Assembly (NCBI GenBank): GCA_963702425.1
Contig: CAVPCQ010000006.1
Coordinates: 320,001 to 384,000 of the forward strand
Direction of reading: 5' to 3'
Origin: an uncultured Acidobacteriota bacterium
Lineage (GTDB): Bacteria; Acidobacteriota; Polarisedimenticolia; J045
Length of the DNA: 64,000 bases
A model generated the notes under the pieces. It saw only the letters and a program-made list of their open reading frames with translations, searched no databases and was not told the origin of the DNA. Shown here piece by piece: positions 1-64,000 of the stretch. Numbering within the stretch: position 1 is the first letter of the stretch; every line of letters begins with the position of its first letter. Made by a program: the position numbers and the translations under genes.

Positions 1-1347
1 GAGCGGGTATCGCCCGGCCAGGGCGTAGGCGTTGCCGAGGTTGTTGTGGGCTCCGGCGTGCGCCGGGTTGACGCGGACCGCGGCCTCCCACGCCGCGATG
101 GCAGCCGGGAGGTTTCCGGATGAGGCCTCGAGCTGGCCGAGGTTGTAGAGGGCCGAGGCGTTCGTCGGGTCGGCGGCGACCATGCTCTCGTAGAGCTGCC
201 GATCGTCCAGCCAGACCTGCGCGCGGAGCGCTGAGCGAACTCCCAGGGCCGCGACGACGAGCAGGACGACCACCATCGCCAGGCGCAGGTGGCGTGCGGC
301 GAGCGCGTGCCAACCGGCCGCGAGCAGGAGCACGAAACCGAGCAGCGGGATGTAGAGGTAGCGCTCGGCCACCGGCGCGCTCGGGATCGGAACGAGATTC
401 GAACCGGGCAGCAGGGCGAGGAGCAGCCAGAGGCTCGCCGCGCGGAGCGGCTCGGGGGCGCGCCGCGCCACGGCCGCCCAGCCCAGCGCGCCGAGCGCGG
501 CCAGAACCGCGGCCAGCTTCGGGATCGAGAACGCCGTCGCCGCGGGCCCGTACGCGGCGTTGAGCGGGACCGGCCACGCCAGGATCCGCAGCGACTCGTA
601 GAGCGACCCCACGACCAGCCGCGCGTGCGCCGCAAGGTCGCCGGCCCCGGCCGCGGGCGCGACGGCGCCCAGCACCGCCGCACGCAGCAGCAGGTACCCG
701 CCGAGCAGCGCGAAGAAGAGGCCGAGCACGGGGGGGCGCGTCTTGAGGCGGGGATCCCGGGCGAGCAGAGCGAGACCGAGCAGGAACGGCGGCAGGACGA
801 CCGCCGGCTCCTTGCTCAGCAGCGCCGCGGCGAACAGCCCCAGCGCGGCCGCGGTCGCGAGCGGCGTCCGGCGCAGCAGCGCCAGCAGCGCCCCCAGCAG
901 ACCCGCGGCGCACAGCAGGTTGTTGCGCGCGGTGACGAAGGCGACGGCCTCGACCGTCGCCGGGTGGACGGCGAAGAGCAGCGCCGCCACGAAGCCGAGC
1001 CGCTCGTCCCCGAAGGCCCGCGCCACCAGCGCATAGAGCAGGAGCACGACGGCCGCGTGCAGCAGCAGGCTGGTCAGCCGCCACCAGAAGGGGTCGAGGC
1101 CGAAGAGCCGATAGTTTGCGAGAAAGCTCAGCGTCGTCAGTGGGCGGTAGTAGGGCGTGGCCCCGTGGTAGAGCCCGGTGTCGGACGAGGCGAGGATCGT
1201 CGCCGCGCTGCCGGACGCGGCGAAGAACGGGGCCTTGGCGACGATCAGCTCGGCGTCGTCCCAGACGAAGCGGCCGGCGAGGCTCGCGCCGTAGACCGCG
1301 AGGACGACGCCGATGAGGACGAGGACGGGGAGGGCCCGGCTGCGCAT
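1..1347 (-). CDS. TMTC-like membrane glycosyltransferase (GT-C) with C-terminal TPRs, copy 1; 3' end runs off the window
   Basis: Not in the ORF track because there is no stop in the window. Manual translation from ATG 1347: MRSRALPVLVLIGVVLAVYGASLAGRFVWDD..YYRPL..LLFAVHPATVEAVAFVTARNNLL..ERYLYIP..VWLDD..TPR (AHNNLGNAYA). Confidence 0.85.
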   Translation of the reverse strand, partial: MRSRALPVLVLIGVVLAVYGASLAGRFVWDDAELIVAKAPFFAASGSAATILASSDTGLYHGATPYYRPLTTLSFLANYRLFGLDPFWWRLTSLLLHAAVVLLLYALVARAFGDERLGFVAALLFAVHPATVEAVAFVTARNNLLCAAGLLGALLALLRRTPLATAAALGLFAAALLSKEPAVVLPPFLLGLALLARDPRLKTRPPVLGLFFALLGGYLLLRAAVLGAVAPAAGAGDLAAHARLVVGSLYESLRILAWPVPLNAAYGPAATAFSIPKLAAVLAALGALGWAAVARRAPEPLRAASLWLLLALLPGSNLVPIPSAPVAERYLYIPLLGFVLLLAAGWHALAARHLRLAMVVVLLVVAALGVRSALRAQVWLDDRQLYESMVAADPTNASALYNLGQLEASSGNLPAAIAAWEAAVRVNPAHAGAHNNLGNAYALAGRYPL

Positions 1348-1438
1348 CGGGCGCCATCTTCCCCGCCCTTCTGCGGCGGTGCCAGCACCGGACGGCCGCG
1401 CTCCTCGCATAGACTTCGCCTCGCACCCGGAGGCCGCC

Positions 1439-2752
1439 ATGAGCCGGTCCGTCCCCCGCCGCGCGTTCCTCGGTTCGATGCTCTACCCGGCCGCGCTGGC
1501 CCCGGTCGCGTTCAGCGCGACCGGGCTCGCGCGGGCCTTCGCCGCCGCCGCCGCGGCCGGCCCCGCGCCCGCCGGAGCCGATCCCCTCGCCGGCGACGAG
1601 GCCTTCTGGCGCGAGGTCCAGCAGGCCTTCGCCGTCGACCGCAGTCTGGTCAACCTCAACAACGGCGGCGTCAGCCCCTCGCCACGCCCCGTGCTCGACG
1701 CCCTGTTCCGCGACTGGAGCTACCAGAACACGCTCCCGCCCTACACGATGTGGCAGATCCTCGAGCCGCAGCGCGAAGGGGTCCGGCAGCAGCTCGCGCG
1801 GCTCGCCGGCGCGTCGCCGGACGAGGTCGCGCTGACCCGCAACGCCTCCGAGGCGCTCGAGACGGTCCAGCTGGGCCTGCCGCTGGCCGCGGGAGACGAG
1901 GTCCTGACCACGACCCAGGACTACCCGCGGATGATCACGACCTGGAAGCAGCGCGCGCGGCGCGAGGGGATCGTCCTGAAGCAGTTCCCTCTTCCCGTTC
2001 CGGCCTCCGACCCGGCCCGCGTCGTGGCGCTGTTCGAGGAGAACCTCACGCCGAAGACGAAGGCGATCCTGGTCTCGCACGTGATCTTCCTGACCGGCCA
2101 GGTCATGCCGGTGCGCGAGGTCGTGGCGCTCGGCCGCAGGCGCGGAATCCCCGTCATCGTCGACGGTGCGCACTCGTTCGCCCACCTCGACTTCACGCTG
2201 GCCGATCTCGACTGCGACTACTTCGGAACCAGCCTGCACAAGTGGCTCGCCGCGCCGCACGGGACCGGGATGCTCTTCGTACGGAAGAAACTGGTCCCCG
2301 GCCTCTGGCCGCTGATGCCCGCCGACGAGCAGCAGGACGGCGACATCCGGAAGTTCGAGGAGATCGGCACCCACCCGGCGGCGCCCTATCTGGCGATCGC
2401 CGACGCGATCGCCTTCCACCTGGCGATCGGGCAGCCGCGGAAGCTACAGCGCCTGGTCCACCTGCGCGACCTCTGGGTCGAGCCGCTGAGGGCACACCCG
2501 CAGGTCCGGCTGCACACTGCCCTGGGCCCCGGCCTTGCGGGTGGGATCGCGCTGTTCCAGGTCGAGGGGCTGGAGAGCGGCGAGCTGGTCAAGCAGCTCT
2601 GGGATCGGCACCGGATCTTCACCGTCGCGATCAAGCACGCCGACTTCGAGGGGGTCCGCGTCAGCCCGAGCGTCTACACGACGCCGGCCGAGGTGGAACG
2701 CTTCGTCGACGCCGTCCTGGCCGCCGCGGGAAGTGCACGGCGCGTGGTCTAG
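1439..2752 (+). CDS. Class V PLP aminotransferase (isopenicillin N epimerase / cysteine desulfurase-like) with Tat signal
   Basis: GGAGG RBS before ATG 1439; N-terminal PRRAFLG twin-arginine motif; NLNNGG, VDGAH and SLHKWL (PLP Lys) motifs. Confidence 0.85.
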   Translation: MSRSVPRRAFLGSMLYPAALAPVAFSATGLARAFAAAAAAGPAPAGADPLAGDEAFWREVQQAFAVDRSLVNLNNGGVSPSPRPVLDALFRDWSYQNTLPPYTMWQILEPQREGVRQQLARLAGASPDEVALTRNASEALETVQLGLPLAAGDEVLTTTQDYPRMITTWKQRARREGIVLKQFPLPVPASDPARVVALFEENLTPKTKAILVSHVIFLTGQVMPVREVVALGRRRGIPVIVDGAHSFAHLDFTLADLDCDYFGTSLHKWLAAPHGTGMLFVRKKLVPGLWPLMPADEQQDGDIRKFEEIGTHPAAPYLAIADAIAFHLAIGQPRKLQRLVHLRDLWVEPLRAHPQVRLHTALGPGLAGGIALFQVEGLESGELVKQLWDRHRIFTVAIKHADFEGVRVSPSVYTTPAEVERFVDAVLAAAGSARRVV

Positions 2753-2767
2753 CCTGATCCGGTCCAG

Positions 2768-3592
2768 TCAGCGCGTCGCCACGGCGGCCCCGGCCACGGA
2801 CATCGCGGACGCCGGCTGCGGCGCGGGTCGTCCGAGCGCCTGCTGGACGTCCCAGCGCGGGTGGCCGATGTCGTGGCACCCGAGGCACAGCGCCCGCCGG
2901 CTCTCCGTCGTCGTCAGGGCGCGGTGCGAACCGTAGACGCGGTGGCAGCTGGCGCAGCTCACGCGACCCTCGACGAGCCGGGCCGACGGGCCGATCTCTG
3001 CGGCGGCGCGGTAGACGCCGCCGCGCGTCGGCCGCGCCGAGCCGTAGTCGATGAGCGGGTGCGAGTGGCCGACCTCGATCTGCGGAGGCATCCCCGGGAA
3101 GTCGGGGACCAGTTCGGCCCCGCCGTGACAGGCCAGGCAGCGTTTCGAGAAGTCGTCGACCTCCGGCTCCGTCCCGTCCAGGCCGGCCGGCGCGGGTCCG
3201 GCGAGCCGAGGCCCGCCGTGCACGGTGTCGGGGTACTGCGCGTGCGGCGTGTCCCACGCGCCGCTGGCCGCGCGGTGGCAGCGCGCACAGAGCTCGGGGA
3301 CGGTCACCCGCAGGAAGAAATCGGCGTCGGCGGCCTCGCGCCCTGCAGGGCCGTGCCCGGCGTGGCAGGTCAGGCACGTGACGCGCCCCGCGTCGAGCGG
3401 CAGCCCGGCTGCATCGCCGGAGACTCGACCGAGCACAGGCACGTCGATCGGGTGGGTGGGCATGTCCGACTGGGGGGCGCGCACGTGGCAGGTGACGCAG
3501 AGCTCGCTGCCGTCCGACGCGAGAGCGGGAAGCGGGGCGAGGGCCAGGGCGCACAGCGCCCCGGCGACCGCCACGCGGCCAAGGGTGGCCAT
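2768..3592 (-). CDS. Exported multiheme (6 CxxCH) cytochrome c, doubled-CxxCH type
   Basis: Signal peptide; CVTCH, CLTCH, CARCH, CLACH, CASCH, CLGCH; THP/SHP distal-His motifs. Confidence 0.88.
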   Translation of the reverse strand: MATLGRVAVAGALCALALAPLPALASDGSELCVTCHVRAPQSDMPTHPIDVPVLGRVSGDAAGLPLDAGRVTCLTCHAGHGPAGREAADADFFLRVTVPELCARCHRAASGAWDTPHAQYPDTVHGGPRLAGPAPAGLDGTEPEVDDFSKRCLACHGGAELVPDFPGMPPQIEVGHSHPLIDYGSARPTRGGVYRAAAEIGPSARLVEGRVSCASCHRVYGSHRALTTTESRRALCLGCHDIGHPRWDVQQALGRPAPQPASAMSVAGAAVATR

Positions 3593-3758
3593 GGGTAGGA
3601 AAGCCCCTCCGCGTCCCCGCAGGTCCGACCGTTTCCGACTGGACCGTCACCGAACTTAGGTCCCCGGCGGCGTGGGCGGCAACCGTGGAAACCGGCCGCG
3701 TCCCCGCCTTCCGTCGAGGCCGCGGCCCGATAATGTCCAGGACCCGCGGGGAGGAGCC

Positions 3759-4751
3759 GTGTCCGACGAGCCGCTGAGCGACGAACCGCGTCACCCGATC
3801 CAGGTCGTCGTGCGCCGGACCGGTGTCAGCCAGGACCTGCTGCGGGCCTGGGAGAAGCGCTACGCGGTCGTCGCTCCCGGCCGGACGCGCGGCAGCCACC
3901 GGCTCTACTCCGACGCCGACATCCACCGCCTCGGCCTGGTGCGCGAAGCGCTCGAGGCGGGCCGCCGCATCGGACAGGTCGCCGCGCTGCCGACCGACGA
4001 GCTGGCGGCCCTGGTCGACGCCGACCGGCGCGCGGCGTTCGCGGGGCCGCGGTCGAGGCTGCCGCGCGCGGCGGCGCCTCCGGCGCTGCCGGAGGACCTG
4101 CGCAGGCGCCACGTCGCCGCGTGCCTCGACGCCATTCGCGAGCTCGACGCTCCGCGGCTCGAGGCCGCACTCGAGGAGGCGCGGCTCGCGTTCAGCCTGC
4201 CGCACCTGCTCGAAGGGGTCGTCGGACCGCTGCTCGAGGCGATTGGCGAAAGCTGGCAGCGGGGCGAGCTGCGCCCGTATCACGAGCACATGGCGACCGC
4301 CGTACTGCGCGGCTTCCTGGCCGGGATGCGCGGCAGCTTCCTTGCGGCGGGCAATGCGCCCCTGCTGCTCGTGGCCCTCCCCACCGGCCAGTACCACGAG
4401 CTGTCCGCACTGATGGCCGCCCTCGCGGCGGCGGCCGAAGGGTGGCGCGTGACCCACCTCGGACCCGACCTCCCGGCGGATGACATCGCCGCCGCGGCCC
4501 GCCAGTCGGGCGCGCGGGCGATCGCCCTGGGACTGGTCTTCCCGGCCGACGACCCGGAACTGCCGGGGCAGTTGGAGCGGCTGCGGCGCGCGGTCGGCCC
4601 GTCGCTCCCCGTCCTGGTGTTCGGAGGGGCCGTTCCGGCCTACGCCCGGGCGATCGACGCCATCGGCGCCGCGCAGGTGGCCGGGGTCTCCGCCCTGCGG
4701 GTCGCTCTCGGACGGTTGCGCCGGCCTCCCGAGGTCAGCTCAAGTCGTTGA
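3759..4751 (+). CDS. MerR-family regulator with cobalamin-binding domain (CarH/LitR-like)
   Basis: GAGGAG RBS then GTG 3759; HTH LRAWEKRY..HRLYS; W-x9-EH motif (WQRGELRPYHEH); B12 His in QYHELS; LGPDLP. Confidence 0.88.
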   Translation: MSDEPLSDEPRHPIQVVVRRTGVSQDLLRAWEKRYAVVAPGRTRGSHRLYSDADIHRLGLVREALEAGRRIGQVAALPTDELAALVDADRRAAFAGPRSRLPRAAAPPALPEDLRRRHVAACLDAIRELDAPRLEAALEEARLAFSLPHLLEGVVGPLLEAIGESWQRGELRPYHEHMATAVLRGFLAGMRGSFLAAGNAPLLLVALPTGQYHELSALMAALAAAAEGWRVTHLGPDLPADDIAAAARQSGARAIALGLVFPADDPELPGQLERLRRAVGPSLPVLVFGGAVPAYARAIDAIGAAQVAGVSALRVALGRLRRPPEVSSSR

Positions 4752-4797
4752 TTCAGAGACACTTGCTGGAGGATGCCGCGGCGAACCGCAATTCTCC

Positions 4798-4836
4798 TTG
4801 CCGTCATGTGATCATAGTGATATCATTCTGATTGCT
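4798..4836 (+). promoter_or_regulatory. sigma70-type promoter with an overlapping TGATATCA palindrome (candidate operator of the downstream RHH protein)
   Basis: TTGCCG(4798-4803)-17bp-TATCAT(4821-4826); TGATATCA at 4818-4825 flanked by further TGAT half-sites at 4809 and 4829; AT-rich island in GC-rich DNA. Confidence 0.6.
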
Positions 4837-4853
4837 CACTAGGAGGGGCACCC

Positions 4854-5738
4854 ATGATCCGCGAGAAGGAAGTCCGTCCCGTCACCGGCCTGGCCGCGCT
4901 CGTCGTCCTGCTCGCCGCGCTCGCCGGCTCGATCTACCTGTTCGTCCAGGCGGTCATCGCGCTGGACCGCGGCACGGGCAGCATCCCGATGCTGATCCTC
5001 TGGATCGTGTCGATCGCGGTCTCGTTCATCCTGCTGCTCGGCCTGTTCACGGTCGCGCCGAACCAGGGGGTGGTCCTTCAGCTGTTCGGCCGCTACGTAG
5101 GGACCGCGCGGATCGAGGGGCTGCGCTGGACCAATCCTTTCTACACCAAGAAGAAGCTCTCGCTGCGCGTGCGCAATTTCGAAACCCAGCGACTGAAGGT
5201 CAACGACCTGATGGGCAATCCGATCGAGATCGGCGCGATCGTCGTCTGGCAGGTCGTCGACACCGCGGAAGCGGCTTTCGAGGTCGACGACTACCAGAAC
5301 TACGTCCACATCCAGAGCGAGTCCGCGCTGCGCAGCCTCACCACCCAGTACCCCTACGACGCCCACGAGGAGGGGGTGATGTCGCTGCGCGCCAACATCG
5401 TCGAGATCGCCGAGCACCTCAAGACCGAGATCCAGGACCGGCTGGCCAAGGCCGGCGTGAAGGTGATCGAGGCCCGGATCAGCCACCTCGCCTACGCCGC
5501 GGAGATCGCGGCCGCGATGCTGCAGCGCCAGCAGGCCTCGGCGATCATCGCCGCGCGGCAGAAGATCGTCGACGGCGCGGTCGGGATGGTCGAGATGGCG
5601 CTCGCGCGGCTGGCCGCCAACAACGTCGTGCAGTTCGACGAGGAGCGCAAGGCGGCGATGGTCAGCAACCTGCTGGTCGTGCTCTGCAGCGAGCGCTCGG
5701 CCCAGCCGATCGTCAACGCCGGCTCGATCTACCACTAG
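4854..5738 (+). CDS. SPFH/band 7 domain membrane protein
   Basis: AGGAGG RBS; two N-terminal TM helices; [35 protein letters not shown] and [11 protein letters not shown] motifs. Confidence 0.92.
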
Positions 5739-5750
5739 CCGGAGGCGGCC

Positions 5751-5933
5751 GTGGGCGAGCGGAAGTCGTTCCTGCTGCGCGTCGACGGCGCGCTGCTCGA
5801 CGCGCTGCGCGCGTGGGCGGAGGACGACCTGCGCTCGCTCAACGGCCAGATCGAGTTCGTGCTGCGGGAGGCGCTGAAGCAAGAAGGGGCGCAGGGTCGC
5901 CGAAGGGCCCGCCGCCCCCGAACCCGGCGACGA
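5751..5933 (+). CDS. Small Arc/ribbon-helix-helix DNA-binding protein (end approximate; stop apparently lost by an indel near GGGG 5886)
   Basis: GGAGG RBS; RKSFLLRVDGALLDALRAWAEDDLRSLNGQIEFVLREAL is the typical RHH partner of this SPFH subfamily. Confidence 0.75.
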
Positions 5934-7766
5934 TCAGAAGCCCGCCCCGCGGATCGCGCGCGCCGCCTGCTCCCCGGCCTCTGCGTCGATCCCGGCGAGG
6001 GCCCGCTGCTCGCTCCACGCGAGGTCGGGCCGCCCCTCCCGGACCCGGGCGTAGACGAGCCCGAGGCGCGCTTCCGGATCGCCGGGCGCCAGCGCGATCG
6101 CGCGCTCGAAGGCCTGCGCGGCCCCCGACGGGTCGCCGGTCACGCCGCGGGCCCGGCCGAGCGAGGTCCACGCCGCGGCGAATCCCGGGCGCAGCGCGAC
6201 GGCCCGTTCGAGCGGCGGGATCGCATCCAGCGGCCGGCGCATCAGCAGGAACGTGTAGCCGAGGTTCGCCAGCGCCTCCGGGTAGTCGGGACGCAGCTCG
6301 AGCGCGCGCCGGAAGCTCGCGATCGACTCGTCCCATCGAGCCCTGGCGACCGCGGACCATCCCGAGCTTCATGTGGGCCCCTTCGAGAGCGGGGTCGAGC
6401 GCGATCGCCCGGTCGAGCAGGGCCGCGGCTTCGTCGTACCTCCCCTGCCCCTCCCGCAGGTGCGCCAGGCCGACGAAGCCGTCGGCGTAACGCGGCGAGC
6501 GCGCGACGAGTGCCGCGTAGAGCGCCTCCTCGTCGCGCCAGATCCTCGACTCCCCTGCGCTCAGTGCGGCGCCGGCCAGCGCCGCCACCCCGAGCAGCGC
6601 GGCCACCGCGCGCCGCGCGTGCGAACGCCGTGACCCGCCGCGGCCAGCGCGAGGATCGGCAGGCCGGCCGACGGCAGGTAGAGGAATCGCTCCGCCAGCG
6701 GTGCCCCCGCGTGCGCGGCGATTCCCGCGCTCGGCAACAGGAAGAGCACCGTCCAGGCCGCCGACAGCAACCCGGCGCGCTGCCAGCGTCGCCCCGCCAG
6801 GAGGCACCAGGCGACGACGACGAGGGCCGCGGCCGCAATGGTGAGCGCGCCGAGCCGGACCTGGTCCGGGGTGTGGTACGGCGAGAGCGGCCACGGGAGG
6901 ACCAGCAGCCGGAGCGCGGACAGCAGCACCGCCGGGGCCGCGGCGAGGCGTTCGCCGAGGGGAACCGCCGCGCCGGTCCCGGCGCCGGCCCCGAGCAGCG
7001 GCACACCCGCGACCGCGCCGCGAAGGAGCAGGACCGCGAGGAGCGCGGCGCCGAGACCGGCCAACCAGGCGAATCGGCCTCGCGTGCACCAGGCGCGCGG
7101 CGCGGCCGGCAGCAGCGCGTCCCACGCGACGAGCACGAGCGGCAGCACGAACGCGACTTCCTTCGAGAGGCAGGCCAGCGCGAAGAGGGCGCTCGCCGCG
7201 GCGATCGTCCACGGCCCGCCGCTCCGCTCCGCCGCGCGGTCGCGCAGCCACAGGATCACCGCGCCGAACGCGAAGACCGCGGCCAGCAGGTCGGTCCGCC
7301 CCGAGACGAACGCGACCGACTCGACGTGGACCGGGTGGACGGCGAAGAGCGCGGCCCCCGCCAGCGCGGCCCACGTCTCCACGCCGAGACGGCGCAGCAG
7401 CCGGAAGAGCAGCGCGCTCGCCAGCGCGTTGAGCAGGACGTTCGTGAGGTGGAACGGCCAGGCCGCCCCGCCGCCCAGGGCGCGGTCGAGCCAGAGCGAC
7501 AGCATCGTGACCGGCCGGTAGAAGCCCAGCGGCACCGCGGGATCGAGGCGGAAGTCCGCCCCGAGCACGGCCAGGAGGCCGCCCCCGAGCAGGCGCTCCT
7601 GGAGCACGCCGAGCAGCTTGGGATCGTCCCAGACCAGCCGGTAGCCGAGCGTCGGGGCGAACACGGCGATCGCGATCAGCCCGACGGCGAGCGGCATCCA
7701 CCAGCCGTCGCGAGCGGGGCGCGGGGCAGCCGGCTGCATCACGCTCGGAACCTCCACCTCCGCCAT
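5934..7766 (-). CDS. TMTC-like glycosyltransferase with TPRs, copy 2 (about three frameshifts, near 6620, 6330 and 6240)
   Basis: LVWDD, FYRP, LFAVHPVHVESVAFVSGRTD, LSKE, ERFLYLPS in one frame; IWRDE and TPR repeats continue in other frames to the stop at 5934. Confidence 0.8.
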
Positions 7767-7817
7767 CGCCTCTCCGCGCTTCGCACCCGGGGCCGAGCGA
7801 TGATAGAAGAGTGCGGC

Positions 7818-9411
7818 ATGACCGGTAAACGACGCCTTTCCCGCACCTTCGTGGTGGCTGCCGCGCTGCTGTTCGCCGGAGCCCGGAGCGGCCTGGCCGC
7901 AACCGACCCCGGCACACGCGGCCCCTTCGCGACGGGAAAGCTCAACGCGAACATCCCCGTCACCGCCGGCGCGACGCTCAACGCGGACATCTACTACCCC
8001 GCGAAGGACGGCGGCGTCGACCCGGCCGCGGGCCGCCTGCCGGTCGTGATCTTCGGCCACGGCTTCTCCCGCAACAAGGACCGCTACGACCTCGGCGACC
8101 ACCTCGCGAGCCGCGGCTACCTGACGATCCAGGCCAACTACCCGTGCGGTTTCTCCGGCTGCGACCACTCGAAGAACGCCGACGACATGAGCGCGCAGAT
8201 CGACTGGATCTTCGCCCGGAACGCCGACCCGGCGTCGATCTTCTTCGGGCGGATCGACACCACGAAGGCCGGGACCTCGGGCCACTCGGCGGGCGGTCTC
8301 TGGGCGCTCACCGCGGCCGGGCGCGACCCGCGCGTGATCGCCTCCGCGCCGCTCGACCCGGTCGACAACAACGGGCTCGGCGCGGGCACCCTGCCGCTCG
8401 CGCGCGCGGCGATCGGGATCACCTACTCCGAGCCGTCGAGCTGCAACGCGGACGGCAGCGCCGCAGTCCTCTACGCCGCCGCCGTCCCGCAGAAGCGCGG
8501 CGTGAAGCTGGTCGGCGCCAACCACTGCGACCCCGAGAAGAACAGCGACTTCCTGGGCTGCGGCCTGACCTGCGGCTCCTGGAACGCGACACGCCACCAG
8601 CGCTACCTGCGCTACGTCACCGGCTGGTTCGAGTACTTCCTGCGCTGCGACCGGAGCTACGAGGAGTGGGTCCTCGGGGCCCGCGTCGAGCAGGACCTCG
8701 CCGCCGGGCTGATCACCTACGAAGCCGCGCTCGCGCCCGAACCGCCGACCGGCCTCGCGGCCGCGGCCGACGGCGCGGCGATCGCCGTCAGCCGCGCGGC
8801 GGCCGACCGGTGCGCGTCGATCGCCTTCTGGCGCCTCTTCCGCGGCGCGGCGAGCGGCGGCCCGTACGCGCTGCGGGCCGACGAGCTGCCGGCCGCTTCG
8901 ACCAGCTTCCGCGACGAGGCGGTCGAGCCCGGCCAAACCTATTTCTACGTCGCTCGCGACGTGGCCCGCGACTTCCGGGCGCTCACCGAAAGCCCGGACT
9001 CGAACGAGGCCTCGGCCACCGCCGGCGGCGGCGGGCCCGGTCCGGGCGAGGCCAGCCCGCCGGCGGCGCCGCTGACCGCGCGGCGCGGCAGCGGGGCGCC
9101 GACGGCGATCGAGGTCGCCTATGTCCCCCGCTCCCTGTGCGACCGACCACACGATCTATTGGGCGAGCCGCGCCGGACCGCTCGCCGGGCCGGCATCGTG
9201 GAGCGCGGCGAGCTGCCTGCTCGGCGCCGACGGCAGCGCCTCGTTCGATCCGGGACCGCTCGCTGCCGGCTCGTGGCTCTACTTCGTCGTCGTCGGCAAC
9301 GACGGCGCTCGCGAAGGGTCGTACGGCCGCGATGGGGCGGGCGGCGAGCGCTCGCCGGCCACGGCGCTGCCGGGCTGCGCCTACGCCTACGACCTCGCAC
9401 CCTGCCCGTGA
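7818..9411 (+). CDS. Secreted alpha/beta hydrolase (chlorophyllase/cutinase-like) + FN3-like domain + Cys-ending C-terminal domain (frameshift ~9127)
   Basis: Signal peptide; GPFATG, PVVIFGHGF, GHSAGG nucleophile elbow (8280), LDPVD, GANHCD; FN3-like PEPPTGL..RLFRG..GGPY..FRD..PGQTYFY..ES..SNEA; continues in ORF 9121..9411. Confidence 0.82.
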
Positions 9412-9415
9412 ACCG

Positions 9416-11224
9416 GTGAGCCGGCCGACCGCGAGGACGACCTGGCTCGCGGCCGCCCTGGTCGGGGCGCTCGCCGTCGCGGTCTACCTGCCGTCGCTCC
9501 GAAACGACTTCGTCTGGGACGACCCGATCGTGCTCGAGCGACAGCTGCCGTACTTCGACGGTCCGGCCGACGCCTTCTTCCCGCCCCGCGACGTCCCGCA
9601 GTGGAGCGCGCACTACTACCGGCCGCTGGTCGTCGTCTCCTACCTGCTCGACGACCTCGTGGTGCGGACGCTCTACCCACCGGAGGCCCGTGACGCGGGG
9701 CGCCGGCTCGTCTTCCACGCCTCGCCCGTGCTGCTGCACGGCGTGTCGAGCGCGCTGGTCGTGGCGCTCGGCGCCGCGCTGGCCCGGCGGTTCCGTGGAC
9801 AGCGGTCGACGCTCGCGGTGCCGGTCGCGGCCGGGCTGCTGTTCGCGGTCCACCCGGTCCACGTCGAGTCGGTGGCCTGGCTGGCGGGCCGGTCGGACCT
9901 GCTGTGCGCGGCCTTCGCCCTTGCCGCGATCCTGGCCTGGCTGCGCTATCTCGAGACGCGGCGCGCGGCCTGGCTGCCCGCGGCCGCGGCGCTCGCGCTG
10001 GCCGCGATGCTGTCGAAGGAGGTCGGGCTGGCGCTGGTCGCGCTGCTGCCGCTCTCGGCCCTGCTGCCTGGCCGCGACGCCGCACTTCCGGGGCACGAGG
10101 CGGCACGCGATGCAGGTCTCGCCGCGGCTGTCGTGGGGTTCGCTGCCGCCGTCGCGCTGGCGCTCCGGTGGGCGGCCGCTGCCCCGGGACCCGGCTCGGC
10201 GATCGCCTGGACCGATCCGGTGCGAACGATCCTCGCGGCCCTGGGCTGGTACGCGGCGAAGACGGCCTGGCCGGCGCCGCTCTCCGCGTTCGTCGACCGG
10301 GTACCCGGCTCGGTGGGTCTCGCGATCGCGGGGGCGTTCGTCGCCGGCGGGATCGGCGCGCTCGTGGGCGCCTCGCTGGCGCGCCGTCGCGCCGGCGCGG
10401 AAGCGTTCGCCGCGGCGCTCTTCCTGCTCCCGCTCGCACCCGCGCTGGCGGTCTCGGCCGGCACGATCGCCGCCACGCCGCTGGCCGAGCGCTACCTCTA
10501 CCTGCCGTCGGCCGGCGCGGTGCTCCTCGGGGCGTTGATCGTCGGAGAACCTCGCCGCAGCGCTCGGCTCAGCTTTCGGCCCACCGCGCGGCCGGCGGTC
10601 GTACTCGGCATGGCCGCGGCGATCGCTGCGGTCGCGCTGCCGGCGACCCTGATCCGGCAGCGGGCCTGGCGCGATGACCTCGCCTTCTGGTCCGACGCCG
10701 CCGAGAAGGCACCCGGCGGGCTGGCTGGTCCAGGACGCGCTCGGCACGGCTGCTGGTCGACGCGGGTCGGGCCCCGGAGGCGGAGGCGCGTTTCCGCCGC
10801 GCATTCGAGTTGGCCGACGCGGCCGATCGATCGCGCCCAGGCCCGCGCCAACCTCGGCTCGCTCTTCTCGCGCCAGCAGCGCTGGGACGACGCGATCGCC
10901 GAGTTCCGCGCCGCGCTCGCCGACGACCCCGGGCTCGACACCGCACACGCCAACCTGGCCCAGGCGCTGCTCGCCCGCTACGCCGCGCAGCCGGTTCCGG
11001 CCGAGAAGCCGGCCGTCATGGCGGAGGCGGCTGGACACTTCGACGCGGCCCGCCGGATCGATCCGCGCAAGGCCTCGCTGCACTTCGCCTACGGCATGCT
11101 GATGATCGAGCTGGGGCGGCCCGCCGAGGCGGCTGCGCCGCTGCGCGAGGTGATCGCGCTGGCGCCGGAGTCGCCCGAGGCAGCCACGGCGCGGCGCGCG
11201 CTGGAGCCGCTCGGGGCGCGCTGA
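9416..11224 (+). CDS. TMTC-like glycosyltransferase with TPRs, copy 3 (compensating frameshifts ~10720-10825)
   Basis: FVWDD, YYRPL, LFAVHPVHVESVAWLAGRSD, LSKE, ERYLYLPS, AWRDD; TPRs (ARANLGSLF, AHANLAQAL). Confidence 0.85.
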   Translation: MSRPTARTTWLAAALVGALAVAVYLPSLRNDFVWDDPIVLERQLPYFDGPADAFFPPRDVPQWSAHYYRPLVVVSYLLDDLVVRTLYPPEARDAGRRLVFHASPVLLHGVSSALVVALGAALARRFRGQRSTLAVPVAAGLLFAVHPVHVESVAWLAGRSDLLCAAFALAAILAWLRYLETRRAAWLPAAAALALAAMLSKEVGLALVALLPLSALLPGRDAALPGHEAARDAGLAAAVVGFAAAVALALRWAAAAPGPGSAIAWTDPVRTILAALGWYAAKTAWPAPLSAFVDRVPGSVGLAIAGAFVAGGIGALVGASLARRRAGAEAFAAALFLLPLAPALAVSAGTIAATPLAERYLYLPSAGAVLLGALIVGEPRRSARLSFRPTARPAVVLGMAAAIAAVALPATLIRQRAWRDDLAFWSDAAEKAPGGLAGPGRARHGCWSTRVGPRRRRRVSAAHSSWPTRPIDRAQARANLGSLFSRQQRWDDAIAEFRAALADDPGLDTAHANLAQALLARYAAQPVPAEKPAVMAEAAGHFDAARRIDPRKASLHFAYGMLMIELGRPAEAAAPLREVIALAPESPEAATARRALEPLGAR

Positions 11225-11259
11225 ACCGGCTGACGGCGCGCCGGACGATCGGATCGCCG

Positions 11260-12339
11260 TCAGTCCCCGTCGCCGAGCGCCTCGGCCAGCAGGCCGTGGA
11301 AGTGATGGACGCCGTTTTCCCGGCGCGCCGAGTAGCGCCCGCTCTCCCACGCGCCCGATTGCAGGCCGCGCTGGACCGCCTCGCAGAGCGCGATGTCCTC
11401 GCGCTGCACTTCTTCGGAGAAGGCGAAGCTCTCGGCGAACTCCTGCTCCAGCCCGGGCCGGCCGGGATCGAGGAAGAACCAGAGGAAGACCGTGCGCGTG
11501 GGTCCGGTCCCTCGGGCAGCACGAGATTGAGCTGCACGTTGTCCGGGTAGACGTTGATCATCAGGTTCGGGAAGACCCAGTAGTAGAGCGCCTCGAGCGA
11601 GGCGCCGTCCGCCCGGTGCCGGGCGTAGAGCGAGCCCGGCCGCTCCTTCACCGGCGCCACCTGCTTCGAGTGCCAGCGCTGCGTCTCGACCCTGTAGCGC
11701 GGGTAGTCGATCTCGCGGAACAGCCCGGGTGCGCGACCGGGATGTGGTACCCCTCGAGGTAGTTGTCGACGTAGACCTTCCAGTTGCAGCCGATGACCCA
11801 GTCGTGGCGGCGGTGGAACCCCATCCGATCGAGCGGCAGGCGGGCCGTTTCGGAAGGGATCGCGCCGAGCAGATCGGCCAGCGGCGGGGCGGCGCCATCG
11901 AGGCAGGCGAAGACGAACGGGCCCCAGCTGTCGACGCGAACCGGACGCAGCGCCTGCGCGGCCGGATCGAAATCGAGCACCCCCTCCATCTCGGGGGCCT
12001 TGAGCAGCGGCCGTCGAGCCCGTAGGTCCAGCCGTGGTAGCGGCACTGCAGCGTCCGCGCCGGCCGGCTTCGCAGGCGAGCTCCCCGGCGCGGTGGCGGC
12101 AGACGTTGTAGAAGCCGCGCAGCGCACCGTCCTCGCCCCGCACGAGGACCACCGGGCCCCGCCGATCTCGACCGCCGCGTGCTCCCCCGGCGCGGCCACC
12201 GCGGAGAGCGGCGCGGCGTACTGCCAGGTGCGCCGGAAGATCCGCTCCCGCTCGCGGCGAGCTGCGCCGGTCGGTGTACCAGCGCGCCGGGATCGTGCGC
12301 GCGCGGGCAGTCGGGTCGAAGGGTAGGACGGGCCGGCAC
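11260..12339 (-). CDS. Rieske non-heme iron oxygenase alpha subunit (choline/carnitine monooxygenase-like); multiple frameshifts, start approximate
   Basis: NVCRHR and CRYHGWTY Rieske ligands; NWKVYVDNYLEGYHIPVAH and EDIALCEAVQRG mononuclear Fe motifs spread over three frames. Confidence 0.8.
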   Translation of the reverse strand: MPARPTLRPDCPRAHDPGALVHRPAQLAASGSGSSGAPGSTPRRSPRWPRRGSTRRSRSAGPGGPRAGRGRCAARLLQRLPPPRRGARLRSRPARTLQCRYHGWTYGLDGRCSRPPRWRGCSISIRPRRRCVRFASTAGARSSSPASMAPPRRWPICSARSLPKRPACRSIGWGSTAATTGSSAATGRSTSTTTSRGTTSRSRTRAVPRDRLPALQGRDAALALEAGGAGEGAAGLALRPAPGGRRLARGALLLGLPEPDDQRLPGQRAAQSRAARGTGPTRTVFLWFFLDPGRPGLEQEFAESFAFSEEVQREDIALCEAVQRGLQSGAWESGRYSARRENGVHHFHGLLAEALGDGD

Positions 12340-12351
12340 GGAGGCCGGCCC

Positions 12352-13608
12352 CTACGGATCCAGCTTCTCGCGCATGATCGCCAGGATCTCCGCGTCGACC
12401 GCCCGCATTCCCTTCGTCGCGATGCGGCCGAGGTTGGCAAGCGAGGCCTGGCCGTCGGCCCCGACGATGCCGTCGGTGGCCGGGATCCCGACGCCGGAGA
12501 GCGCGAGCGACGCCGCGCGGTGGGCGGCGTCGACGCCGGTCATCGACTTGAGCGCGCAGCCGATCTTCGCGCCGTCGCAGATCATCCCCGAGACGTTGCC
12601 GACCATGTTGGTCACCGCGGCGGAGAGCGCCGCCGCGTCGCCCGCCTCGAGGCGGACGAGCCCGGCCGCGAGCCCGATCCCGGCGGCGTTCGAGCAGCCG
12701 CAGACCGCGGAGAGCGCGCCCAGGCGGTGCGTCGTCGACGAGGTCACGAGGCAGGCCAGCGCCAGTGCCTCCTCGCGCAGCTCCTGGGAGGCGCCGAGAT
12801 CCTCGCCGATCACGGCGATCGGCAGCGCGACGGTAATCCCCTTGTTCCCCGACCCGGCCAGCGCCATGACCGTGAAGTCCTCGCCGCTCATCCGCGCGAA
12901 GACGCCGCCCGCGACGAGGCGCGCGGCGCGCGAGACCGCGTCGCCGGCCGAGCGACGGTGGAACGCCGCCGGCAGCAGCGCCTGTCCGTGCTCAGCGATC
13001 GCGGTGTTGAGCGCGGTGCCGTGCCGCAGGCGAGCCCGGTCGTCGTCGCCGAGCGTGCGCGCCAACGCCGCCAGCGCGTCGAAGTCGAGCGCCGCCAGCG
13101 CGCCGCGCAGGTCGGAGCCGGCCGCGGCGCCGGCCGCCGCGCCCGGCAGCGGCTGCGGGACGCCGTCGCGCTCGAGGCGCACGAGCCGGGTGTGGCTGCC
13201 TTCGACGATCGCCCGCCCTTCGCCGCCGGTGCGGCGCACCGCGACGTCCACGAACAGCCCGCCGCGCTGCGCGTCTACCTCGGCCAGCACCGCCCCGCGC
13301 GCAACGAGCTGCTCGGCTGCCGTCAGCCGTTCCGGGGTCACCTGGCGGAAGATCTCGAGCCCCGCGGACGAGTCGGGCGCGAGCGCGCCCAGCGCCCCCG
13401 CCCAGCGGATCCCGGCCTTGCGTCCCGAGTTCGGGATCCCGACGGCGTAGCAGTTCTTGTACATCCGCGGGTCGCAGGCGATCCGCACGCTGACGATCGG
13501 GCCGTCGGCGAGTGCGGCCGCACTGGCCGCGGCCCAGGCGATGCACGCCGGCTCCGTGCACCCGAGCGCCGGGCGCCACTCGCTGGCGAGGAACTCGGTG
13601 AAGGTCAT
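12352..13608 (-). CDS. cyuA: L-cysteine desulfidase (CyuA/YhaM/CdsB family)
   Basis: PALGCTEP, KN..VGIP, ARMSG..AGSGNKG, LSAVCGC, GMICDGAK.GCALK. Confidence 0.82.
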   Translation of the reverse strand: MTFTEFLASEWRPALGCTEPACIAWAAASAAALADGPIVSVRIACDPRMYKNCYAVGIPNSGRKAGIRWAGALGALAPDSSAGLEIFRQVTPERLTAAEQLVARGAVLAEVDAQRGGLFVDVAVRRTGGEGRAIVEGSHTRLVRLERDGVPQPLPGAAAGAAAGSDLRGALAALDFDALAALARTLGDDDRARLRHGTALNTAIAEHGQALLPAAFHRRSAGDAVSRAARLVAGGVFARMSGEDFTVMALAGSGNKGITVALPIAVIGEDLGASQELREEALALACLVTSSTTHRLGALSAVCGCSNAAGIGLAAGLVRLEAGDAAALSAAVTNMVGNVSGMICDGAKIGCALKSMTGVDAAHRAASLALSGVGIPATDGIVGADGQASLANLGRIATKGMRAVDAEILAIMREKLDP

Positions 13609-13691
13609 CGGCCGGCCTCGATCTCCGGCGTCGCAGCGGCGACCCGGGGCGCCCGATGATAGCGTGGCCGGCCTCCGGAGACCGCTTTCCG

Positions 13692-14513
13692 ATGTCCACG
13701 ACCCCATCCCCCGCGCCGCTCTTCGACACCCACGCGCACCTCGACTTCCCGGGGCTCGCCGAGGACCTCGACGGACTGCTCGCGCGCGCGCGCGCCGCGG
13801 GGGTGACGCGGATCGTGTCGATCGGCGCCGGGCGCGGCCCGGGCTCGCTGGAGGGCGCGCTCGAGATCGCGCGGCGCCACCCGGGCGTCGTCTGGGCGAC
13901 GGTCGGCGTCCACCCGCACGACGCCTCGTGCCTGACGCCGGACGGGATCGACGCGCTCGCGGCGCTCGCCGCCGACCCGTTGGTGGTGGCGATCGGCGAA
14001 ACCGGCCTCGATTTCCACTACGACCGCTCGCCGCGCGACGCGCAGCGCGCCGCGTTCCGCGCGCAGATCGCGCTGGCGCGGGGCGCGGGCAAGCCGATCG
14101 TCGTGCACACGCGGCTGGCGCCGGACGAGACGCTGGAGATTCTCCGCGAGGAAGGGGCGCGCGACGTCGGCGGGATCATCCACTGCTTCTCCGAGGACGC
14201 CGCCTTCGCCGCGCGGGCGCTGGACCTGGGATTCGTCGCCTCGTTCAGCGGGCTGGTCACCTTCCCCAAGGCGGGACCGATCCGCGAGGCCGCGCTGAAG
14301 CAGCCGCTGGACGCGATCCTGGTCGAGACCGACGCCCCGTTCCTGGCCCCGGTCCCGCTTCGCGGCCGGCGCGCGGAGCCGGCCCACGTCGCGTACACCG
14401 CCGACGCGATCGCCGCCTGGCGCGGGATCGCGGCGGAGGAGTTCCGGCGGATCACGACCACGAACGGCTGCCGGGTCTACGGTCTGCCGGAGCCGTCGTC
14501 GCGCGAGCGGTGA
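13692..14513 (+). CDS. tatD: TatD family DNase
   Basis: FDTHAHL, GVHPH, IGETGLD, HTR, HCFS, ETDAPFLAP. Confidence 0.93.
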   Translation: MSTTPSPAPLFDTHAHLDFPGLAEDLDGLLARARAAGVTRIVSIGAGRGPGSLEGALEIARRHPGVVWATVGVHPHDASCLTPDGIDALAALAADPLVVAIGETGLDFHYDRSPRDAQRAAFRAQIALARGAGKPIVVHTRLAPDETLEILREEGARDVGGIIHCFSEDAAFAARALDLGFVASFSGLVTFPKAGPIREAALKQPLDAILVETDAPFLAPVPLRGRRAEPAHVAYTADAIAAWRGIAAEEFRRITTTNGCRVYGLPEPSSRER

Positions 14514-14522
14514 CGGCGTCGA

Positions 14523-15473
14523 TCAGGAGTGCCCGCCCGCGTACTTCTTCTCTCCCGCCCGGACCGCGACGTCGAGCGCGTTCTCCTTCGGCGGAAGCGG
14601 GCAGGTGGCGAACGGGGTGAAGGCGCACGGCGGGTTGTACGCGCCGTTGAAGTCGAGCACGAAGCTGCCGTCGGGGCCGGGCGGGTCGGCGTCCAGGAAG
14701 CGGCCCGCACCGTACGTCTCCTCGCCGGTGGTCCGGTCCTTGAAGACGAAGAACAGCTCCCTGTCGTCCGGGCTGCCGCCGAGCGGGATCAGGGTGTGCT
14801 CGCGGCCTTCGAGCGTGAAATGCGCGACGCCGAGCGCCCACATCGGCTGCTCCACGCCGCCCGCGCTCGGTACGGTGACCTGCTTCGGCTCGGCGGCGCG
14901 CTCGAAGCGCGCGGGGACGCGCCAGGCCGGGTCGGGCGGGTACCAGGAGAGCCCCTGGAACTTCCCGAGCGCGGGGCTCTCCGGGTCCTTGGCGCGCACC
15001 CCCAGCCGATCGCCGCGGCGGATCACGGTCATCGAGACCCGGCCGGCCGTCACGACGTCGGGTTTTCCCGTCGCGTCGGGAGCGAGCGTCATCCCGTCCG
15101 TCGCGGGGGCGCCGTTGACGCTGACGGCGGCGTCCGGCGCGAGCCGCAGCGTGACGGTCTCGCCGTCGAGCACGAAGGCCCCCGCGCGGCCCGGCGCCGC
15201 GCCGGCCGGCAGCGCGATCGGCAGCGCCGGATCGCTGCCGAACGGGGTCTCCCCCGGCTGCAGCCACCACAGTCCGACCAGCGACATCCAGCCGTTGGGC
15301 CGCTTCAGACCCGTCTCGCGTTCCGAGCGCCACTTCTCGAGCTCCGGCTGCCAGTCCGCGGGAGGCGGAGGCGGAGGAGGCTGTCCGCAGGCGATCGCGA
15401 GCAGGAGCAGGGCCGCCGGCACGGCGAGCGCCACCGGTGGAACGCGGGAGGAGGACGACGGGAGAACGTGCAT
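14523..15473 (-). CDS. DUF1684 family lipoprotein
   Basis: Lipobox LAIAC; GWMSLVGLWWL; FKDRTTGEETYGAGRFL; LDFNGAYNPPCAFTPFATCPLPP. Confidence 0.85.
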   Translation of the reverse strand: MHVLPSSSSRVPPVALAVPAALLLLAIACGQPPPPPPPADWQPELEKWRSERETGLKRPNGWMSLVGLWWLQPGETPFGSDPALPIALPAGAAPGRAGAFVLDGETVTLRLAPDAAVSVNGAPATDGMTLAPDATGKPDVVTAGRVSMTVIRRGDRLGVRAKDPESPALGKFQGLSWYPPDPAWRVPARFERAAEPKQVTVPSAGGVEQPMWALGVAHFTLEGREHTLIPLGGSPDDRELFFVFKDRTTGEETYGAGRFLDADPPGPDGSFVLDFNGAYNPPCAFTPFATCPLPPKENALDVAVRAGEKKYAGGHS

Positions 15474-15599
15474 GAGTCCTCGCGCGGGGACGGGCCGTTC
15501 GCCGCCGCGGCGTGGCCGCCCGACCGTGAGCCGCCTCTTTTACCAGCCGCGGCGGCGGCTGGATAGGCCCGCGGCCGTAGAATGCGCGCCGGTGCCCGC

Positions 15600-16817
15600 G
15601 TGACGACCCCACCCCTTCCCCGCAGCCTCTTCGACCTCGACCCGGCCCTGCTGTGGGTCATGCACTGCGCCGAGGGGCCGGTCCCCCGGGCCTCGGTCGA
15701 GGCCGCGACCGCCTTCCTCATCAAGGAAGCGCAGCCTTGGAAGATGACCTGGAACGAGGACTTCCAGGGCCTCCCCACCGTCCTCCGAGAGCAGGCGGCG
15801 GCGCTCGTCGGTGCCGACCCGGCCGACATCACCCCGACCCCGACGACCTCCTCGGGGCTGATCACGGTGGCACAGGGCTTCCCGTGGCAGATGGGCGACG
15901 ACGTCGTCGCCCCGCTCGGCGAGTTCCCGACCAACGCCTGGCCGTGGCTGGCGCTCGCACCGCGCGGCGTCGACTTCCGCGAGGCGCCGCTCTGGGACGG
16001 TCACCGCTCCGGCGCCGAAGCCTGGTCTTCCGAGCCACCTCCCGCCGCGGTCGAGCCGGAGGCCCGCCTGCTGGCCGCGATCGGCCCGCGCACGCGGATT
16101 CTCGCGGTCAGCTGGGTGCGGTTCCAGGACGGGCTCGCGCTCGATCTCGCGCGGCTCGGCGAAGGCTGCCGCGGGCGCGGCGTCGCGCTCGTCGTGGACG
16201 GGATCCAGGGGGCCGGGACGCGGCCGCTCCGCCTGCCCGCGACCGGCGCGAGCGCTTTCGCCTGCGGCGGGCACAAGGGACTGCTCGCCCCACAGGGGTT
16301 GGGTTTCCTCTGGACCGATCGCGTCTTCCGCGCACGCCTTGCGCCGCCCGGCGGCTGGCTGTCGGTCGAGGACGCGACCGACTTCTCCCGCCCGACGACC
16401 GATTTCGCGCGCCGTTTCGTCGACACCGGCACGGCGCTCGAGCAGGGGGTCCCGAACCTGCTCGGCATGGCCGCTCTGGCGGCCTCGCTCGCGGCGCTCA
16501 ACGCCGCGGGCGTTGGCGCGATCGCGGCCCACGTCGCCGCGCTGCAGGACGACCTGCTGGCCCGCCTCGCCGGGCAGCCCGCGTGGCGCGCCGAAGCCGC
16601 CCGCCTGGCCGCGCTGCGCGCGCGCGGCCGGCTGGGATCGATCGTCGCGCTGCACCACGGCGGGCGTGGCGAGGCCTTCCTGCACGACCTGCTGAAGCGC
16701 GGCTTCGAGTCCGGGATCCACGCCTCGATCCGCGAGGGCTACCTGCGGATCGCGCTGCACGGCTGGCACGACGAAGCGGACGTGGCGCACCTCGCGGCCT
16801 GGCTGGCGGCGGCGTGA
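15600..16817 (+). CDS. Class V PLP aminotransferase / C-S lyase-like protein
   Basis: EFPTN, VSWVRF, VVDGIQGAG, GGHKGLLAP (PLP Lys), LEQGVPN; TAGAAT -10 element at 15578. Confidence 0.82.
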   Translation: MTTPPLPRSLFDLDPALLWVMHCAEGPVPRASVEAATAFLIKEAQPWKMTWNEDFQGLPTVLREQAAALVGADPADITPTPTTSSGLITVAQGFPWQMGDDVVAPLGEFPTNAWPWLALAPRGVDFREAPLWDGHRSGAEAWSSEPPPAAVEPEARLLAAIGPRTRILAVSWVRFQDGLALDLARLGEGCRGRGVALVVDGIQGAGTRPLRLPATGASAFACGGHKGLLAPQGLGFLWTDRVFRARLAPPGGWLSVEDATDFSRPTTDFARRFVDTGTALEQGVPNLLGMAALAASLAALNAAGVGAIAAHVAALQDDLLARLAGQPAWRAEAARLAALRARGRLGSIVALHHGGRGEAFLHDLLKRGFESGIHASIREGYLRIALHGWHDEADVAHLAAWLAAA

Positions 16818-16827
16818 CGAGGCGCTG

Positions 16828-17949
16828 ATGCAGCACGGCACGCGAACCGAGCCCCCTGCGCCCCGCACCAGCCTCCCGCGCCAGGTCCTCGACGACATCC
16901 GCCACGGGAACCTGCGCCGCGAGGTCGGCCGCGACCTGACCGAGCTCTACGGCTTCTTCCTCGACGACGAGCAGCAGCAGCGTGCGGCGACGATGGCGCG
17001 TCCCAAGCGCTGGTTCATGGTCCCGTGGTGGGCCCTGAAGAGCCTGCTGCGCCGCCTCGCCGCGCCGCGCCGCGTGCTGCTCGTGCTCGCGCTGATCTTC
17101 GCCGTCCTGGGGGAGACGCGGATCGAGTCGCCGGACGGATCGATCTCGATCGGCGGCGACCTGCAGCCGCTGGCGATCCTGCTGCTGCTGGTGATCCTGA
17201 TGCTCGAGCTGAAGGACAAGCTGGTGGCGCGCGACGAGATCGAGGTCGCGCGGCAGGTCCAGTTGGCGCTCCTGCCGCGGCACCAGCCGGTCCTCGAGGG
17301 CTGGGACATCTGGCTCTACACCCGCCCGGCGAACGACGTCGGCGGCGACCTCGTCGACTTCCTCGAGCTGCCCGGACGGCGGCTCGCGCTCGCGCTGGGC
17401 GACGTCTCCGGCAAGGGGATGGGCGCGGCGCTCCTGATGGCGAAGCTGCAGGCGACGCTGCGCGCGCTGGTCCCGCTGGACGCCGCGCTCGCCGACCTGG
17501 GGGCGCACGTCAACCGGATCCTGTGCCGCGACAGCGTCGAGAACCGCTACGCGACCCTGCTCTACGCCGAGCTGGGCGCCGACTCGGGGAGCGTCCGGCT
17601 GCTCAACGCCGGGCACCTGCTGCCGCTGGTCGTGCGGGCCGGCGCGCACGAGCGACTGGCCCCGATGGCGATGCCGCTCGGGATGTTCCGCGAGGCGGTT
17701 TTCGTCGAGCAGGAGGTCGCGCTCGGCGGCGACGACATGCTCGTCCTCTGCTCCGACGGGCTGTCGGAGGCGCAGGACCCGACCGGCCAGTTCTTCGGCG
17801 AGGCGCGCCTGGTGGCGCTGACGCCGTCGCTCCGCGGGCTGGCGGCGGCGGCGGCGGGGGCCGTCCTGCTGCGGGAGATCGAGCGTTTCCTGGCCGGGGC
17901 GCGGCCGGCCGACGACCTCTCGCTGGCGATCGTACGCCGGCTCCCCTGA
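16828..17949 (+). CDS. Membrane-anchored PP2C/SpoIIE (RsbU-like) Ser/Thr phosphatase
   Basis: Two TM helices; VGGDLVD, LGDVSGKG, NAGH, SDGLSEA, DDLSL. Confidence 0.9.
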   Translation: MQHGTRTEPPAPRTSLPRQVLDDIRHGNLRREVGRDLTELYGFFLDDEQQQRAATMARPKRWFMVPWWALKSLLRRLAAPRRVLLVLALIFAVLGETRIESPDGSISIGGDLQPLAILLLLVILMLELKDKLVARDEIEVARQVQLALLPRHQPVLEGWDIWLYTRPANDVGGDLVDFLELPGRRLALALGDVSGKGMGAALLMAKLQATLRALVPLDAALADLGAHVNRILCRDSVENRYATLLYAELGADSGSVRLLNAGHLLPLVVRAGAHERLAPMAMPLGMFREAVFVEQEVALGGDDMLVLCSDGLSEAQDPTGQFFGEARLVALTPSLRGLAAAAAGAVLLREIERFLAGARPADDLSLAIVRRLP

Positions 17950-17971
17950 CCCGCCGCTCCCCGGAGGCCCG

Positions 17972-19135
17972 ATGACCACGCGTTCCCCACGCCTCGAAAC
18001 CCGTCTCGTGCACGCCGGTGAGCAGCCGCGCGTCGACGGCGCGGTCACCCTGCCGATCTTCCAGTCCTCGACCTACGAGTCGGCCGGCGGCTCGAGCTAC
18101 CACGACCTGCGCTACATCCGGCTCAACAACACGCCGAACCACCGCGCGCTGCACACCAAGCTGGCCGCGCTCGAGGGGACCGAGACCGCGCTCGTCTTCG
18201 GCTCGGGGATGGCGGCGCTTTCGACGATGCTGCTCGCGCTGCTGAAACCGGGCGATCACCTGCTGGCCCAGCCCGGCCTCTACGGCGGGACGCACGAGCT
18301 GGTCACGAAGGACCTCGCCGCGCTCGGGATCGAGCACGACTTCCTCGAGCCCGACGACCCCGGGAGCTGGGAACGGCTGGTCCGGCCGACGTCGCGACTC
18401 GTCCACTGCGAAGCGATCACGAACCCCCTGCTGCGGGTGATCGACCTGCCCGCCCTCGCGGCGTTCGCGAAGCGCCGCGGCCTGATCTCGACGATCGACG
18501 CCACCTTCGCCACGCCGGTCAACTTCCGGCCGGCCGAGCACGGCTTCGACCTCGTCATGCACAGTGCGACCAAGTACCTGAACGGCCACTCCGACATCGT
18601 CGCCGGGACGATCGCCGGGCCGGCGGCCCTGGTCGACGCGATCCGACACAAGCTCAACCACCTCGGCGGCTCGCTCGACCCGCACGCCTGCTTCCTGCTG
18701 CAGCGCGGGCTGAAGACGCTGGCGGTGCGGGTGCGGGCCCAGAACGCGAGCGCGCTGGCGCTGGCGGGGCACCTGTCCGCCCATCCGGCGGTGGCCCGGG
18801 TCCACTATCCTGGCCTCCCGTCCGATCCGGACCACCCCCGCGCCTGCGGGCTTTTCTCCGGCTTCGGGGGAATGCTCTCGTTCGAGTTGGCGGGGAGCAC
18901 CGACGGCGTCGAGCGCTTCCTCGGTGCCCTCCGCCTGCCGATCGTCGCGCCGAGCCTGGGCGGCCCCGAGACCCTCGTCACGCTGCCGGCCCGGACCTCC
19001 CACTCGGGGCTCGATCCGGCCGCGCGCCGGGCGCTCGGGATCGCCGACGGGCTGATCCGCGTCTCGGTCGGGCTCGAAGCGGTCGAGGACCTGGTCGAGG
19101 ATTTCGATCACGCGCTCGCCGCCGCGCTGCGCTAG
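17972..19135 (+). CDS. Cys/Met metabolism PLP enzyme (cystathionine gamma-lyase/synthase or methionine gamma-lyase)
   Basis: PIFQSSTY, SGMAA, YGGT, HSATKYLNGHSD, SLGGPETL, IRVSVGLE. Confidence 0.9.
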   Translation: MTTRSPRLETRLVHAGEQPRVDGAVTLPIFQSSTYESAGGSSYHDLRYIRLNNTPNHRALHTKLAALEGTETALVFGSGMAALSTMLLALLKPGDHLLAQPGLYGGTHELVTKDLAALGIEHDFLEPDDPGSWERLVRPTSRLVHCEAITNPLLRVIDLPALAAFAKRRGLISTIDATFATPVNFRPAEHGFDLVMHSATKYLNGHSDIVAGTIAGPAALVDAIRHKLNHLGGSLDPHACFLLQRGLKTLAVRVRAQNASALALAGHLSAHPAVARVHYPGLPSDPDHPRACGLFSGFGGMLSFELAGSTDGVERFLGALRLPIVAPSLGGPETLVTLPARTSHSGLDPAARRALGIADGLIRVSVGLEAVEDLVEDFDHALAAALR

Positions 19136-19165
19136 TACACTCGCTTCCCGGAAAGGACGGCCTCG

Positions 19166-20005
19166 ATGCTTCGCCCGAACTCGCCCGCTCTCACCCTGCT
19201 CCTGGCCTTCGCTCTCGCCGCAGCGCTCCCGGTCGCGTCGCCGGCCGAGGAGGCCGGCAACTCCCCGGCAGCGGCACCCGACCGCGTCCCGGTGCTGGTC
19301 GAGATGTACACCGCGCACGGCTGCCCCAACTCGCCCGCCGGGGAGTCGATCCTGACGCGCCTCGACCGGACCCAGCCGATCGCTGGGGTGAGGGTCGTGC
19401 CGCTCGCGTTCCACGTCCCCTACTGGGACAGCCCCAGCTGGCAGGACCCGTTCGCGAACACCAACAACCAGTGGCGCCAGAACCAGTACGCGAAGCAGGC
19501 CAAGAGCGGCGACGTCTACACGCCGCAGTTCATCATCGACGGCGACACCGGGGTGAGCGGCCGCAGCGAGGGAGCGGTCCGCAAGGCGATCGAGAAGGCC
19601 GCGAAGGTCCCGAAGGCGACGATCCGGCTCGAGATGCGCCCTTCGCTGGACGACGACCCGGCGCGGACGGTCCGGATCGGGATCGACCTCGCGGGGATCC
19701 CGGCCGAGCTGCGCGGGCCCGCGGGGCTCGAGGCGGCGATCCTGCTGGCGGTCGCCGAGCGGAACCTCGTCACCGAGGTCGGCGGCGGCAAGAACAAGGG
19801 GGCACACCTCGAACAGACCGGTGTCGTCCGCGCCTGGATGCCGCTGGGCCACGTCAACGCGCAGGGCGACGCGATCTTCCCGCCGGACTACCTGCTGACG
19901 CTCGACCCGACGTGGAAGCTGTCCGAGCTCACCGCGGTGGTCTGGATCCAGGAGAAGCCGATGGGACGGGTGCTGGCCCTGGGGACGCTGGCGCTCGGGA
20001 ACTGA
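19166..20005 (+). CDS. Exported DUF1223 thioredoxin-fold protein
   Basis: Signal peptide; VLVEMYTAHGCPNSP, LAFHVPYWD..WQDPF, YTPQFIIDG. Confidence 0.78.
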   Translation: MLRPNSPALTLLLAFALAAALPVASPAEEAGNSPAAAPDRVPVLVEMYTAHGCPNSPAGESILTRLDRTQPIAGVRVVPLAFHVPYWDSPSWQDPFANTNNQWRQNQYAKQAKSGDVYTPQFIIDGDTGVSGRSEGAVRKAIEKAAKVPKATIRLEMRPSLDDDPARTVRIGIDLAGIPAELRGPAGLEAAILLAVAERNLVTEVGGGKNKGAHLEQTGVVRAWMPLGHVNAQGDAIFPPDYLLTLDPTWKLSELTAVVWIQEKPMGRVLALGTLALGN

Positions 20006-21614
20006 GGAGCCGGTCGAGGCCGTTGCGGGCCGCGGCCTCCTCCGGCCGGAGGGCCAGCGCGGCCTGGTAGCGCCGCGCGGCCATGTCGCGCCAGCCTGCG
20101 GCCTCGTACGCGTGCGCCGCGCCCAGTTGGGCCTCGAACGAGCGCGGGTCGAGCGCGATCGCGCGCTCGAACTTGAGGATCGCATCCTTCGGCCGGCCGC
20201 CGGCCAGGTAGCCCGCGCCCTGCTCGAGGTGGAACGCGACGATCCGCGGGTCGGCCACGCGGGCCTGGTCGAGCACCCTGCGTCCCTCGTCCCGCTGCCC
20301 CGCGGCGAGCAGCGCGGTGCCGTAGTGGAGGTAGTTCATGCCATCGGCGGGGTACTTCTCGACCGCGTCGGCCCAGAGCGTCAGCTCGCTGCGCCAGACC
20401 CGGTTCTGCCGCAGCGTCATGCCGGAGAAGACCAGCGCGACGAGGGCGGCTGCGACCCAGGCGGCGCGCGCCGCGCGCCCACCGCGAGCCGCCATGAGAC
20501 CGCTCGCGCACGCGACCACGATCGCCCAGCCGACCGACGGAAAGTAGAGGAAGCGCTCGCCGAACAGCTTCCCGAGCAGCGGGCGGAGACCGGGCAGGTA
20601 GAGCGCGGGCGCGAGCGTCAGGCCGAAGACCGCGACGCCGAAAAGCAGGGCGCGGTGGCGTCGCCAGCCGGCCCACGCGAGCCCCGCCGTCGCCAGCAGG
20701 ACGATGATCGCCGCGAGGCCGCGCCACGACGCCCAACTGTCCGGGGGAAGGGTGAAGGCCCCCAGGCTGAGGCGCGTCGGGACGAACATCGTGCGCACGT
20801 AGCGTGCGAACAGGTCGGCCGCGATCAGCAGCGAGCCGGAGAGGCCCGGCAGGTCGGGCCGCGCGTGCGGCGCCAATCCCCCCAGCGCGGCGGCGCGGAG
20901 CGCGAGGTATCCCCCCAGCACCGCGAACCACGGCGCCCAGCGAACGAGTGCTTCCCGCAGCGTGGATCGGCTCACGCCGCGGCAGAGGAGGTCGTAGAGC
21001 ACGAGCAGCGCCGGGAGCAGCGCCGCGGGCTCCTTCGCGAGCATCGCCAGCAGGAACGCACCGAGCCCGGCGACGAGCCGGACCCGGCCGCGCGCCGAGG
21101 CGTCGGCGCGGCGATAGAGATCGAAGGCCAGCAGCGCGAGCGCGGTGCAGGCGACGTCCATGATCCCCGAGACCCACGCCACGGCCTCGACGTGCGCCGG
21201 GTGGACCGCGAAGAGCAAGGCGCCAGCGAACGCCGCGCCGGTGGCGTACGGGGCCTCGGGCGGCGGGCGGTCCCGCAGCAGGTCCCGGACCAGCCGGAAG
21301 ACGAGGATCGAGGCCAGCGCGTGGAGCAGGATGTTGAGCAGCCGGTAGGCCCAAGGCGCGGTCCCGGCGGCGCGGTGGACGACCGTGAAGAGCAGCCCGG
21401 GCAGCGGCCGGTAGTAGTTCGTCTCCCCTTCCCCGCCGCGGCTCCACAGGTCGCCCGCGAAAGCGGACCACAGGCCTGAGCCGTCGCGGATGGCGGGGTT
21501 GAAGCGGACCAGTGCGTTGTCGTCGTAGACCAAGGCGTTGGGAAGCGCGTCGAGATAGACGAGGACGGCCGCCAGTCCCACCAGGAGGCCGAGCATCCGC
21601 TGTCGCGACCGCAT
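19929..21614 (-). CDS. TMTC-like glycosyltransferase with TPRs, copy 4
   Basis: LVYDD, YYRPL, LFAVHPAHVEAVAWVSG, LAKE, ERFLYFPS, VWRSE, C-terminal TPRs. Confidence 0.87.
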   Translation of the reverse strand: MRSRQRMLGLLVGLAAVLVYLDALPNALVYDDNALVRFNPAIRDGSGLWSAFAGDLWSRGGEGETNYYRPLPGLLFTVVHRAAGTAPWAYRLLNILLHALASILVFRLVRDLLRDRPPPEAPYATGAAFAGALLFAVHPAHVEAVAWVSGIMDVACTALALLAFDLYRRADASARGRVRLVAGLGAFLLAMLAKEPAALLPALLVLYDLLCRGVSRSTLREALVRWAPWFAVLGGYLALRAAALGGLAPHARPDLPGLSGSLLIAADLFARYVRTMFVPTRLSLGAFTLPPDSWASWRGLAAIIVLLATAGLAWAGWRRHRALLFGVAVFGLTLAPALYLPGLRPLLGKLFGERFLYFPSVGWAIVVACASGLMAARGGRAARAAWVAAALVALVFSGMTLRQNRVWRSELTLWADAVEKYPADGMNYLHYGTALLAAGQRDEGRRVLDQARVADPRIVAFHLEQGAGYLAGGRPKDAILKFERAIALDPRSFEAQLGAAHAYEAAGWRDMAARRYQAALALRPEEAAARNGLDRLLSSRAPASPGPAPVPSASPGSRPPR

Positions 21615-21658
21615 CGCCGGAGGTTGCCACGCCGCCCCCCGGCCCTGCAATGCCGCGG

Positions 21659-22372
21659 TCAGCCCGGACCGTCCTGGATCAGTCCGTCGACGATCCGGAT
21701 CACGCGCTGCGCGTGGGCCGCGACGTTGGGGTCGTGCGTGACCAGCCCGACGATGTGGCCCTGCGCGTTGAGCTGGTCGAAGACCTCGAGGATCTCCTGG
21801 CCGGTCTTGGTGTCGAGGTTCCCGGTCGGCTCGTCGGCGAGCAGGATCGTCGGCTTGTTCACCAGCGCGCGCGCGATCGCCACGCGCTGGCGCTGGCCGC
21901 CCGAGAGCTGCGAAGGCAAGTGCTTGGCGCGATCGGAGAGCGAGACCCGCTCCAGTGCCTCCTCGGCCCGGACGCGGCGCTCGGCGCGGCTCATCCCGGC
22001 GTAAGTCATCGGCAGCTCGACGTTCCGCAGCACGGAGGCTCGCGGCAGCAGGTTGAAGCTCTGGAAGACGAAGCCGATCCGCTCGTTCCGCACCCGTGCG
22101 AGCTGGCGCGGGCTCATCGCGGAGACCAGCTCGCCCGCCAGGAAGTACTGGCCCGAGGTCGGCACGTCGAGGCAGCCGATGATGTGCATCAGGGTCGACT
22201 TGCCGGAGCCCGAGGGTCCCATGATCGCGAGGTAGTCCCCAGCCGCGACGATGAGGTCGATCCCGCGCAGCGCGTGGACCTCGTTCTCCCCGGCGTCGTA
22301 GACCTTCCGCACGTCCTCGAGGCGGATCATCTCGCGGGGGTCGGCCAGGGGCCGAGCCGGCTGGGTGGCCAT
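21659..22372 (-). CDS. ABC transporter ATP-binding protein (MacB/LolD-like)
   Basis: [48 protein letters not shown]. Confidence 0.93.
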
Positions 22373-22505
22373 CGTCGCTCCTCGGTCCGCGGAGGCGCCC
22401 GCGTCCCGGTGACTATAGCGTCGGGAATCGCCGCCCCCTTCCGGGCGCCGCCAGTCCGGGCCACCGGCGGCCGCGGACGCGGCGCGAGCGGTCGCGAGAC
22501 CGTCC

Positions 22506-22521
22506 TAGAATGGCGGGCATG
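22506..22521 (+). promoter_or_regulatory. -10 element directly upstream of a start codon (probable leaderless transcript)
   Basis: TAGAAT(22506-22511)-N7-ATG(22519); no Shine-Dalgarno sequence. Confidence 0.5.
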
Positions 22522-23094
22522 AGCCGCAAGAAGAACCTCGCGATGTCGCCCCGTGACCGCCGGATCGCATTTGCCCTCGTGGTGGGCATGCTCGTCGTCG
22601 GCGGCCTCCTCGTCTCGACCGGCATCTTCATCCCGGCCGGTCCGCCGACCCGCTCGCCCGGTGCGATCCCGGGGGTCAGCAACCCCGCCTCCCTGGCCCG
22701 GGCTCCGCGACTCGAGGGTTACCCAGCTCCCGACCGGGCGCTGGGACCGGACGACCTCAAGCCGGACCAGGTGACGGCACTCCCGGAATCCGCGCGCGGC
22801 GAGCTGCGCTGGTCGCTGGGCTGGACGGGGCGCCGCGACGGGCTCCAGGTGCGGCTGCTGCTCTTCGCCAACTCGGAAGCGGCCAGAGCGTCGCTGGCTG
22901 CCGCACCGGGCGACCGCCCGCTCGAGGGGCTCGGCGAGGCGGCCGTCCGGCGCGGGTCAGACCGGATCCTGTTCGTCCGCGGCAGCGCCCTCGGGGTCGT
23001 CTCCGCCGCCGGGGCCCCGCCTCCCGAGGCCCTGTCGAACGCCGCACACGAACTCGACGACGCGCTGGCCCGGAGCTCGCTGGTCCTTCCCTAG
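22519..23094 (+). CDS. Hypothetical single-pass membrane protein
   Basis: Basic N-terminus then a hydrophobic helix; fills the gap between divergent and convergent genes. Confidence 0.65.
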   Translation: MSRKKNLAMSPRDRRIAFALVVGMLVVGGLLVSTGIFIPAGPPTRSPGAIPGVSNPASLARAPRLEGYPAPDRALGPDDLKPDQVTALPESARGELRWSLGWTGRRDGLQVRLLLFANSEAARASLAAAPGDRPLEGLGEAAVRRGSDRILFVRGSALGVVSAAGAPPPEALSNAAHELDDALARSSLVLP

Positions 23095-25002
23095 CGCTCC
23101 TTCGTTTTCTTGTGCAGGCGGTACGCGCGAATCTTCGTCGAGAGCGTGCGGCGGTCGAGCCCGGTCGCCTGCGCCGTGTCCTGCACCCGGCCGCGGTGGC
23201 GTTCCAGCGCGCTCCGGAAGTAGTGCTCTTCGAAGCGGTCGCGTGCCGTTCGCCAGGGGAGTGCGAGCAGTTCGTGCCACGGACCGTGCGGGGCGGCCGG
23301 CGGTGAAGTCGGTACAAGGTCGCCGGGCAGGTCGTCGAGGTCCACGATCCCGTCGCGGTCGAGCACCACCGCCCGCTCGATCACATTCCGCAGCTCGCGC
23401 ACGTTCCCGGGCCAGGCGTAGTCCGACAGCACCTTCACGGCGGCGGCGGAGAGCGCGCCGACGCGCTGGCCGTCCGGCCGCAGGAAGTGCTCGAGGAAGT
23501 GGGTGGCCAGCGGAACGACGTCGCCCGGGCGGTCGCACAGCGACGGCAGCACGACCTCGATCACGCGCAGCCGGTAGTAGAGGTCCTCGCGGAACGTGCC
23601 CTCCGCGACCATCTGCTCGAGCGGACGGTGAGTGGCGGCGACCAGCCGGACGTCGACGCGGCAGCGGCTGCCGCCGACGTGCGTCACCTCGCCGGTCTCG
23701 ATCACGCGCAGGATCTTGGCCTGGGCGGCAAGCGGCAGGTCGCCGATCTCGTCCAGGAAGAGCGTGCCGCCGTCGGCTTGCTCGAAGGCGCCGGCGCGCG
23801 CGCGGTCGGCGCCGGTGTAGGACCCGCGATCCGCTCCGAAGAGCTCGGCCTCGACGAGGCCCTCCGGCAGCGCCGCGCCGTTGAGGGCGACGAATGGGTG
23901 CTCGCGGCGCGGGCCGGCGCGGTGAGCGAGCCGCGCCAGCTCCTCCTTGCCGGTCCCGCTCGGTCCGCGCAGCAGGATCGTCGCGCGCGAGGGCGCGGCG
24001 CGGCGCACCGCCTCGACCGCGGCCTGGAAGGTCGGATCGTCCCCGATCAGCGGCGGCTCCGAGCCGGCCGGCGCCTCGGCTCCGCCGCGGCCGCGCCGCA
24101 GGAGCCGCTCGGCGGCCTCGCGGCGGCGGCGCTCGCGATCGAGCGTCAGCGCGCCCTCGACGAGGACGCCGGCGATCGCGCCCAGGCGCGTCGCGGCCGC
24201 CAACGCGCCGCCGCCCGGGACCCGCGTCCCCTCGAGGTACGCGACCGCCGCGAAGTCGGCGTGCGCGCCGCGCAGCGGCACCGCGGTGAGGACCGTGCCC
24301 GCAGCGTATTGATCGAGCGCGGTCTTCTCGTCGGCGTGTACGCGCAGCACGCTGGCCGGGCTCGCGGACCAGGCCTCGGCGCGCCCGCGCGCCGCCTCGA
24401 GAAAGCTCCGCGACAGGCAGACCGGACCGCTGCCGCCGCGCGAGCCGCGCAGCACCCAGCGCTCGCCCGCGAGCGTCACGAGGTAGCCGCGCTCGGCGTC
24501 GACCAGCGCGAGCAGCTCGGCCAGCAACCGCGGAGAAGATCTCGCGCCCCGCGCCGATCGCGGCGATCCGCTCGAGGGCGTCGAGCAGCGGCGGCTCCGT
24601 CCGTGCGGTCGGATCGGGAGCGTGGGCGTCGGCGAGCGTCGCGCCGAGCGGCTCCTCCTCGTCGAGCCACACCGCCTGATCGAGCGCCATCGCGGGAACG
24701 AAGCGGTAGGGTCCGACCAGCACGCGGTCGCCGGGCTGCAGCACGACCGACTCGTCCGGATCGAGGCGGCGCACAGAGGCACCGCGCTCGAGCCATGTCC
24801 CGTTGCGGCTCGAGAGGTCGCGCACGACGATCTGTTCGCCGTCCCAGATGACCTCGGCGTGGCGTGCCGTAACGCGCTGGTCGCCGAGGACGACGTCGCA
24901 GTTCCGCGAGCGCCCGAGCACCCGGGGACGCCGATCGCTCAGCTCGATCGCCTCACCCGAACCGGCGTGCCCCCCGCCGCCGACCATCCAGAGGGTGGAC
25001 AT
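23091..25002 (-). CDS. FHA-GAF-AAA+-HTH sigma54-dependent enhancer-binding protein (frameshift ~24530)
   Basis: GGGAGG RBS before ATG 25002; FHA LGRS..VTARHA..DLSSRNGT; GAF-like middle; GPSGTGKE, ELFG..GSYTGA, GGTLFLDEIG, FREDLYYRL, WPGNVREL; Fis-type HTH. Confidence 0.88.
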
Positions 25003-25027
25003 CGGAGCCCTCCCTGCCGTGAATGCG

Positions 25028-25072
25028 GGAAGCATACTTCCCGTCCCGCCCCGCAAGGGGAAGTACGCTTCC
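25028..25072. promoter_or_regulatory. Two palindromic GGAAG-N4-CTTCC sites (candidate enhancer/UAS)
   Basis: GGAAGcataCTTCC 25028-25041 and GGAAGtacgCTTCC 25059-25072; centres 31 bp apart. Confidence 0.7.
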
Positions 25073-25102
25073 TCTTTCGGGGCAGAAGGGACCGGAAATG
25101 GC

Positions 25103-25118
25103 TGGCGCGCCATTTGCA
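25103..25118 (+). promoter_or_regulatory. sigma54 (-24/-12) promoter
   Basis: TGGCGCGCCATTTGCA matches TGGCACG-N4-TTGCW with one mismatch; exact GG-N10-GC spacing; divergent from an EBP gene. Confidence 0.75.
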
Positions 25119-25128
25119 CTAGGAGTGG

Positions 25129-25253
25129 GCGCTTGGCCTGTTCTCGGGCGGGCACGAGCGGCGCAAGGCGGGCCCGATGTCACGTCATGGGGCAAGGGGG
25201 TGGCCGCCGGGGGGAGTGGGGGGAGTTCGCCGCTGGTGCCCGCTCTTCTTTTC
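25129..25253 (+). ncRNA. Putative sigma54-dependent structured small RNA
   Basis: 18-bp closing stem (25146-25163 with 25228-25245; one G-U pair, one mismatch) followed by TTCTTTTC; G-tract-rich loop; no credible + strand CDS follows. Confidence 0.5.
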
Positions 25254-25278
25254 CCCCCGCCCCGGTCGAGAGGTCGGT

Positions 25279-25962
25279 TCAGCGCGTCGGGCGCGACCGC
25301 TCCGCCACCGGCCTTTCTGCCGCCCGGCCCTGCTCCGGCTCACTGCCGCCCACGAGCTGAAGGAAGCACTCGATCCGCGTCGCCTCGGCCGCGTCGCGCT
25401 GCGCCGACCGGTGCGCGGCGATCCGGCGCAGACCGAGGACGGCCTTCTGATCGCCCGGATCGCGCAGCACGAGCGCCGCGAGCAGCTTGACCGCCAGCGG
25501 CCACAGCGACGATTCGGCCAGCGCGCCCCCCAGCGCGAGCAGCTGCGCCCGCGACGCCCCGAGCGCCGTCGGCTCCGCGTCGAGCGCTTCGAGGAGCTCC
25601 GCCGCGAGCAGTCCCTGACGGGCCCGGAAGCAGAGCGGGAGCGCTTCGCGCGCGACCGCCACGGCAGCGGTCTCCTGCCCGGCGTTCCGGAGGGACAGGC
25701 AGAGCGCGTGGAGTACCCAGGGGTCCGGGGCGAAAGACGAGGAGACGGCCAGCAGTTCCGCCAGGGCGCCGTCGGGATCCTCGGCGGCCCGGGAGCGGGC
25801 CAGGGCCGCTCGCCGCGCCCCGTCCGGGAGGATCGGGCGCGGGAGCTCCTCGGGCGGCTCGCCGCAGAGCTCGCCGGACGAACGGGTCGACAGGCCCGCC
25901 GCGGGGCGCTCGGCGCGCGTGGCCGCCTCCCCGGCCTCCGGCTGCCTCCGGCGCCAGCGCAT
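25279..25962 (-). CDS. Hypothetical helical/TPR-like protein
   Basis: GGGAGAG upstream of ATG 25962; amphipathic Ala/Leu-rich helices (DPWVLHALCLSL, DPGDQKAVLGLRRIA). Confidence 0.55.
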   Translation of the reverse strand: MRWRRRQPEAGEAATRAERPAAGLSTRSSGELCGEPPEELPRPILPDGARRAALARSRAAEDPDGALAELLAVSSSFAPDPWVLHALCLSLRNAGQETAAVAVAREALPLCFRARQGLLAAELLEALDAEPTALGASRAQLLALGGALAESSLWPLAVKLLAALVLRDPGDQKAVLGLRRIAAHRSAQRDAAEATRIECFLQLVGGSEPEQGRAAERPVAERSRPTR

Positions 25963-26102
25963 GCCGCTCTCCCGGGGCGCTCCCCGCCCCCGGGAGAAGG
26001 TCGCCGCGGAGGCCGGCGCTGTCGACCCGATCCGATTGGCAGGGTTCAGAAAAGTCGGGGAAACTGACTTCGTAGCCGTATTATTCCGTGGGGGGTAGAT
26101 CG

Positions 26103-29100
26103 ATGTCCGTGCCGAGACGTTGCACGAGGCGTCATGGGCGCCGAATTCCTCGGGTGCCGGTGCTGGCTGCCCTGGCGTTTTCGGCGCTGGCCGGCCTGAC
26201 GCCGGCCGCGTGGTCCGGTTCGGTCCAGCCCGAACTGGCGGCTGCCGTGATGCGGTCGCGCGCCGCGGACCGCGTCTCCGTCGTCGTTCGGCTGGAGCCG
26301 GCACCTCACGCTGCGCCGCTTCGCCTGCCGGAGAGCCGCGCCGAGCTCGTGACGCTGCGTCGCGCCCAGACCGAGACGTCGGCCGCGGCCGTGCTCGCGA
26401 TGCTGCGCCGCGCCGAGCGCGACGGGCAGGCCGAAGCGTGCGAGGTGCTGTGGGTCGCGCACGCGGTCACCGCGCGCATCGCACCCGAGCTGGTGCCGCG
26501 GCTCGCCGGACTCCCCGGCGTGCTCGAGGTCCGTCTCGACCGCCCCGTCGGCCCCGACGACGGCGACGGCGACACTTCCGGCCCCAGCCCCACCGCGCCG
26601 CGCACGGCGGCGATCCTGAAGCTGAACGTCGACGACGTCTGGGCCGCGGGCTACACCGGCCGCCACGTGCTGGTCGCCATCATCGACGACGGAGTGAACA
26701 TCAACCACCCCGATCTGGCCGACCACCTCTGGGCGAACCCCGGTGAGATCGCGGGCGACGGGATCGACAACGACGGCAATGGCAAGATCGACGACGTCCG
26801 CGGCTGGAACTTCGGCAGCAGCAACGCCAGCCTGACCGACCTGCAGAACCACGGCACGCCGGTGGCGGGCCTGGCGCTGGGCGACGGGACGGCCGGATCG
26901 CAGACCGGGGTCGCCCCGGATGCGGAGCTGATGGTCCTCAAGCGCGGTTCCACCGAGTCGACGATGTGGGCGGCCAGCCAGTACGCGATCGAGAAGGGGG
27001 CGCAGATCGTGCTCCAGGCCCGCTCGGTCCGGCGCTACGATCCGGCGGGCGTCCCCGACTACGGCAGTTGGCGTACCGTCACCGACAACGAGCTGGCCGC
27101 CGGCGTCATCCGCGTCAACTCGGCGGGGAACTGCTTCGGCTGCACCGAAGGCGCGCTCCCCGAGAACCCGCCCTACCAGGTCAACGCGCCGGCCAACGCG
27201 CCCCCGCCGCTGCTGCACGCCGCGCAGACGCTGATCGGCGGCGTCTCGTCGGTGATCGCCGTCGGCAACGTCGATCTCGGCGACAACATCGTCGGCACCA
27301 GCCGGCGCGGCCCGTCGGAGTGGATCGACTTGCAGGCCTCCGACCCGTCGTATCTCTACCCGATGCCGCTCGCCTACCGGGACTACCCGTACGCCGGCGG
27401 CGCGCAGCAGGGGCTGCTCAAGCCCGACGTCGCCTGCTACGGCGAGGGCTCGACCGCACCGTCGGCATTCTGGGAGACCGGGCCGGACTACAACGTCGGG
27501 ACGTTCAACGGCACGAGCGGCGCCGCCGGCCACGCCGCCGGCGTCGTCGCGCTGCTGCTCGAGGCCAAGCCGGACGCCACCCCGGCGCAGCTCGCCCAGG
27601 CCCTCTTCGGCACGGCGCGCGACCGCGGCGCACCGGGCTTCGACCCGTTCTACGGCGAGGGGATCGTCGACGCCTACGCTGCGCTGGCGGCGATCGGCGC
27701 GCCCTGTTTCGGTTTCGGCGGCGATGCCGACGGCGACGCGGTCTGCCAGGCGGCAGACAACTGCCCGACGGTCGTGAACCCGCTGCAGGCCAACCTCGAC
27801 GGCGACACGCTGGGCGATGCCTGCGACCCCGACCAGGACGGCGACGGCTTCAACGGCGGGACCGGCAACCCGGACTGCGACGATCGCAACGCCGCGATCA
27901 AACCGACCGCGGCCGAGCTGTGCGATCTCGTCGACAACGACTGCGACGCCTCCGCCGACGAGAACCCCGAGGCGGGCGCGAACAGCTGCGCCGACGGGAA
28001 CATCTGCACCGCCGACCTGTGCGGAGCCGGTGCGACCTGCACCGCCGCCGCGAGCGGCGCGTGCGGCATCACCGGTTCGATGACGTACTACCGGATCTCC
28101 GATGCCGACCGCAACGGCACCGCGGACGACCCGGCGGAGCTGACGGGCGCCGATCCGGTGCCGGGAGTGGCGATCGACCTCGTCGGCCTCGGCTCGCTGC
28201 CGGACGCGATCACGGGGAGCGATGGCAGTTTCTCGCTCCCGGCGCAGTTCGGCAACGTGACGCTGGTCCCGCTCGACCGGGTGAACGCGCCGCGGGCCGA
28301 GGGGGCCGCACCCGGCTCGATCAGCGGGTTCGACGCCGCGGCCGTGGCCAAGCACGCCGTCGGGCTCACGACGCTGACCAACCTGCAGCAGATCGCGGCC
28401 GACGTGTCGGAGAACGGGACGGTCAGCTCCTTCGACGCCTCGCTGATCGCGCAGTACGCGGTCGGGCTGATCGACTTCTTCCCCGTCCGCACGAGCCTCG
28501 GTTCGGACTGGGCGTTCGTTCGCTGCAACGGCGGACTGCCCGGAAACTGCCCGGCCTGGCCACCGCACCCGCCGACCGCGTCGTATGCCTGGACCCCGAT
28601 CGGGCAGCCCGAGTCCGCACCCTTCTTCGCCATCCTCTATGGCGACGTCACGGGAAATTGGCCGCTGGTCGCGGGGTTGGATGGCGGCGTGTTCACGGCG
28701 CAGGCGGCCCCTTCCAGGGACTCGACGAACGCCGCGAATCGGAGGCCGCGCGGCGCCTCGCCGGTGCTGCGCTCCGGGAGCGACCCCGCGCGGCTGGTCC
28801 GCATCGCCGGCCCGACCCGGGTCGGACCGCGACTCTACCGCGTCGTGCTCGGCCTCAAGCAGGCCGACGGCATCACGGCCCTCGATCTGTTCGCACCCGC
28901 CCCGAAGATGCCCGGGCTCCGGATCGTGTCGGTGCGCCCGGTCGGCCTGGCAGCCGCGTGGTCGGCCGCGCTCGGCCCGCTCGAGGCTGCCGGGCAGCGG
29001 ATCGCGCTGTACGGTGCCGGCCCCCTCGCCGGGCGCGGCGCGGTGCTCGAGCTCGTTTTCGAGGCGAGCGGCCCGCCGGAACGGGGACGCCTTCCGTTCC

Positions 29101-29144
29101 CGATCGAAGCCTCGGCCAACGAAGGCGCGATCCCGATCCGCTGA
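26103..29144 (+). CDS. Secreted S8 subtilisin-like protease with TSP3-like/Cys-Asp repeats, dockerin-like and cohesin-like C-terminal domains
   Basis: Catalytic IIDDG, HGTPVAG, NGTSGA; DGDAVC..DNCP..NPLQ.N.DGD..GDACD; DCDD..AELCD.VDNDCD; AADVSENGTVSSFDASLIAQY; YGDVTGNW. Confidence 0.9.
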   Translation: MSVPRRCTRRHGRRIPRVPVLAALAFSALAGLTPAAWSGSVQPELAAAVMRSRAADRVSVVVRLEPAPHAAPLRLPESRAELVTLRRAQTETSAAAVLAMLRRAERDGQAEACEVLWVAHAVTARIAPELVPRLAGLPGVLEVRLDRPVGPDDGDGDTSGPSPTAPRTAAILKLNVDDVWAAGYTGRHVLVAIIDDGVNINHPDLADHLWANPGEIAGDGIDNDGNGKIDDVRGWNFGSSNASLTDLQNHGTPVAGLALGDGTAGSQTGVAPDAELMVLKRGSTESTMWAASQYAIEKGAQIVLQARSVRRYDPAGVPDYGSWRTVTDNELAAGVIRVNSAGNCFGCTEGALPENPPYQVNAPANAPPPLLHAAQTLIGGVSSVIAVGNVDLGDNIVGTSRRGPSEWIDLQASDPSYLYPMPLAYRDYPYAGGAQQGLLKPDVACYGEGSTAPSAFWETGPDYNVGTFNGTSGAAGHAAGVVALLLEAKPDATPAQLAQALFGTARDRGAPGFDPFYGEGIVDAYAALAAIGAPCFGFGGDADGDAVCQAADNCPTVVNPLQANLDGDTLGDACDPDQDGDGFNGGTGNPDCDDRNAAIKPTAAELCDLVDNDCDASADENPEAGANSCADGNICTADLCGAGATCTAAASGACGITGSMTYYRISDADRNGTADDPAELTGADPVPGVAIDLVGLGSLPDAITGSDGSFSLPAQFGNVTLVPLDRVNAPRAEGAAPGSISGFDAAAVAKHAVGLTTLTNLQQIAADVSENGTVSSFDASLIAQYAVGLIDFFPVRTSLGSDWAFVRCNGGLPGNCPAWPPHPPTASYAWTPIGQPESAPFFAILYGDVTGNWPLVAGLDGGVFTAQAAPSRDSTNAANRRPRGASPVLRSGSDPARLVRIAGPTRVGPRLYRVVLGLKQADGITALDLFAPAPKMPGLRIVSVRPVGLAAAWSAALGPLEAAGQRIALYGAGPLAGRGAVLELVFEASGPPERGRLPFPIEASANEGAIPIR

Positions 29145-29283
29145 CCCGGATTCGCCTTACCGGGTAGCCACCGGGGGTTGCGCCCCGTACCGTCTCCGAG
29201 TGAGACGGCACCGGACCGGGATCTTGCCCGGCCGTGAGCAGCAAGTCTCCCGGGCAGAGCGGGTTGGCGCGCCGCGCCGGGGC

Positions 29284-29299
29284 GGGCACGCCGGTTGCT
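29284..29299 (+). promoter_or_regulatory. sigma54 (-24/-12) promoter
   Basis: GGGCACGCCGGTTGCT (GGCACG-N4-TTGCT), about 40 bp upstream of the RBS and ATG at 29337. Confidence 0.68.
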
Positions 29300-29336
29300 T
29301 CCTATCAATCCGCTGCGCCCCACAGGAGGGAGAGTC

Positions 29337-29771
29337 ATGAAGACCACGCGAGTCGCGCTGGGCCTGCTGATCGCCGCGGTCCTGCTGATCTCCGTCGTTC
29401 CCAGCGCCCACGCGACGTCGATCAGCGCGCGCGTGGAGGGCCTGTTCGTCGTCGGCGACCAGATCTTCGACGGGGGCGACGTCGTCATCCGTTCGGTCGG
29501 AAGCGGTCTCCTCGCGATCCTGATCAACGGCCGTCAGGTCGCCCTCCTTCACCGCCAGGACTTCGGAGCCCGCCCGCCCCACTCGGTTCCGTATCTCGAG
29601 TTCCGGATTGACGACCAGGGTCTGCCGCACCTCGCCGCGGTCCGCTTCCGCTCCGAGCGGGGCGAGAGCACGGCGCTGATTGCGCTCAGGCCGGCCGCCT
29701 TGTCGCCGGGGCTGCTCACGCTCCCCTACCGCTTCCCGCAGTCCGAGCCGACGCTGCGCGCCGCGCGTTAG
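29337..29771 (+). CDS. Hypothetical secreted protein
   Basis: GGAGGGAG RBS; Sec signal MKTTRVALGLLIAAVLLISVVPSAHA. Confidence 0.72.
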   Translation: MKTTRVALGLLIAAVLLISVVPSAHATSISARVEGLFVVGDQIFDGGDVVIRSVGSGLLAILINGRQVALLHRQDFGARPPHSVPYLEFRIDDQGLPHLAAVRFRSERGESTALIALRPAALSPGLLTLPYRFPQSEPTLRAAR

Positions 29772-29789
29772 GCCGCGGAAGGGGCGACT

Positions 29790-31106
29790 TCACTCGGCCG
29801 GCGCGCGCGCGGCGAGCGCGCGCTGGCGCCGGCCGAGCCACGCCGCCAACCCGACCCAGGCCGCACCGAGCGGCAGCGACGCGAGCGCGAGGACCCCCGC
29901 ACCCGCCCCCAGCGCCGCCAACAGCCGGTCGGCCCAGGCGCCGACCACGTCCCCGCCGCGATAGACGAAGGTGTCGATCAGGCTCTTGGCGGTGTACTTC
30001 TCGTCGCGCGTCACGACGGTGAAGAGGACCTCGCGGGCGGGCCGGACGAGGGCGAACTCGGCGGCGCGGCGCAGCACCTGCACGCCCACGAGCACCGGGA
30101 CAGCCGGCACCAGCGCGAGCGCGGCGTACCCTCCCGCGCTGAGCAGCGGCATCACGGCCAGGCTCGCGCCGAGGCCGACCCAGCCGATGATCCGTCCGGT
30201 CAGGAAGACCTGCGTCGTCAGCGCGATCAGGTTGACCGCCAGGTCCATCCGCGCGAAGAACGCGACCCGCGAGGCGGAGTCGGCAAAAGCCGCCCGCGTG
30301 ATCCGGGCCTGCTCGAAGTAGAGGAAGGTCGAGCTGACCGCGTAGAGCAGGATGAACAGGCAGATCCCGGCGAGATACGGGGAGCGTGCGATCAACCGAA
30401 ACCCCTCGAGCCAGGCCCTCGGCCCGGTGAGCCCGATTTCGCCAGGCGGCGCCGGAACGCTCCGGGGCTCCGCGATGCGCGTCAGTCTCCGCACGGCCAG
30501 CACGGCACCCTCCAGCAGCAGCGCGGCGAGCAGCAGGAGCTGCGTCGCGCCGAGCGCGTGCACCAGGCCGGCCGTGAGCGCCCCGCCGGTGATCGCCCCG
30601 ACCGTCCCCCCCACCCCGACCAGTCCGAAGAGCCGCTTGCCCTGCGCCGCGCTCCAGATGTCGGCCATGAAGCCCCAGAAGACCGACACGGCGAAGAGGT
30701 TGAAGATGCTGACCCAGACGAAGAAGACGCGGGCCACCGGCAGCGCGGCGTCGGCCGGCATCGTGCGCAGCAGCACGTAGAAGACGAGCAGTGTCGCCGC
30801 GAGCAGGTGGTAGACCACCGGGATGAAGACCTGCCGCGGAAACCGGCGCACGAGCGCTCCGAACAGCGGGTTGAGCGCGACCGTCCCGGCGAGCGTCCCG
30901 ACGAAGAGCCAGCTCAGCGCGTCGTCGGTGCCGCGCAGCCCCATCTCGTCGCGCAGCGGACGGATGACGTAGTAGGAGGAGAGCAGCAGGAAGAAGTAGG
31001 CGCACGACCAGGCGAGGGCCCGCCCCTCACCCGGCTCGACGCGCGCCAGCCTGCCGAGCCGCGCCCCGAGGGCGGCGACGGGGCCGCGCGCGCCACCTGC
31101 GCTCAT
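29790..31106 (-). CDS. MFS transporter, TLC/NTT (ATP:ADP antiporter-like) family
   Basis: YYVIRPLRDEMG, FNLFAVSVFWGFMAD..QGKRLFG, RPAREVLFT..EKY.AK.LIDTFVYRGGD. Confidence 0.85.
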   Translation of the reverse strand: MSAGGARGPVAALGARLGRLARVEPGEGRALAWSCAYFFLLLSSYYVIRPLRDEMGLRGTDDALSWLFVGTLAGTVALNPLFGALVRRFPRQVFIPVVYHLLAATLLVFYVLLRTMPADAALPVARVFFVWVSIFNLFAVSVFWGFMADIWSAAQGKRLFGLVGVGGTVGAITGGALTAGLVHALGATQLLLLAALLLEGAVLAVRRLTRIAEPRSVPAPPGEIGLTGPRAWLEGFRLIARSPYLAGICLFILLYAVSSTFLYFEQARITRAAFADSASRVAFFARMDLAVNLIALTTQVFLTGRIIGWVGLGASLAVMPLLSAGGYAALALVPAVPVLVGVQVLRRAAEFALVRPAREVLFTVVTRDEKYTAKSLIDTFVYRGGDVVGAWADRLLAALGAGAGVLALASLPLGAAWVGLAAWLGRRQRALAARAPAE

Positions 31107-31146
31107 CGGGCGCCCGCGAGCCGGCCGGGGCGCGGCGCGACCGGCC

Positions 31147-32346
31147 TCACTTGCCGGCGCCCGGCTCCGGTTTCGCCTTGGCCGCCTCGGCGCGCCACGC
31201 GGCCAGCACTTCGGCCTCGCGCGCGGCGCCGAGGCCTGCCCGCATCTTGGCGCGGCGCTCCTCCGGCACCGTCTTCCACCAGGCGAGCGTGTCGCGCACG
31301 GTGTCGTCGACCGGGCGGAAGGTCAGCCCGGCTGCTGTCCCCCGGGCGATGCTGACCCGGGCGAAGCCGGCCATGTCACCGACCGGTGGAACCCAGACCG
31401 GCATGTCGGACCAGGGCGCCACCTGCTGCGCCTCGAGGAACGCGTTCGGCACCCAGGTGAACGCGGCGTCGCTGCCGGACACCCGCTTGCAGCTCGCCAG
31501 CAGCTCGCCGATCGGCAGCGGCTGCTTCGGTCCGGTCGCGTTGTAGACCCCCGTGCGGTTCTTCTCGATCATCAGCACGATCCAGTTCCCGAGGTCGCGC
31601 ACGTCGATGAACTGGGTCGGGTCCTGCGGCGTGCCGGGGGCGAGCACCTCGCCGCCCTTCGCGACCCGAACCGGCCAGTAGGTGAAGCGGTCCGACGGGT
31701 CGTTCGGGCCGACGATCAGGCCCGGGCGAACGACGGTCGTCCGCCCCGGCATCGCCTTCTCGACCGCCTGCTCGCACAGCGCCTTCAGCGGCCCGTAGCT
31801 CTCGCCGTCCACCTTCTCGACCGTGGTGTCCTCGAGCGTGCCGACCGCCGCGGTCTCGTCTGCGCCGGGCTTGCCGTTGTCGGCGTAGACCGAGATCGTG
31901 GAGACGAAGAGGTACTGGCGCACGGCGGGAGCGAGCAGCGAGGCCGAGGCGAGGACCTGCCGGGGCACATACCCCGAGGTGTCGACGACGGCATCCCAGC
32001 GGCGGCCCTCGAGGGCCTTGAGGCCGTCCCCCTTGGCCGGGTCGCGGTCGCCGTGCAGCTTCTCCAGGTCGGGGAAGAGCTGCGGGTTGGTCTTGCCGCG
32101 GTTGAAGAGCGTGACCTTCCAGCCCCTGGCGAGCGCGGCCTCCACGACCTCGGGCCCGAGGAACGCGGTGCCGCCGAGCACGAGCAGCGTCCTGCCCCCG
32201 TCGCTTGCGGCCGCCCTCTCCTCGGCGGCTGCCAGGCGCGAGAGCGCGGCCGGGAACCCGATTGCCGGCGCGGCGAGTGCCAGCCCCTTCAACACCGCCC
32301 GCCGACTCGCCATCCGCTTCGCCCCTTCCGCCGTCCCTGCCGTCAT
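31147..32346 (-). CDS. Tat-exported NAD(P)-dependent epimerase/dehydratase (extended SDR)
   Basis: SRRAVLK Tat motif; LGGTAFLG, FNRGKT, STISVY, YGPLK, RPGLIVGP. Confidence 0.85.
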   Translation of the reverse strand: MTAGTAEGAKRMASRRAVLKGLALAAPAIGFPAALSRLAAAEERAAASDGGRTLLVLGGTAFLGPEVVEAALARGWKVTLFNRGKTNPQLFPDLEKLHGDRDPAKGDGLKALEGRRWDAVVDTSGYVPRQVLASASLLAPAVRQYLFVSTISVYADNGKPGADETAAVGTLEDTTVEKVDGESYGPLKALCEQAVEKAMPGRTTVVRPGLIVGPNDPSDRFTYWPVRVAKGGEVLAPGTPQDPTQFIDVRDLGNWIVLMIEKNRTGVYNATGPKQPLPIGELLASCKRVSGSDAAFTWVPNAFLEAQQVAPWSDMPVWVPPVGDMAGFARVSIARGTAAGLTFRPVDDTVRDTLAWWKTVPEERRAKMRAGLGAAREAEVLAAWRAEAAKAKPEPGAGK

Positions 32347-32376
32347 CGCCTTCTTCCTCCGTCGATCCCGAGCATC

Positions 32377-33120
32377 CTAGCCGGGACCCGGGGCGGCGCT
32401 GACGCCGTTCGGCCTGCCCTCGCGACCACCAGGCACGAGCTTCCGCTCCAGCGCGGCGAGCACGATCGAGGCCGCCGACGTGGGAGTCATCGACCCGAGG
32501 TTGATGACCAGGTCGTAGCCCAGCGGATCGTCCACGTCACGCCCGAAGGACTGCCTGATGAACGCCTTCTGCTCGGCGTCCAGGTCGCGGACCCGGCGCG
32601 CGGCCTGCTCGCGCCGGACCCCCAGGCTCACCGCCAGGGCGTCGATCCGCTGGTCCAACGGCGCGACGACCCGCAGCCGCAGGCCGCAGCGCGCGTCGAG
32701 GAACCAGTTCGCGCCGCGGCCAATGAAGATCGCGTTCCCGCCGCGGGCGATCGCGCGGATCGTCCCGACCATCTCCTCGATGAAGCGCGTCTGGCCCGGG
32801 TCGCCGGGGACGATCAGGTAGGAGAGGTAGTCGTCGAGCGGTCCGGACGCATGCTCGTCGTGGGCCGCGACGATCGGCTCGGAGCGGTGCATCGTGCGCG
32901 CGATCTCGACCACGATCTCGCGGTCGAGCACGCGCCAGCCGAGTTGCTCGCCGATGGTCCGCGCGAGCACCGCGCCACCGGAGCCAACCTGGCGCGACAC
33001 GGAAACCCAGCGGTGCTCTCCGCTCCCGGGGCAAACCGGCCGCTCCTCGAGGGCGCGGCGCAGACCGCTCCACCGCGCCTGGTGCTCGACGAGTTCGTGA
33101 ACGCTCTTCGCGGGGCTCAT
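32377..33120 (-). CDS. Cytidylate kinase-like family protein
   Basis: SVSRQVGSGG, LGW.VLDREI, FIGRGA, YDLVIN. Confidence 0.85.
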   Translation of the reverse strand: MSPAKSVHELVEHQARWSGLRRALEERPVCPGSGEHRWVSVSRQVGSGGAVLARTIGEQLGWRVLDREIVVEIARTMHRSEPIVAAHDEHASGPLDDYLSYLIVPGDPGQTRFIEEMVGTIRAIARGGNAIFIGRGANWFLDARCGLRLRVVAPLDQRIDALAVSLGVRREQAARRVRDLDAEQKAFIRQSFGRDVDDPLGYDLVINLGSMTPTSAASIVLAALERKLVPGGREGRPNGVSAAPGPG

Positions 33121-33253
33121 GGCGCCTCCCTGCCGCGAAGTCGCGCCGCGAAGCCGAGGGCCATCGGTGCGCCCCCGGATCGGGGCGGGGCCCCGCGCGC
33201 GATCGACCAGTTGATATTACCGCCAAACGGCACGGGGCGGCGCCGTACGCCGC

Positions 33254-34732
33254 TCAGCGATCCTGCACAGCGACGACGAAGCCCAGCCGTGCGACTCCCG
33301 GCGGCAGCTCGGCGTCGTCGAAGTACCGACCAGCCAAGTCCTCCAGCAGCAGCGGGTTCTCGACGGTGCGCCCGACGAGCGCCGCGTCGAGCAGCACGAT
33401 CGGTTCGCGCGCCCCGAGCACCAGGAAGGTCTCGATCCCGCCCGGCCCGGCCCTCCAGTTGACGATCCGATCGGTGGCGGGGCCGGGTACGCGGACGCGG
33501 CTTCCGGCCGGAACGAGGCCGGCCGCCGTCCCGGGAGCGTCGGGCAGCAGCCCCTCCAGGCGCCCATCGGCCGAGCGGTGCAGCACGTAGAGGAACTGCT
33601 CCTCGGCCGGCGCGAGCATCAGGTAGAGCTCGTCGCCGGGAGCCACCTGGGACGCGGTTTCCAGCGGCTCGTCGCGCACCAGGCCGGAGCGGAAAAGGCG
33701 CGCCGCGAGCACCGGCGCGCTGGCGGCCACGGACTCGGCCCTGGATCCCGGGAGTTCCGGGGGAACCGTCGCGCCGCCCCGCAGCACGGGCCAGATCCCG
33801 GCCACGCCCGCCAGCAGCGCAGCAACCACCGCGAGCCAGGTCCAGGCACCGGGTCGGCGGATGCGAGCGCGCTCCGGAAGCTCCTCGAGCCGAGCGGGCC
33901 GAGGCGGGACCGCCTCTCCCAGAAGCGCCCTTTCCATCTCCGCCGCGTCGGCGAACCGCGCGCGCGGATCGCGGGCGAGCGCGCGGTCGATCGACTCTGC
34001 GACCGCTTCGGGAAGGTCCCGCCGCAGCTTCCCCGTTGGCCTGCGGCTGCCCTTCTCGTGGGCGGCGCGCAGCGCGATCAGGTCCTCGCCCTCCACCGGG
34101 AGGACCCCGGTCGCCAGCAGGTAGAGCGTCGCGCCGAGCGCGTAGAGGTCGCTGGCCGGAGCAGGCGCTTCGCCGTGCAGCAGCTCGGGCGCCGCGAAAA
34201 AGGCCGGGGAGCCGGCGGCCAGCGGGATCGAGGCCGCCGCACCGCGGGCCGGCAACGCCGCCGGACCGGGGTCCATCAGCACGACGCGCTGGCCGCGCGC
34301 GCGCAGGACGTTCCCGGCTCTCACGTCGCCGTGCACCAGGCCGGCCGCGTGCAGCGCGCCGAGCGCGCGACAGAGCGCGGTACCGGCCGCGACCAGTTCC
34401 TGGGGCGGGAGCGGGCCGTGCTCGTCGAGGAACCGGGCCATCGAGACCCCGTCCAGCAGCTCCATGAAGCGGCCGGGACGACCACCGTGCACCCCCGCGC
34501 CGAGCACGCGCACGAGGTGGGGATGCTCGATCCGGGCGAGTCGCCGACCCCACTCGACCAGTGCGAGGGCCTCCGCCGCGTCGGGTGGGGCCCCTGCTGG
34601 TAGCAGCCGCAGGACGACGATCCCGCCGCCGTCCGTGACACGGGCCCGGAAGACCTCGCCCGACGCTCCACCGCCGAGGCGCTCGAGCACCTCGAGGGGG
34701 CCCCACCTCATCCCGCTCTTCGCTTCCGCCAT
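33254..34732 (-). CDS. Hanks-type Ser/Thr kinase-like protein with TM helix and C-terminal beta-domain (DUF4384-like); degenerate catalytic motifs
   Basis: LGGGASGEVFRA, HPHLVRV, HGDVRAGNV, MDPG, APE, SDLYALG; TM WLAVVAALLAGVAGIW. Confidence 0.82.
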   Translation of the reverse strand: MAEAKSGMRWGPLEVLERLGGGASGEVFRARVTDGGGIVVLRLLPAGAPPDAAEALALVEWGRRLARIEHPHLVRVLGAGVHGGRPGRFMELLDGVSMARFLDEHGPLPPQELVAAGTALCRALGALHAAGLVHGDVRAGNVLRARGQRVVLMDPGPAALPARGAAASIPLAAGSPAFFAAPELLHGEAPAPASDLYALGATLYLLATGVLPVEGEDLIALRAAHEKGSRRPTGKLRRDLPEAVAESIDRALARDPRARFADAAEMERALLGEAVPPRPARLEELPERARIRRPGAWTWLAVVAALLAGVAGIWPVLRGGATVPPELPGSRAESVAASAPVLAARLFRSGLVRDEPLETASQVAPGDELYLMLAPAEEQFLYVLHRSADGRLEGLLPDAPGTAAGLVPAGSRVRVPGPATDRIVNWRAGPGGIETFLVLGAREPIVLLDAALVGRTVENPLLLEDLAGRYFDDAELPPGVARLGFVVAVQDR

Positions 34733-34857
34733 CGGCAGCGAAAGGTAGCCCCTGCGCCACCGCGCCGTCCACGGCGCCGCGCTCGCCGGCGCGGCGCGCG
34801 CGGGGTGGAGCCAGCCGGCCTTCGTGTCAGACTGGATCGATCCGCGGAGGGGATGCG

Positions 34858-35847
34858 ATGCCCCCGCAGCCGCCGCACCCGCAGCTCGACCTGTTCGGCG
34901 ACGCCGTTCCCGGTCCGGCGCCGGTGCGGGAGGATCTTCTTGCGCTGGCGGCCGCGCTCCCTCCCGGCGTGAGGCTCGGCACCTCGTCCTGGTCCTTCCC
35001 CGGCTGGGCCGGACTCGTCTACGACCCGGCCGCGAACGTCGACGAGTCGGCGCTCGCGCGCCACGGGCTCGCGGCCTACGCGAGGCATCCGCTGCTGCGC
35101 ACCGTCGGCCTCGACCGGAGCTACCACGCCCCGCTTTCGGCAAGCGACTTCGCGCGCTGCGCGGCCCAGGTGCCGAACGATTTCCGCTTCGTCGTCAAGG
35201 CCTGGCAGGATCTCGTGCGCCCGAGCGTCGTCGAGGAGACCGCGTGGCACCGCGGCCTCGCCCGCAATCCGCACTTCCTCGCGGGATCCGTCGCCGAGGC
35301 CGCGGTGCTTCACCCCGCCCGCGAGGGGCTCGGAGAGAAGCTGGGCGTCGTGCTGTTCCAGTTCCCGCCGCTGCGCCGCTCCGAGAGCGGTACTCCGGCG
35401 GCCTTCGCCACCCGGCTCGCCGCGTTCCTCGCCGCGCTGCCGCGGGGGCTGGCCTACGCGGTCGAGCTGCGGACGCGCGAGCTGCTGACGCGCGCGTTCG
35501 CCCACGTGCTGCAGGAGGCCGGCGCGTCGCCCGGCTTCGTCGTCCACCCGGCGATGCCTCCGCTGGCGCGCCAGGTCGCGGTCTGCGAGCCCACGCGCTA
35601 CCCGCTGCTCGTGGTGCGCTGGATGCTGGGCGCCGGCCAGACTGACGAGGGGGCGGGCCTGCGCTACCAGCCGTTCGACCGCCTGGTCGACGAGGACCCG
35701 GTGGTGCGGTACGCCGTGGCCGGCCTCATCCGGGACGCCGCGCGCGACGGAAAGCCCGCCTACGTGATCGCGAACAACAAGGCCGAAGGGTCGGCGCCGC
35801 TGACGCTCGTGGCACTCGCGCGTGCGCTCGCGGCCGGCGGAGCGTGA
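34858..35847 (+). CDS. DUF72 (YecE-like) protein
   Basis: GTSSWSFPGW, TVGLDRSYH, FRFVVKA, LFQFPP, AVELR, NNKAEGSAP. Confidence 0.85.
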   Translation: MPPQPPHPQLDLFGDAVPGPAPVREDLLALAAALPPGVRLGTSSWSFPGWAGLVYDPAANVDESALARHGLAAYARHPLLRTVGLDRSYHAPLSASDFARCAAQVPNDFRFVVKAWQDLVRPSVVEETAWHRGLARNPHFLAGSVAEAAVLHPAREGLGEKLGVVLFQFPPLRRSESGTPAAFATRLAAFLAALPRGLAYAVELRTRELLTRAFAHVLQEAGASPGFVVHPAMPPLARQVAVCEPTRYPLLVVRWMLGAGQTDEGAGLRYQPFDRLVDEDPVVRYAVAGLIRDAARDGKPAYVIANNKAEGSAPLTLVALARALAAGGA

Positions 35848-35859
35848 ACGGCCCGCGCG

Positions 35860-36423
35860 CTAGCGCGCCGGGGCGGCCTCGGGGGCGGTCAGGGACAGCA
35901 GCTCGTTCTTGACCCCCTCGGTCCCCCCGGTCCGCACCGCCTCGGCCAGGGCTTCGGGGAGCTTCCGGCTCAGCGTGCCCCGCAGCCGGGCGTAGAGGAC
36001 CTGCTGCTCGCCCCCCGCCACGAGCACGAGGTCGCCGAGCGTGTCGCCCTGCTCGCCGCGCACCAGGACCAGCGCCGAGCGGGCGCCGTCGCGTGTCTTG
36101 ACGACCGGCTCCCACCCGGTGATCGGCATCCGCGTGAAGTCGACGCCGGCCCCGGCGGGGGCGTCGTAGACGGCCAGTTCGAGCGCGTCGAGCCCCGCCA
36201 GCGGCAGCCCGGCGCCGTCGTTCGACGCGCCGCCGAGCACCGCGCGGGCGAGCGACATCGTCGTCGGACCGAGGGTGAACTCGAACACGCGCTGCGGATC
36301 CTGTCCGGACTGGCGGGCGATCTCGTTGCGGATCTTCGCCGGACTGAAGGAGGTGGCGCACCCGCCGGCCGCGAGCACGCCGCTGAGCGTGACCGCGAGC
36401 GCGGCCGCGGCGGGGCGCATCAT
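35860..36423 (-). CDS. Hypothetical lipoprotein
   Basis: Lipobox LAAGGC; 4-bp overlap with the upstream gene. Confidence 0.68.
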   Translation of the reverse strand: MMRPAAAALAVTLSGVLAAGGCATSFSPAKIRNEIARQSGQDPQRVFEFTLGPTTMSLARAVLGGASNDGAGLPLAGLDALELAVYDAPAGAGVDFTRMPITGWEPVVKTRDGARSALVLVRGEQGDTLGDLVLVAGGEQQVLYARLRGTLSRKLPEALAEAVRTGGTEGVKNELLSLTAPEAAPAR

Positions 36424-37073
36424 GCCGGGCCCTCCTCCGACGCCGCGTGGCGCATCGCCTCGAGCAGGACTTCCGTGGACTGGGAGCCCGTCACCACGTA
36501 GCGGCGGTTGAACACGAAGACCGGCACGCCGTCCACTTCGATCTCGCGCGCCGCCTCCTCCTCTGCCGCGACCCGGTCCAGCCCCGCCCCTTCCCCGAGG
36601 ACCGCGCGGATCGCGCTCCCGTCGAGCCCCGCGCGCAGCGCAACCGTCTCGAGGTTCCTCGGCTGCGTCAGGTCGACCCCTTCGACGAAGAACGCGCGGA
36701 ACAGTCCTTCGACGAGTTCCTCCTGCACCGCCGCGTCGGGGGCCGCGGCGATCAGCGCGTGGGCCACGCGGGTGTTCGGCTGGCGGGCGATGCGGTCGAA
36801 TGCGAACACGATCCCGGCGTCCCGCCCAGCCGACTGAACGCGGCCGATCGTCTCCTCGTGATCCTCGCCGAACTTCGCCAGATAGTGCTCGCGGCGGTCG
36901 ACCCCGGCGGCGGCGAGGTCCGGGTTGAGCTCGAAGGCTCGCCAGCGGACTTCCGTGGGTGGAGCCTCCGGGTTCTCACGGCCGTAGGCCGCGAGGGCCT
37001 GCTCCAGCCGCCGCTTGCCGATGTAGCACCAGGGACAGACCACGTCGGAGATCACATCGATCGTCAATGCCAT
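36420..37073 (-). CDS. DsbA-family oxidoreductase (FrnE-like)
   Basis: SDVVCPWCYIGKRRL, FELNP, GVPVFVF. Confidence 0.9.
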   Translation of the reverse strand: MALTIDVISDVVCPWCYIGKRRLEQALAAYGRENPEAPPTEVRWRAFELNPDLAAAGVDRREHYLAKFGEDHEETIGRVQSAGRDAGIVFAFDRIARQPNTRVAHALIAAAPDAAVQEELVEGLFRAFFVEGVDLTQPRNLETVALRAGLDGSAIRAVLGEGAGLDRVAAEEEAAREIEVDGVPVFVFNRRYVVTGSQSTEVLLEAMRHAASEEGPA

Positions 37074-37252
37074 GGGAACGGGCCTCGGCGCCGCGCCGGA
37101 CGCAGCCGGCGGACGTCGTAGGATAAGGCCTTTCCGGACGGCCGGGAGGCGGGATGCCCGGGCGCCGGCAAGTTGCGGCGGGGAGACGAACGCTTCCCTC
37201 CGGCGCGACATCCACTCTCGCCGATAATGCGCCCGTGAGGAGGCCTGCCGTC

Positions 37253-39013
37253 ATGAGCCGTCGCCGGGAAGACCGCGTCACCGGAAGGGCCTGTTTCGCG
37301 TGTCTCGTGCTGCTGTTGCTGCCGGCTTCGTCGGCCCGGGCGCAGGCCGCGAACCCGGTGGCTGCACCGCCCGCGGCCCCGTCCTCCGACCGCGCCGCGG
37401 TCGCGCCGCTCGACGTCGCGACCGCGCCCGTCGACAGCGCCGCGGCCGCGCAGGCGCTCGCCGACGCGATGCTCGCCGAATCCGGCCCTCCCGTCCGCAG
37501 CGAAGCGGGCGCGGCGGTCTTCGAGTTCAACCACCGCCCGATCGCCACGCTGCGCGCCAACATCGCCGCGTTCACCCCGGCCGAGCGTGCCGCCGGCGGC
37601 GCGCGGCGCCTGAAACGGGTGCTCGAGACCTCGGGCCGCCAGCCGGTGACGGCCTTTCCGATCTCCCACGGCGCGCTGCTGACCGTCGGCACGACACCGA
37701 TCGTCGCGATCGTCCACGAGGATCTCGACGAGGCGGGCGGCGAATCGCTCCTCGAAGCGACGGCCGGCGCGCGGGAGACGCTCGAACGGGTCGTGCAGGA
37801 AGCGACCGAGGAGATGCTCCTCCCGTACCTGCTGCGGGCGCTCGTGCTCTCGCTCGTGGGAGCCGCGCTGGCTGCGACGGGGGTGCTGGTGGTGCTCCGG
37901 CTGCGCCAGCGCCTGGCCCGGCGGCTGACCCGGGAGGCCGAGGTGCGACTGGGCAAGGCCAAGCTGGGCCACCTCGCCACGGTGGGCTCGGCCCAGCTCT
38001 TCCTCTGGCTCAACCGGCTGCTCACCCTCGCCGCCTGGTCGATCGGGCTGGCGATCCTGTTCCTCTGGCTCACCTTCGCGCTGCAGCGCTTCCCCGTCAC
38101 GCGGCCCTGGGGCGAGCAGATGGGAAGCTACGTCGTCTCGGCCCTCAAGACCGTCGGGACCGGGATCGTCGCCTCGATCCCCAAGCTGCTCGTGGTGCTG
38201 CTGATCGGGCTCGCGGCGCGGGTCGTCTCGCGCCTGGTCGGCGATCTCTTTCACGCGATCGAGGAGGGGCGCCTCGACGCCTCCGAGGCGCTGCGGGAGA
38301 CGGCCCCGCCGACCCGCCGCCTGCTGCAGGGCCTGGTCTGGATCTTCGCGCTGGTCCTCGCCTATCCCTACCTGCCGGGCAGCGAATCCGCAGCGTTCAA
38401 GGGTGTTTCGGTGATGATGGGTGTCATCATCTCGCTCGGTTCGGCGGGAATCGTCGGCCAGTTGATGAGCGGGCTGGTGCTGATGTACTCGCGCGCCGTG
38501 CGCCCCGGCGACTACGTCCGGATCGGGAGCGTCGAGGGGACGGTCAGCGAGCTTTCGCTGCTCTCGACCAAGCTCCGGACCAACCGGCGCGAGGAGGTCA
38601 CCATCCCCAACTCGGTCGTCGTCTCGGGGTCGACGACCAACTACCACCGGTACGCGGCGGAAGGGGTCTTGGCCGGGACGACGGTCACGATCGGTTACGA
38701 CACCCCCTGGCGCCAGGTGCACTCGCTGCTGGCGCAGGCGGCGGACCGCACTCCCGGCCTGCGGCGGCCGCCCGACCCGCGCGTGCTGCAGACCGCGCTG
38801 GGGGATTTCTACGTCGAGTACACGCTCCTGGTCTGCATCGAGCGGCCGGAGCTGCGGATCGTCACGCTGGCGACGCTGCACGAGAACATCCAGGACCTGT
38901 TCAACGAGTACGGGGTCCAGATCATGTCCCCGCACTACGAGATGGACCCGGAGGGGAAGAAGGTGGTGCCGCAGGGCGAGTGGTTCGCCCCCCCGGCGAA
39001 GAAACCGGAGTGA
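37253..39013 (+). CDS. MscS-family mechanosensitive channel with periplasmic N-terminal domain
   Basis: GAGGAGG RBS; signal peptide; PYLPGSES.AFKGVS, GDYVRIG, IPNS, IGYDTPWRQVH, GVQIMSPHY. Confidence 0.9.
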   Translation: MSRRREDRVTGRACFACLVLLLLPASSARAQAANPVAAPPAAPSSDRAAVAPLDVATAPVDSAAAAQALADAMLAESGPPVRSEAGAAVFEFNHRPIATLRANIAAFTPAERAAGGARRLKRVLETSGRQPVTAFPISHGALLTVGTTPIVAIVHEDLDEAGGESLLEATAGARETLERVVQEATEEMLLPYLLRALVLSLVGAALAATGVLVVLRLRQRLARRLTREAEVRLGKAKLGHLATVGSAQLFLWLNRLLTLAAWSIGLAILFLWLTFALQRFPVTRPWGEQMGSYVVSALKTVGTGIVASIPKLLVVLLIGLAARVVSRLVGDLFHAIEEGRLDASEALRETAPPTRRLLQGLVWIFALVLAYPYLPGSESAAFKGVSVMMGVIISLGSAGIVGQLMSGLVLMYSRAVRPGDYVRIGSVEGTVSELSLLSTKLRTNRREEVTIPNSVVVSGSTTNYHRYAAEGVLAGTTVTIGYDTPWRQVHSLLAQAADRTPGLRRPPDPRVLQTALGDFYVEYTLLVCIERPELRIVTLATLHENIQDLFNEYGVQIMSPHYEMDPEGKKVVPQGEWFAPPAKKPE

Positions 39014-39044
39014 GCCGCGGCGCGGTCCCGGGAGGACGGAATCG

Positions 39045-39356
39045 ATGACCCGCTGCGCCGGGTGCCGCCACCGGCTGGATGACGAGTCGGTCTGCCTGAT
39101 CGCCTCGATGCACGGCTCGCTGCTGGGCGACGAGTACGTCGAGTCGTACTTCCGCTGCCCGCACTGCGGGACCTGCACCCTGTCGGTCGTGCGCGACCGG
39201 TTCGCGGGCGAGGAGGTCGTCGTGACCGAGGCGGCGGCTCTCTCCGAGGACGAGGCGGCGCGGCGCCTGGCGCTGATCGGGCGCTGCCCCGAACCGTGGA
39301 ACAAGCGTTGCCGGTGCGAGGCGCACCGGGAATACTTCGGCGACGGGCTCGACTGA
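39045..39356 (+). CDS. Small Cys-rich putative metal-binding protein
   Basis: GGAGG RBS; CAGC, CPHC and C-x7-CRCEAH motifs. Confidence 0.72.
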   Translation: MTRCAGCRHRLDDESVCLIASMHGSLLGDEYVESYFRCPHCGTCTLSVVRDRFAGEEVVVTEAAALSEDEAARRLALIGRCPEPWNKRCRCEAHREYFGDGLD

Positions 39357-39388
39357 CGGTCGAGACGCCCGATGGAGTGGACCTGACG

Positions 39389-40084
39389 ATGCACCTCCTC
39401 CCCCGCTCGACACGAACCCTCGCGGCCCTGGGGGCCGCGCTCGCCCTCGCAGCGCTGCTGCCTTCCTGCGGTCGCGGCCCCGAGGCACCCCCGGCGGGAG
39501 CCCGGACGACGCCTGACGCGGCCGCGCCGGCCCCCGTCCCCGTGCCGGTCCAGCCCGCGCCGCCGCCGCCGCCGGCACCACCACCTCCACCACCGCCGCG
39601 CGAGCTGGCCTGGAACGGGAAGGTCGACATGAAGCTCTGGTCGCCGGGCCGGGTGAAGGCCTACAAGGCGGCGCGGCAGCTCGAGGCACCCCCTGCGCTC
39701 GCCGTCCTGAGGATCCCGCGGCTCGGCCTCGAGGTGCCGGTCTACGACGGCACCACCGACGCCGTACTGGATCTCGCGGCGGGGCGGATCGACGGCACCG
39801 CGCTGCCCGGGACCTCGGGCAACGTCGGGATCGCGGCGCACCGCGACGGCTTCTTCAGGGTGCTCAAGGACATCAAGGCCGGCGACGCGCTGGTCCTCGA
39901 GACGCCGGCGGCGACCGAGAGTTACCGGGTGGAGTGGACCCGGATCACGACGCCGGAGGATGTCAGCGTGATCGGCCCGACGGAAGGGGCAGCCGTGACG
40001 CTCGTCGGATGCTATCCGTTCTACCACGTGGGTCCGGCGCCGCAGCGGTTCATCGTGCGGGCGGTGCCGGTGAAGAAGGGCTAG
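39389..40084 (+). CDS. Class D sortase-like lipoprotein with Pro-rich linker
   Basis: Lipobox LLPSC; LRIPRLGL, GNVGIAAHRD, TLVGCYPF..RFIV (His/Cys/Arg triad). Confidence 0.85.
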   Translation: MHLLPRSTRTLAALGAALALAALLPSCGRGPEAPPAGARTTPDAAAPAPVPVPVQPAPPPPPAPPPPPPPRELAWNGKVDMKLWSPGRVKAYKAARQLEAPPALAVLRIPRLGLEVPVYDGTTDAVLDLAAGRIDGTALPGTSGNVGIAAHRDGFFRVLKDIKAGDALVLETPAATESYRVEWTRITTPEDVSVIGPTEGAAVTLVGCYPFYHVGPAPQRFIVRAVPVKKG

Positions 40085-40184
40085 GCGCGGGCTCCGGCGA
40101 GGGGGCGGCGCTTGCTCGGCGGAGACTTACCGGCAAATAATGTGCGAGTCTGAACGGTCCCGCTCCCTCCCGAAAGGAGATCCC

Positions 40185-40811
40185 ATGAAACGCCTCGCTC
40201 TCCTCGCGACGATCGCCGCGCTCGTCGCCCTCGTCGCTCCGCTTGCCCTCGCCGCCGGCATGGCGCAGGTGACGGTCGGCACCACGCTCGAAAACCTCCA
40301 GGCCGCCTACAACGGCGAGTCCAACGCCTCCGCCAAGTACCTCGAGTTCGCGAAGCAGGCGGACAAGGAAGGTTACGCCGGCGTGGCCTCGCTGTTCCGC
40401 GCCGCGTCCCGGGCCGAGCAGGTCCACGCCGCGAAGCACGCCACCGTGATCAAGTCGCTGGGCGGAACGCCGACCGCCAAGATCGAGCCGGCCGAGGTCA
40501 AGTCGACGAAGGAGAACCTCGCGGCCGCAATCGCCGGCGAGAGCTACGAGCGCGACGCGATGTACCCGCAGTTCATCGGCAGGGCCAAGACGGACCGCAA
40601 CAGGGACGCGATCGAAAGCTTCAATTACGCCAAGACCGCCGAGGCCGAGCACGCCGTGTTCTACGCCGACGCGCTCAAGAACCTCGACGCGTGGAAGGCC
40701 AAGAAGACCTTCTACGTCTGCACCATCTGCGGCTACACCGTGATCGATCTTCCCAAGGACAAGTGCGTCTCCTGCTTCAGCCCGAAGGACAAGTACGAGG
40801 TGGTGTCCTGA
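40185..40811 (+). CDS. Rubrerythrin-family protein with N-terminal signal peptide
   Basis: AAGGAG RBS; Sec signal; NL.AAYNGES..Y..EQVH, GESYE..MY..EAEH; CTICG..CVSC rubredoxin-like site. Confidence 0.9.
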   Translation: MKRLALLATIAALVALVAPLALAAGMAQVTVGTTLENLQAAYNGESNASAKYLEFAKQADKEGYAGVASLFRAASRAEQVHAAKHATVIKSLGGTPTAKIEPAEVKSTKENLAAAIAGESYERDAMYPQFIGRAKTDRNRDAIESFNYAKTAEAEHAVFYADALKNLDAWKAKKTFYVCTICGYTVIDLPKDKCVSCFSPKDKYEVVS

Positions 40812-40838
40812 TCGGCGCGCGCGCCGCAGAGGGCAGAC

Positions 40839-41339
40839 ATGCTCCCCCCGATCCCCAGCTTCGACGGCCTGCACCCGATCGTCGTCCACTTCCCCGTCGC
40901 GCTGCTGATGGTGGCGCCGCTCTTCCTCGCCCTCGCAGCGCTCTTCCCGTCGAAGGCGGGCTGCTTCGGCCGGTCGGCGCTCGTGCTGCTGGCGCTCGGG
41001 ACGACCGCGTCGTTCGTCGCGGTGGAGAGCGGCGAGGCGGCGGCCCGGCTGGCCGACCGCACCCCTGAGATTAACGCGCAGATCGAGCGCCACCAGGATC
41101 TCGCCGGCACGACGCGGAACGTTTTCGCGGTGCTTACCGTCGCCTACGCGGCCCTTCTCTTCTGGCCCAAGCTGCTGCGGAAGGAATGGGGTGCCGGAGC
41201 GCTCCGGCTGCTGAACGCCGTCGCGCTGGTCGCCGCCCTCGGCGGCGCGCTGCTGGTGGCCAACACCGGTCACGCCGGCGGGGTGCTGGTCCACGGCCTG
41301 GGCGTCCAGGCGATGATCGACGCGGCGCCGGCGCCCTGA
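40839..41339 (+). CDS. DUF2231 membrane protein
   Basis: LHPIVVHFPVAL, SGE.A..IERH, TGHAGG.LVH; 4 TM helices. Confidence 0.8.
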   Translation: MLPPIPSFDGLHPIVVHFPVALLMVAPLFLALAALFPSKAGCFGRSALVLLALGTTASFVAVESGEAAARLADRTPEINAQIERHQDLAGTTRNVFAVLTVAYAALLFWPKLLRKEWGAGALRLLNAVALVAALGGALLVANTGHAGGVLVHGLGVQAMIDAAPAP

Positions 41340-41380
41340 GGGAAGGTCGCGCGCGGCACGGTGCGACCACGGCGGAACAC

Positions 41381-41414
41381 GAAACGGGCCGGGAGGCTGC
41401 CGCCTTCCGGCCCG
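41381..41414 (-). terminator. Intrinsic terminator hairpin downstream of tRNA-fMet copy 1 (possibly bidirectional)
   Basis: CGGGCCGGGAGGC-tgcc-GCCTTCCGGCCCG with short flanking A/T runs; homologous to the hairpin at 43457. Confidence 0.6.
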
Positions 41415-41455
41415 AACTTTCTGTGCCTCGGCGATGCCGAAGCGCGCATCAGCGA

Positions 41456-41532
<77 letters not shown>

Positions 41533-41554
41533 TCAAGTCGTTCAAAGCGGCGGG

Positions 41555-41583
41555 ATTGTTGGGGGCACACCCCGGTGTGTCAA
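41555..41583 (-). promoter_or_regulatory. sigma70 promoter of tRNA-fMet copy 1 (variant -10)
   Basis: TTGACA-17bp-AACAAT. Confidence 0.65.
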
Positions 41584-41627
41584 CTTCCGTGCCCGCCTGC
41601 TCCTACAATGCGCTGTCCGGCCGCGGT

Positions 41628-42019
41628 TTGGTCCGGCCGCCGGGGGACGCCACGCCACCGACCGGATCCAGCACATCCAGCACCGCTTCGGCCCTGGCGT
41701 CGCTCGCACTGCTGGGGATCGTCGTCGGTTCGGGCTGCGGGCGGGAGCGCTCCGCCGCGCAACCCGGGCGAGAGGTCGTGCTGAAGCGGGGCACCACGTT
41801 CGCCGTCCGGCTGCATGGTGACCTCCCCCGCGGGAGCGCGCGGGTCGGGCAGCCGGTCGAAGGCACCGTCCTCTCCGCGCTCGCTGGGGACGACGGCTCG
41901 ATCCCGTGCGCCGGCTGGACGGCGATCGGTACGGTCGCGCGGATCGACCCTCCGGCGCGGGGGGGGGCGACGGAGACGGCGCTGCTGCTCTTCCGCGAGC
42001 TGCGCTCCCCCCAAGGGCA
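41628..42019 (+). pseudogene. 3'-truncated copy of the lipoprotein gene at 46949-47542
   Basis: Breaks at 42019/42020 into mscS sequence. Confidence 0.8.
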
Positions 42020-42775
42020 ATCGAGGAGGGGCGCCTCGACGCCTCCGAGGCGCTGCGGGAGACGGCCCCGCCGACCCGCCGCCTGCTGCAGGGCCTGGTC
42101 TGGATCTTCGCGCTGGTCCTCGCCTATCCCTACCTGCCGGGCAGCGAATCCGCAGCGTTCAAGGGTGTTTCGGTGATGATGGGTGTCATCATCTCGCTCG
42201 GTTCGGCGGGAATCGTCGGCCAGTTGATGAGCGGGCTGGTGCTGATGTACTCGCGCGCCGTGCGCCCCGGCGACTACGTCCGGATCGGGAGCGTCGAGGG
42301 GACGGTCAGCGAGCTTTCGCTGCTCTCGACCAAGCTCCGGACCAACCGGCGCGAGGAGGTCACCATCCCCAACTCGGTCGTCGTCTCGGGGTCGACGACC
42401 AACTACCACCGGTACGCGGCGGAAGGGGTCTTGGCCGGGACGACGGTCACGATCGGTTACGACACCCCCTGGCGCCAGGTGCACTCGCTGCTGGCGCAGG
42501 CGGCGGACCGCACTCCCGGCCTGCGGCGGCCGCCCGACCCGCGCGTGCTGCAGACCGCGCTGGGGGATTTCTACGTCGAGTACACGCTCCTGGTCTGCAT
42601 CGAGCGGCCGGAGCTGCGGATCGTCACGCTGGCGACGCTGCACGAGAACATCCAGGACCTGTTCAACGAGTACGGGGTCCAGATCATGTCCCCGCACTAC
42701 GAGATGGACCCGGAGGGGAAGAAGGTGGTGCCGCAGGGCGAGTGGTTCGCCCCCCCGGCGAAGAAACCGGAGTGA
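42020..42775 (+). pseudogene. 5'-truncated duplicate of the MscS gene
   Basis: Apparently identical to 38258-39013. Confidence 0.9.
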
Positions 42776-42806
42776 GCCGCGGCGCGGTCCCGGGAGGACG
42801 GAATCG

Positions 42807-43433
42807 ATGACCCGCTGCGCCGGGTGCCGCCACCGGCTGGATGACGAGTCGGTCTGCCTGATCGCCTCGATGCACGGCTCGCTGCTGGGCGACGAGTACG
42901 TCGAGTCGTACTTCCGCTGCCCGCACTGCGGGACCTGCACCCTGTCGGTCGTGCGCGACCGGTTCGCGGGCGAGGAGGTCGTCGTGACCGAGGCGGCGGC
43001 TCTCTCCGAGGACGAGGCGGCGCGGCAGCTCGAGGCACCCCCTGCGCTCGCCGTCCTGAGGATCCCGCGGCTCGGCCTCGAGGTGCCGGTCTACGACGGC
43101 ACCACCGACGCCGTACTGGATCTCGCGGCGGGGCGGATCGACGGCACCGCGCTGCCCGGGACCTCGGGCAACGTCGGGATCGCGGCCCACCGCGACGGGT
43201 TCTTCCGGGTGCTCAAGGACATCAAGGCCGGCGACGCGCTGGTCCTCGAGACGCCGGCGGCGACCGAGAGTTACCGGGTGGAGTGGACCCGGATCACGAC
43301 GCCGGAGGATGTCAGCGTGATCGGCCCGACGGAAGGGGCAGCCGTGACGCTCGTCGGATGCTATCCGTTCTACCACGTGGGTCCGGCGCCGCAGCGGTTC
43401 ATCGTGCGGGCGGTGCCGGTGAAGAAGGGCTAG
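42807..43433 (+). CDS. In-frame fusion of the Cys-rich protein N-terminus to the sortase catalytic domain (deletion product)
   Basis: 413-bp deletion between 12-bp repeats AGGCGGCGCGGC (39253 and 39666); junction at 43015-43026. Confidence 0.6.
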   Translation: MTRCAGCRHRLDDESVCLIASMHGSLLGDEYVESYFRCPHCGTCTLSVVRDRFAGEEVVVTEAAALSEDEAARQLEAPPALAVLRIPRLGLEVPVYDGTTDAVLDLAAGRIDGTALPGTSGNVGIAAHRDGFFRVLKDIKAGDALVLETPAATESYRVEWTRITTPEDVSVIGPTEGAAVTLVGCYPFYHVGPAPQRFIVRAVPVKKG

Positions 43434-43447
43434 CGCGCCGGGACAGG

Positions 43448-43486
43448 GAAAGAAAACGGGCCGGGAGGCTTCCGCCTGCCGGCCCG
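43448..43486 (-). terminator. Intrinsic terminator
   Basis: CGGGCCGGGAGGC-ttcc-GCCTGCCGGCCCG hairpin followed on the minus strand by TTTTCTTT. Confidence 0.7.
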
Positions 43487-43531
43487 ATCGTCACGCGCTC
43501 CGCAGATGCCGGGGCGGCTGAGTACACCTTG

Positions 43532-43885
43532 CTACGAGCTTTTCTCCTGTTCGCGGGTTGATGCCAGAGCCAGGAGCGCCGTAAGAACCCCATGCACGAT
43601 GACCGCTGGCCACAGCAGCAAGCCGGTTGAGCCGCCCGACAAACCGACAGAGGCGAGAACCAGCGTGACGGCCGCGCCGTAGATCAACATGCCGAGTCGC
43701 GGCGGTCCGGGCCAGCATGCGACCCCCAGTCCGATCAGGGCGATGCCGGCCACACGCGCCACGGTCGTCGCGATGCCGGTCAGTTCGGCGCCAAGCAGCA
43801 GTCGTCCGACCGCCGAAGGAGCGAGCAGCAACGCCGCCCCAGTCAGGGTTTCACAGACCGCAGCGAAAACGAGCACCCGCTTCAT
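43532..43885 (-). CDS. Small hypothetical membrane protein
   Basis: Four hydrophobic helices; directly downstream of the arylsulfatase. Confidence 0.75.
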   Translation of the reverse strand: MKRVLVFAAVCETLTGAALLLAPSAVGRLLLGAELTGIATTVARVAGIALIGLGVACWPGPPRLGMLIYGAAVTLVLASVGLSGGSTGLLLWPAVIVHGVLTALLALASTREQEKSS

Positions 43886-43942
43886 CGCATCTCTTTCCAG
43901 TCCTCTCGCGCTCCCTACCCGGCCCGCAACAGCTTGAAGCCT

Positions 43943-46423
43943 CTACCGGCTCGCTGCCGCCTTGGGCTCCGGTTCGAGCTTGAAGGTCACCTTGTCGATC
44001 GTGCCGGTGAACTTGAACGGGCTGTCGTAGCGATACTCGAGCAGCGCGACGCCGGTGCGCGTGTCCAGGCCGACGTCGAAGGTCTCATCTTCCGGGAAGG
44101 TGATCGGGATGCCGTGTTCCATCGAATTCCTGGCCACTTCCTTGCCGTCCACGGAGAGCACGCCCGTTCCGCCCTTGCCCAGGCCCGGCCCATCGATCTT
44201 GTAGTCAAAGACGATCGTGTGCTTGCCAGCGCTCAGCTCGGGCCCTTCCCAGATCGTGCGCTTGAGGTCGAGCAGGTTGTAGAGGAAGACCACCTTGCCG
44301 CGGCCGACTCCGAACTCACCCTTGCTCAGGAAGAGTCCGTAGCCGCCGAAACGCCCGCCTTCGGTGACGATCATCCCTTCCGCGCCGCCGCTCGGGATCG
44401 TGACCTCGGCGGTGATCGTGTACGACTTGTTCAGGATGTTCGGCGCCGTGCTGCCCGGCACGCTGGCCAGGGGACCCGTGTACGTGAATGACGTCCGCCC
44501 CGCCGTCAGGCTCGGCTTCGGCGAATTCCAGCGCAGGAGTGTCGTATTGTCGAGCGGCAGTACGTTGTACTTCGCCGCCTCGAGGTAGAAGAGGTTCTGC
44601 AGCTGTTTGAGCTTGTCCGGCATCCTGGCCGCCAGGTCGTTGTTCTGGGTGGGATCCTCCATGACGTTGTAGAGCTCCCACCGGTACCCGGTGATCACAT
44701 CCGGCGCCGGCGCCGTGCTCAACACCCACGGGATCGTCACCGGGGTCGTGGCCGCCACCCAGCCGTCGTGATAGACGGAGCGGTTGCCGAGCATCTCGAA
44801 GTACTGCGTGGTGTGCCGCGTCGGGGCGTTGGCGGCAGCTTTGTCCCAGGTGTAGGCCATGCTCACGCCCTCGATCGGCAACTGCTTGATGCCGTTGATC
44901 GTGTCGGGCGCCGGGATGCCGCTCGCCTCGAGGATGGTCGGCACGATGTCGATGACGTGGTGGAATTGGCGGCGGATGCCACCCGGGTCGTTGATGTGGC
45001 CGGGCCACGACATGGCCACGCCCTGCGCCGTACCGCCAAAGTGCGACGGCACCTGCTTCATCCACTTGAACGGCGTGTCCATCGCCCACGCCCAGCCCGC
45101 CGCAAAGTGCGGGAAGGTCCGCTCCGAGCCCCAGAACTCGTACCAGAGGAACTGATCCTTGACCGGGACCTCGATGCCGTTGAAGGTGGTGAATTCGTTC
45201 GGAGTGCCGTTGACCATGCCTTCCGCGCTGGCACCGTTGTCACCGCTGATGTAGATGATCAAGGTGTTGTCGAGCTGGCCGAGATTTTCGACCGCCTGTA
45301 TGACGCGGCCGATCTCATGATCGGTGTAGGCCTGGTACGCCGCGTAGACCTCCATCTGCTTGATGAAGAGCTTCTTTTCGAACAACCCAAGCGAGTCCCA
45401 CCGGGGCAGCTTCGCGCCGCCGAAGGCTTCCTGTCCGTCAGGCCACGGCGTCAGCTGCGCGTTCGCCGGCATGATTCCGAGACGCTTCTGGTTGGCGAAA
45501 ATGGTCTCTCGCAACTTCTCCCAGCCGTCGTCGAAGAGATGCATGGCGCTGATCTTGTCGATCCACTCCTTCGTCGGATGATGCGGCGCGTGGGTGCCGC
45601 CCGGCACGTAGTAAACGAAGAACGGCTTCTCGGGCGCGAGCTCCTTCAACTGCCTCATGTACTGGATCGCCTCGTCGGCCATGGCCGTGGTCAGGTTCCA
45701 GCCCGGGTTGCCCTCGAACGGATAGATCGGCGTCGTGTTGCGGAACAGGTTCGGCTGCCACTGGCTGGCGTCGCCGCCGACGAAGCCGTAGAAGTACTCG
45801 AAGCCCATGCCGTTGGGCCACTGCTCGAAGGGCCCGGCCTGGCTATTGGCGAAGAAGGGCGTGTTGTGGTCCTTGCCGAACCACGAGGTGGCGTAGCCGT
45901 TGTCTCTGAGGATCGTGCCGATGGTGCCCTTCTCGATCGGGATGATCGAGTCGTAGCCCGGGAACCCCGTCGCTATCTCGCCCACGACCCCGAAGCCCAC
46001 TGAGTGATGGTTGCGTCCGGTGATGATCGCCGCCCGCGTCGGTGAGCAGAGCGAAGTGGAGTGAAAGTTCGTATACCGCACCCCGCTCTTGGCGATGCGA
46101 TCCAGGGCCGGGGTCGGGATCACGCCGCCGAAGGTGCTCGGCGCTCCAAAGCCGTCGTCGTCGGTCATGATCAGCAGCACGTTCGGCGCGCCTTTCGGCG
46201 GCACGACGCGCGGTGGCCACCAGGCTTTCGACTCCGTGGCCTTCTCTTTGATCACTCCGCCGAACTTCGGATCGGGTGGCGGAAGCTGCTTGCCGTCCAG
46301 CGATGTCGTGGCGCTGGGTGAGCCCGGCACGCCGGTCACTTGCTGCGCGATGCAGCGCGAAGAACAGGATGCAACGGCGACAGCGGAAACCGCCATGGCG
46401 ACAACCAGCTGGACGAATCTCAT
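43943..46423 (-). CDS. Arylsulfatase (formylglycine-dependent, AtsA-like) with signal peptide
   Basis: GGGAGG RBS; NVLLIMTDD, LCSPTRAAIITGR, FGKDH, HAPH, GDNG; C-terminal beta-sandwich. Confidence 0.93.
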   Translation of the reverse strand: MRFVQLVVAMAVSAVAVASCSSRCIAQQVTGVPGSPSATTSLDGKQLPPPDPKFGGVIKEKATESKAWWPPRVVPPKGAPNVLLIMTDDDGFGAPSTFGGVIPTPALDRIAKSGVRYTNFHSTSLCSPTRAAIITGRNHHSVGFGVVGEIATGFPGYDSIIPIEKGTIGTILRDNGYATSWFGKDHNTPFFANSQAGPFEQWPNGMGFEYFYGFVGGDASQWQPNLFRNTTPIYPFEGNPGWNLTTAMADEAIQYMRQLKELAPEKPFFVYYVPGGTHAPHHPTKEWIDKISAMHLFDDGWEKLRETIFANQKRLGIMPANAQLTPWPDGQEAFGGAKLPRWDSLGLFEKKLFIKQMEVYAAYQAYTDHEIGRVIQAVENLGQLDNTLIIYISGDNGASAEGMVNGTPNEFTTFNGIEVPVKDQFLWYEFWGSERTFPHFAAGWAWAMDTPFKWMKQVPSHFGGTAQGVAMSWPGHINDPGGIRRQFHHVIDIVPTILEASGIPAPDTINGIKQLPIEGVSMAYTWDKAAANAPTRHTTQYFEMLGNRSVYHDGWVAATTPVTIPWVLSTAPAPDVITGYRWELYNVMEDPTQNNDLAARMPDKLKQLQNLFYLEAAKYNVLPLDNTTLLRWNSPKPSLTAGRTSFTYTGPLASVPGSTAPNILNKSYTITAEVTIPSGGAEGMIVTEGGRFGGYGLFLSKGEFGVGRGKVVFLYNLLDLKRTIWEGPELSAGKHTIVFDYKIDGPGLGKGGTGVLSVDGKEVARNSMEHGIPITFPEDETFDVGLDTRTGVALLEYRYDSPFKFTGTIDKVTFKLEPEPKAAASR

Positions 46424-46552
46424 CTGTTGCCCCTCCCGTTCGATGTGAATATGTCGGTCACGGCGGCAGGCGGTATGGCGCGGTATTGGCCGCACTGCGG
46501 CACAGCCTCAGGATACCACCGGCGGGCGGATTCGGGGCGGAGTCGGGACCGC

Positions 46553-46776
46553 ATGCGTCACAGCGCCCGCCACGGCGCCGGCTGGACGATCCCGCGTTCC
46601 CTGCGGGCCGGAGGCGCTCGGAACCCGGCACACCTCTCCCGGCTGGCCCTCGAACTGGTGGTCGAGAGGATCGACCTGAAGCCGCTCGACGGGGACTGGC
46701 AGTACGGCCGGCTGCTCCAAATAAAGACTCGCCCTTGGGCCGTTGCGGTGCCCAAGGGCGAAGTCGCGCGTTCTTT

Positions 46777-46798
<22 letters not shown>
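46553..46798 (+). pseudogene. Possible C-terminal remnant of a large serine recombinase overlapping the tRNA 3' end
   Basis: Reading frame ..RLALELVVERIDLKP..RSFGSGGGI* ends inside the antisense tRNA acceptor/T arm; no catalytic domain visible. Confidence 0.35.
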
Positions 46799-46853
<55 letters not shown>

Positions 46854-46875
46854 TCAAGTCGTTCAAAGCGGCGGG

Positions 46876-46904
46876 ATTGTAGGGGGCACACCCCGGCGTG
46901 TCAA
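46876..46904 (-). promoter_or_regulatory. sigma70 promoter of tRNA-fMet copy 2
   Basis: TTGACA-17bp-TACAAT followed by a GC-rich discriminator (CCCGCCGC). Confidence 0.8.
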
Positions 46905-46948
46905 CTTCCGTGCCCGCCTGCTCCTACAATGCGCTGTCCGGCCGCGGT

Positions 46949-47542
46949 TTGGTCCGGCCGCCGGGGGACGCCACGCGACCGACCGGATCCAGCACATCCT
47001 GCACCGCTTCGGCCCTGGCGTCGCTCGCACTGCTGGGGATCGTCGTCGGTTCGGGCTGCGGGCGGGAGCGCTCCGCCGCGCAACCCGGGCGAGAGGTCGT
47101 GCTGAAGCGGGGCACCACGTTCGCCGTCCGGCTGCATGGTGACCTCCCCCGCGGGAGCGCGCGGGTCGGACAGCCGGTCGAAGGCACGGTCCTCTCCGCG
47201 CTCGCTGGGGACGACGGCTCGATCCCCTGCACCGGCTGGACGGCGATCGGTACGGTCGCGCGGATCGACCCTCCGGCGCGGGGGGAGTCGATAGAGACGG
47301 CGCTGCTGCTCTTCCGCGAGCTGCGCTCCCCCGAAGGGCAGACGATCGGGATCCGCGCCGAGGCGACGCTCGTGCCGCAGCGGGCGGCGAGCCGTTCGCT
47401 CGGGATCGTCGCCGGCGGCGCGGTGGCCGGCGCCATCCTCGACCGGGAACTCGACAAGTCGGGCCGTCCGCCTCCCGGGCCGGGTCCCGAGCTCGTCGCG
47501 CGCCTCGTCGTCGAACTGCGGCTTCCGCGGACCGGCTACTGA
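46949..47542 (+). CDS. Hypothetical lipoprotein (TrbI/VirB10-like beta fold); start uncertain
   Basis: TACAAT at 46925; lipobox-like GSGC; GTTFAVRL..VGQPVEGTV..GTVARI; glycine-zipper GGAVAGAIL; ends in LPRTGY. Confidence 0.6.
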   Translation: MVRPPGDATRPTGSSTSCTASALASLALLGIVVGSGCGRERSAAQPGREVVLKRGTTFAVRLHGDLPRGSARVGQPVEGTVLSALAGDDGSIPCTGWTAIGTVARIDPPARGESIETALLLFRELRSPEGQTIGIRAEATLVPQRAASRSLGIVAGGAVAGAILDRELDKSGRPPPGPGPELVARLVVELRLPRTGY

Positions 47543-47555
47543 GCGCGCCCCGCGG

Positions 47556-48008
47556 TCACTTCGCGGTCGAGGCGGCGGCCGGCGAGGCCAGCACGGAACC
47601 TCCCGCGGCGGGAGCGGCCGGCTTCGGCTTCTTCCGGTTCTCGGGGGCCAGCGGATCGTCCTCGCCGGTGATCAGCACGATCTCCCCGCGCCGCTGGTAG
47701 TCGAGCCGGCGCCGGATCTCCTGCTCGATCCGCAGGTCGTCGCTGCGCAGCGCCTCGACCTCCTGCCGGATCCCGTCGTTGACCGCGCGCTCGGCGGCCA
47801 GCCGGGCGCGCAGCGCGTCCCGCTGCTGCAGCCGCTCGTACTGCCGGAACAGCCCCTCCGAGCCGAACAGCGCGTAGATCCAGCCCAGCGCTGCGAGCAG
47901 GAAGACAGCCCAGCGCAGCGCGGTGACGCGCAGCGCCCGCTCGCGCTTCGCCGCCGCCGCCCCGCGGGCCGCCCTTCGCCTGCCGGGCTTCTCTCCTGCC
48001 CCCGCCAT
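47556..48008 (-). CDS. ftsB: Septum formation initiator (FtsB/DivIC)
   Basis: TM helix, FGSEG, coiled coil, IEQEIRRRLDYQRRGE; conserved position after eno. Confidence 0.75.
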   Translation of the reverse strand: MAGAGEKPGRRRAARGAAAAKRERALRVTALRWAVFLLAALGWIYALFGSEGLFRQYERLQQRDALRARLAAERAVNDGIRQEVEALRSDDLRIEQEIRRRLDYQRRGEIVLITGEDDPLAPENRKKPKPAAPAAGGSVLASPAAASTAK

Positions 48009-48015
48009 CGCCCCG

Positions 48016-49747
<1,732 letters not shown>

Positions 49748-49751
<4 letters not shown>

Positions 49752-51418
49752 TCCGAGGCGCGCGACGGAGCGCCGCGGCCTGCGCGATCGCGGCCGTGCT
49801 GCCGGTGCTGGCCGGAGAGACCGAGCCGCCGTCGGCGGTCCCGCCCGCACCGCCCGATCCGGCGGCGCTCTGCGCCCCGGGGACCGTGATCGGCGCGATC
49901 GACGTCGTGTGCGTCAACGTCTTCGACACCAGCCTCCCGGCCGAGAACAAGTGGGTCTACCGGGCCGCGAACTGGGTCCACTCGATCAACCTGACCCGCG
50001 AGTCGCGGGTGCGAAGCCTGCTGATCCTCCGCCCGGGGGAGCCCTGCGACCTCGAGCGGCTGGCCGAGGCCGAGCGCGAGCTGCGGAACCTCCCGTTCCT
50101 CTCCGACGCCTGGATCGAGCCGATCGCCCGCGAGGGGAACGACGTCCGGGTCAAGGTCCGGGTCCGCGATTCCTGGTCGACGCGGATCGGGATCTCCGCC
50201 GGAGTCGCCGGCGGCGCGGGAGAGGCGAGCTTCCGGATCGTCGAGCGGAACCTGCTCGGAACCGGGGTCGGGCTGGGCTGGCGCTACGAGAAGGACATCG
50301 ACCGGACGCTGCGGACCTTCGATCTGTACGCCCCGGCCCTGACCCGCCAGCGCTGGCAGGTCGACGCGCTCTACAGCGACAACTCCGACGGCTACCAGCG
50401 TACGCTGGTTGTTTCGCGCCCGTTCTTCTCGCTCGACACCCCGTGGAACAGCGTGGCCTCGTACGACCGTCAGCAGCTGGAGCAGAAGGTCTACTCGAAC
50501 GGCGAGGAGGTCGACCTGTGGCGCGAGAACTACCAGGGGGCCAGGGCGATGGTCGGCTGGGCCCGCCCGCGGGACCGGAACGGGAGCGTCCTGCGCTGGT
50601 CGGGGGGGGTGCGGCAGCTGGTCGAGGAGTGGGAGCGGGTCGATCCGGCGCGGCCCGTCGTCGTGCCCGAGATCGTGCCGCCGGACGCCGACGCGTGGCT
50701 GGTGGAGGCGGGGGTCGAGTGGATCCTGCCGCGCTTCGTCCGGACGACCTTCCTGGACTCGGGGCGCCGGATCGAGGACGTCGACCTCTCGACGCACGTC
50801 CTGCTGTCGGCCGGCCGCTCCGTCGCCGGCCCGAGCGAGTCCCGGGCCTTCGAGCTGGAGGCCGCCGCCTCGACCGGGTTCGCGTTCGGGCAGAAGAACA
50901 CCCTCCTGATCCAGGTCGCGCAGATCGTCCGGATGTCGGGCGGCGACTGGTACGACGTCATCACCACGCTCGGGGCCCAGTACTACCTCAAGCCCGCCGC
51001 GCTGCACACGACCTTCCTGTCCTTCACGGCCTCCCACGGCAACGACCTCCCGAGCACCTCGCAGTTCCTGCTCGGCGCCGAAAACGGCCTGCGCGGCTAC
51101 GCCGCGCGCCAGTTCGACGGCGACCGGATGCTGCTGCTGCAGGCCGAGCACCGGATCTTTCTGTCCCGCGAGTGGCTGCGCCTGGTCCGGCTGGCCTTCG
51201 TCGGCTTCGTCGACGTCGGGGCGGCCTGGGACTCGGCGAAACGACTCTCGTGGAGCGATCTGCGGCCCGACGCGGGGCTCGGCGTGCGGATCTCCCTGCT
51301 GCGCGGGACCAAGGGGGCGGGACTCGCCGCCTATGCCGGGTACCCCCTGAACCGCTCCGGGCTCCCCGCGGACGAGGACGGCTGGCAGTTCACCGTCTTC
51401 ACCTTCACCGGATTCTGA
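49748..51418 (+). CDS. Omp85/BamA-TamA family outer-membrane protein with a POTRA domain
   Basis: GTG overlaps cutA stop; EAERELRNLPFL..VRDSWS, ERNLLGTG, LGAENGLRGY, FVDVG..G.GVR, C-terminal Phe. Confidence 0.85.
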
Positions 51419-51421
51419 TTC

Positions 51422-51451
51422 TTGACAGGGCGCCGACCCAAACCCTAGACT
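51422..51451 (+). promoter_or_regulatory. sigma70 promoter of rho, followed by a C-rich leader
   Basis: TTGACA-18bp-TAGACT. Confidence 0.7.
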
Positions 51452-51562
51452 CCTCGGGCTTTTCCCCAGCGGCACAGGATGCCCCGCGGCGCACCGCCGC
51501 CGGGCAGCCCCGCCAGCGACCCCCCCGAGCCATCCCCCCCGGCCAACAGTGCGAGACCACCC

Positions 51563-52870
51563 ATGGGCATGAGCGCCACGAACGGTGGCCCGACCGGCAG
51601 CGATCGGACGGAAGCCCATTCGCTGAACGCGCTGAACAAGATGCGCGCCGATCAGCTCCAGGTGGTGGCCCGCGAGCTCGCGATGACCGGAACCACCGGG
51701 CTGCGTAAGCCGGACCTGATCTTCGAGATCCTGCGGGCCCAGACCGAGCGCCGGGGGCTGGTCTTCGCGGAGGGGGTGCTGGAAGCGCTGGACGAAGGCT
51801 ACGGCTTCCTGCGCTCGGCGGAGAACAGCTACCTCCCGGGCCCCGACGACATCTACGTCTCCCCGTCCCAGATCAACCGCTTCCTGCTCCAGACCGGCGA
51901 CACGGTCGCGGGACAGGTCCGCCCGCCGAAGGAGGACGAGAAGTTCTTCGCCCTGATCAAGGTCGAGGCGATCAACGGCGCCGATCCCGAGAAGTCGCGC
52001 GAGCGGATCTTCTTCGAGAACCTCGTCCCGCTCTACCCGCTGGAGCAGATCCGGCTCGAGACGGAGCCGGAGAACCTGACCGGGCGAGTGATGGACCTGC
52101 TGACGCCGGTGGGCAAGGGGCAGCGCGGCCTGATCGTCGCCGCGCCGCGCACCGGCAAGACGATGCTGCTGCAGTCGATCGCCAACTCGATCACCGCGAA
52201 CCACCCCGAGGTCGTGCTGATCATCCTGCTGATCGACGAGCGGCCCGAGGAAGTCACAGACGTGCTGCGGGCGGTCAAGGCGGAGGTGATCGCCTCGACC
52301 TTCGACGAGCCGGCGACGCGCCACGTCCAGGTCGCCGAGATGGTGATCGAGCGCGCCCGGCGCCTGGTCGAATACGGGCGCGACGTGGTCATCCTGCTCG
52401 ACTCGATCACCCGGCTGGCGCGGGCCTACAACAACGTCCAGCCCTCGTCCGGCAAGGTCCTCTCGGGCGGGCTCGACAGCAACGCGCTGCAGCGCCCCAA
52501 GCGCTTCTTCGGCGCCGCGCGCCACCTGGAGGAGGGGGGCTCGCTGACGATCATCGCCACCGCCCTGGTCGACACCGGATCGCGGATGGACGAGGTGATC
52601 TTCGAAGAGTTCAAGGGGACCGGCAACATGGAGCTGCACCTCGACCGGCGGCTGGCCGACCGGCGCGTCTTCCCGGCTTTCGACATCACGCGCTCGGGGA
52701 CGCGCAAGGAGGAGCTGCTGCTCGACCCGGACACGCTCAACGCGGTCTGGATCCTCAGGAAGGTGCTGGCACAGATGAACGGCACGGAGGCGCTCGAGCT
52801 GCTGCTCGACCGTCTCTCGAAGACGAACGACAACGCGGATTTCATCCGCATGATGCGCGAAGGCGCCTGA
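51563..52870 (+). CDS. rho: Transcription termination factor Rho (alternative start 51479)
   Basis: [54 protein letters not shown]. Confidence 0.97.
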
Positions 52871-52893
52871 CGCCCGCGCCACCGGAGGGGACC

Positions 52894-53202
52894 TTGGGGA
52901 ACAAGCCGATCGAGAAGGCACTGGACGTGATCAGCAATCGGTTTCTGCTGACGACCGTGGTCGCGCGCCGCTGGGAGAACATCGTCGCCGGAGCCCCGCC
53001 GCTGATCGCGACGAAGAGCGGCGAGTCGAAGCTGGCGGTCGTGCTGGAGGAGGTGATCGACGGCTGCGTCACCGTCGACCCCGAGACCCGCGAGATCCGT
53101 CTGCACGGCGCGCCGCTGATCGACGACAACCAGGAAGCGCTCTTCTCCGAGCCGATCGAACCGGAGGCCGCGCCGCCCGCCCCGAAGGGGCGCGAGCGCT
53201 AG
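52894..53202 (+). CDS. rpoZ: Probable RNA polymerase omega subunit
   Basis: GGAGG RBS and TTG start; [35 protein letters not shown]. Confidence 0.65.
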
Positions 53203-53220
53203 CCGCTCCGCCGCCGCACC

Positions 53221-54618
53221 GTGCCGCGTCTGCGCCTCGCGCGCCGCCCGCCGGTCCCCGTCGAGGCGCTCGTCGTCCTCGAGGGTCATCCGCTTCCCCT
53301 GACGCTGCGGCGGGAGGTGCTGCGGCAGTGGGCTCGCGGGCCGGTCGCCGTCACTGCGACGCTCGACCGGCTGCCGCAGCCGCTGCTGGTGGCGCTGCGC
53401 GCCCCCGACTGGGACGACCCGCTGGCGACGACGTGCCGCTTCGGCGCCGCCTCGCGGGCGCTGCTCACCGAACGGGTGCGGAGCGCGGCGGTGCTCGTCC
53501 CGGACGACCTGCCGGACGGCGCGGTGGAAGCCGTCGTGCTGGGCCTGTCGCGGGGCCTCTACCGCTTCGACCGCTACCTTCCCGATCCCCCGCCGCGCCC
53601 CGAGGTCACCGTCGTCGCCCCGCGCCGCTCCTTCGAAGCGGCCGGGCGCCGCGCGCTCGACCTCGCGCGCGGAATCCGGCTGGCGCGCGACCTGGTCAAC
53701 ACCCCGGCCGAGGAGATGGGGCCGGACGAAATCGAGGACGAAGCGCGCCGCGTGGCCCGGCACGGCGGGCTCGCGCTGCGGGTGCTCGATCGCGCGCAGC
53801 TCCGCCGGCTGGGGGCGGGTGCGCTGCTGGCGGTCGGGCGCGCCAGCCCGCGCGCGCCGCGGCTGGTCGTGCTCGAGCACCGCGGTGCACCCCGCAGCGA
53901 CGAGTGGCTCGCGCTCGCCGGCAAGGGGATCGCGTTCGACACCGGGGGCCTGAACCTCAAGTCGGCGGAGGGGATGGCGCTGATGAAGAAGGACATGGCC
54001 GGGGCCGCGGCCGTGCTGGGGGCGGCCCTCGCCGTCGGCCGGCAGCGGCCGCGGCGGAACGTGCGCTTCTACCTCGCGCTCGCGGAGAACTCCGTTGCCG
54101 GCAACGCGCTGCGGCCGGGCGACGTGATCCGCGCGCTCGACGGGACGACGATCGAGATCGGCAACACCGACGCCGAGGGGCGGCTGGTGCTGGCCGATGC
54201 GGTCGCGCTGGCGGCGCGCGAGGGAGCCTCCCGGATCCTCGACGTGGCCACGCTGACCGGGGCCGCGCTCGTGGCGCTCGGGCGGGCCCGCGTCCCGCTC
54301 GTCGGCAACGACGAAGCCTGGCTGGCCGAGGTGGAACGCGCCGCCGCGCTCGCGGGCGAGCGCGTCTGGCGCTTCCCCGCTGATCCCGAGGTCAGGGACG
54401 CGATCCGCTCGCGGATCGCCACCCTGAAGAACACCGGCAAGGGGAGCGAGGCGGGGGTCGTCGCCGGCGCGCTCTTCATCGGCCACTTCGCCGGGAAGAT
54501 CCCCTGGGCGCACCTCGACATCTCCCCCGCGTCGTGGGCCGACGCCGCGGGAGACCTCGGCCCCGAGGGGGCGACCGGCGTGATGGTCCCGACGCTGGCC
54601 CGGCTGGCGGGGGCGTAG
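53221..54618 (+). CDS. pepA: Leucyl aminopeptidase (M17)
   Basis: [37 protein letters not shown]. Confidence 0.9.
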
Positions 54619-54635
54619 CCGAGGGCGCTCGCGCC

Positions 54636-55532
54636 TCACCGCCGGAGCGCGAGGAACACCCCGGCGAAGATCAGCAGCGCCCCGGCCAGCACGGAGAACG
54701 CCGGGCGTTCTCCGAAGAGCGCCGCCGACAGCGTGGCGGCGACCAGCGGCTGGACGTAGATGAAGAGCGCCACGACCGACGACGGGACGCGGGCCAGCGC
54801 CCAGTAGTTGAGCACGTAGGTCAGCACCGTCGCGAAGACGATCACGAAGGCCGCCAGCCCCCAGGTGCCGGCCGAGACGGGAGCCGGATCGAAGGCGATG
54901 AGCGCCGGCCAGGCGACGGCGAGGATCCCCAGCGCGCCGAAGCCCATCAACGCCGCCGTCGCCGCCAGCGGGTCGGTCCGCACGAGCAGGTCGCGCGAGA
55001 TCACGAGGAAGAGCGAGAACGACATCGAGTTGATCAGCGTGAGCAGGTCGCCGGTCAGCGTCCCGCTCGCCAAGGCGGTTCGACCGAACGGCCAGATCAC
55101 GAGCAGCACCCCGGCCAGGGCCACCGCCAGCGCGAACACCTTCCGGCCGGAGATCCGCTCGCGTCCGGCGAGCACCGCGAACAGCAGCGCGAAGACCGGG
55201 ATCGTCGTGTTGATCAGCGCGGAGTGGGTCGGCGTGGTGCGCTTGAGCCCCTCGACGAAACAGAGCTGGTTGATGACGACGCCGAACAGCGCGTAGACCG
55301 CGAGTCGACGGAGATCGGCGCGGGCGGTCGGGAGGCGCCGGCCGGAGAGGCGCACGAGCGCCAGCAGGATCAACGCCGCCGCGCCGATCCGGATCGCCGC
55401 CCAGGCGCGCGGCGGGATCTCCGCCAGGACCAGCTTGGCGGCGAGGTAGTGCAGGCCGAAGCAGAGCTGCACCGCGAGCAGCGCGGAGACGACGGCGGCG
55501 CGCTCGCGCGCGGGGTGGTCGCGAAGGGTCAT
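54636..55532 (-). CDS. DMT/EamA family transporter
   Basis: About 10 TM helices in two EamA repeats; [22 protein letters not shown]. Confidence 0.9.
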
Positions 55533-55650
55533 CGGTCTCCCGGGGAGGGGACGAGTATCGCGCGATCGTCGAGCCCCGGGGTTGACAGAGGGTCACCGCG
55601 CGGCGCTAGAGTGCGGCCGTCGGATCCCGTCGACGAGAGAAAGGGACGTC

Positions 55651-56043
55651 ATGAACGCACTCGCGCTCCTGGCCCAGGCGGGCTGGGAATCCAGCGGATC
55701 GGCGATGCAGTGGTGGACCAGCTGGTACGGCTGCGGCACGGGCTTGATCACCTACGCGGTCGTCGCCTGGTCGACGATGGTCATCGCCCGGAAGACCGGC
55801 TTCGCGGAGAACGCCTGGTGGGGCTGGATCCCGATCCTGAACGTGGTGCTCCTGCTCCAGATCGCGGGCCGTCCGCTGTGGTGGCTGATCTTGTTCCTGA
55901 TCCCCTGCGTCAACCTCGTGATCTGCGCGATCATGCTGATGGACGTCGCGACCAAGCGCGGCAAGCCGGCGTTCCTCGGGATCCTGGGGATCATCCCGTG
56001 CGTCCAGCTGGTCGTCTTCCCCTACATCGCCTTCAGCGACTAG
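55651..56043 (+). CDS. DUF5684-like small membrane protein
   Basis: AWWGWIPILN..IAGRP.WW..IPCVN..RGK..FPYIAF. Confidence 0.75.
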   Translation: MNALALLAQAGWESSGSAMQWWTSWYGCGTGLITYAVVAWSTMVIARKTGFAENAWWGWIPILNVVLLLQIAGRPLWWLILFLIPCVNLVICAIMLMDVATKRGKPAFLGILGIIPCVQLVVFPYIAFSD

Positions 56044-56468
56044 AGACCCCACGCGAGCCGCAGCACCCACCGGGCCAGCATCGCGACCAGAACGACCGTG
56101 AGCGCGCCGACGAAGGCGCGGTCGGCCCACTTCAATCGGGAACCCGACCAGCCGGCGAGGCTCGCGCCGCGCAGGATCACCTGAACTCCGGCCAGTCCCA
56201 GCAGCGGCAGCGCGAACGGGTGCGCCTGCCAGGCTGCGCGCGGTTCGCCGTGCAGCGCCAGCACGACGGCGCGCGTCATTCCGCAGCCGGCGCATGGCAT
56301 GCCGGTGGCGAGTCGGAACCAGCAGGTCGCAGGCAGCGGCAGGCCGAAGAGCCGCAGCGTGACGCTACCTTCCTCGACCGACGACTGGAGCGCGAGCCCG
56401 ATCGCGAGCGCCGCGCCGAGGCCGGCCACGACGGCGAGGTCGAAGCGCCGGCGGCACGCGTCCGTCAA
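56040..56468 (-). CDS. DUF2752 family membrane protein
   Basis: CWFRLATGMPCAGCGMTRA..HP; TTG start overlaps the recG stop. Confidence 0.8.
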   Translation of the reverse strand: MTDACRRRFDLAVVAGLGAALAIGLALQSSVEEGSVTLRLFGLPLPATCWFRLATGMPCAGCGMTRAVVLALHGEPRAAWQAHPFALPLLGLAGVQVILRGASLAGWSGSRLKWADRAFVGALTVVLVAMLARWVLRLAWGL

Positions 56469-58553
56469 CCGACCTCCGCCAGGCGCAGGCGATCGCCATG
56501 GCGCCGCAGGACCTCCTCGTGCAGCGGCTGGGGGACGCGCTCCTCGCCCCCTTCGTCGACCAGCCGGAACGCCGCCTCGCGCGCCGCGATCAGCAGGTCC
56601 TGGTGGCGCACGAGGTCGGCCGCGTGGAATGTCGCCAGGCCGGACTGCGCGGTCCCGGCCAGCTCGCCCGGGCCGCGCATCCTGAGATCCTGCTCCGCGA
56701 CGCGAAAGCCGTCGTCGGTCTGCTCCAGCACCTTCAGCCTTGCCAGCGCCTCCGGCGCCGCCTCGGTCGACGCCACCAGCACGCAGTACGACTTGACGTC
56801 GCCGCGGCCGACGCGGCCGCGCAGCTGGTGCAGCTGGGCCAGTCCAAATCGGTCGGCGTCCTCGACCACGATCACCGAGGCCTCGCGCACGTCGATCCCG
56901 ACCTCGATCACGGTCGTCGCGACCAGGATCTGCACCTCGCCTGATGCGAAGCGCTCGAGGTTCCGCTGGCGCTCGATGGACTTCATCCGGCCGTGGACCA
57001 GCGCTACGGGGACGCCGGGAAAGCGCGCGGCGTACTCCCGGAGCCCCTCCTCGGCCGCCTTGAGCCCGGCGCTCCCCTCCTCCACCGCCGGCCGCACGAC
57101 GTAGATCCGCCGCCCTTCGGCCAGGGCGCGCCCGACCCCTTCCAGCACCCCTTCGCGCTGCTCGTGCAGGCGGACCACCGTGCGGATCGGCCGGCGTCCG
57201 GGCGGCTTCTCGTCGAGGATCGAGACGTCGAGGTCGCCGTACAGCACCATCGCCAGCGTGCGCGGGATCGGCGTCGCCGACATGACGAGGGTGTCGGGGT
57301 GGGTCCCCTTGGCGGCCAGGTCGGCGCGCTGCTCCACGCCGAAGCGGTGCTGCTCGTCGATCACGACGAGACCCAGCCGCGCGAAGGCGGTGCTCTCCGA
57401 GAAGAGCGCATGGGTCCCGACCACGACCCGTGAGCGGCCCGAGGCGATCCGCTCGCGCGCCTCGCGCTGCAGGGGCGCCGGCAGCCCGGCGGTCAGCAGT
57501 TCGACCCGCTGCCCCGCCGGCGCGAGCAGTCGCTGCAGCGAGCCGGCGTGCTGCTGCGCCAGGATCTCGGTCGGCGCCATCAGCGCCGCCTGCCAGCCGT
57601 TCTCGACCGCGACCATCATCGCCAGCGCGGCGACGACCGTCTTCCCGGAGCCGACGTCGCCCATCAGCAGGCGGTTCATCGGCCACGGCGCGCGCAGGTC
57701 CTGCTCGATCTCCGCCACCACCCGCCGCTGGGCGGAGGTCAGCGCGAAGGGAAGCAGCGCGAGCGAGCCGCGCACGGAGCGCGTCGTCGATCGCGTAGCC
57801 GCCGCTGCGGCGCTCCGCCCGGCGCCGGAAGCGGCGCAGCGCGAGCCCCAGCTCGAGCAGGAAGAACTCCTCGAACGCCAGCCGCTGGTGAGCCAGCGTG
57901 CGGCCCTGCGCCAGCTCGGCCGCATCGGTCGCGGGGGCCGGGCGGTGGACCGCGTGCAGCGCATCGAACCGCGCGGGGAAGCGGTACGGCGCGAGCAGCG
58001 CCGGCGGGAACGGGTCCGGGACCCCCTCGAGCGCAGCCAGCGCGACGCGGATCGCCGACCGCATCCGCTTCGGCGTCAGCGGTCCGACCTTCTCGTAGAC
58101 CGGCAGCCAGCCCAGCGCGTCGGCCGGGTCCTCGCCCGGGCGCACCAGGTCGAAGTCGGGCGAGTGGAGCTCGACCTTGCGCCCGGCCAGCCGCGGCGTG
58201 CCGTGGACGACGAGCCGCGTCCCGGGGATCATCCACTGGCCCAGGTAGCCCCGGTTGAAGAACACCAGCGGGAGCGCGGCCGTCCCGTCGTCGAGCAGGA
58301 CGGTCAGGATCTCCATCCCGCGGCCCCGGGTGCGGATCAGGCGGGCCGAGAGGATCAGACCGACCGCGGTGAGTTCCTCGCCTGCTCGCGCCTCGGCCAG
58401 CGGCTGGGGCCGCCGTCGATCCTCGTAACGGAACGGCAGGCAGGCGAGCAGGTCGCCGACGCTGACGACCCCTTTCCCGGCCAGCTCGGAGGCCCAGCGC
58501 GGCCCGATCCCGCGCAGCACCGTGACCGGATCGTCGGGTCGGACCGGGGTCAC
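56465..58553 (-). CDS. recG: ATP-dependent DNA helicase RecG (frameshift ~57765)
   Basis: LRGIGP, PFRYEDR, RLAFEE; MNRLLMGDVGSGKT, DEQHRFG, MSATPIPRT, QLHQLRGRVGRG, RGPGE. Confidence 0.93.
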
Positions 58554-58575
58554 GCCGCGCGCCGGGCGCGTGGCC

Positions 58576-59562
58576 TCACACGCCCTCCGCCGCGCCGGGA
58601 GGCAGGGCCCCGATCGCACCCCGGGCGAGCAGCGTGGCGACGGCCCGCGCGATCTCGACGTCGGAGGCTTCGATCCGCTCGAGCATCGTGGCGAGGCTCG
58701 AGCGCTCGCGCGCCTCGCGGATCACCGCCAGCTCGAGCGGTGTCAGCGCGGTCGGGCTGGCCAGCAGCTCGCGCACCCCCTCGGCGACGCCGAGCGGGAC
58801 CTCCTCGGGCGGAAGCTGGCTCTTGAGGCGGGCCAGGTCGTCGAGCGCGACGAGCGCATCCATCACCAGACGTTGCGCGCTCGGGCCGAGGTCGTCGGCG
58901 ACCGCCGTGTCATCCTGCGGATCGAACTGGAAGTCGGCGTCGGTCCAGCCGACCATCCGGTAGAGCGCCTTGCTTCCCCGTACCGCTCCGGCGACGGCGC
59001 CCACGATCCGGCCCTCGCGCATGTGGACGCGGCCGCTCTCCTGGCCGTTGACGAGCAGCGTCCCCGTCTTGCCGTTGACCGACAGCAGCTGTAGCAGGTC
59101 GGCGATCGTGAGGTGGCTGGTGTGCCCGGCCAGCGCCTGGCGCACGGCGTCGCCCCCGGCCTCCCCGTCGGCCGCAGCGGCCGGGCCGTGGGTGCGGTCG
59201 AGGATCAGCCGGGCACGGACCAGCAGCTCCTCGACCGAGAACGGCTTGCAGAGGTAGTCGTACGCCCCGAGCCGGAAGCCGCGCAGCCGCTCCGGGACCT
59301 CGCGGTGGCTGGCGAGGAAGACGAGCGGGATCCCGCTGAACCGCGCGTCCCCCTTCACCGCCTCGCAGAACGCCCAGCCGTCCATCTCCGGCATCGCGAC
59401 GTCGGTGATGATCAGGTCGGTCCTGGACTCCTCGAGCCGCTCGAGCGCCTCGGCGCCCCCGGCGGCCGTCAGGACGGCGAAGCCGGCCTCCGTGAACGCG
59501 TCGCGGATCAGTTCGCGCACGAGCCGGTTGTCATCGACCACCAGAATCGTCGCGGTTTCCAC
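58576..59562 (-). CDS. Response regulator with C-terminal DUF4388 (PATAN-like) domain
   Basis: ILVVDD, ITDVAMPEMDG, DYLCKPF; LAGH..LTIADLLQLL..KTGTL..GRIV.A..W....F.F. Confidence 0.87.
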   Translation of the reverse strand: METATILVVDDNRLVRELIRDAFTEAGFAVLTAAGGAEALERLEESRTDLIITDVAMPEMDGWAFCEAVKGDARFSGIPLVFLASHREVPERLRGFRLGAYDYLCKPFSVEELLVRARLILDRTHGPAAAADGEAGGDAVRQALAGHTSHLTIADLLQLLSVNGKTGTLLVNGQESGRVHMREGRIVGAVAGAVRGSKALYRMVGWTDADFQFDPQDDTAVADDLGPSAQRLVMDALVALDDLARLKSQLPPEEVPLGVAEGVRELLASPTALTPLELAVIREARERSSLATMLERIEASDVEIARAVATLLARGAIGALPPGAAEGV

Positions 59563-59711
59563 GGCAGGCAGGCGCTCCTCGGAACGGACATGGTAGGGAG
59601 CCGGCCGGGCCGAGGTCAACCCTGCCGGGGTTGCCCGAACGGGAGGGCCGCGCGAGACTCCTCGCCGGCGCGCGGCCCCACGGCGCGCGACCCACCCCCC
59701 CCGGAGCGCCG

Positions 59712-60449
59712 ATGTTCTTCCCGAAGAGCGTGCGCGTCGCCTCCTTCGACCCGTTCGGAACCGTCATCGACGGGGAACGCGGGCTCGCCGAGGCGGTGCG
59801 TGCGGCGACCGATACGGGCGACCCGCAGCAGCTGCGCCTGCTCGCCGCGGCCCGGGCCGACGCCGAGTGGGAGCTGATCGAACAGCTCGAGGACTATCGG
59901 CCGTACCGCGACGTTCTGGCGGAGACGCTGCCCGGTGCGGCGGCCCGCGCCGGGATCACGCTCTCCCCGGAGCAGGCCCGCGCGATCGCCGGCACGCTGC
60001 CCGAGTGGCCGTTCTATCCCGACGCGGCCCCGGCGCTCGCGCGGATCGCGGCGCGCTTTGCGCTGGCTTTCGTCACCAACCTCGACCGCGCCGACTGGGA
60101 GCGGATCGCGCGGCGCCTGCCGTTCCCGGTGGCGCGCGCGGTGACCAGCAGCGACGTCCTCTGCTACAAGCCGGAGGCCGACCACCTGCTGGCGCTGCTG
60201 CACGAGATGGAGCTCGACGAGGAGGAGCTGCTCCACGTCTCGGCCTCCCCGCAGCTCGATCTCGCCACCGCCGAGGATCTCGGCATCCCCGGGGTCTTTC
60301 TCGACCGCTCCGGCGAGCCGCTCCCCGAGGAGATCACCGCGCTCGCGACGGTATCGACGATGACGGAGCTGGCCGACTGGATGCTGGCCGCTCCCCCGCC
60401 CGCCCGGCGCCGGGCCGCCCCGCGCCGCACCAGAGGAGATTCCCGGTGA
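59712..60449 (+). CDS. HAD-superfamily hydrolase (haloacid dehalogenase type II-like)
   Basis: [26 protein letters not shown]...D. Confidence 0.85.
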
Positions 60450-61387
60450 ACCAGGACAGTGCCACGCACAAGGTCGTCATCATCGGCTCCGGCCCCGCGG
60501 GGTTGACCGCGGCGCTCTACGCCTCGCGGGCCAACCTCGCCCCCCTGGTCTTCGAGGGGATCCAGCCCGGGGGCCAGCTGATGATCACGACCGACGTCGA
60601 GAACTACCCCGGGTTCCCGGAGGGGATCATGGGGCCGGAGCTGATGGAGAAGTTCCGGGCCCAGGCGGCACGCTTCGGCGGGCAGCTGTTCCCGAACCGC
60701 GTGACGGCGGTCGACCTGGCGTCGCGCCCGTTCGGGCTGACGATCGACGACGGGCGCACGGTCACGGCGAAGACCGTCATCATCGCGACCGGTGCGACGG
60801 CCAAGAAGCTCGGCATTCCGTCGGAGTCGCGGCTGCTCGGCCACGGCGTCTCGATGTGCGCGACCTGCGACGGGTTCTTCTTCCGCGACCAGGAGATCTT
60901 CGTCGTCGGCGGCGGAGACACCGCGATGGAGGAGGCGCTCTTCCTGACGCGTTTCGGCAGCCGCGTGACGGTGGTCCACCGGCGCGACAAGCTGCGCGCC
61001 TCGCAGGCGATGCAGCAGCGCGCGCTCGAGCACCCCAAGATCCGCTTCTTCTGGAACTCGGCGGTGGCGGAGGTGCTCGGCGACGACCACGTCACCGGGG
61101 TCCGGATCGAGAACCTCAAGACGGGCGCGATCGAGGACCACCTCGCGGGCGCGGTCTTCGTGGCGATCGGCCACCACCCCAACAGCGAGCTCTTCGCCGG
61201 CCGGCTGGCGATGAACGAGAACGGCTACCTGGTCACGAAACCCGGCACGACCTCGACGGAGATCGAGGGGGTCTTCGCCTGCGGCGACGTCCAGGACTGG
61301 GTCTACCGCCAGGCGGTGACCGCCGCGGGCACGGGGTGCATGGCGGCGATCGAAGCGGAGCGCTGGCTGGAGGCGAGCGGTCTGTAG
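60446..61387 (+). CDS. trxB: Thioredoxin reductase
   Basis: [50 protein letters not shown]. Confidence 0.97.
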
Positions 61388-61418
61388 GTGGTGCGGGGGG
61401 CGCGAGAGCGCGCGGGGG

Positions 61419-61499
61419 GCGCGGGAGCCGCGAGGGGCCCCCTGGCGAGTGGGTCGCAGGCTCCAACACTCGCCAGGGGGCCCCTCGCGGCTCCCGCGC
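61419..61499. repeat. Perfect 33-bp inverted repeat with 15-nt loop GGTCGCAGGCTCCAA
   Basis: Arms 61419-61451 and 61467-61499 are exact reverse complements. Confidence 0.93.
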
Positions 61500-61520
61500 G
61501 GCGCACCGCCACTGAAAAAA

Positions 61521-61652
61521 TGGGAGAGAAGTCTGTACAGCGACCGGGACGCGTTCGGTCGGTGTGGGAGAGAAGCCTGTACGGCGACCGGGACGCGTTC
61601 GGTCGGTGTGGGAGAGAAGCCTGTACGGCGACCGGGACGCGTTCGGTCGGTG
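61521..61652. repeat. Tandem array of 3 x 44 bp, each with an internal hairpin
   Basis: TGGGAGAGAAG(T/C)CTGTAC(A/G)GCGACCGGGACGCGTTCGGTCGGTG at 61521, 61565 and 61609; no spacers. Confidence 0.95.
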
Positions 61653-61691
61653 TAAAGATTCTTCTTTTTCTCTTTTTCCGGGAGCGGGATT

Positions 61692-61786
61692 GGCGGCCGG
61701 CTGCGGGCGGGGAATGTCCCCCCGGCGAGTGTTGGAGCCTGCGACCCACTCGCCGGGGGGACATTCCCCGCCCGCGGCCGGCCGCC
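61692..61786. repeat. 40-bp inverted repeat (one T-G wobble) with the same 15-nt loop in opposite orientation
   Basis: Arms 61692-61731 and 61747-61786; loop TTGGAGCCTGCGACC. Confidence 0.93.
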
Positions 61787-62965
61787 CTAGCGCGCCCCCC
61801 TCGCCGTTCCGAACCACGCCGACGGGTCCTCGGGCCTGCCGTCGACGCGCACCTCCAGGTACAAGTACGGCCCGCGCACGGAACCGGTGTCGCCGACGCG
61901 GCCGAGGCTCTCGCCCTGCGCGATCGGGTCGCCGGCCTGCACGATCGCGGCCGAAAGGTGGCCGTAGACCGTGTGCACCGCGCTGCCGTGGTCGAGCACC
62001 ACGACGAGGCCGTAGCCCTTCAGCCAGCCGCTCCACGCGACGCGCGCGTCGAACGGTGCGCGGACCACGGCCCCGAACGGCGCCGCGAGGTCCCAGCCCG
62101 GGTGCGGCAGGCGCGTGCCGAAGCGCGGATCGACCCGGTCGCCGAACGGCTCGTCGATCGTCCCTTCCTCGACCGGCAGGCGGAACACCCCTCTGAATCG
62201 CCGGGCGTCGAGGCGCACGGGGTCGGCGTCGGGAACGCCGGCGAGCACCGACTCCAGGCTGCCGCGCGCGCGCTCCAGCTCGACGACCGCCTGCTCGCGC
62301 ACCGCCGTCTGCTGCCGCATGTCGGCCAGCAGGTCCTGGCGCGCGCGGATCGACTGGTCGAGCGCGGCCCGCGCGGCGAGCGCGTCGTCCTGCAGCCGCG
62401 CGACCTCCGCCTGGCGGGTCCGCTGTTCGGCCTCGAGCGCCGCGAGTCGGGCCTCGCTGTCCCGGATCGCGCCGACCTCGCCCTTGTAGCGCCAGGCCAG
62501 CTCGTGCGTGCTACGCAGGCCGGCGCCCAGGGACTGGGTGTCGGCCGCCCCGAGCACCGGCTTGAGCCGGCCGAGCGGCCCCGCCTGCTGGAGCAGCCGC
62601 GCGATCGTCGACAGCCGGACCCGTCCCGCGTCCAGCCGCTCCTGCGCCGCGGCGCGTTCTGCCGCCGTCGCGGCCAGCGCCGACTCGGCCTGCGTCCGCT
62701 CCAGCGTCAGCTCCTCGATCCGCGCGTCCTGGAAGCGCGCCTCCGCGGCCAGCGCGTCGAGCCGCGCCAGCACGCCCGCCGAGTCCTTGTCGAGGCGCTC
62801 CCGCTCCGCCGACAGCCGGGCGACTTCCTCGCGCACCCGCTGCAGCTGGCGCTCGGGGTTCTCGTCGACCGGCCCGGGCCCGGGGCCGGCGCCGAACGCG
62901 GCGGCGACTGCCGCCGCGAGCACGAGGGCCGCGGCGGGCAGGCGACGCGCAGGGCCCGCTACCAG
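61787..62965 (-). CDS. EnvC-like murein hydrolase activator (coiled coil + M23 domain); start uncertain
   Basis: Signal peptide, long coiled coil, HPGWDL, GYGLVVVLDHG..TVYGHL, VGDTG..GPYLYLEVR (HxH degenerate, as in EnvC). Confidence 0.82.
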   Translation of the reverse strand: MVAGPARRLPAAALVLAAAVAAAFGAGPGPGPVDENPERQLQRVREEVARLSAERERLDKDSAGVLARLDALAAEARFQDARIEELTLERTQAESALAATAAERAAAQERLDAGRVRLSTIARLLQQAGPLGRLKPVLGAADTQSLGAGLRSTHELAWRYKGEVGAIRDSEARLAALEAEQRTRQAEVARLQDDALAARAALDQSIRARQDLLADMRQQTAVREQAVVELERARGSLESVLAGVPDADPVRLDARRFRGVFRLPVEEGTIDEPFGDRVDPRFGTRLPHPGWDLAAPFGAVVRAPFDARVAWSGWLKGYGLVVVLDHGSAVHTVYGHLSAAIVQAGDPIAQGESLGRVGDTGSVRGPYLYLEVRVDGRPEDPSAWFGTARGAR

Positions 62966-64000
62966 ATCACCCTCCCGTCGAGCTCGGCGTCGGGCTTGAG
63001 GTCGAGCGTGCCGAGAATCGACGGTGCGACGTCGATGATCCGGGGGTCGTTGACCTTGAGCTTGCGGTTCACGATCAGGATCCCGGGCACGAAGCTGGGC
63101 TCGAGCGAGCAGTGGTCGCCGGACCAGACGCGGTCGTTGTTCTCGAACACATCGGTCGCCAACCCTCCCAGCGTATCCTGCCACGAGACGCGGTAGTTGA
63201 GCCGGTTGGAGGGCCTGAGGTCGGGGATCTTGTTCGGGTCGTAGCCCTTGTAGAGCTCGTCGCGCCGGTAGACCCTGTAGACTGGCTTCTCGCCGGTCAC
63301 CGGGTCGATCTCGTTCTGCAGCCCTTCCTGCAGCGCCTTGACGACCTCCTCGTACTCCTGGCCGGGCATCACGATCCCCTGCGGCTCGCGGCCGACGAGG
63401 TTGATGTAGAGCGAGCCGAGGCCCATCGCCCAGGCCTTGGTGCGGCTCCAGTCGATGCCCGAGAAGACGTCGACGCCGGAGACGTCCTTGTCGAAGAGCT
63501 GTTCGAGGCTGCGGCTGCGAGGCTGCCCCTTCAGCGCCAGGTAGCCGTTCTTGTAGAGCCAGGTGTTGTAGTTGATCTGGCGCCGGAAGGACGAGAAGCC
63601 GTGGTCGGACAGGACGATGAACAGTGCGTCCTCGCCGGCCAGCTCGTGCGCGCGGCCGATCAGCTCGTCCATCCGCCGGTAGGTGGCCTCCATCGCCGCG
63701 CGGTACTTGGCGGCCAGCTCCGGCTTGTACATCGGGTGCCCCTCGTCCAGCTCGTGCCACAGCATGTGCCCGGCGCGGTCGGGGAAGTCGAAGATCTGGA
63801 CCAGGACGTCGGCGTCCTGCTGCGCGAACGAGGCCTCGAGGATCTTCGTCGAAGCGTCGACGGTGAACCACATGTCCTCGAGGAACAGGTCGATCCCGCC
63901 AACTCCCGAGGGATAAGACCAGGTGTCGATCGTCCAGCCGATCGTCTTGAACAGGCCGATGTCGCCGGACAGCTTCTTCGCCCAGTCCGGCGGCCAGGAA
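62959..64000 (-). CDS. Alkaline phosphatase superfamily / type I phosphodiesterase-nucleotide pyrophosphatase; 5' end outside the window
   Basis: PDRAGHMLW, LSDHGF, IDWSRTKAW, YINL.GREPQG, WSGDH, IIDVAPSIL; frame open to the window end. Confidence 0.85.
   Translation of the reverse strand, partial: SWPPDWAKKLSGDIGLFKTIGWTIDTWSYPSGVGGIDLFLEDMWFTVDASTKILEASFAQQDADVLVQIFDFPDRAGHMLWHELDEGHPMYKPELAAKYRAAMEATYRRMDELIGRAHELAGEDALFIVLSDHGFSSFRRQINYNTWLYKNGYLALKGQPRSRSLEQLFDKDVSGVDVFSGIDWSRTKAWAMGLGSLYINLVGREPQGIVMPGQEYEEVVKALQEGLQNEIDPVTGEKPVYRVYRRDELYKGYDPNKIPDLRPSNRLNYRVSWQDTLGGLATDVFENNDRVWSGDHCSLEPSFVPGILIVNRKLKVNDPRIIDVAPSILGTLDLKPDAELDGRVIW

Follow-up and report, generated by a model that had tools for sequence, protein, structure and literature searches.

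Genes for enhancer-binding proteins (EBPs) that act on sigma-54 promoters are most commonly arranged divergently from their targets, with the EBP gene and the sigma-54 promoter in a shared intergenic region whose UAS overlaps the DNA upstream of the EBP gene. Some of the targets are small RNAs. CrcZ and GlmY, which depend on sigma-54 and an EBP, adjoin the genes for their activators, the two-component proteins CbrB and GlrR. These EBPs are response regulators, and both RNAs, which carry defined motifs, act as decoys or sequester proteins. In Vibrio, luxO and qrr1 are divergently transcribed neighbors. The cited account describes qrr1 as activated by phospho-LuxO (PMC3843225). For pxr of Myxococcus, the cited account describes an apparent sigma-54 promoter with enhancer sites, a length of ~108 nt, and several stem-loops (PMC5568312).

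We analyzed a 64-kb stretch of Acidobacteriota DNA (hereafter, the window) that carries an EBP gene with palindromes, a sigma-54 promoter match, and a long inverted repeat beside it (Table 1). Judging from the sequence, the locus may encode an EBP-dependent, hairpin-terminated, G-rich non-coding RNA of ~122 to 125 nt, analogous to luxO-qrr1 or nla19-pxr. We adopt this reading tentatively, with a confidence that stops a little short of even.

Table 1. Positions of the features discussed, numbered from the first nucleotide of the window.
Feature	Position	Strand	Basis or detail
Sigma-54 EBP gene	23091..25002	-	Read-through length ~637 codons; split over two frames here
C-terminal Fis-type HTH, DNA binding (predicted)	23121..23237	-	PF02954 HTH_8, E 1e-5
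AAA+ sigma-54 interaction domain	23553..24050	-	PF00158 Sigma54_activat, E 2.7e-62
Middle sensory domain, GAF-like, unconfirmed	24090..24521	-	ESM Atlas similarity
Frameshift site, 1-nt insertion versus the L001 EBP	24526..24530	-	Pairwise alignments
FHA domain	24712..24921	-	Pfam PF00498, E 6.3e-16, residues 28-97 of the N-terminal frame
UAS1 GGAAGCATACTTCC	25028-25041; perfect 18-bp palindrome 25026..25043		Center ~-94 from the predicted start
UAS2 GGAAGTACGCTTCC, 14-bp palindrome	25059..25072		Center ~-63; 31 bp from UAS1, start to start
Predicted sigma-54 -24/-12 promoter TGGCGCGCCATTTGCA	25103..25118	+	Predicted start ~25129
Predicted non-coding RNA, ~122-125 nt	25129..25253	+	Consensus fold; identity to L001
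5' arm of long stem	25146..25163	+	16/18 positions identical in L001
Four G-runs of >=4 G, loops of 3, 8, and 3 nt, G-quadruplex-capable	25189..25223	+	Motif scan
3' arm of long stem	25228..25245	+	18/18 positions identical in L001
T-rich tract TCTTCTTTTC, terminator-like tail directly after the stem	25244..25253	+	T-tract scan
Gene for 227-aa TPR-like helical protein, convergent	25279..25962	-	Codon-position GC, homologs
Sigma-70-like promoter match CGGACA-18-AATAAT, 9/12	26080..26109	-	Toward the TPR-like gene
S8 (subtilase) peptidase gene, 1013 aa, MopE-type metal-binding and dockerin-like motifs	26103..29144	+	Pfam

Comparative evidence was drawn from L001 (uncultured Acidobacteriota), which was the only close relative to contribute DNA upstream of the EBP gene. 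A second relative, L002 (87%), ends within the EBP gene and lacks the upstream DNA, and the other 78 loci of the genome scan are AAA+ paralogs of at most 50% identity that are unsuitable for comparison. None of these 78 carried an FHA domain, a GAF-like domain, the TPR-like gene, or a related peptidase, except for a weak 77-residue match in L008.

The EBP gene, the only one that Pfam detected in the region, encodes both the AAA+ domain and the C-terminal HTH that characterize NtrC-family sigma-54 activators, together with AAA_lid_14 (E 2.4e-22). The PDB sequence matches of the AAA+ part are NtrC1, NifA, ZraR, FleQ, and PspF, at E values of 1e-54 to 4e-71. The initial annotation had called the protein an FHA-GAF activator, of which the FHA half holds: in addition to the Pfam profile, the signature residues of FHA domains (GR ... 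(S/T)xxH ... SxNG) appear in the alignment as GR, T-A-R-H, and S-R-N-G, with S-A-R-H in 4 of the 6 other orthologs, and the PDB sequence matches are the FHA proteins GarA/Rv1827. The domain is predicted to bind phosphothreonine peptides. The GAF half found no Pfam match even at E values up to 10 and comes from language-model similarity, in which GAF was named in all ten of the best named ESM Atlas clusters (best score, 0.96); we treat it as a lead. The AlphaFold model of the middle domain is unusable (mean pLDDT, 43.3). Across the 7 aligned sequences that cover the sigma-54 contact loop in frame, the motif is GSYTGA, with S as a further variation; a natural Y at the F position of the GAFTGA loop (GAYTGA in HrpS) is described as active in the cited account (PMC3105312).

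In this assembly the EBP is not encoded by a single open reading frame, which corrects the initial annotation. Translations place the FHA frame at 25002 to ~24530, with the AAA+/HTH frame continuing to 23091, and codon-position GC locates the switch between ~24480 and 24540, where the window carries one nucleotide more than the intact 633-aa ortholog of L001 (ORF 3521..5422). An assembly error is possible. The source's own protein call, P0132 (478 aa), appears to begin right past the frameshift, judging from its length. Among the eight EBP sequences whose frames were compared, six are intact, namely L001 and P0126, P0127, P0129, P0130, and P0131, the last five sharing 72 to 79% identity with the L001 EBP over the N-terminal 310 residues; P0128 is also frameshifted, although at a position other than that in the window. 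If the frameshift is real, the module would be inactive in this genome. The description of a self-contained module needs qualification because the EBP is frameshifted here.

The intergenic region upstream of the EBP gene contains the two palindromes and the promoter at the spacing originally reported. GGAAG-N4-CTTCC has exactly two exact matches on both strands of the 64 kb, compared to 0.07 expected, and two or more matches occurred in 0 of 100 shuffles. The UAS lies 26 nt upstream of the EBP's own ATG. In L001, UAS1 is identical at 17 of 18 positions, and UAS2 keeps its position and the 31-bp spacing with one half-site altered. The promoter, 31 nt downstream of UAS2 and pointing away from the EBP gene, is the single TGGC-N7-TTGCW match in the window (0.33 expected; at least one match in 29/100 shuffles), and its counterpart at the same place in L001, TGGCCCGCCGTTTGCT, retains the GG/GC. 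Because a relaxed sigma-54 pattern gave 11 matches against 12.5 expected, it is the exact match that carries the weight. The GG/GC elements, TGGC-N7-TTGC spacing, retention in a relative, and location downstream of the UAS are together those of a sigma-54 promoter, which is how we predict the element to function. The regulatory half of the initial annotation, an FHA/HTH sigma-54 activator with palindromes and a -24/-12 element, is therefore well supported: the protein domains are present, and the palindromes and promoter are both unique in the window and conserved.

The candidate RNA is predicted to open at its 5' end with a single-stranded, conserved block (25129-25139) and to close with a U-rich tail; between them it would have a long outer stem, an inner hairpin, and an interior with G-runs. 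The 18-bp stem described earlier is present, its 18 positions comprising 16 Watson-Crick pairs, one G.U pair, and one G-G mismatch. The inverted-repeat scan recovered it as 16 nt of 94% complementarity with 64 nt between the arms, and the 64 kb holds 6 clusters of repeats this good, whereas 20 Markov simulations averaged 0.85. The T-rich ending is likewise present, as one of 15 such tracts (at least 6 T in 8 nt) on both strands of the window (128 kb of strand); the hairpin and the T tract are each rare. A G+C-rich stem is followed directly by a U tract, as in intrinsic terminators, but the tract is interrupted, and weaker in L001, and the 64 nt between the arms exceed the short loop (3 to 8 nt) of a canonical terminator, which is why the canonical rules returned 0 sites in 24800-26300. 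The four-G-run motif is the sole instance on either strand of the window (mean of 0.13 in Markov simulations), and the G-runs are kept in L001, where substitutions fall in the loops. With four runs of at least 4 G and short loops, the interior is predicted to be capable of forming a quadruplex.

Other analyses of the RNA spoke against it or lent it no support. The fold energy was no better than that of shuffled sequences (z = +0.57 in the window and +0.90 in L001), thermodynamic z-scores on both strands were uninformative, and the minimum-free-energy structure in the window leaves out the long stem. Rfam at permissive E values returned 8 sub-threshold chance matches in 24500-25800, the best scoring 24.1 bits where the gathering score is 82, and at gathering scores just 2 tRNA matches in the whole window, with no Qrr, Pxr, GlmY/Z, or CrcZ, in agreement with the annotation, which had recognized no RNA family. 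When a covariance model was trained on the two sequences, from the window and from L001, it retrieved the training pair alone from the window and 80 loci (next best, 15.8 bits; E 0.83). Sites complementary to the conserved 5' block numbered 6, including its own, versus 3.0 expected, and gave no target lead. Of the proposal that a sigma-54 promoter drives a small RNA, the promoter half is well supported, and the small RNA half is plausible rather than proven. In favor of the latter are the rare strong hairpin with the rare T tract immediately behind it, a real convergent gene just beyond, the lack of a conserved ORF, G.U pairs that work on the plus strand only, and the end of alignable similarity to L001 just past the T tract; the unremarkable fold z-scores and the gene layout of L001 count against it.

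The genes downstream of the candidate RNA bear on what the promoter might transcribe. The convergent gene, noted earlier for its end at 25279, is a real minus-strand gene according to codon-position GC, a start at 25962 with GGGAG upstream, and 122 representative homologs at E values up to 1e-3 (weak TPR matches in 5 of the 16 tested); the source's own call for it is P0133. It lies head-on to the RNA locus, 26 nt beyond the T tract, so that ~975 nt and this gene separate the predicted start from the ATG of the S8 peptidase gene. L001 lacks the TPR-like gene, and as a result its promoter is situated ~245 nt from the peptidase ATG, on the same strand and with no gene between. The RNA could instead form a structured 5' leader on the peptidase mRNA and perhaps serve as an attenuator, with the peptidase as the EBP's real target and the TPR-like gene intervening in the window lineage; we consider this unlikely. 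The L001 layout and the prevalence of divergent EBP-target pairs speak for a leader, no second sigma-54 promoter was found near the peptidase start, and the longest contig is 336,676 bp for both an EBP ortholog and a peptidase ortholog (peptidase orthologs show 76 to 81% identity), a match that, by size only, suggests conserved linkage. Against it, the strong hairpin and T tract stand in the way together with the head-on gene, the L001 peptidase gene requires 3 frame switches (tblastn) while the EBP, UAS, promoter, and RNA of L001 are intact, and a conserved AT-rich block just upstream of the peptidase start could be that gene's own promoter. The window-type layout also seems to recur: a TPR-like homolog and a peptidase ortholog share a longest contig of 5822 bp (adjacency again judged by matching size only), so that this layout seemingly exists in a second lineage and the L001 layout would be a deletion. 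This suggests that the pair of TPR-like and peptidase genes is older and that the TPR-like gene was lost in L001. The 336,676-bp contig, which seemingly carries the EBP and peptidase orthologs, showed no TPR-like homolog. In the three-way alignment, direct repeats of ~20 bp apparently bracket the indel, a pattern compatible with either insertion or deletion. If the RNA were a peptidase leader, the locus would be an ordinary EBP-target pair, and its sole interest would be gene gain or loss inside the leader.

Conservation between the window and L001 speaks in part against the candidate RNA and in part for it, and it raises the prospect of a relic. The RNA region is identical at 104 of 119 positions (87.4%), just slightly and not clearly above the synonymous-site proxy of third-codon positions in the FHA region (127/154; 82.5%). 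Within it, however, the stem is identical at 34 of 36 positions (p ~0.04 against the same 127/154 by binomial arithmetic), and the GG/GC of the promoter, UAS1 (17/18), and the stem are better kept than their surroundings, which are identical at 79 of 100 positions in 25003-25102 and at 19 of 27 in 25119-25145. Of the 29 RNA pairs, 26 are invariant, 2 changed on one side, and 1 changed on both; all 3 varying pairs still pair, one 5'-arm change converting G.U to A-U, and G.U pairs, which work on the plus strand only, occur at four pair positions. The conservation that the initial annotation had proposed to look for in relatives is thus present in L001 for UAS, promoter, and stem, whereas covariation can give no signal with two sequences (249 of 500 shuffles reached the observed score, a comparison with no test power). 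A decaying or inactive locus, with the EBP a pseudogene here and the peptidase a pseudogene in L001, and with promoter, UAS, and hairpin persisting merely through recent divergence, would account for the frameshifts in the window and in P0128, for the broken peptidase and missing TPR-like gene of L001, and for the small excess of identity in the RNA region. We regard it as quite improbable, given that single-base indels may be assembly errors, that 6/8 EBP sequences are intact, and that the putative regulatory elements are better preserved than the DNA around them.

The TPR-like and EBP genes are on the same strand, 276 nt apart, and no terminator-like site was found on the minus strand. The sigma-54 transcript could therefore act in cis, antisense to a minus-strand transcript that enters the EBP gene; this transcript would come from the TPR-like gene in the window, and in L001 from the sigma-70-like promoter at the peptidase start. 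The EBP would feed back on its own expression through antisense pairing or transcriptional collision, and, because UAS1 is located between the EBP start codon and any promoter upstream, UAS-bound EBP could be a roadblock. The sigma-70-like match, the sole one in 24800-26300, points the right way and is kept in L001, where it is directed toward the EBP gene. Its overlap with the start codon and ribosome-binding site of the peptidase gene would explain that conservation by itself, the minus-strand transcript is hypothetical, and the G.U pairs and T tract indicate a folded plus-strand RNA that might act in cis or in trans alike; we think this account decidedly unlikely. A protein product, either the 296-aa plus-strand ORF at 25177..26067 or a small peptide from the same ATG, is rejected as highly improbable: although the ATG is conserved in L001 and followed by a long open frame in the window, that frame mirrors the real minus-strand gene with its 122 homologs, lacks a Pfam match, and fits codon-position GC less well than the minus strand does, and the peptides of the window and L001 differ wholly past 2 codons because of the indel, the L001 frame stopping after 51 codons, so that the RNA region holds no conserved ORF.

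Under the preferred reading of an EBP-dependent non-coding RNA, EBP dimers would bind the two palindromes centered at ~-94 and ~-63, and the sensory domains, perhaps upon phosphothreonine input through FHA, would release the AAA+ ring to remodel the sigma-54 RNA polymerase held at 25103-25118. Transcription would start near 25129 and end at the long hairpin and U-rich tail near 25250, and the product may have a regulatory role resembling that of the RNAs of luxO-qrr1 or nla19-pxr. A bolder version, in which a phosphothreonine-gated activator drives a new family of G-quadruplex-capable regulatory RNAs of ~125 nt, the first sigma-54-dependent small RNA described in Acidobacteriota, is rather unlikely as a whole; encoded antisense to the leader of the transcript that specifies the activator, such an RNA may in addition complete a feedback circuit. 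A search of the available paper library for sigma-54-dependent small RNAs in Acidobacteriota returned no relevant case, and we know of almost no characterized riboregulators in this phylum, for which a real RNA here would provide a well-delimited RNA candidate together with its promoter and operator pair. The G-run interior is, moreover, a testable case of a quadruplex within a bacterial small RNA or terminator.

Compared to the ordinary divergent EBP-target pair, which the L001 layout, with the peptidase ~245 nt downstream, fits exactly, the window differs by the head-on gene and the hairpin and T tract between promoter and peptidase. With LuxO-Qrr1, the locus shares the succession of an NtrC-family EBP, a sigma-54 promoter, and a short regulatory RNA (candidate here) of ~100 nt, as the cited accounts describe it (PMC3843225, PMC10162802). 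The input of LuxO, however, is a phosphorelay acting on its receiver domain, whereas the EBP of the window has FHA and a GAF-like domain, and the candidate RNA differs from Qrr in lacking an Rfam Qrr match, in its G-richness and long closing stem, and in its host phylum, Acidobacteriota. In nla19-pxr of Myxococcus and relatives, the small RNA gene is likewise intergenic and beside the gene of a sigma-54-dependent regulator, in the cited account (PMC5568312). There, pxr is downstream of nla19, while the candidate RNA is divergent from its EBP gene and lacks an Rfam Pxr match; Pxr is supported experimentally, and the RNA here is a candidate predicted from DNA. CbrB-CrcZ and GlrR-GlmY share with the window an EBP gene adjoining a sigma-54 small RNA (a candidate one here) but differ in the type of EBP, FHA in place of a response regulator. 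If the RNA is real, the design of an EBP gene beside its own sigma-54-dependent small RNA, represented by Qrr, Pxr, CrcZ, and GlmY, would extend to Acidobacteriota, with Ser/Thr-kinase signaling through FHA as the input instead of a two-component phosphorelay.

The window has a G+C content of 72.7%, and the genes around the locus are largely metabolic or housekeeping. When the AAA+/HTH part of the activator served as the query in a genome scan, 80 loci were retained, of which two were close, namely, L001 on contig CAWDCL010000004.1 of an uncultured Acidobacteriota bacterium (93% amino-acid identity) and L002 (87%); the remaining 78 were at ≤50%. The L002 contig stops within the activator gene, and L001 is therefore the sole relative with comparable upstream DNA. 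The activator gene with the FHA domain is separated by ∼5 kb from a PP2C/SpoIIE-family phosphatase gene (16828 to 17946; PF07228, E = 1e-45), which is not adjacent to it but could contribute to the same Ser/Thr phospho-signalling. No Ser/Thr kinase was found in scans of 16 neighbouring open reading frames (ORFs) and of a set of 8 ORFs.

The palindrome pair divergent from the activator gene compares with 0.07 exact matches expected in the window, and at least two were present in 0/100 shuffles; the first palindrome widens to a perfect 18 bp. Under the usual −24/−12 numbering, transcription is predicted to start at ∼25129, with the two palindromes centred at about −94 and −63. When up to two mismatches were allowed, the sigma-54 pattern was no commoner than chance (11 in the window versus 12.5 expected), so weight was placed on the exact site only. 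In L001, the first palindrome is kept at 17/18 positions, the second is kept with one half-site altered, the 31-bp spacing is kept, and the promoter is TGGC-N7-TTGCT. The palindrome pair and near-consensus promoter of the initial annotation are thus both unique in the window and retained in the relative. A second sigma-54-like site, GGGCACGCCGGTTGCT, with one mismatch, is present at 29284 to 29299 (+), just 3′ of the peptidase gene and at the start of an ORF (29295 to 29771); such one-mismatch sites occur in the window at chance frequency.

Features of the locus, in window coordinates
Feature	Coordinates	Strand	Description
Activator gene	23091-25002	−	Sigma-54 enhancer-binding protein, in two frames
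First palindrome	25028-25041		GGAAG-N4-CTTCC; no exact match in the window other than this and the second palindrome
Second palindrome	25059-25072		GGAAG-N4-CTTCC
Sigma-54 promoter	25103-25118	+	TGGC-N7-TTGCW; single occurrence in the window
Candidate RNA	25129-25253	+	Predicted noncoding
Long stem, arms	25146-25163 and 25228-25245		18 paired positions, including one G·U and one mismatch
TPR-like gene	25279-25962	−	227 aa, convergent
S8 peptidase gene	26103-29144	+	1013 aa

An 18-bp stem had been described downstream of the promoter; the arms do pair, but not perfectly. The window has 6 clusters of inverted repeats of this quality (16-nt arms, ≤1 mismatch, and a loop of 3 to 120 nt), compared to a mean of 0.85 in 20 first-order Markov simulations. 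Directly 3′ of the long stem is TCTTCTTTTC, one of only 15 tracts on both strands with at least 6 T in 8 nt. The stem interior contains the sole run of four G tracts (≥4 G each) in the window (0.13 in simulations), and in L001 these G runs are kept, with changes confined to the loops between them. A scan for canonical terminators returned no site because the stem interior is 64 nt long. Identity with L001 is 104/119 over 25129 to 25247 and 34/36 in the stem; in the FHA region, third-codon positions give 127/154. Fold energies were at the level of shuffles (z = +0.57 for the window and +0.90 for L001). In the minimum-energy fold of the window, the G runs are paired with the pyrimidine tail and the long stem is absent; the RNAalifold consensus contains the long stem and an inner hairpin. 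Among 29 pairs counted, 26 are invariant, 2 vary on one side (G·U to A-U and G·U to G-C), and 1 varies on both; for covariation between the window and L001, two sequences that do not constitute a test, 249/500 shuffles scored as well. The plus strand is mildly favoured since the G·U pairs become A-C mismatches on the minus strand. A search of Rfam matched no family, and a covariance model found no further copy in the window or the 80 loci.

The most likely mechanism, to which we give slightly less than an even chance on the sequence features described here, is that the enhancer-binding protein would activate the sigma-54 promoter, yielding a G-rich noncoding RNA of ∼122 to 125 nt ended by the hairpin. 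Activator binding, phosphothreonine sensing, transcription, and any target of the RNA are hypothetical.

The minus-strand ORF ending at 25279, noted previously as a convergent gene, is real, because its codon-position G+C matches that strand, its ATG (25962) has GGGAG upstream, and its product has 122 representative homologues at E ≤1e-3, of which 66 are at ≤1e-10. In the source's own annotation, this gene apparently corresponds to P0133. Weak TPR matches were found in 5/16 homologues tested. The family also forms the C-terminal part of ∼470- to 560-aa proteins (among P0020 to P0123), and the N-terminal part of longer members (11 tested, 342 to 608 aa) had no Pfam match. The gene lies within a ∼785-bp segment (25248 to 26032) that corresponds to ∼51 bp in L001 (3225 to 3275). 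In a three-way alignment inspected by eye, the L001 junction resembles both segment ends (roughly 25253 to 25277 and 25975 to 26000); imperfect direct repeats of ∼20 bp seem to flank the indel, and this pair is absent from the list of the repeat finder.

Gene adjacency in further relatives was read from the longest contig per protein cluster. P0134 (70%), a homologue of the TPR-like gene, and P0140 (81%), a peptidase orthologue, each have a longest contig of 5822 bp and almost certainly neighbour each other on a single small contig. An activator orthologue (P0127) and another peptidase orthologue (P0142, 76%) share a longest contig of 336,676 bp, for which the protein tables contain no TPR-like homologue. 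In the activator's middle domain, identity with the window is 93% for L001 and 78 to 84% for six other orthologues, making L001 the nearest relative of the window at this gene. Together with the P0134/P0140 linkage, this implies that the ancestor shared by the window and L001 already carried the TPR-like gene, which L001 has since lost, provided that L001 is closer to the window than P0140's genome is.

The main rival to a small RNA is a leader or attenuator of the peptidase gene, which we regard as unlikely. An activator gene divergent from its target gene is an ordinary layout, and L001 presents it: the sigma-54 promoter precedes the start codon (ATG) of the S8 peptidase gene (identified by Pfam) by ∼245 nt. 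However, that gene (114 to 3154) aligns in four pieces in two alternating frames, giving three frame switches relative to the intact ORF of the window, and is either a pseudogene or affected by local assembly errors; the 6.1 kb on the activator side differ by 4 single-base indels only. The TPR-like gene/peptidase side of L001 thus looks decayed, with the activator, operator, promoter, and hairpin intact, which argues that the promoter output is independent of the peptidase gene, although the indels could be assembly errors. Within the 3′ end of the window's peptidase ORF, ARAGORN reported a tRNA-Arg of 90 nt (29028 to 29117), which the Rfam tRNA model did not confirm and which is probably a false positive.

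The activator gene itself is split in the window. The FHA domain (Pfam, E = 6.3e-16) is in the frame opening at ATG 25002, and Sigma54_activat (Pfam, E = 2.7e-62), AAA_lid_14, and HTH_8 are in the other frame, ending at 23091; codon-position G+C places the switch between ∼24480 and 24540. Compared to the L001 gene, a single intact ORF of 633 aa, the window has one extra base near 24526 to 24530, reflecting either an assembly error or a pseudogene. The source's own protein call appears to be P0132 (478 aa, without FHA). Six activator sequences are intact (L001, P0126, P0127, P0129, P0130, and P0131), and the orthologue P0128 is frameshifted at a different place. That the locus is a decaying relic seems improbable. 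For the middle domain, Pfam gave no GAF match even at E up to 10, the AlphaFold model was unusable (mean pLDDT, 43.3), and the 10/10 best clusters by ESM Atlas features were GAF (score, 0.96); a GAF domain is therefore probable but unproven. The FHA-GAF activator of the initial annotation keeps its FHA domain by Pfam, and the observation as a whole stands except for the broken frame and the unproven GAF. The sigma-54 contact loop is GSYTGA, not GAFTGA, in all alignment sequences covering the loop in frame; in HrpS, the loop is naturally GAYTGA and is functional (PMC3105312).

A cis-antisense feedback element acting on the TPR-like gene/activator transcript is quite improbable. A coding ORF as the promoter output is highly improbable: an ATG at 25177 is also present in L001, but an indel makes the two peptides diverge beyond the second codon.

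Elsewhere in the window, the region 61388 to 61790 contains two near-perfect hairpins, at 61419 to 61499 (33-nt arms, 100% complementary) and 61692 to 61786 (40-nt arms, 98%), whose 15-nt loops, together with the neighbouring ends of the arms, are mutually reverse complementary. Between them are three ∼45-nt tandem units (∼61513 to 61655) and a long T-rich tract (61659 to 61678). The region had no Rfam match and looks like a structured noncoding or mobile element. A 300-nt direct repeat (99% identical; 41456 to 41755 and 46777 to 47076, 5321 bp apart), consisting of tRNA-Met CAT and 223 nt of flank, brackets MscS-like, sortase, and sulfatase genes. The sulfatase-gene part (∼43.5 to 46.5 kb) has 63 to 65% G+C compared to 72.7% overall, and the bracketed stretch may have arisen by duplication or by insertion at a tRNA gene.

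The literature searched, with most subscription journals outside it, yielded nothing relevant on a sigma-54-dependent small RNA in Acidobacteria or one with a G-quadruplex. The candidate RNA belongs to no Rfam family. The divergent adjacency of activator and predicted RNA is also that of LuxO-Qrr1. Of known arrangements, LuxO-Qrr1 (PMC3843225) and nla19-pxr (PMC5568312) are the closest to this one.
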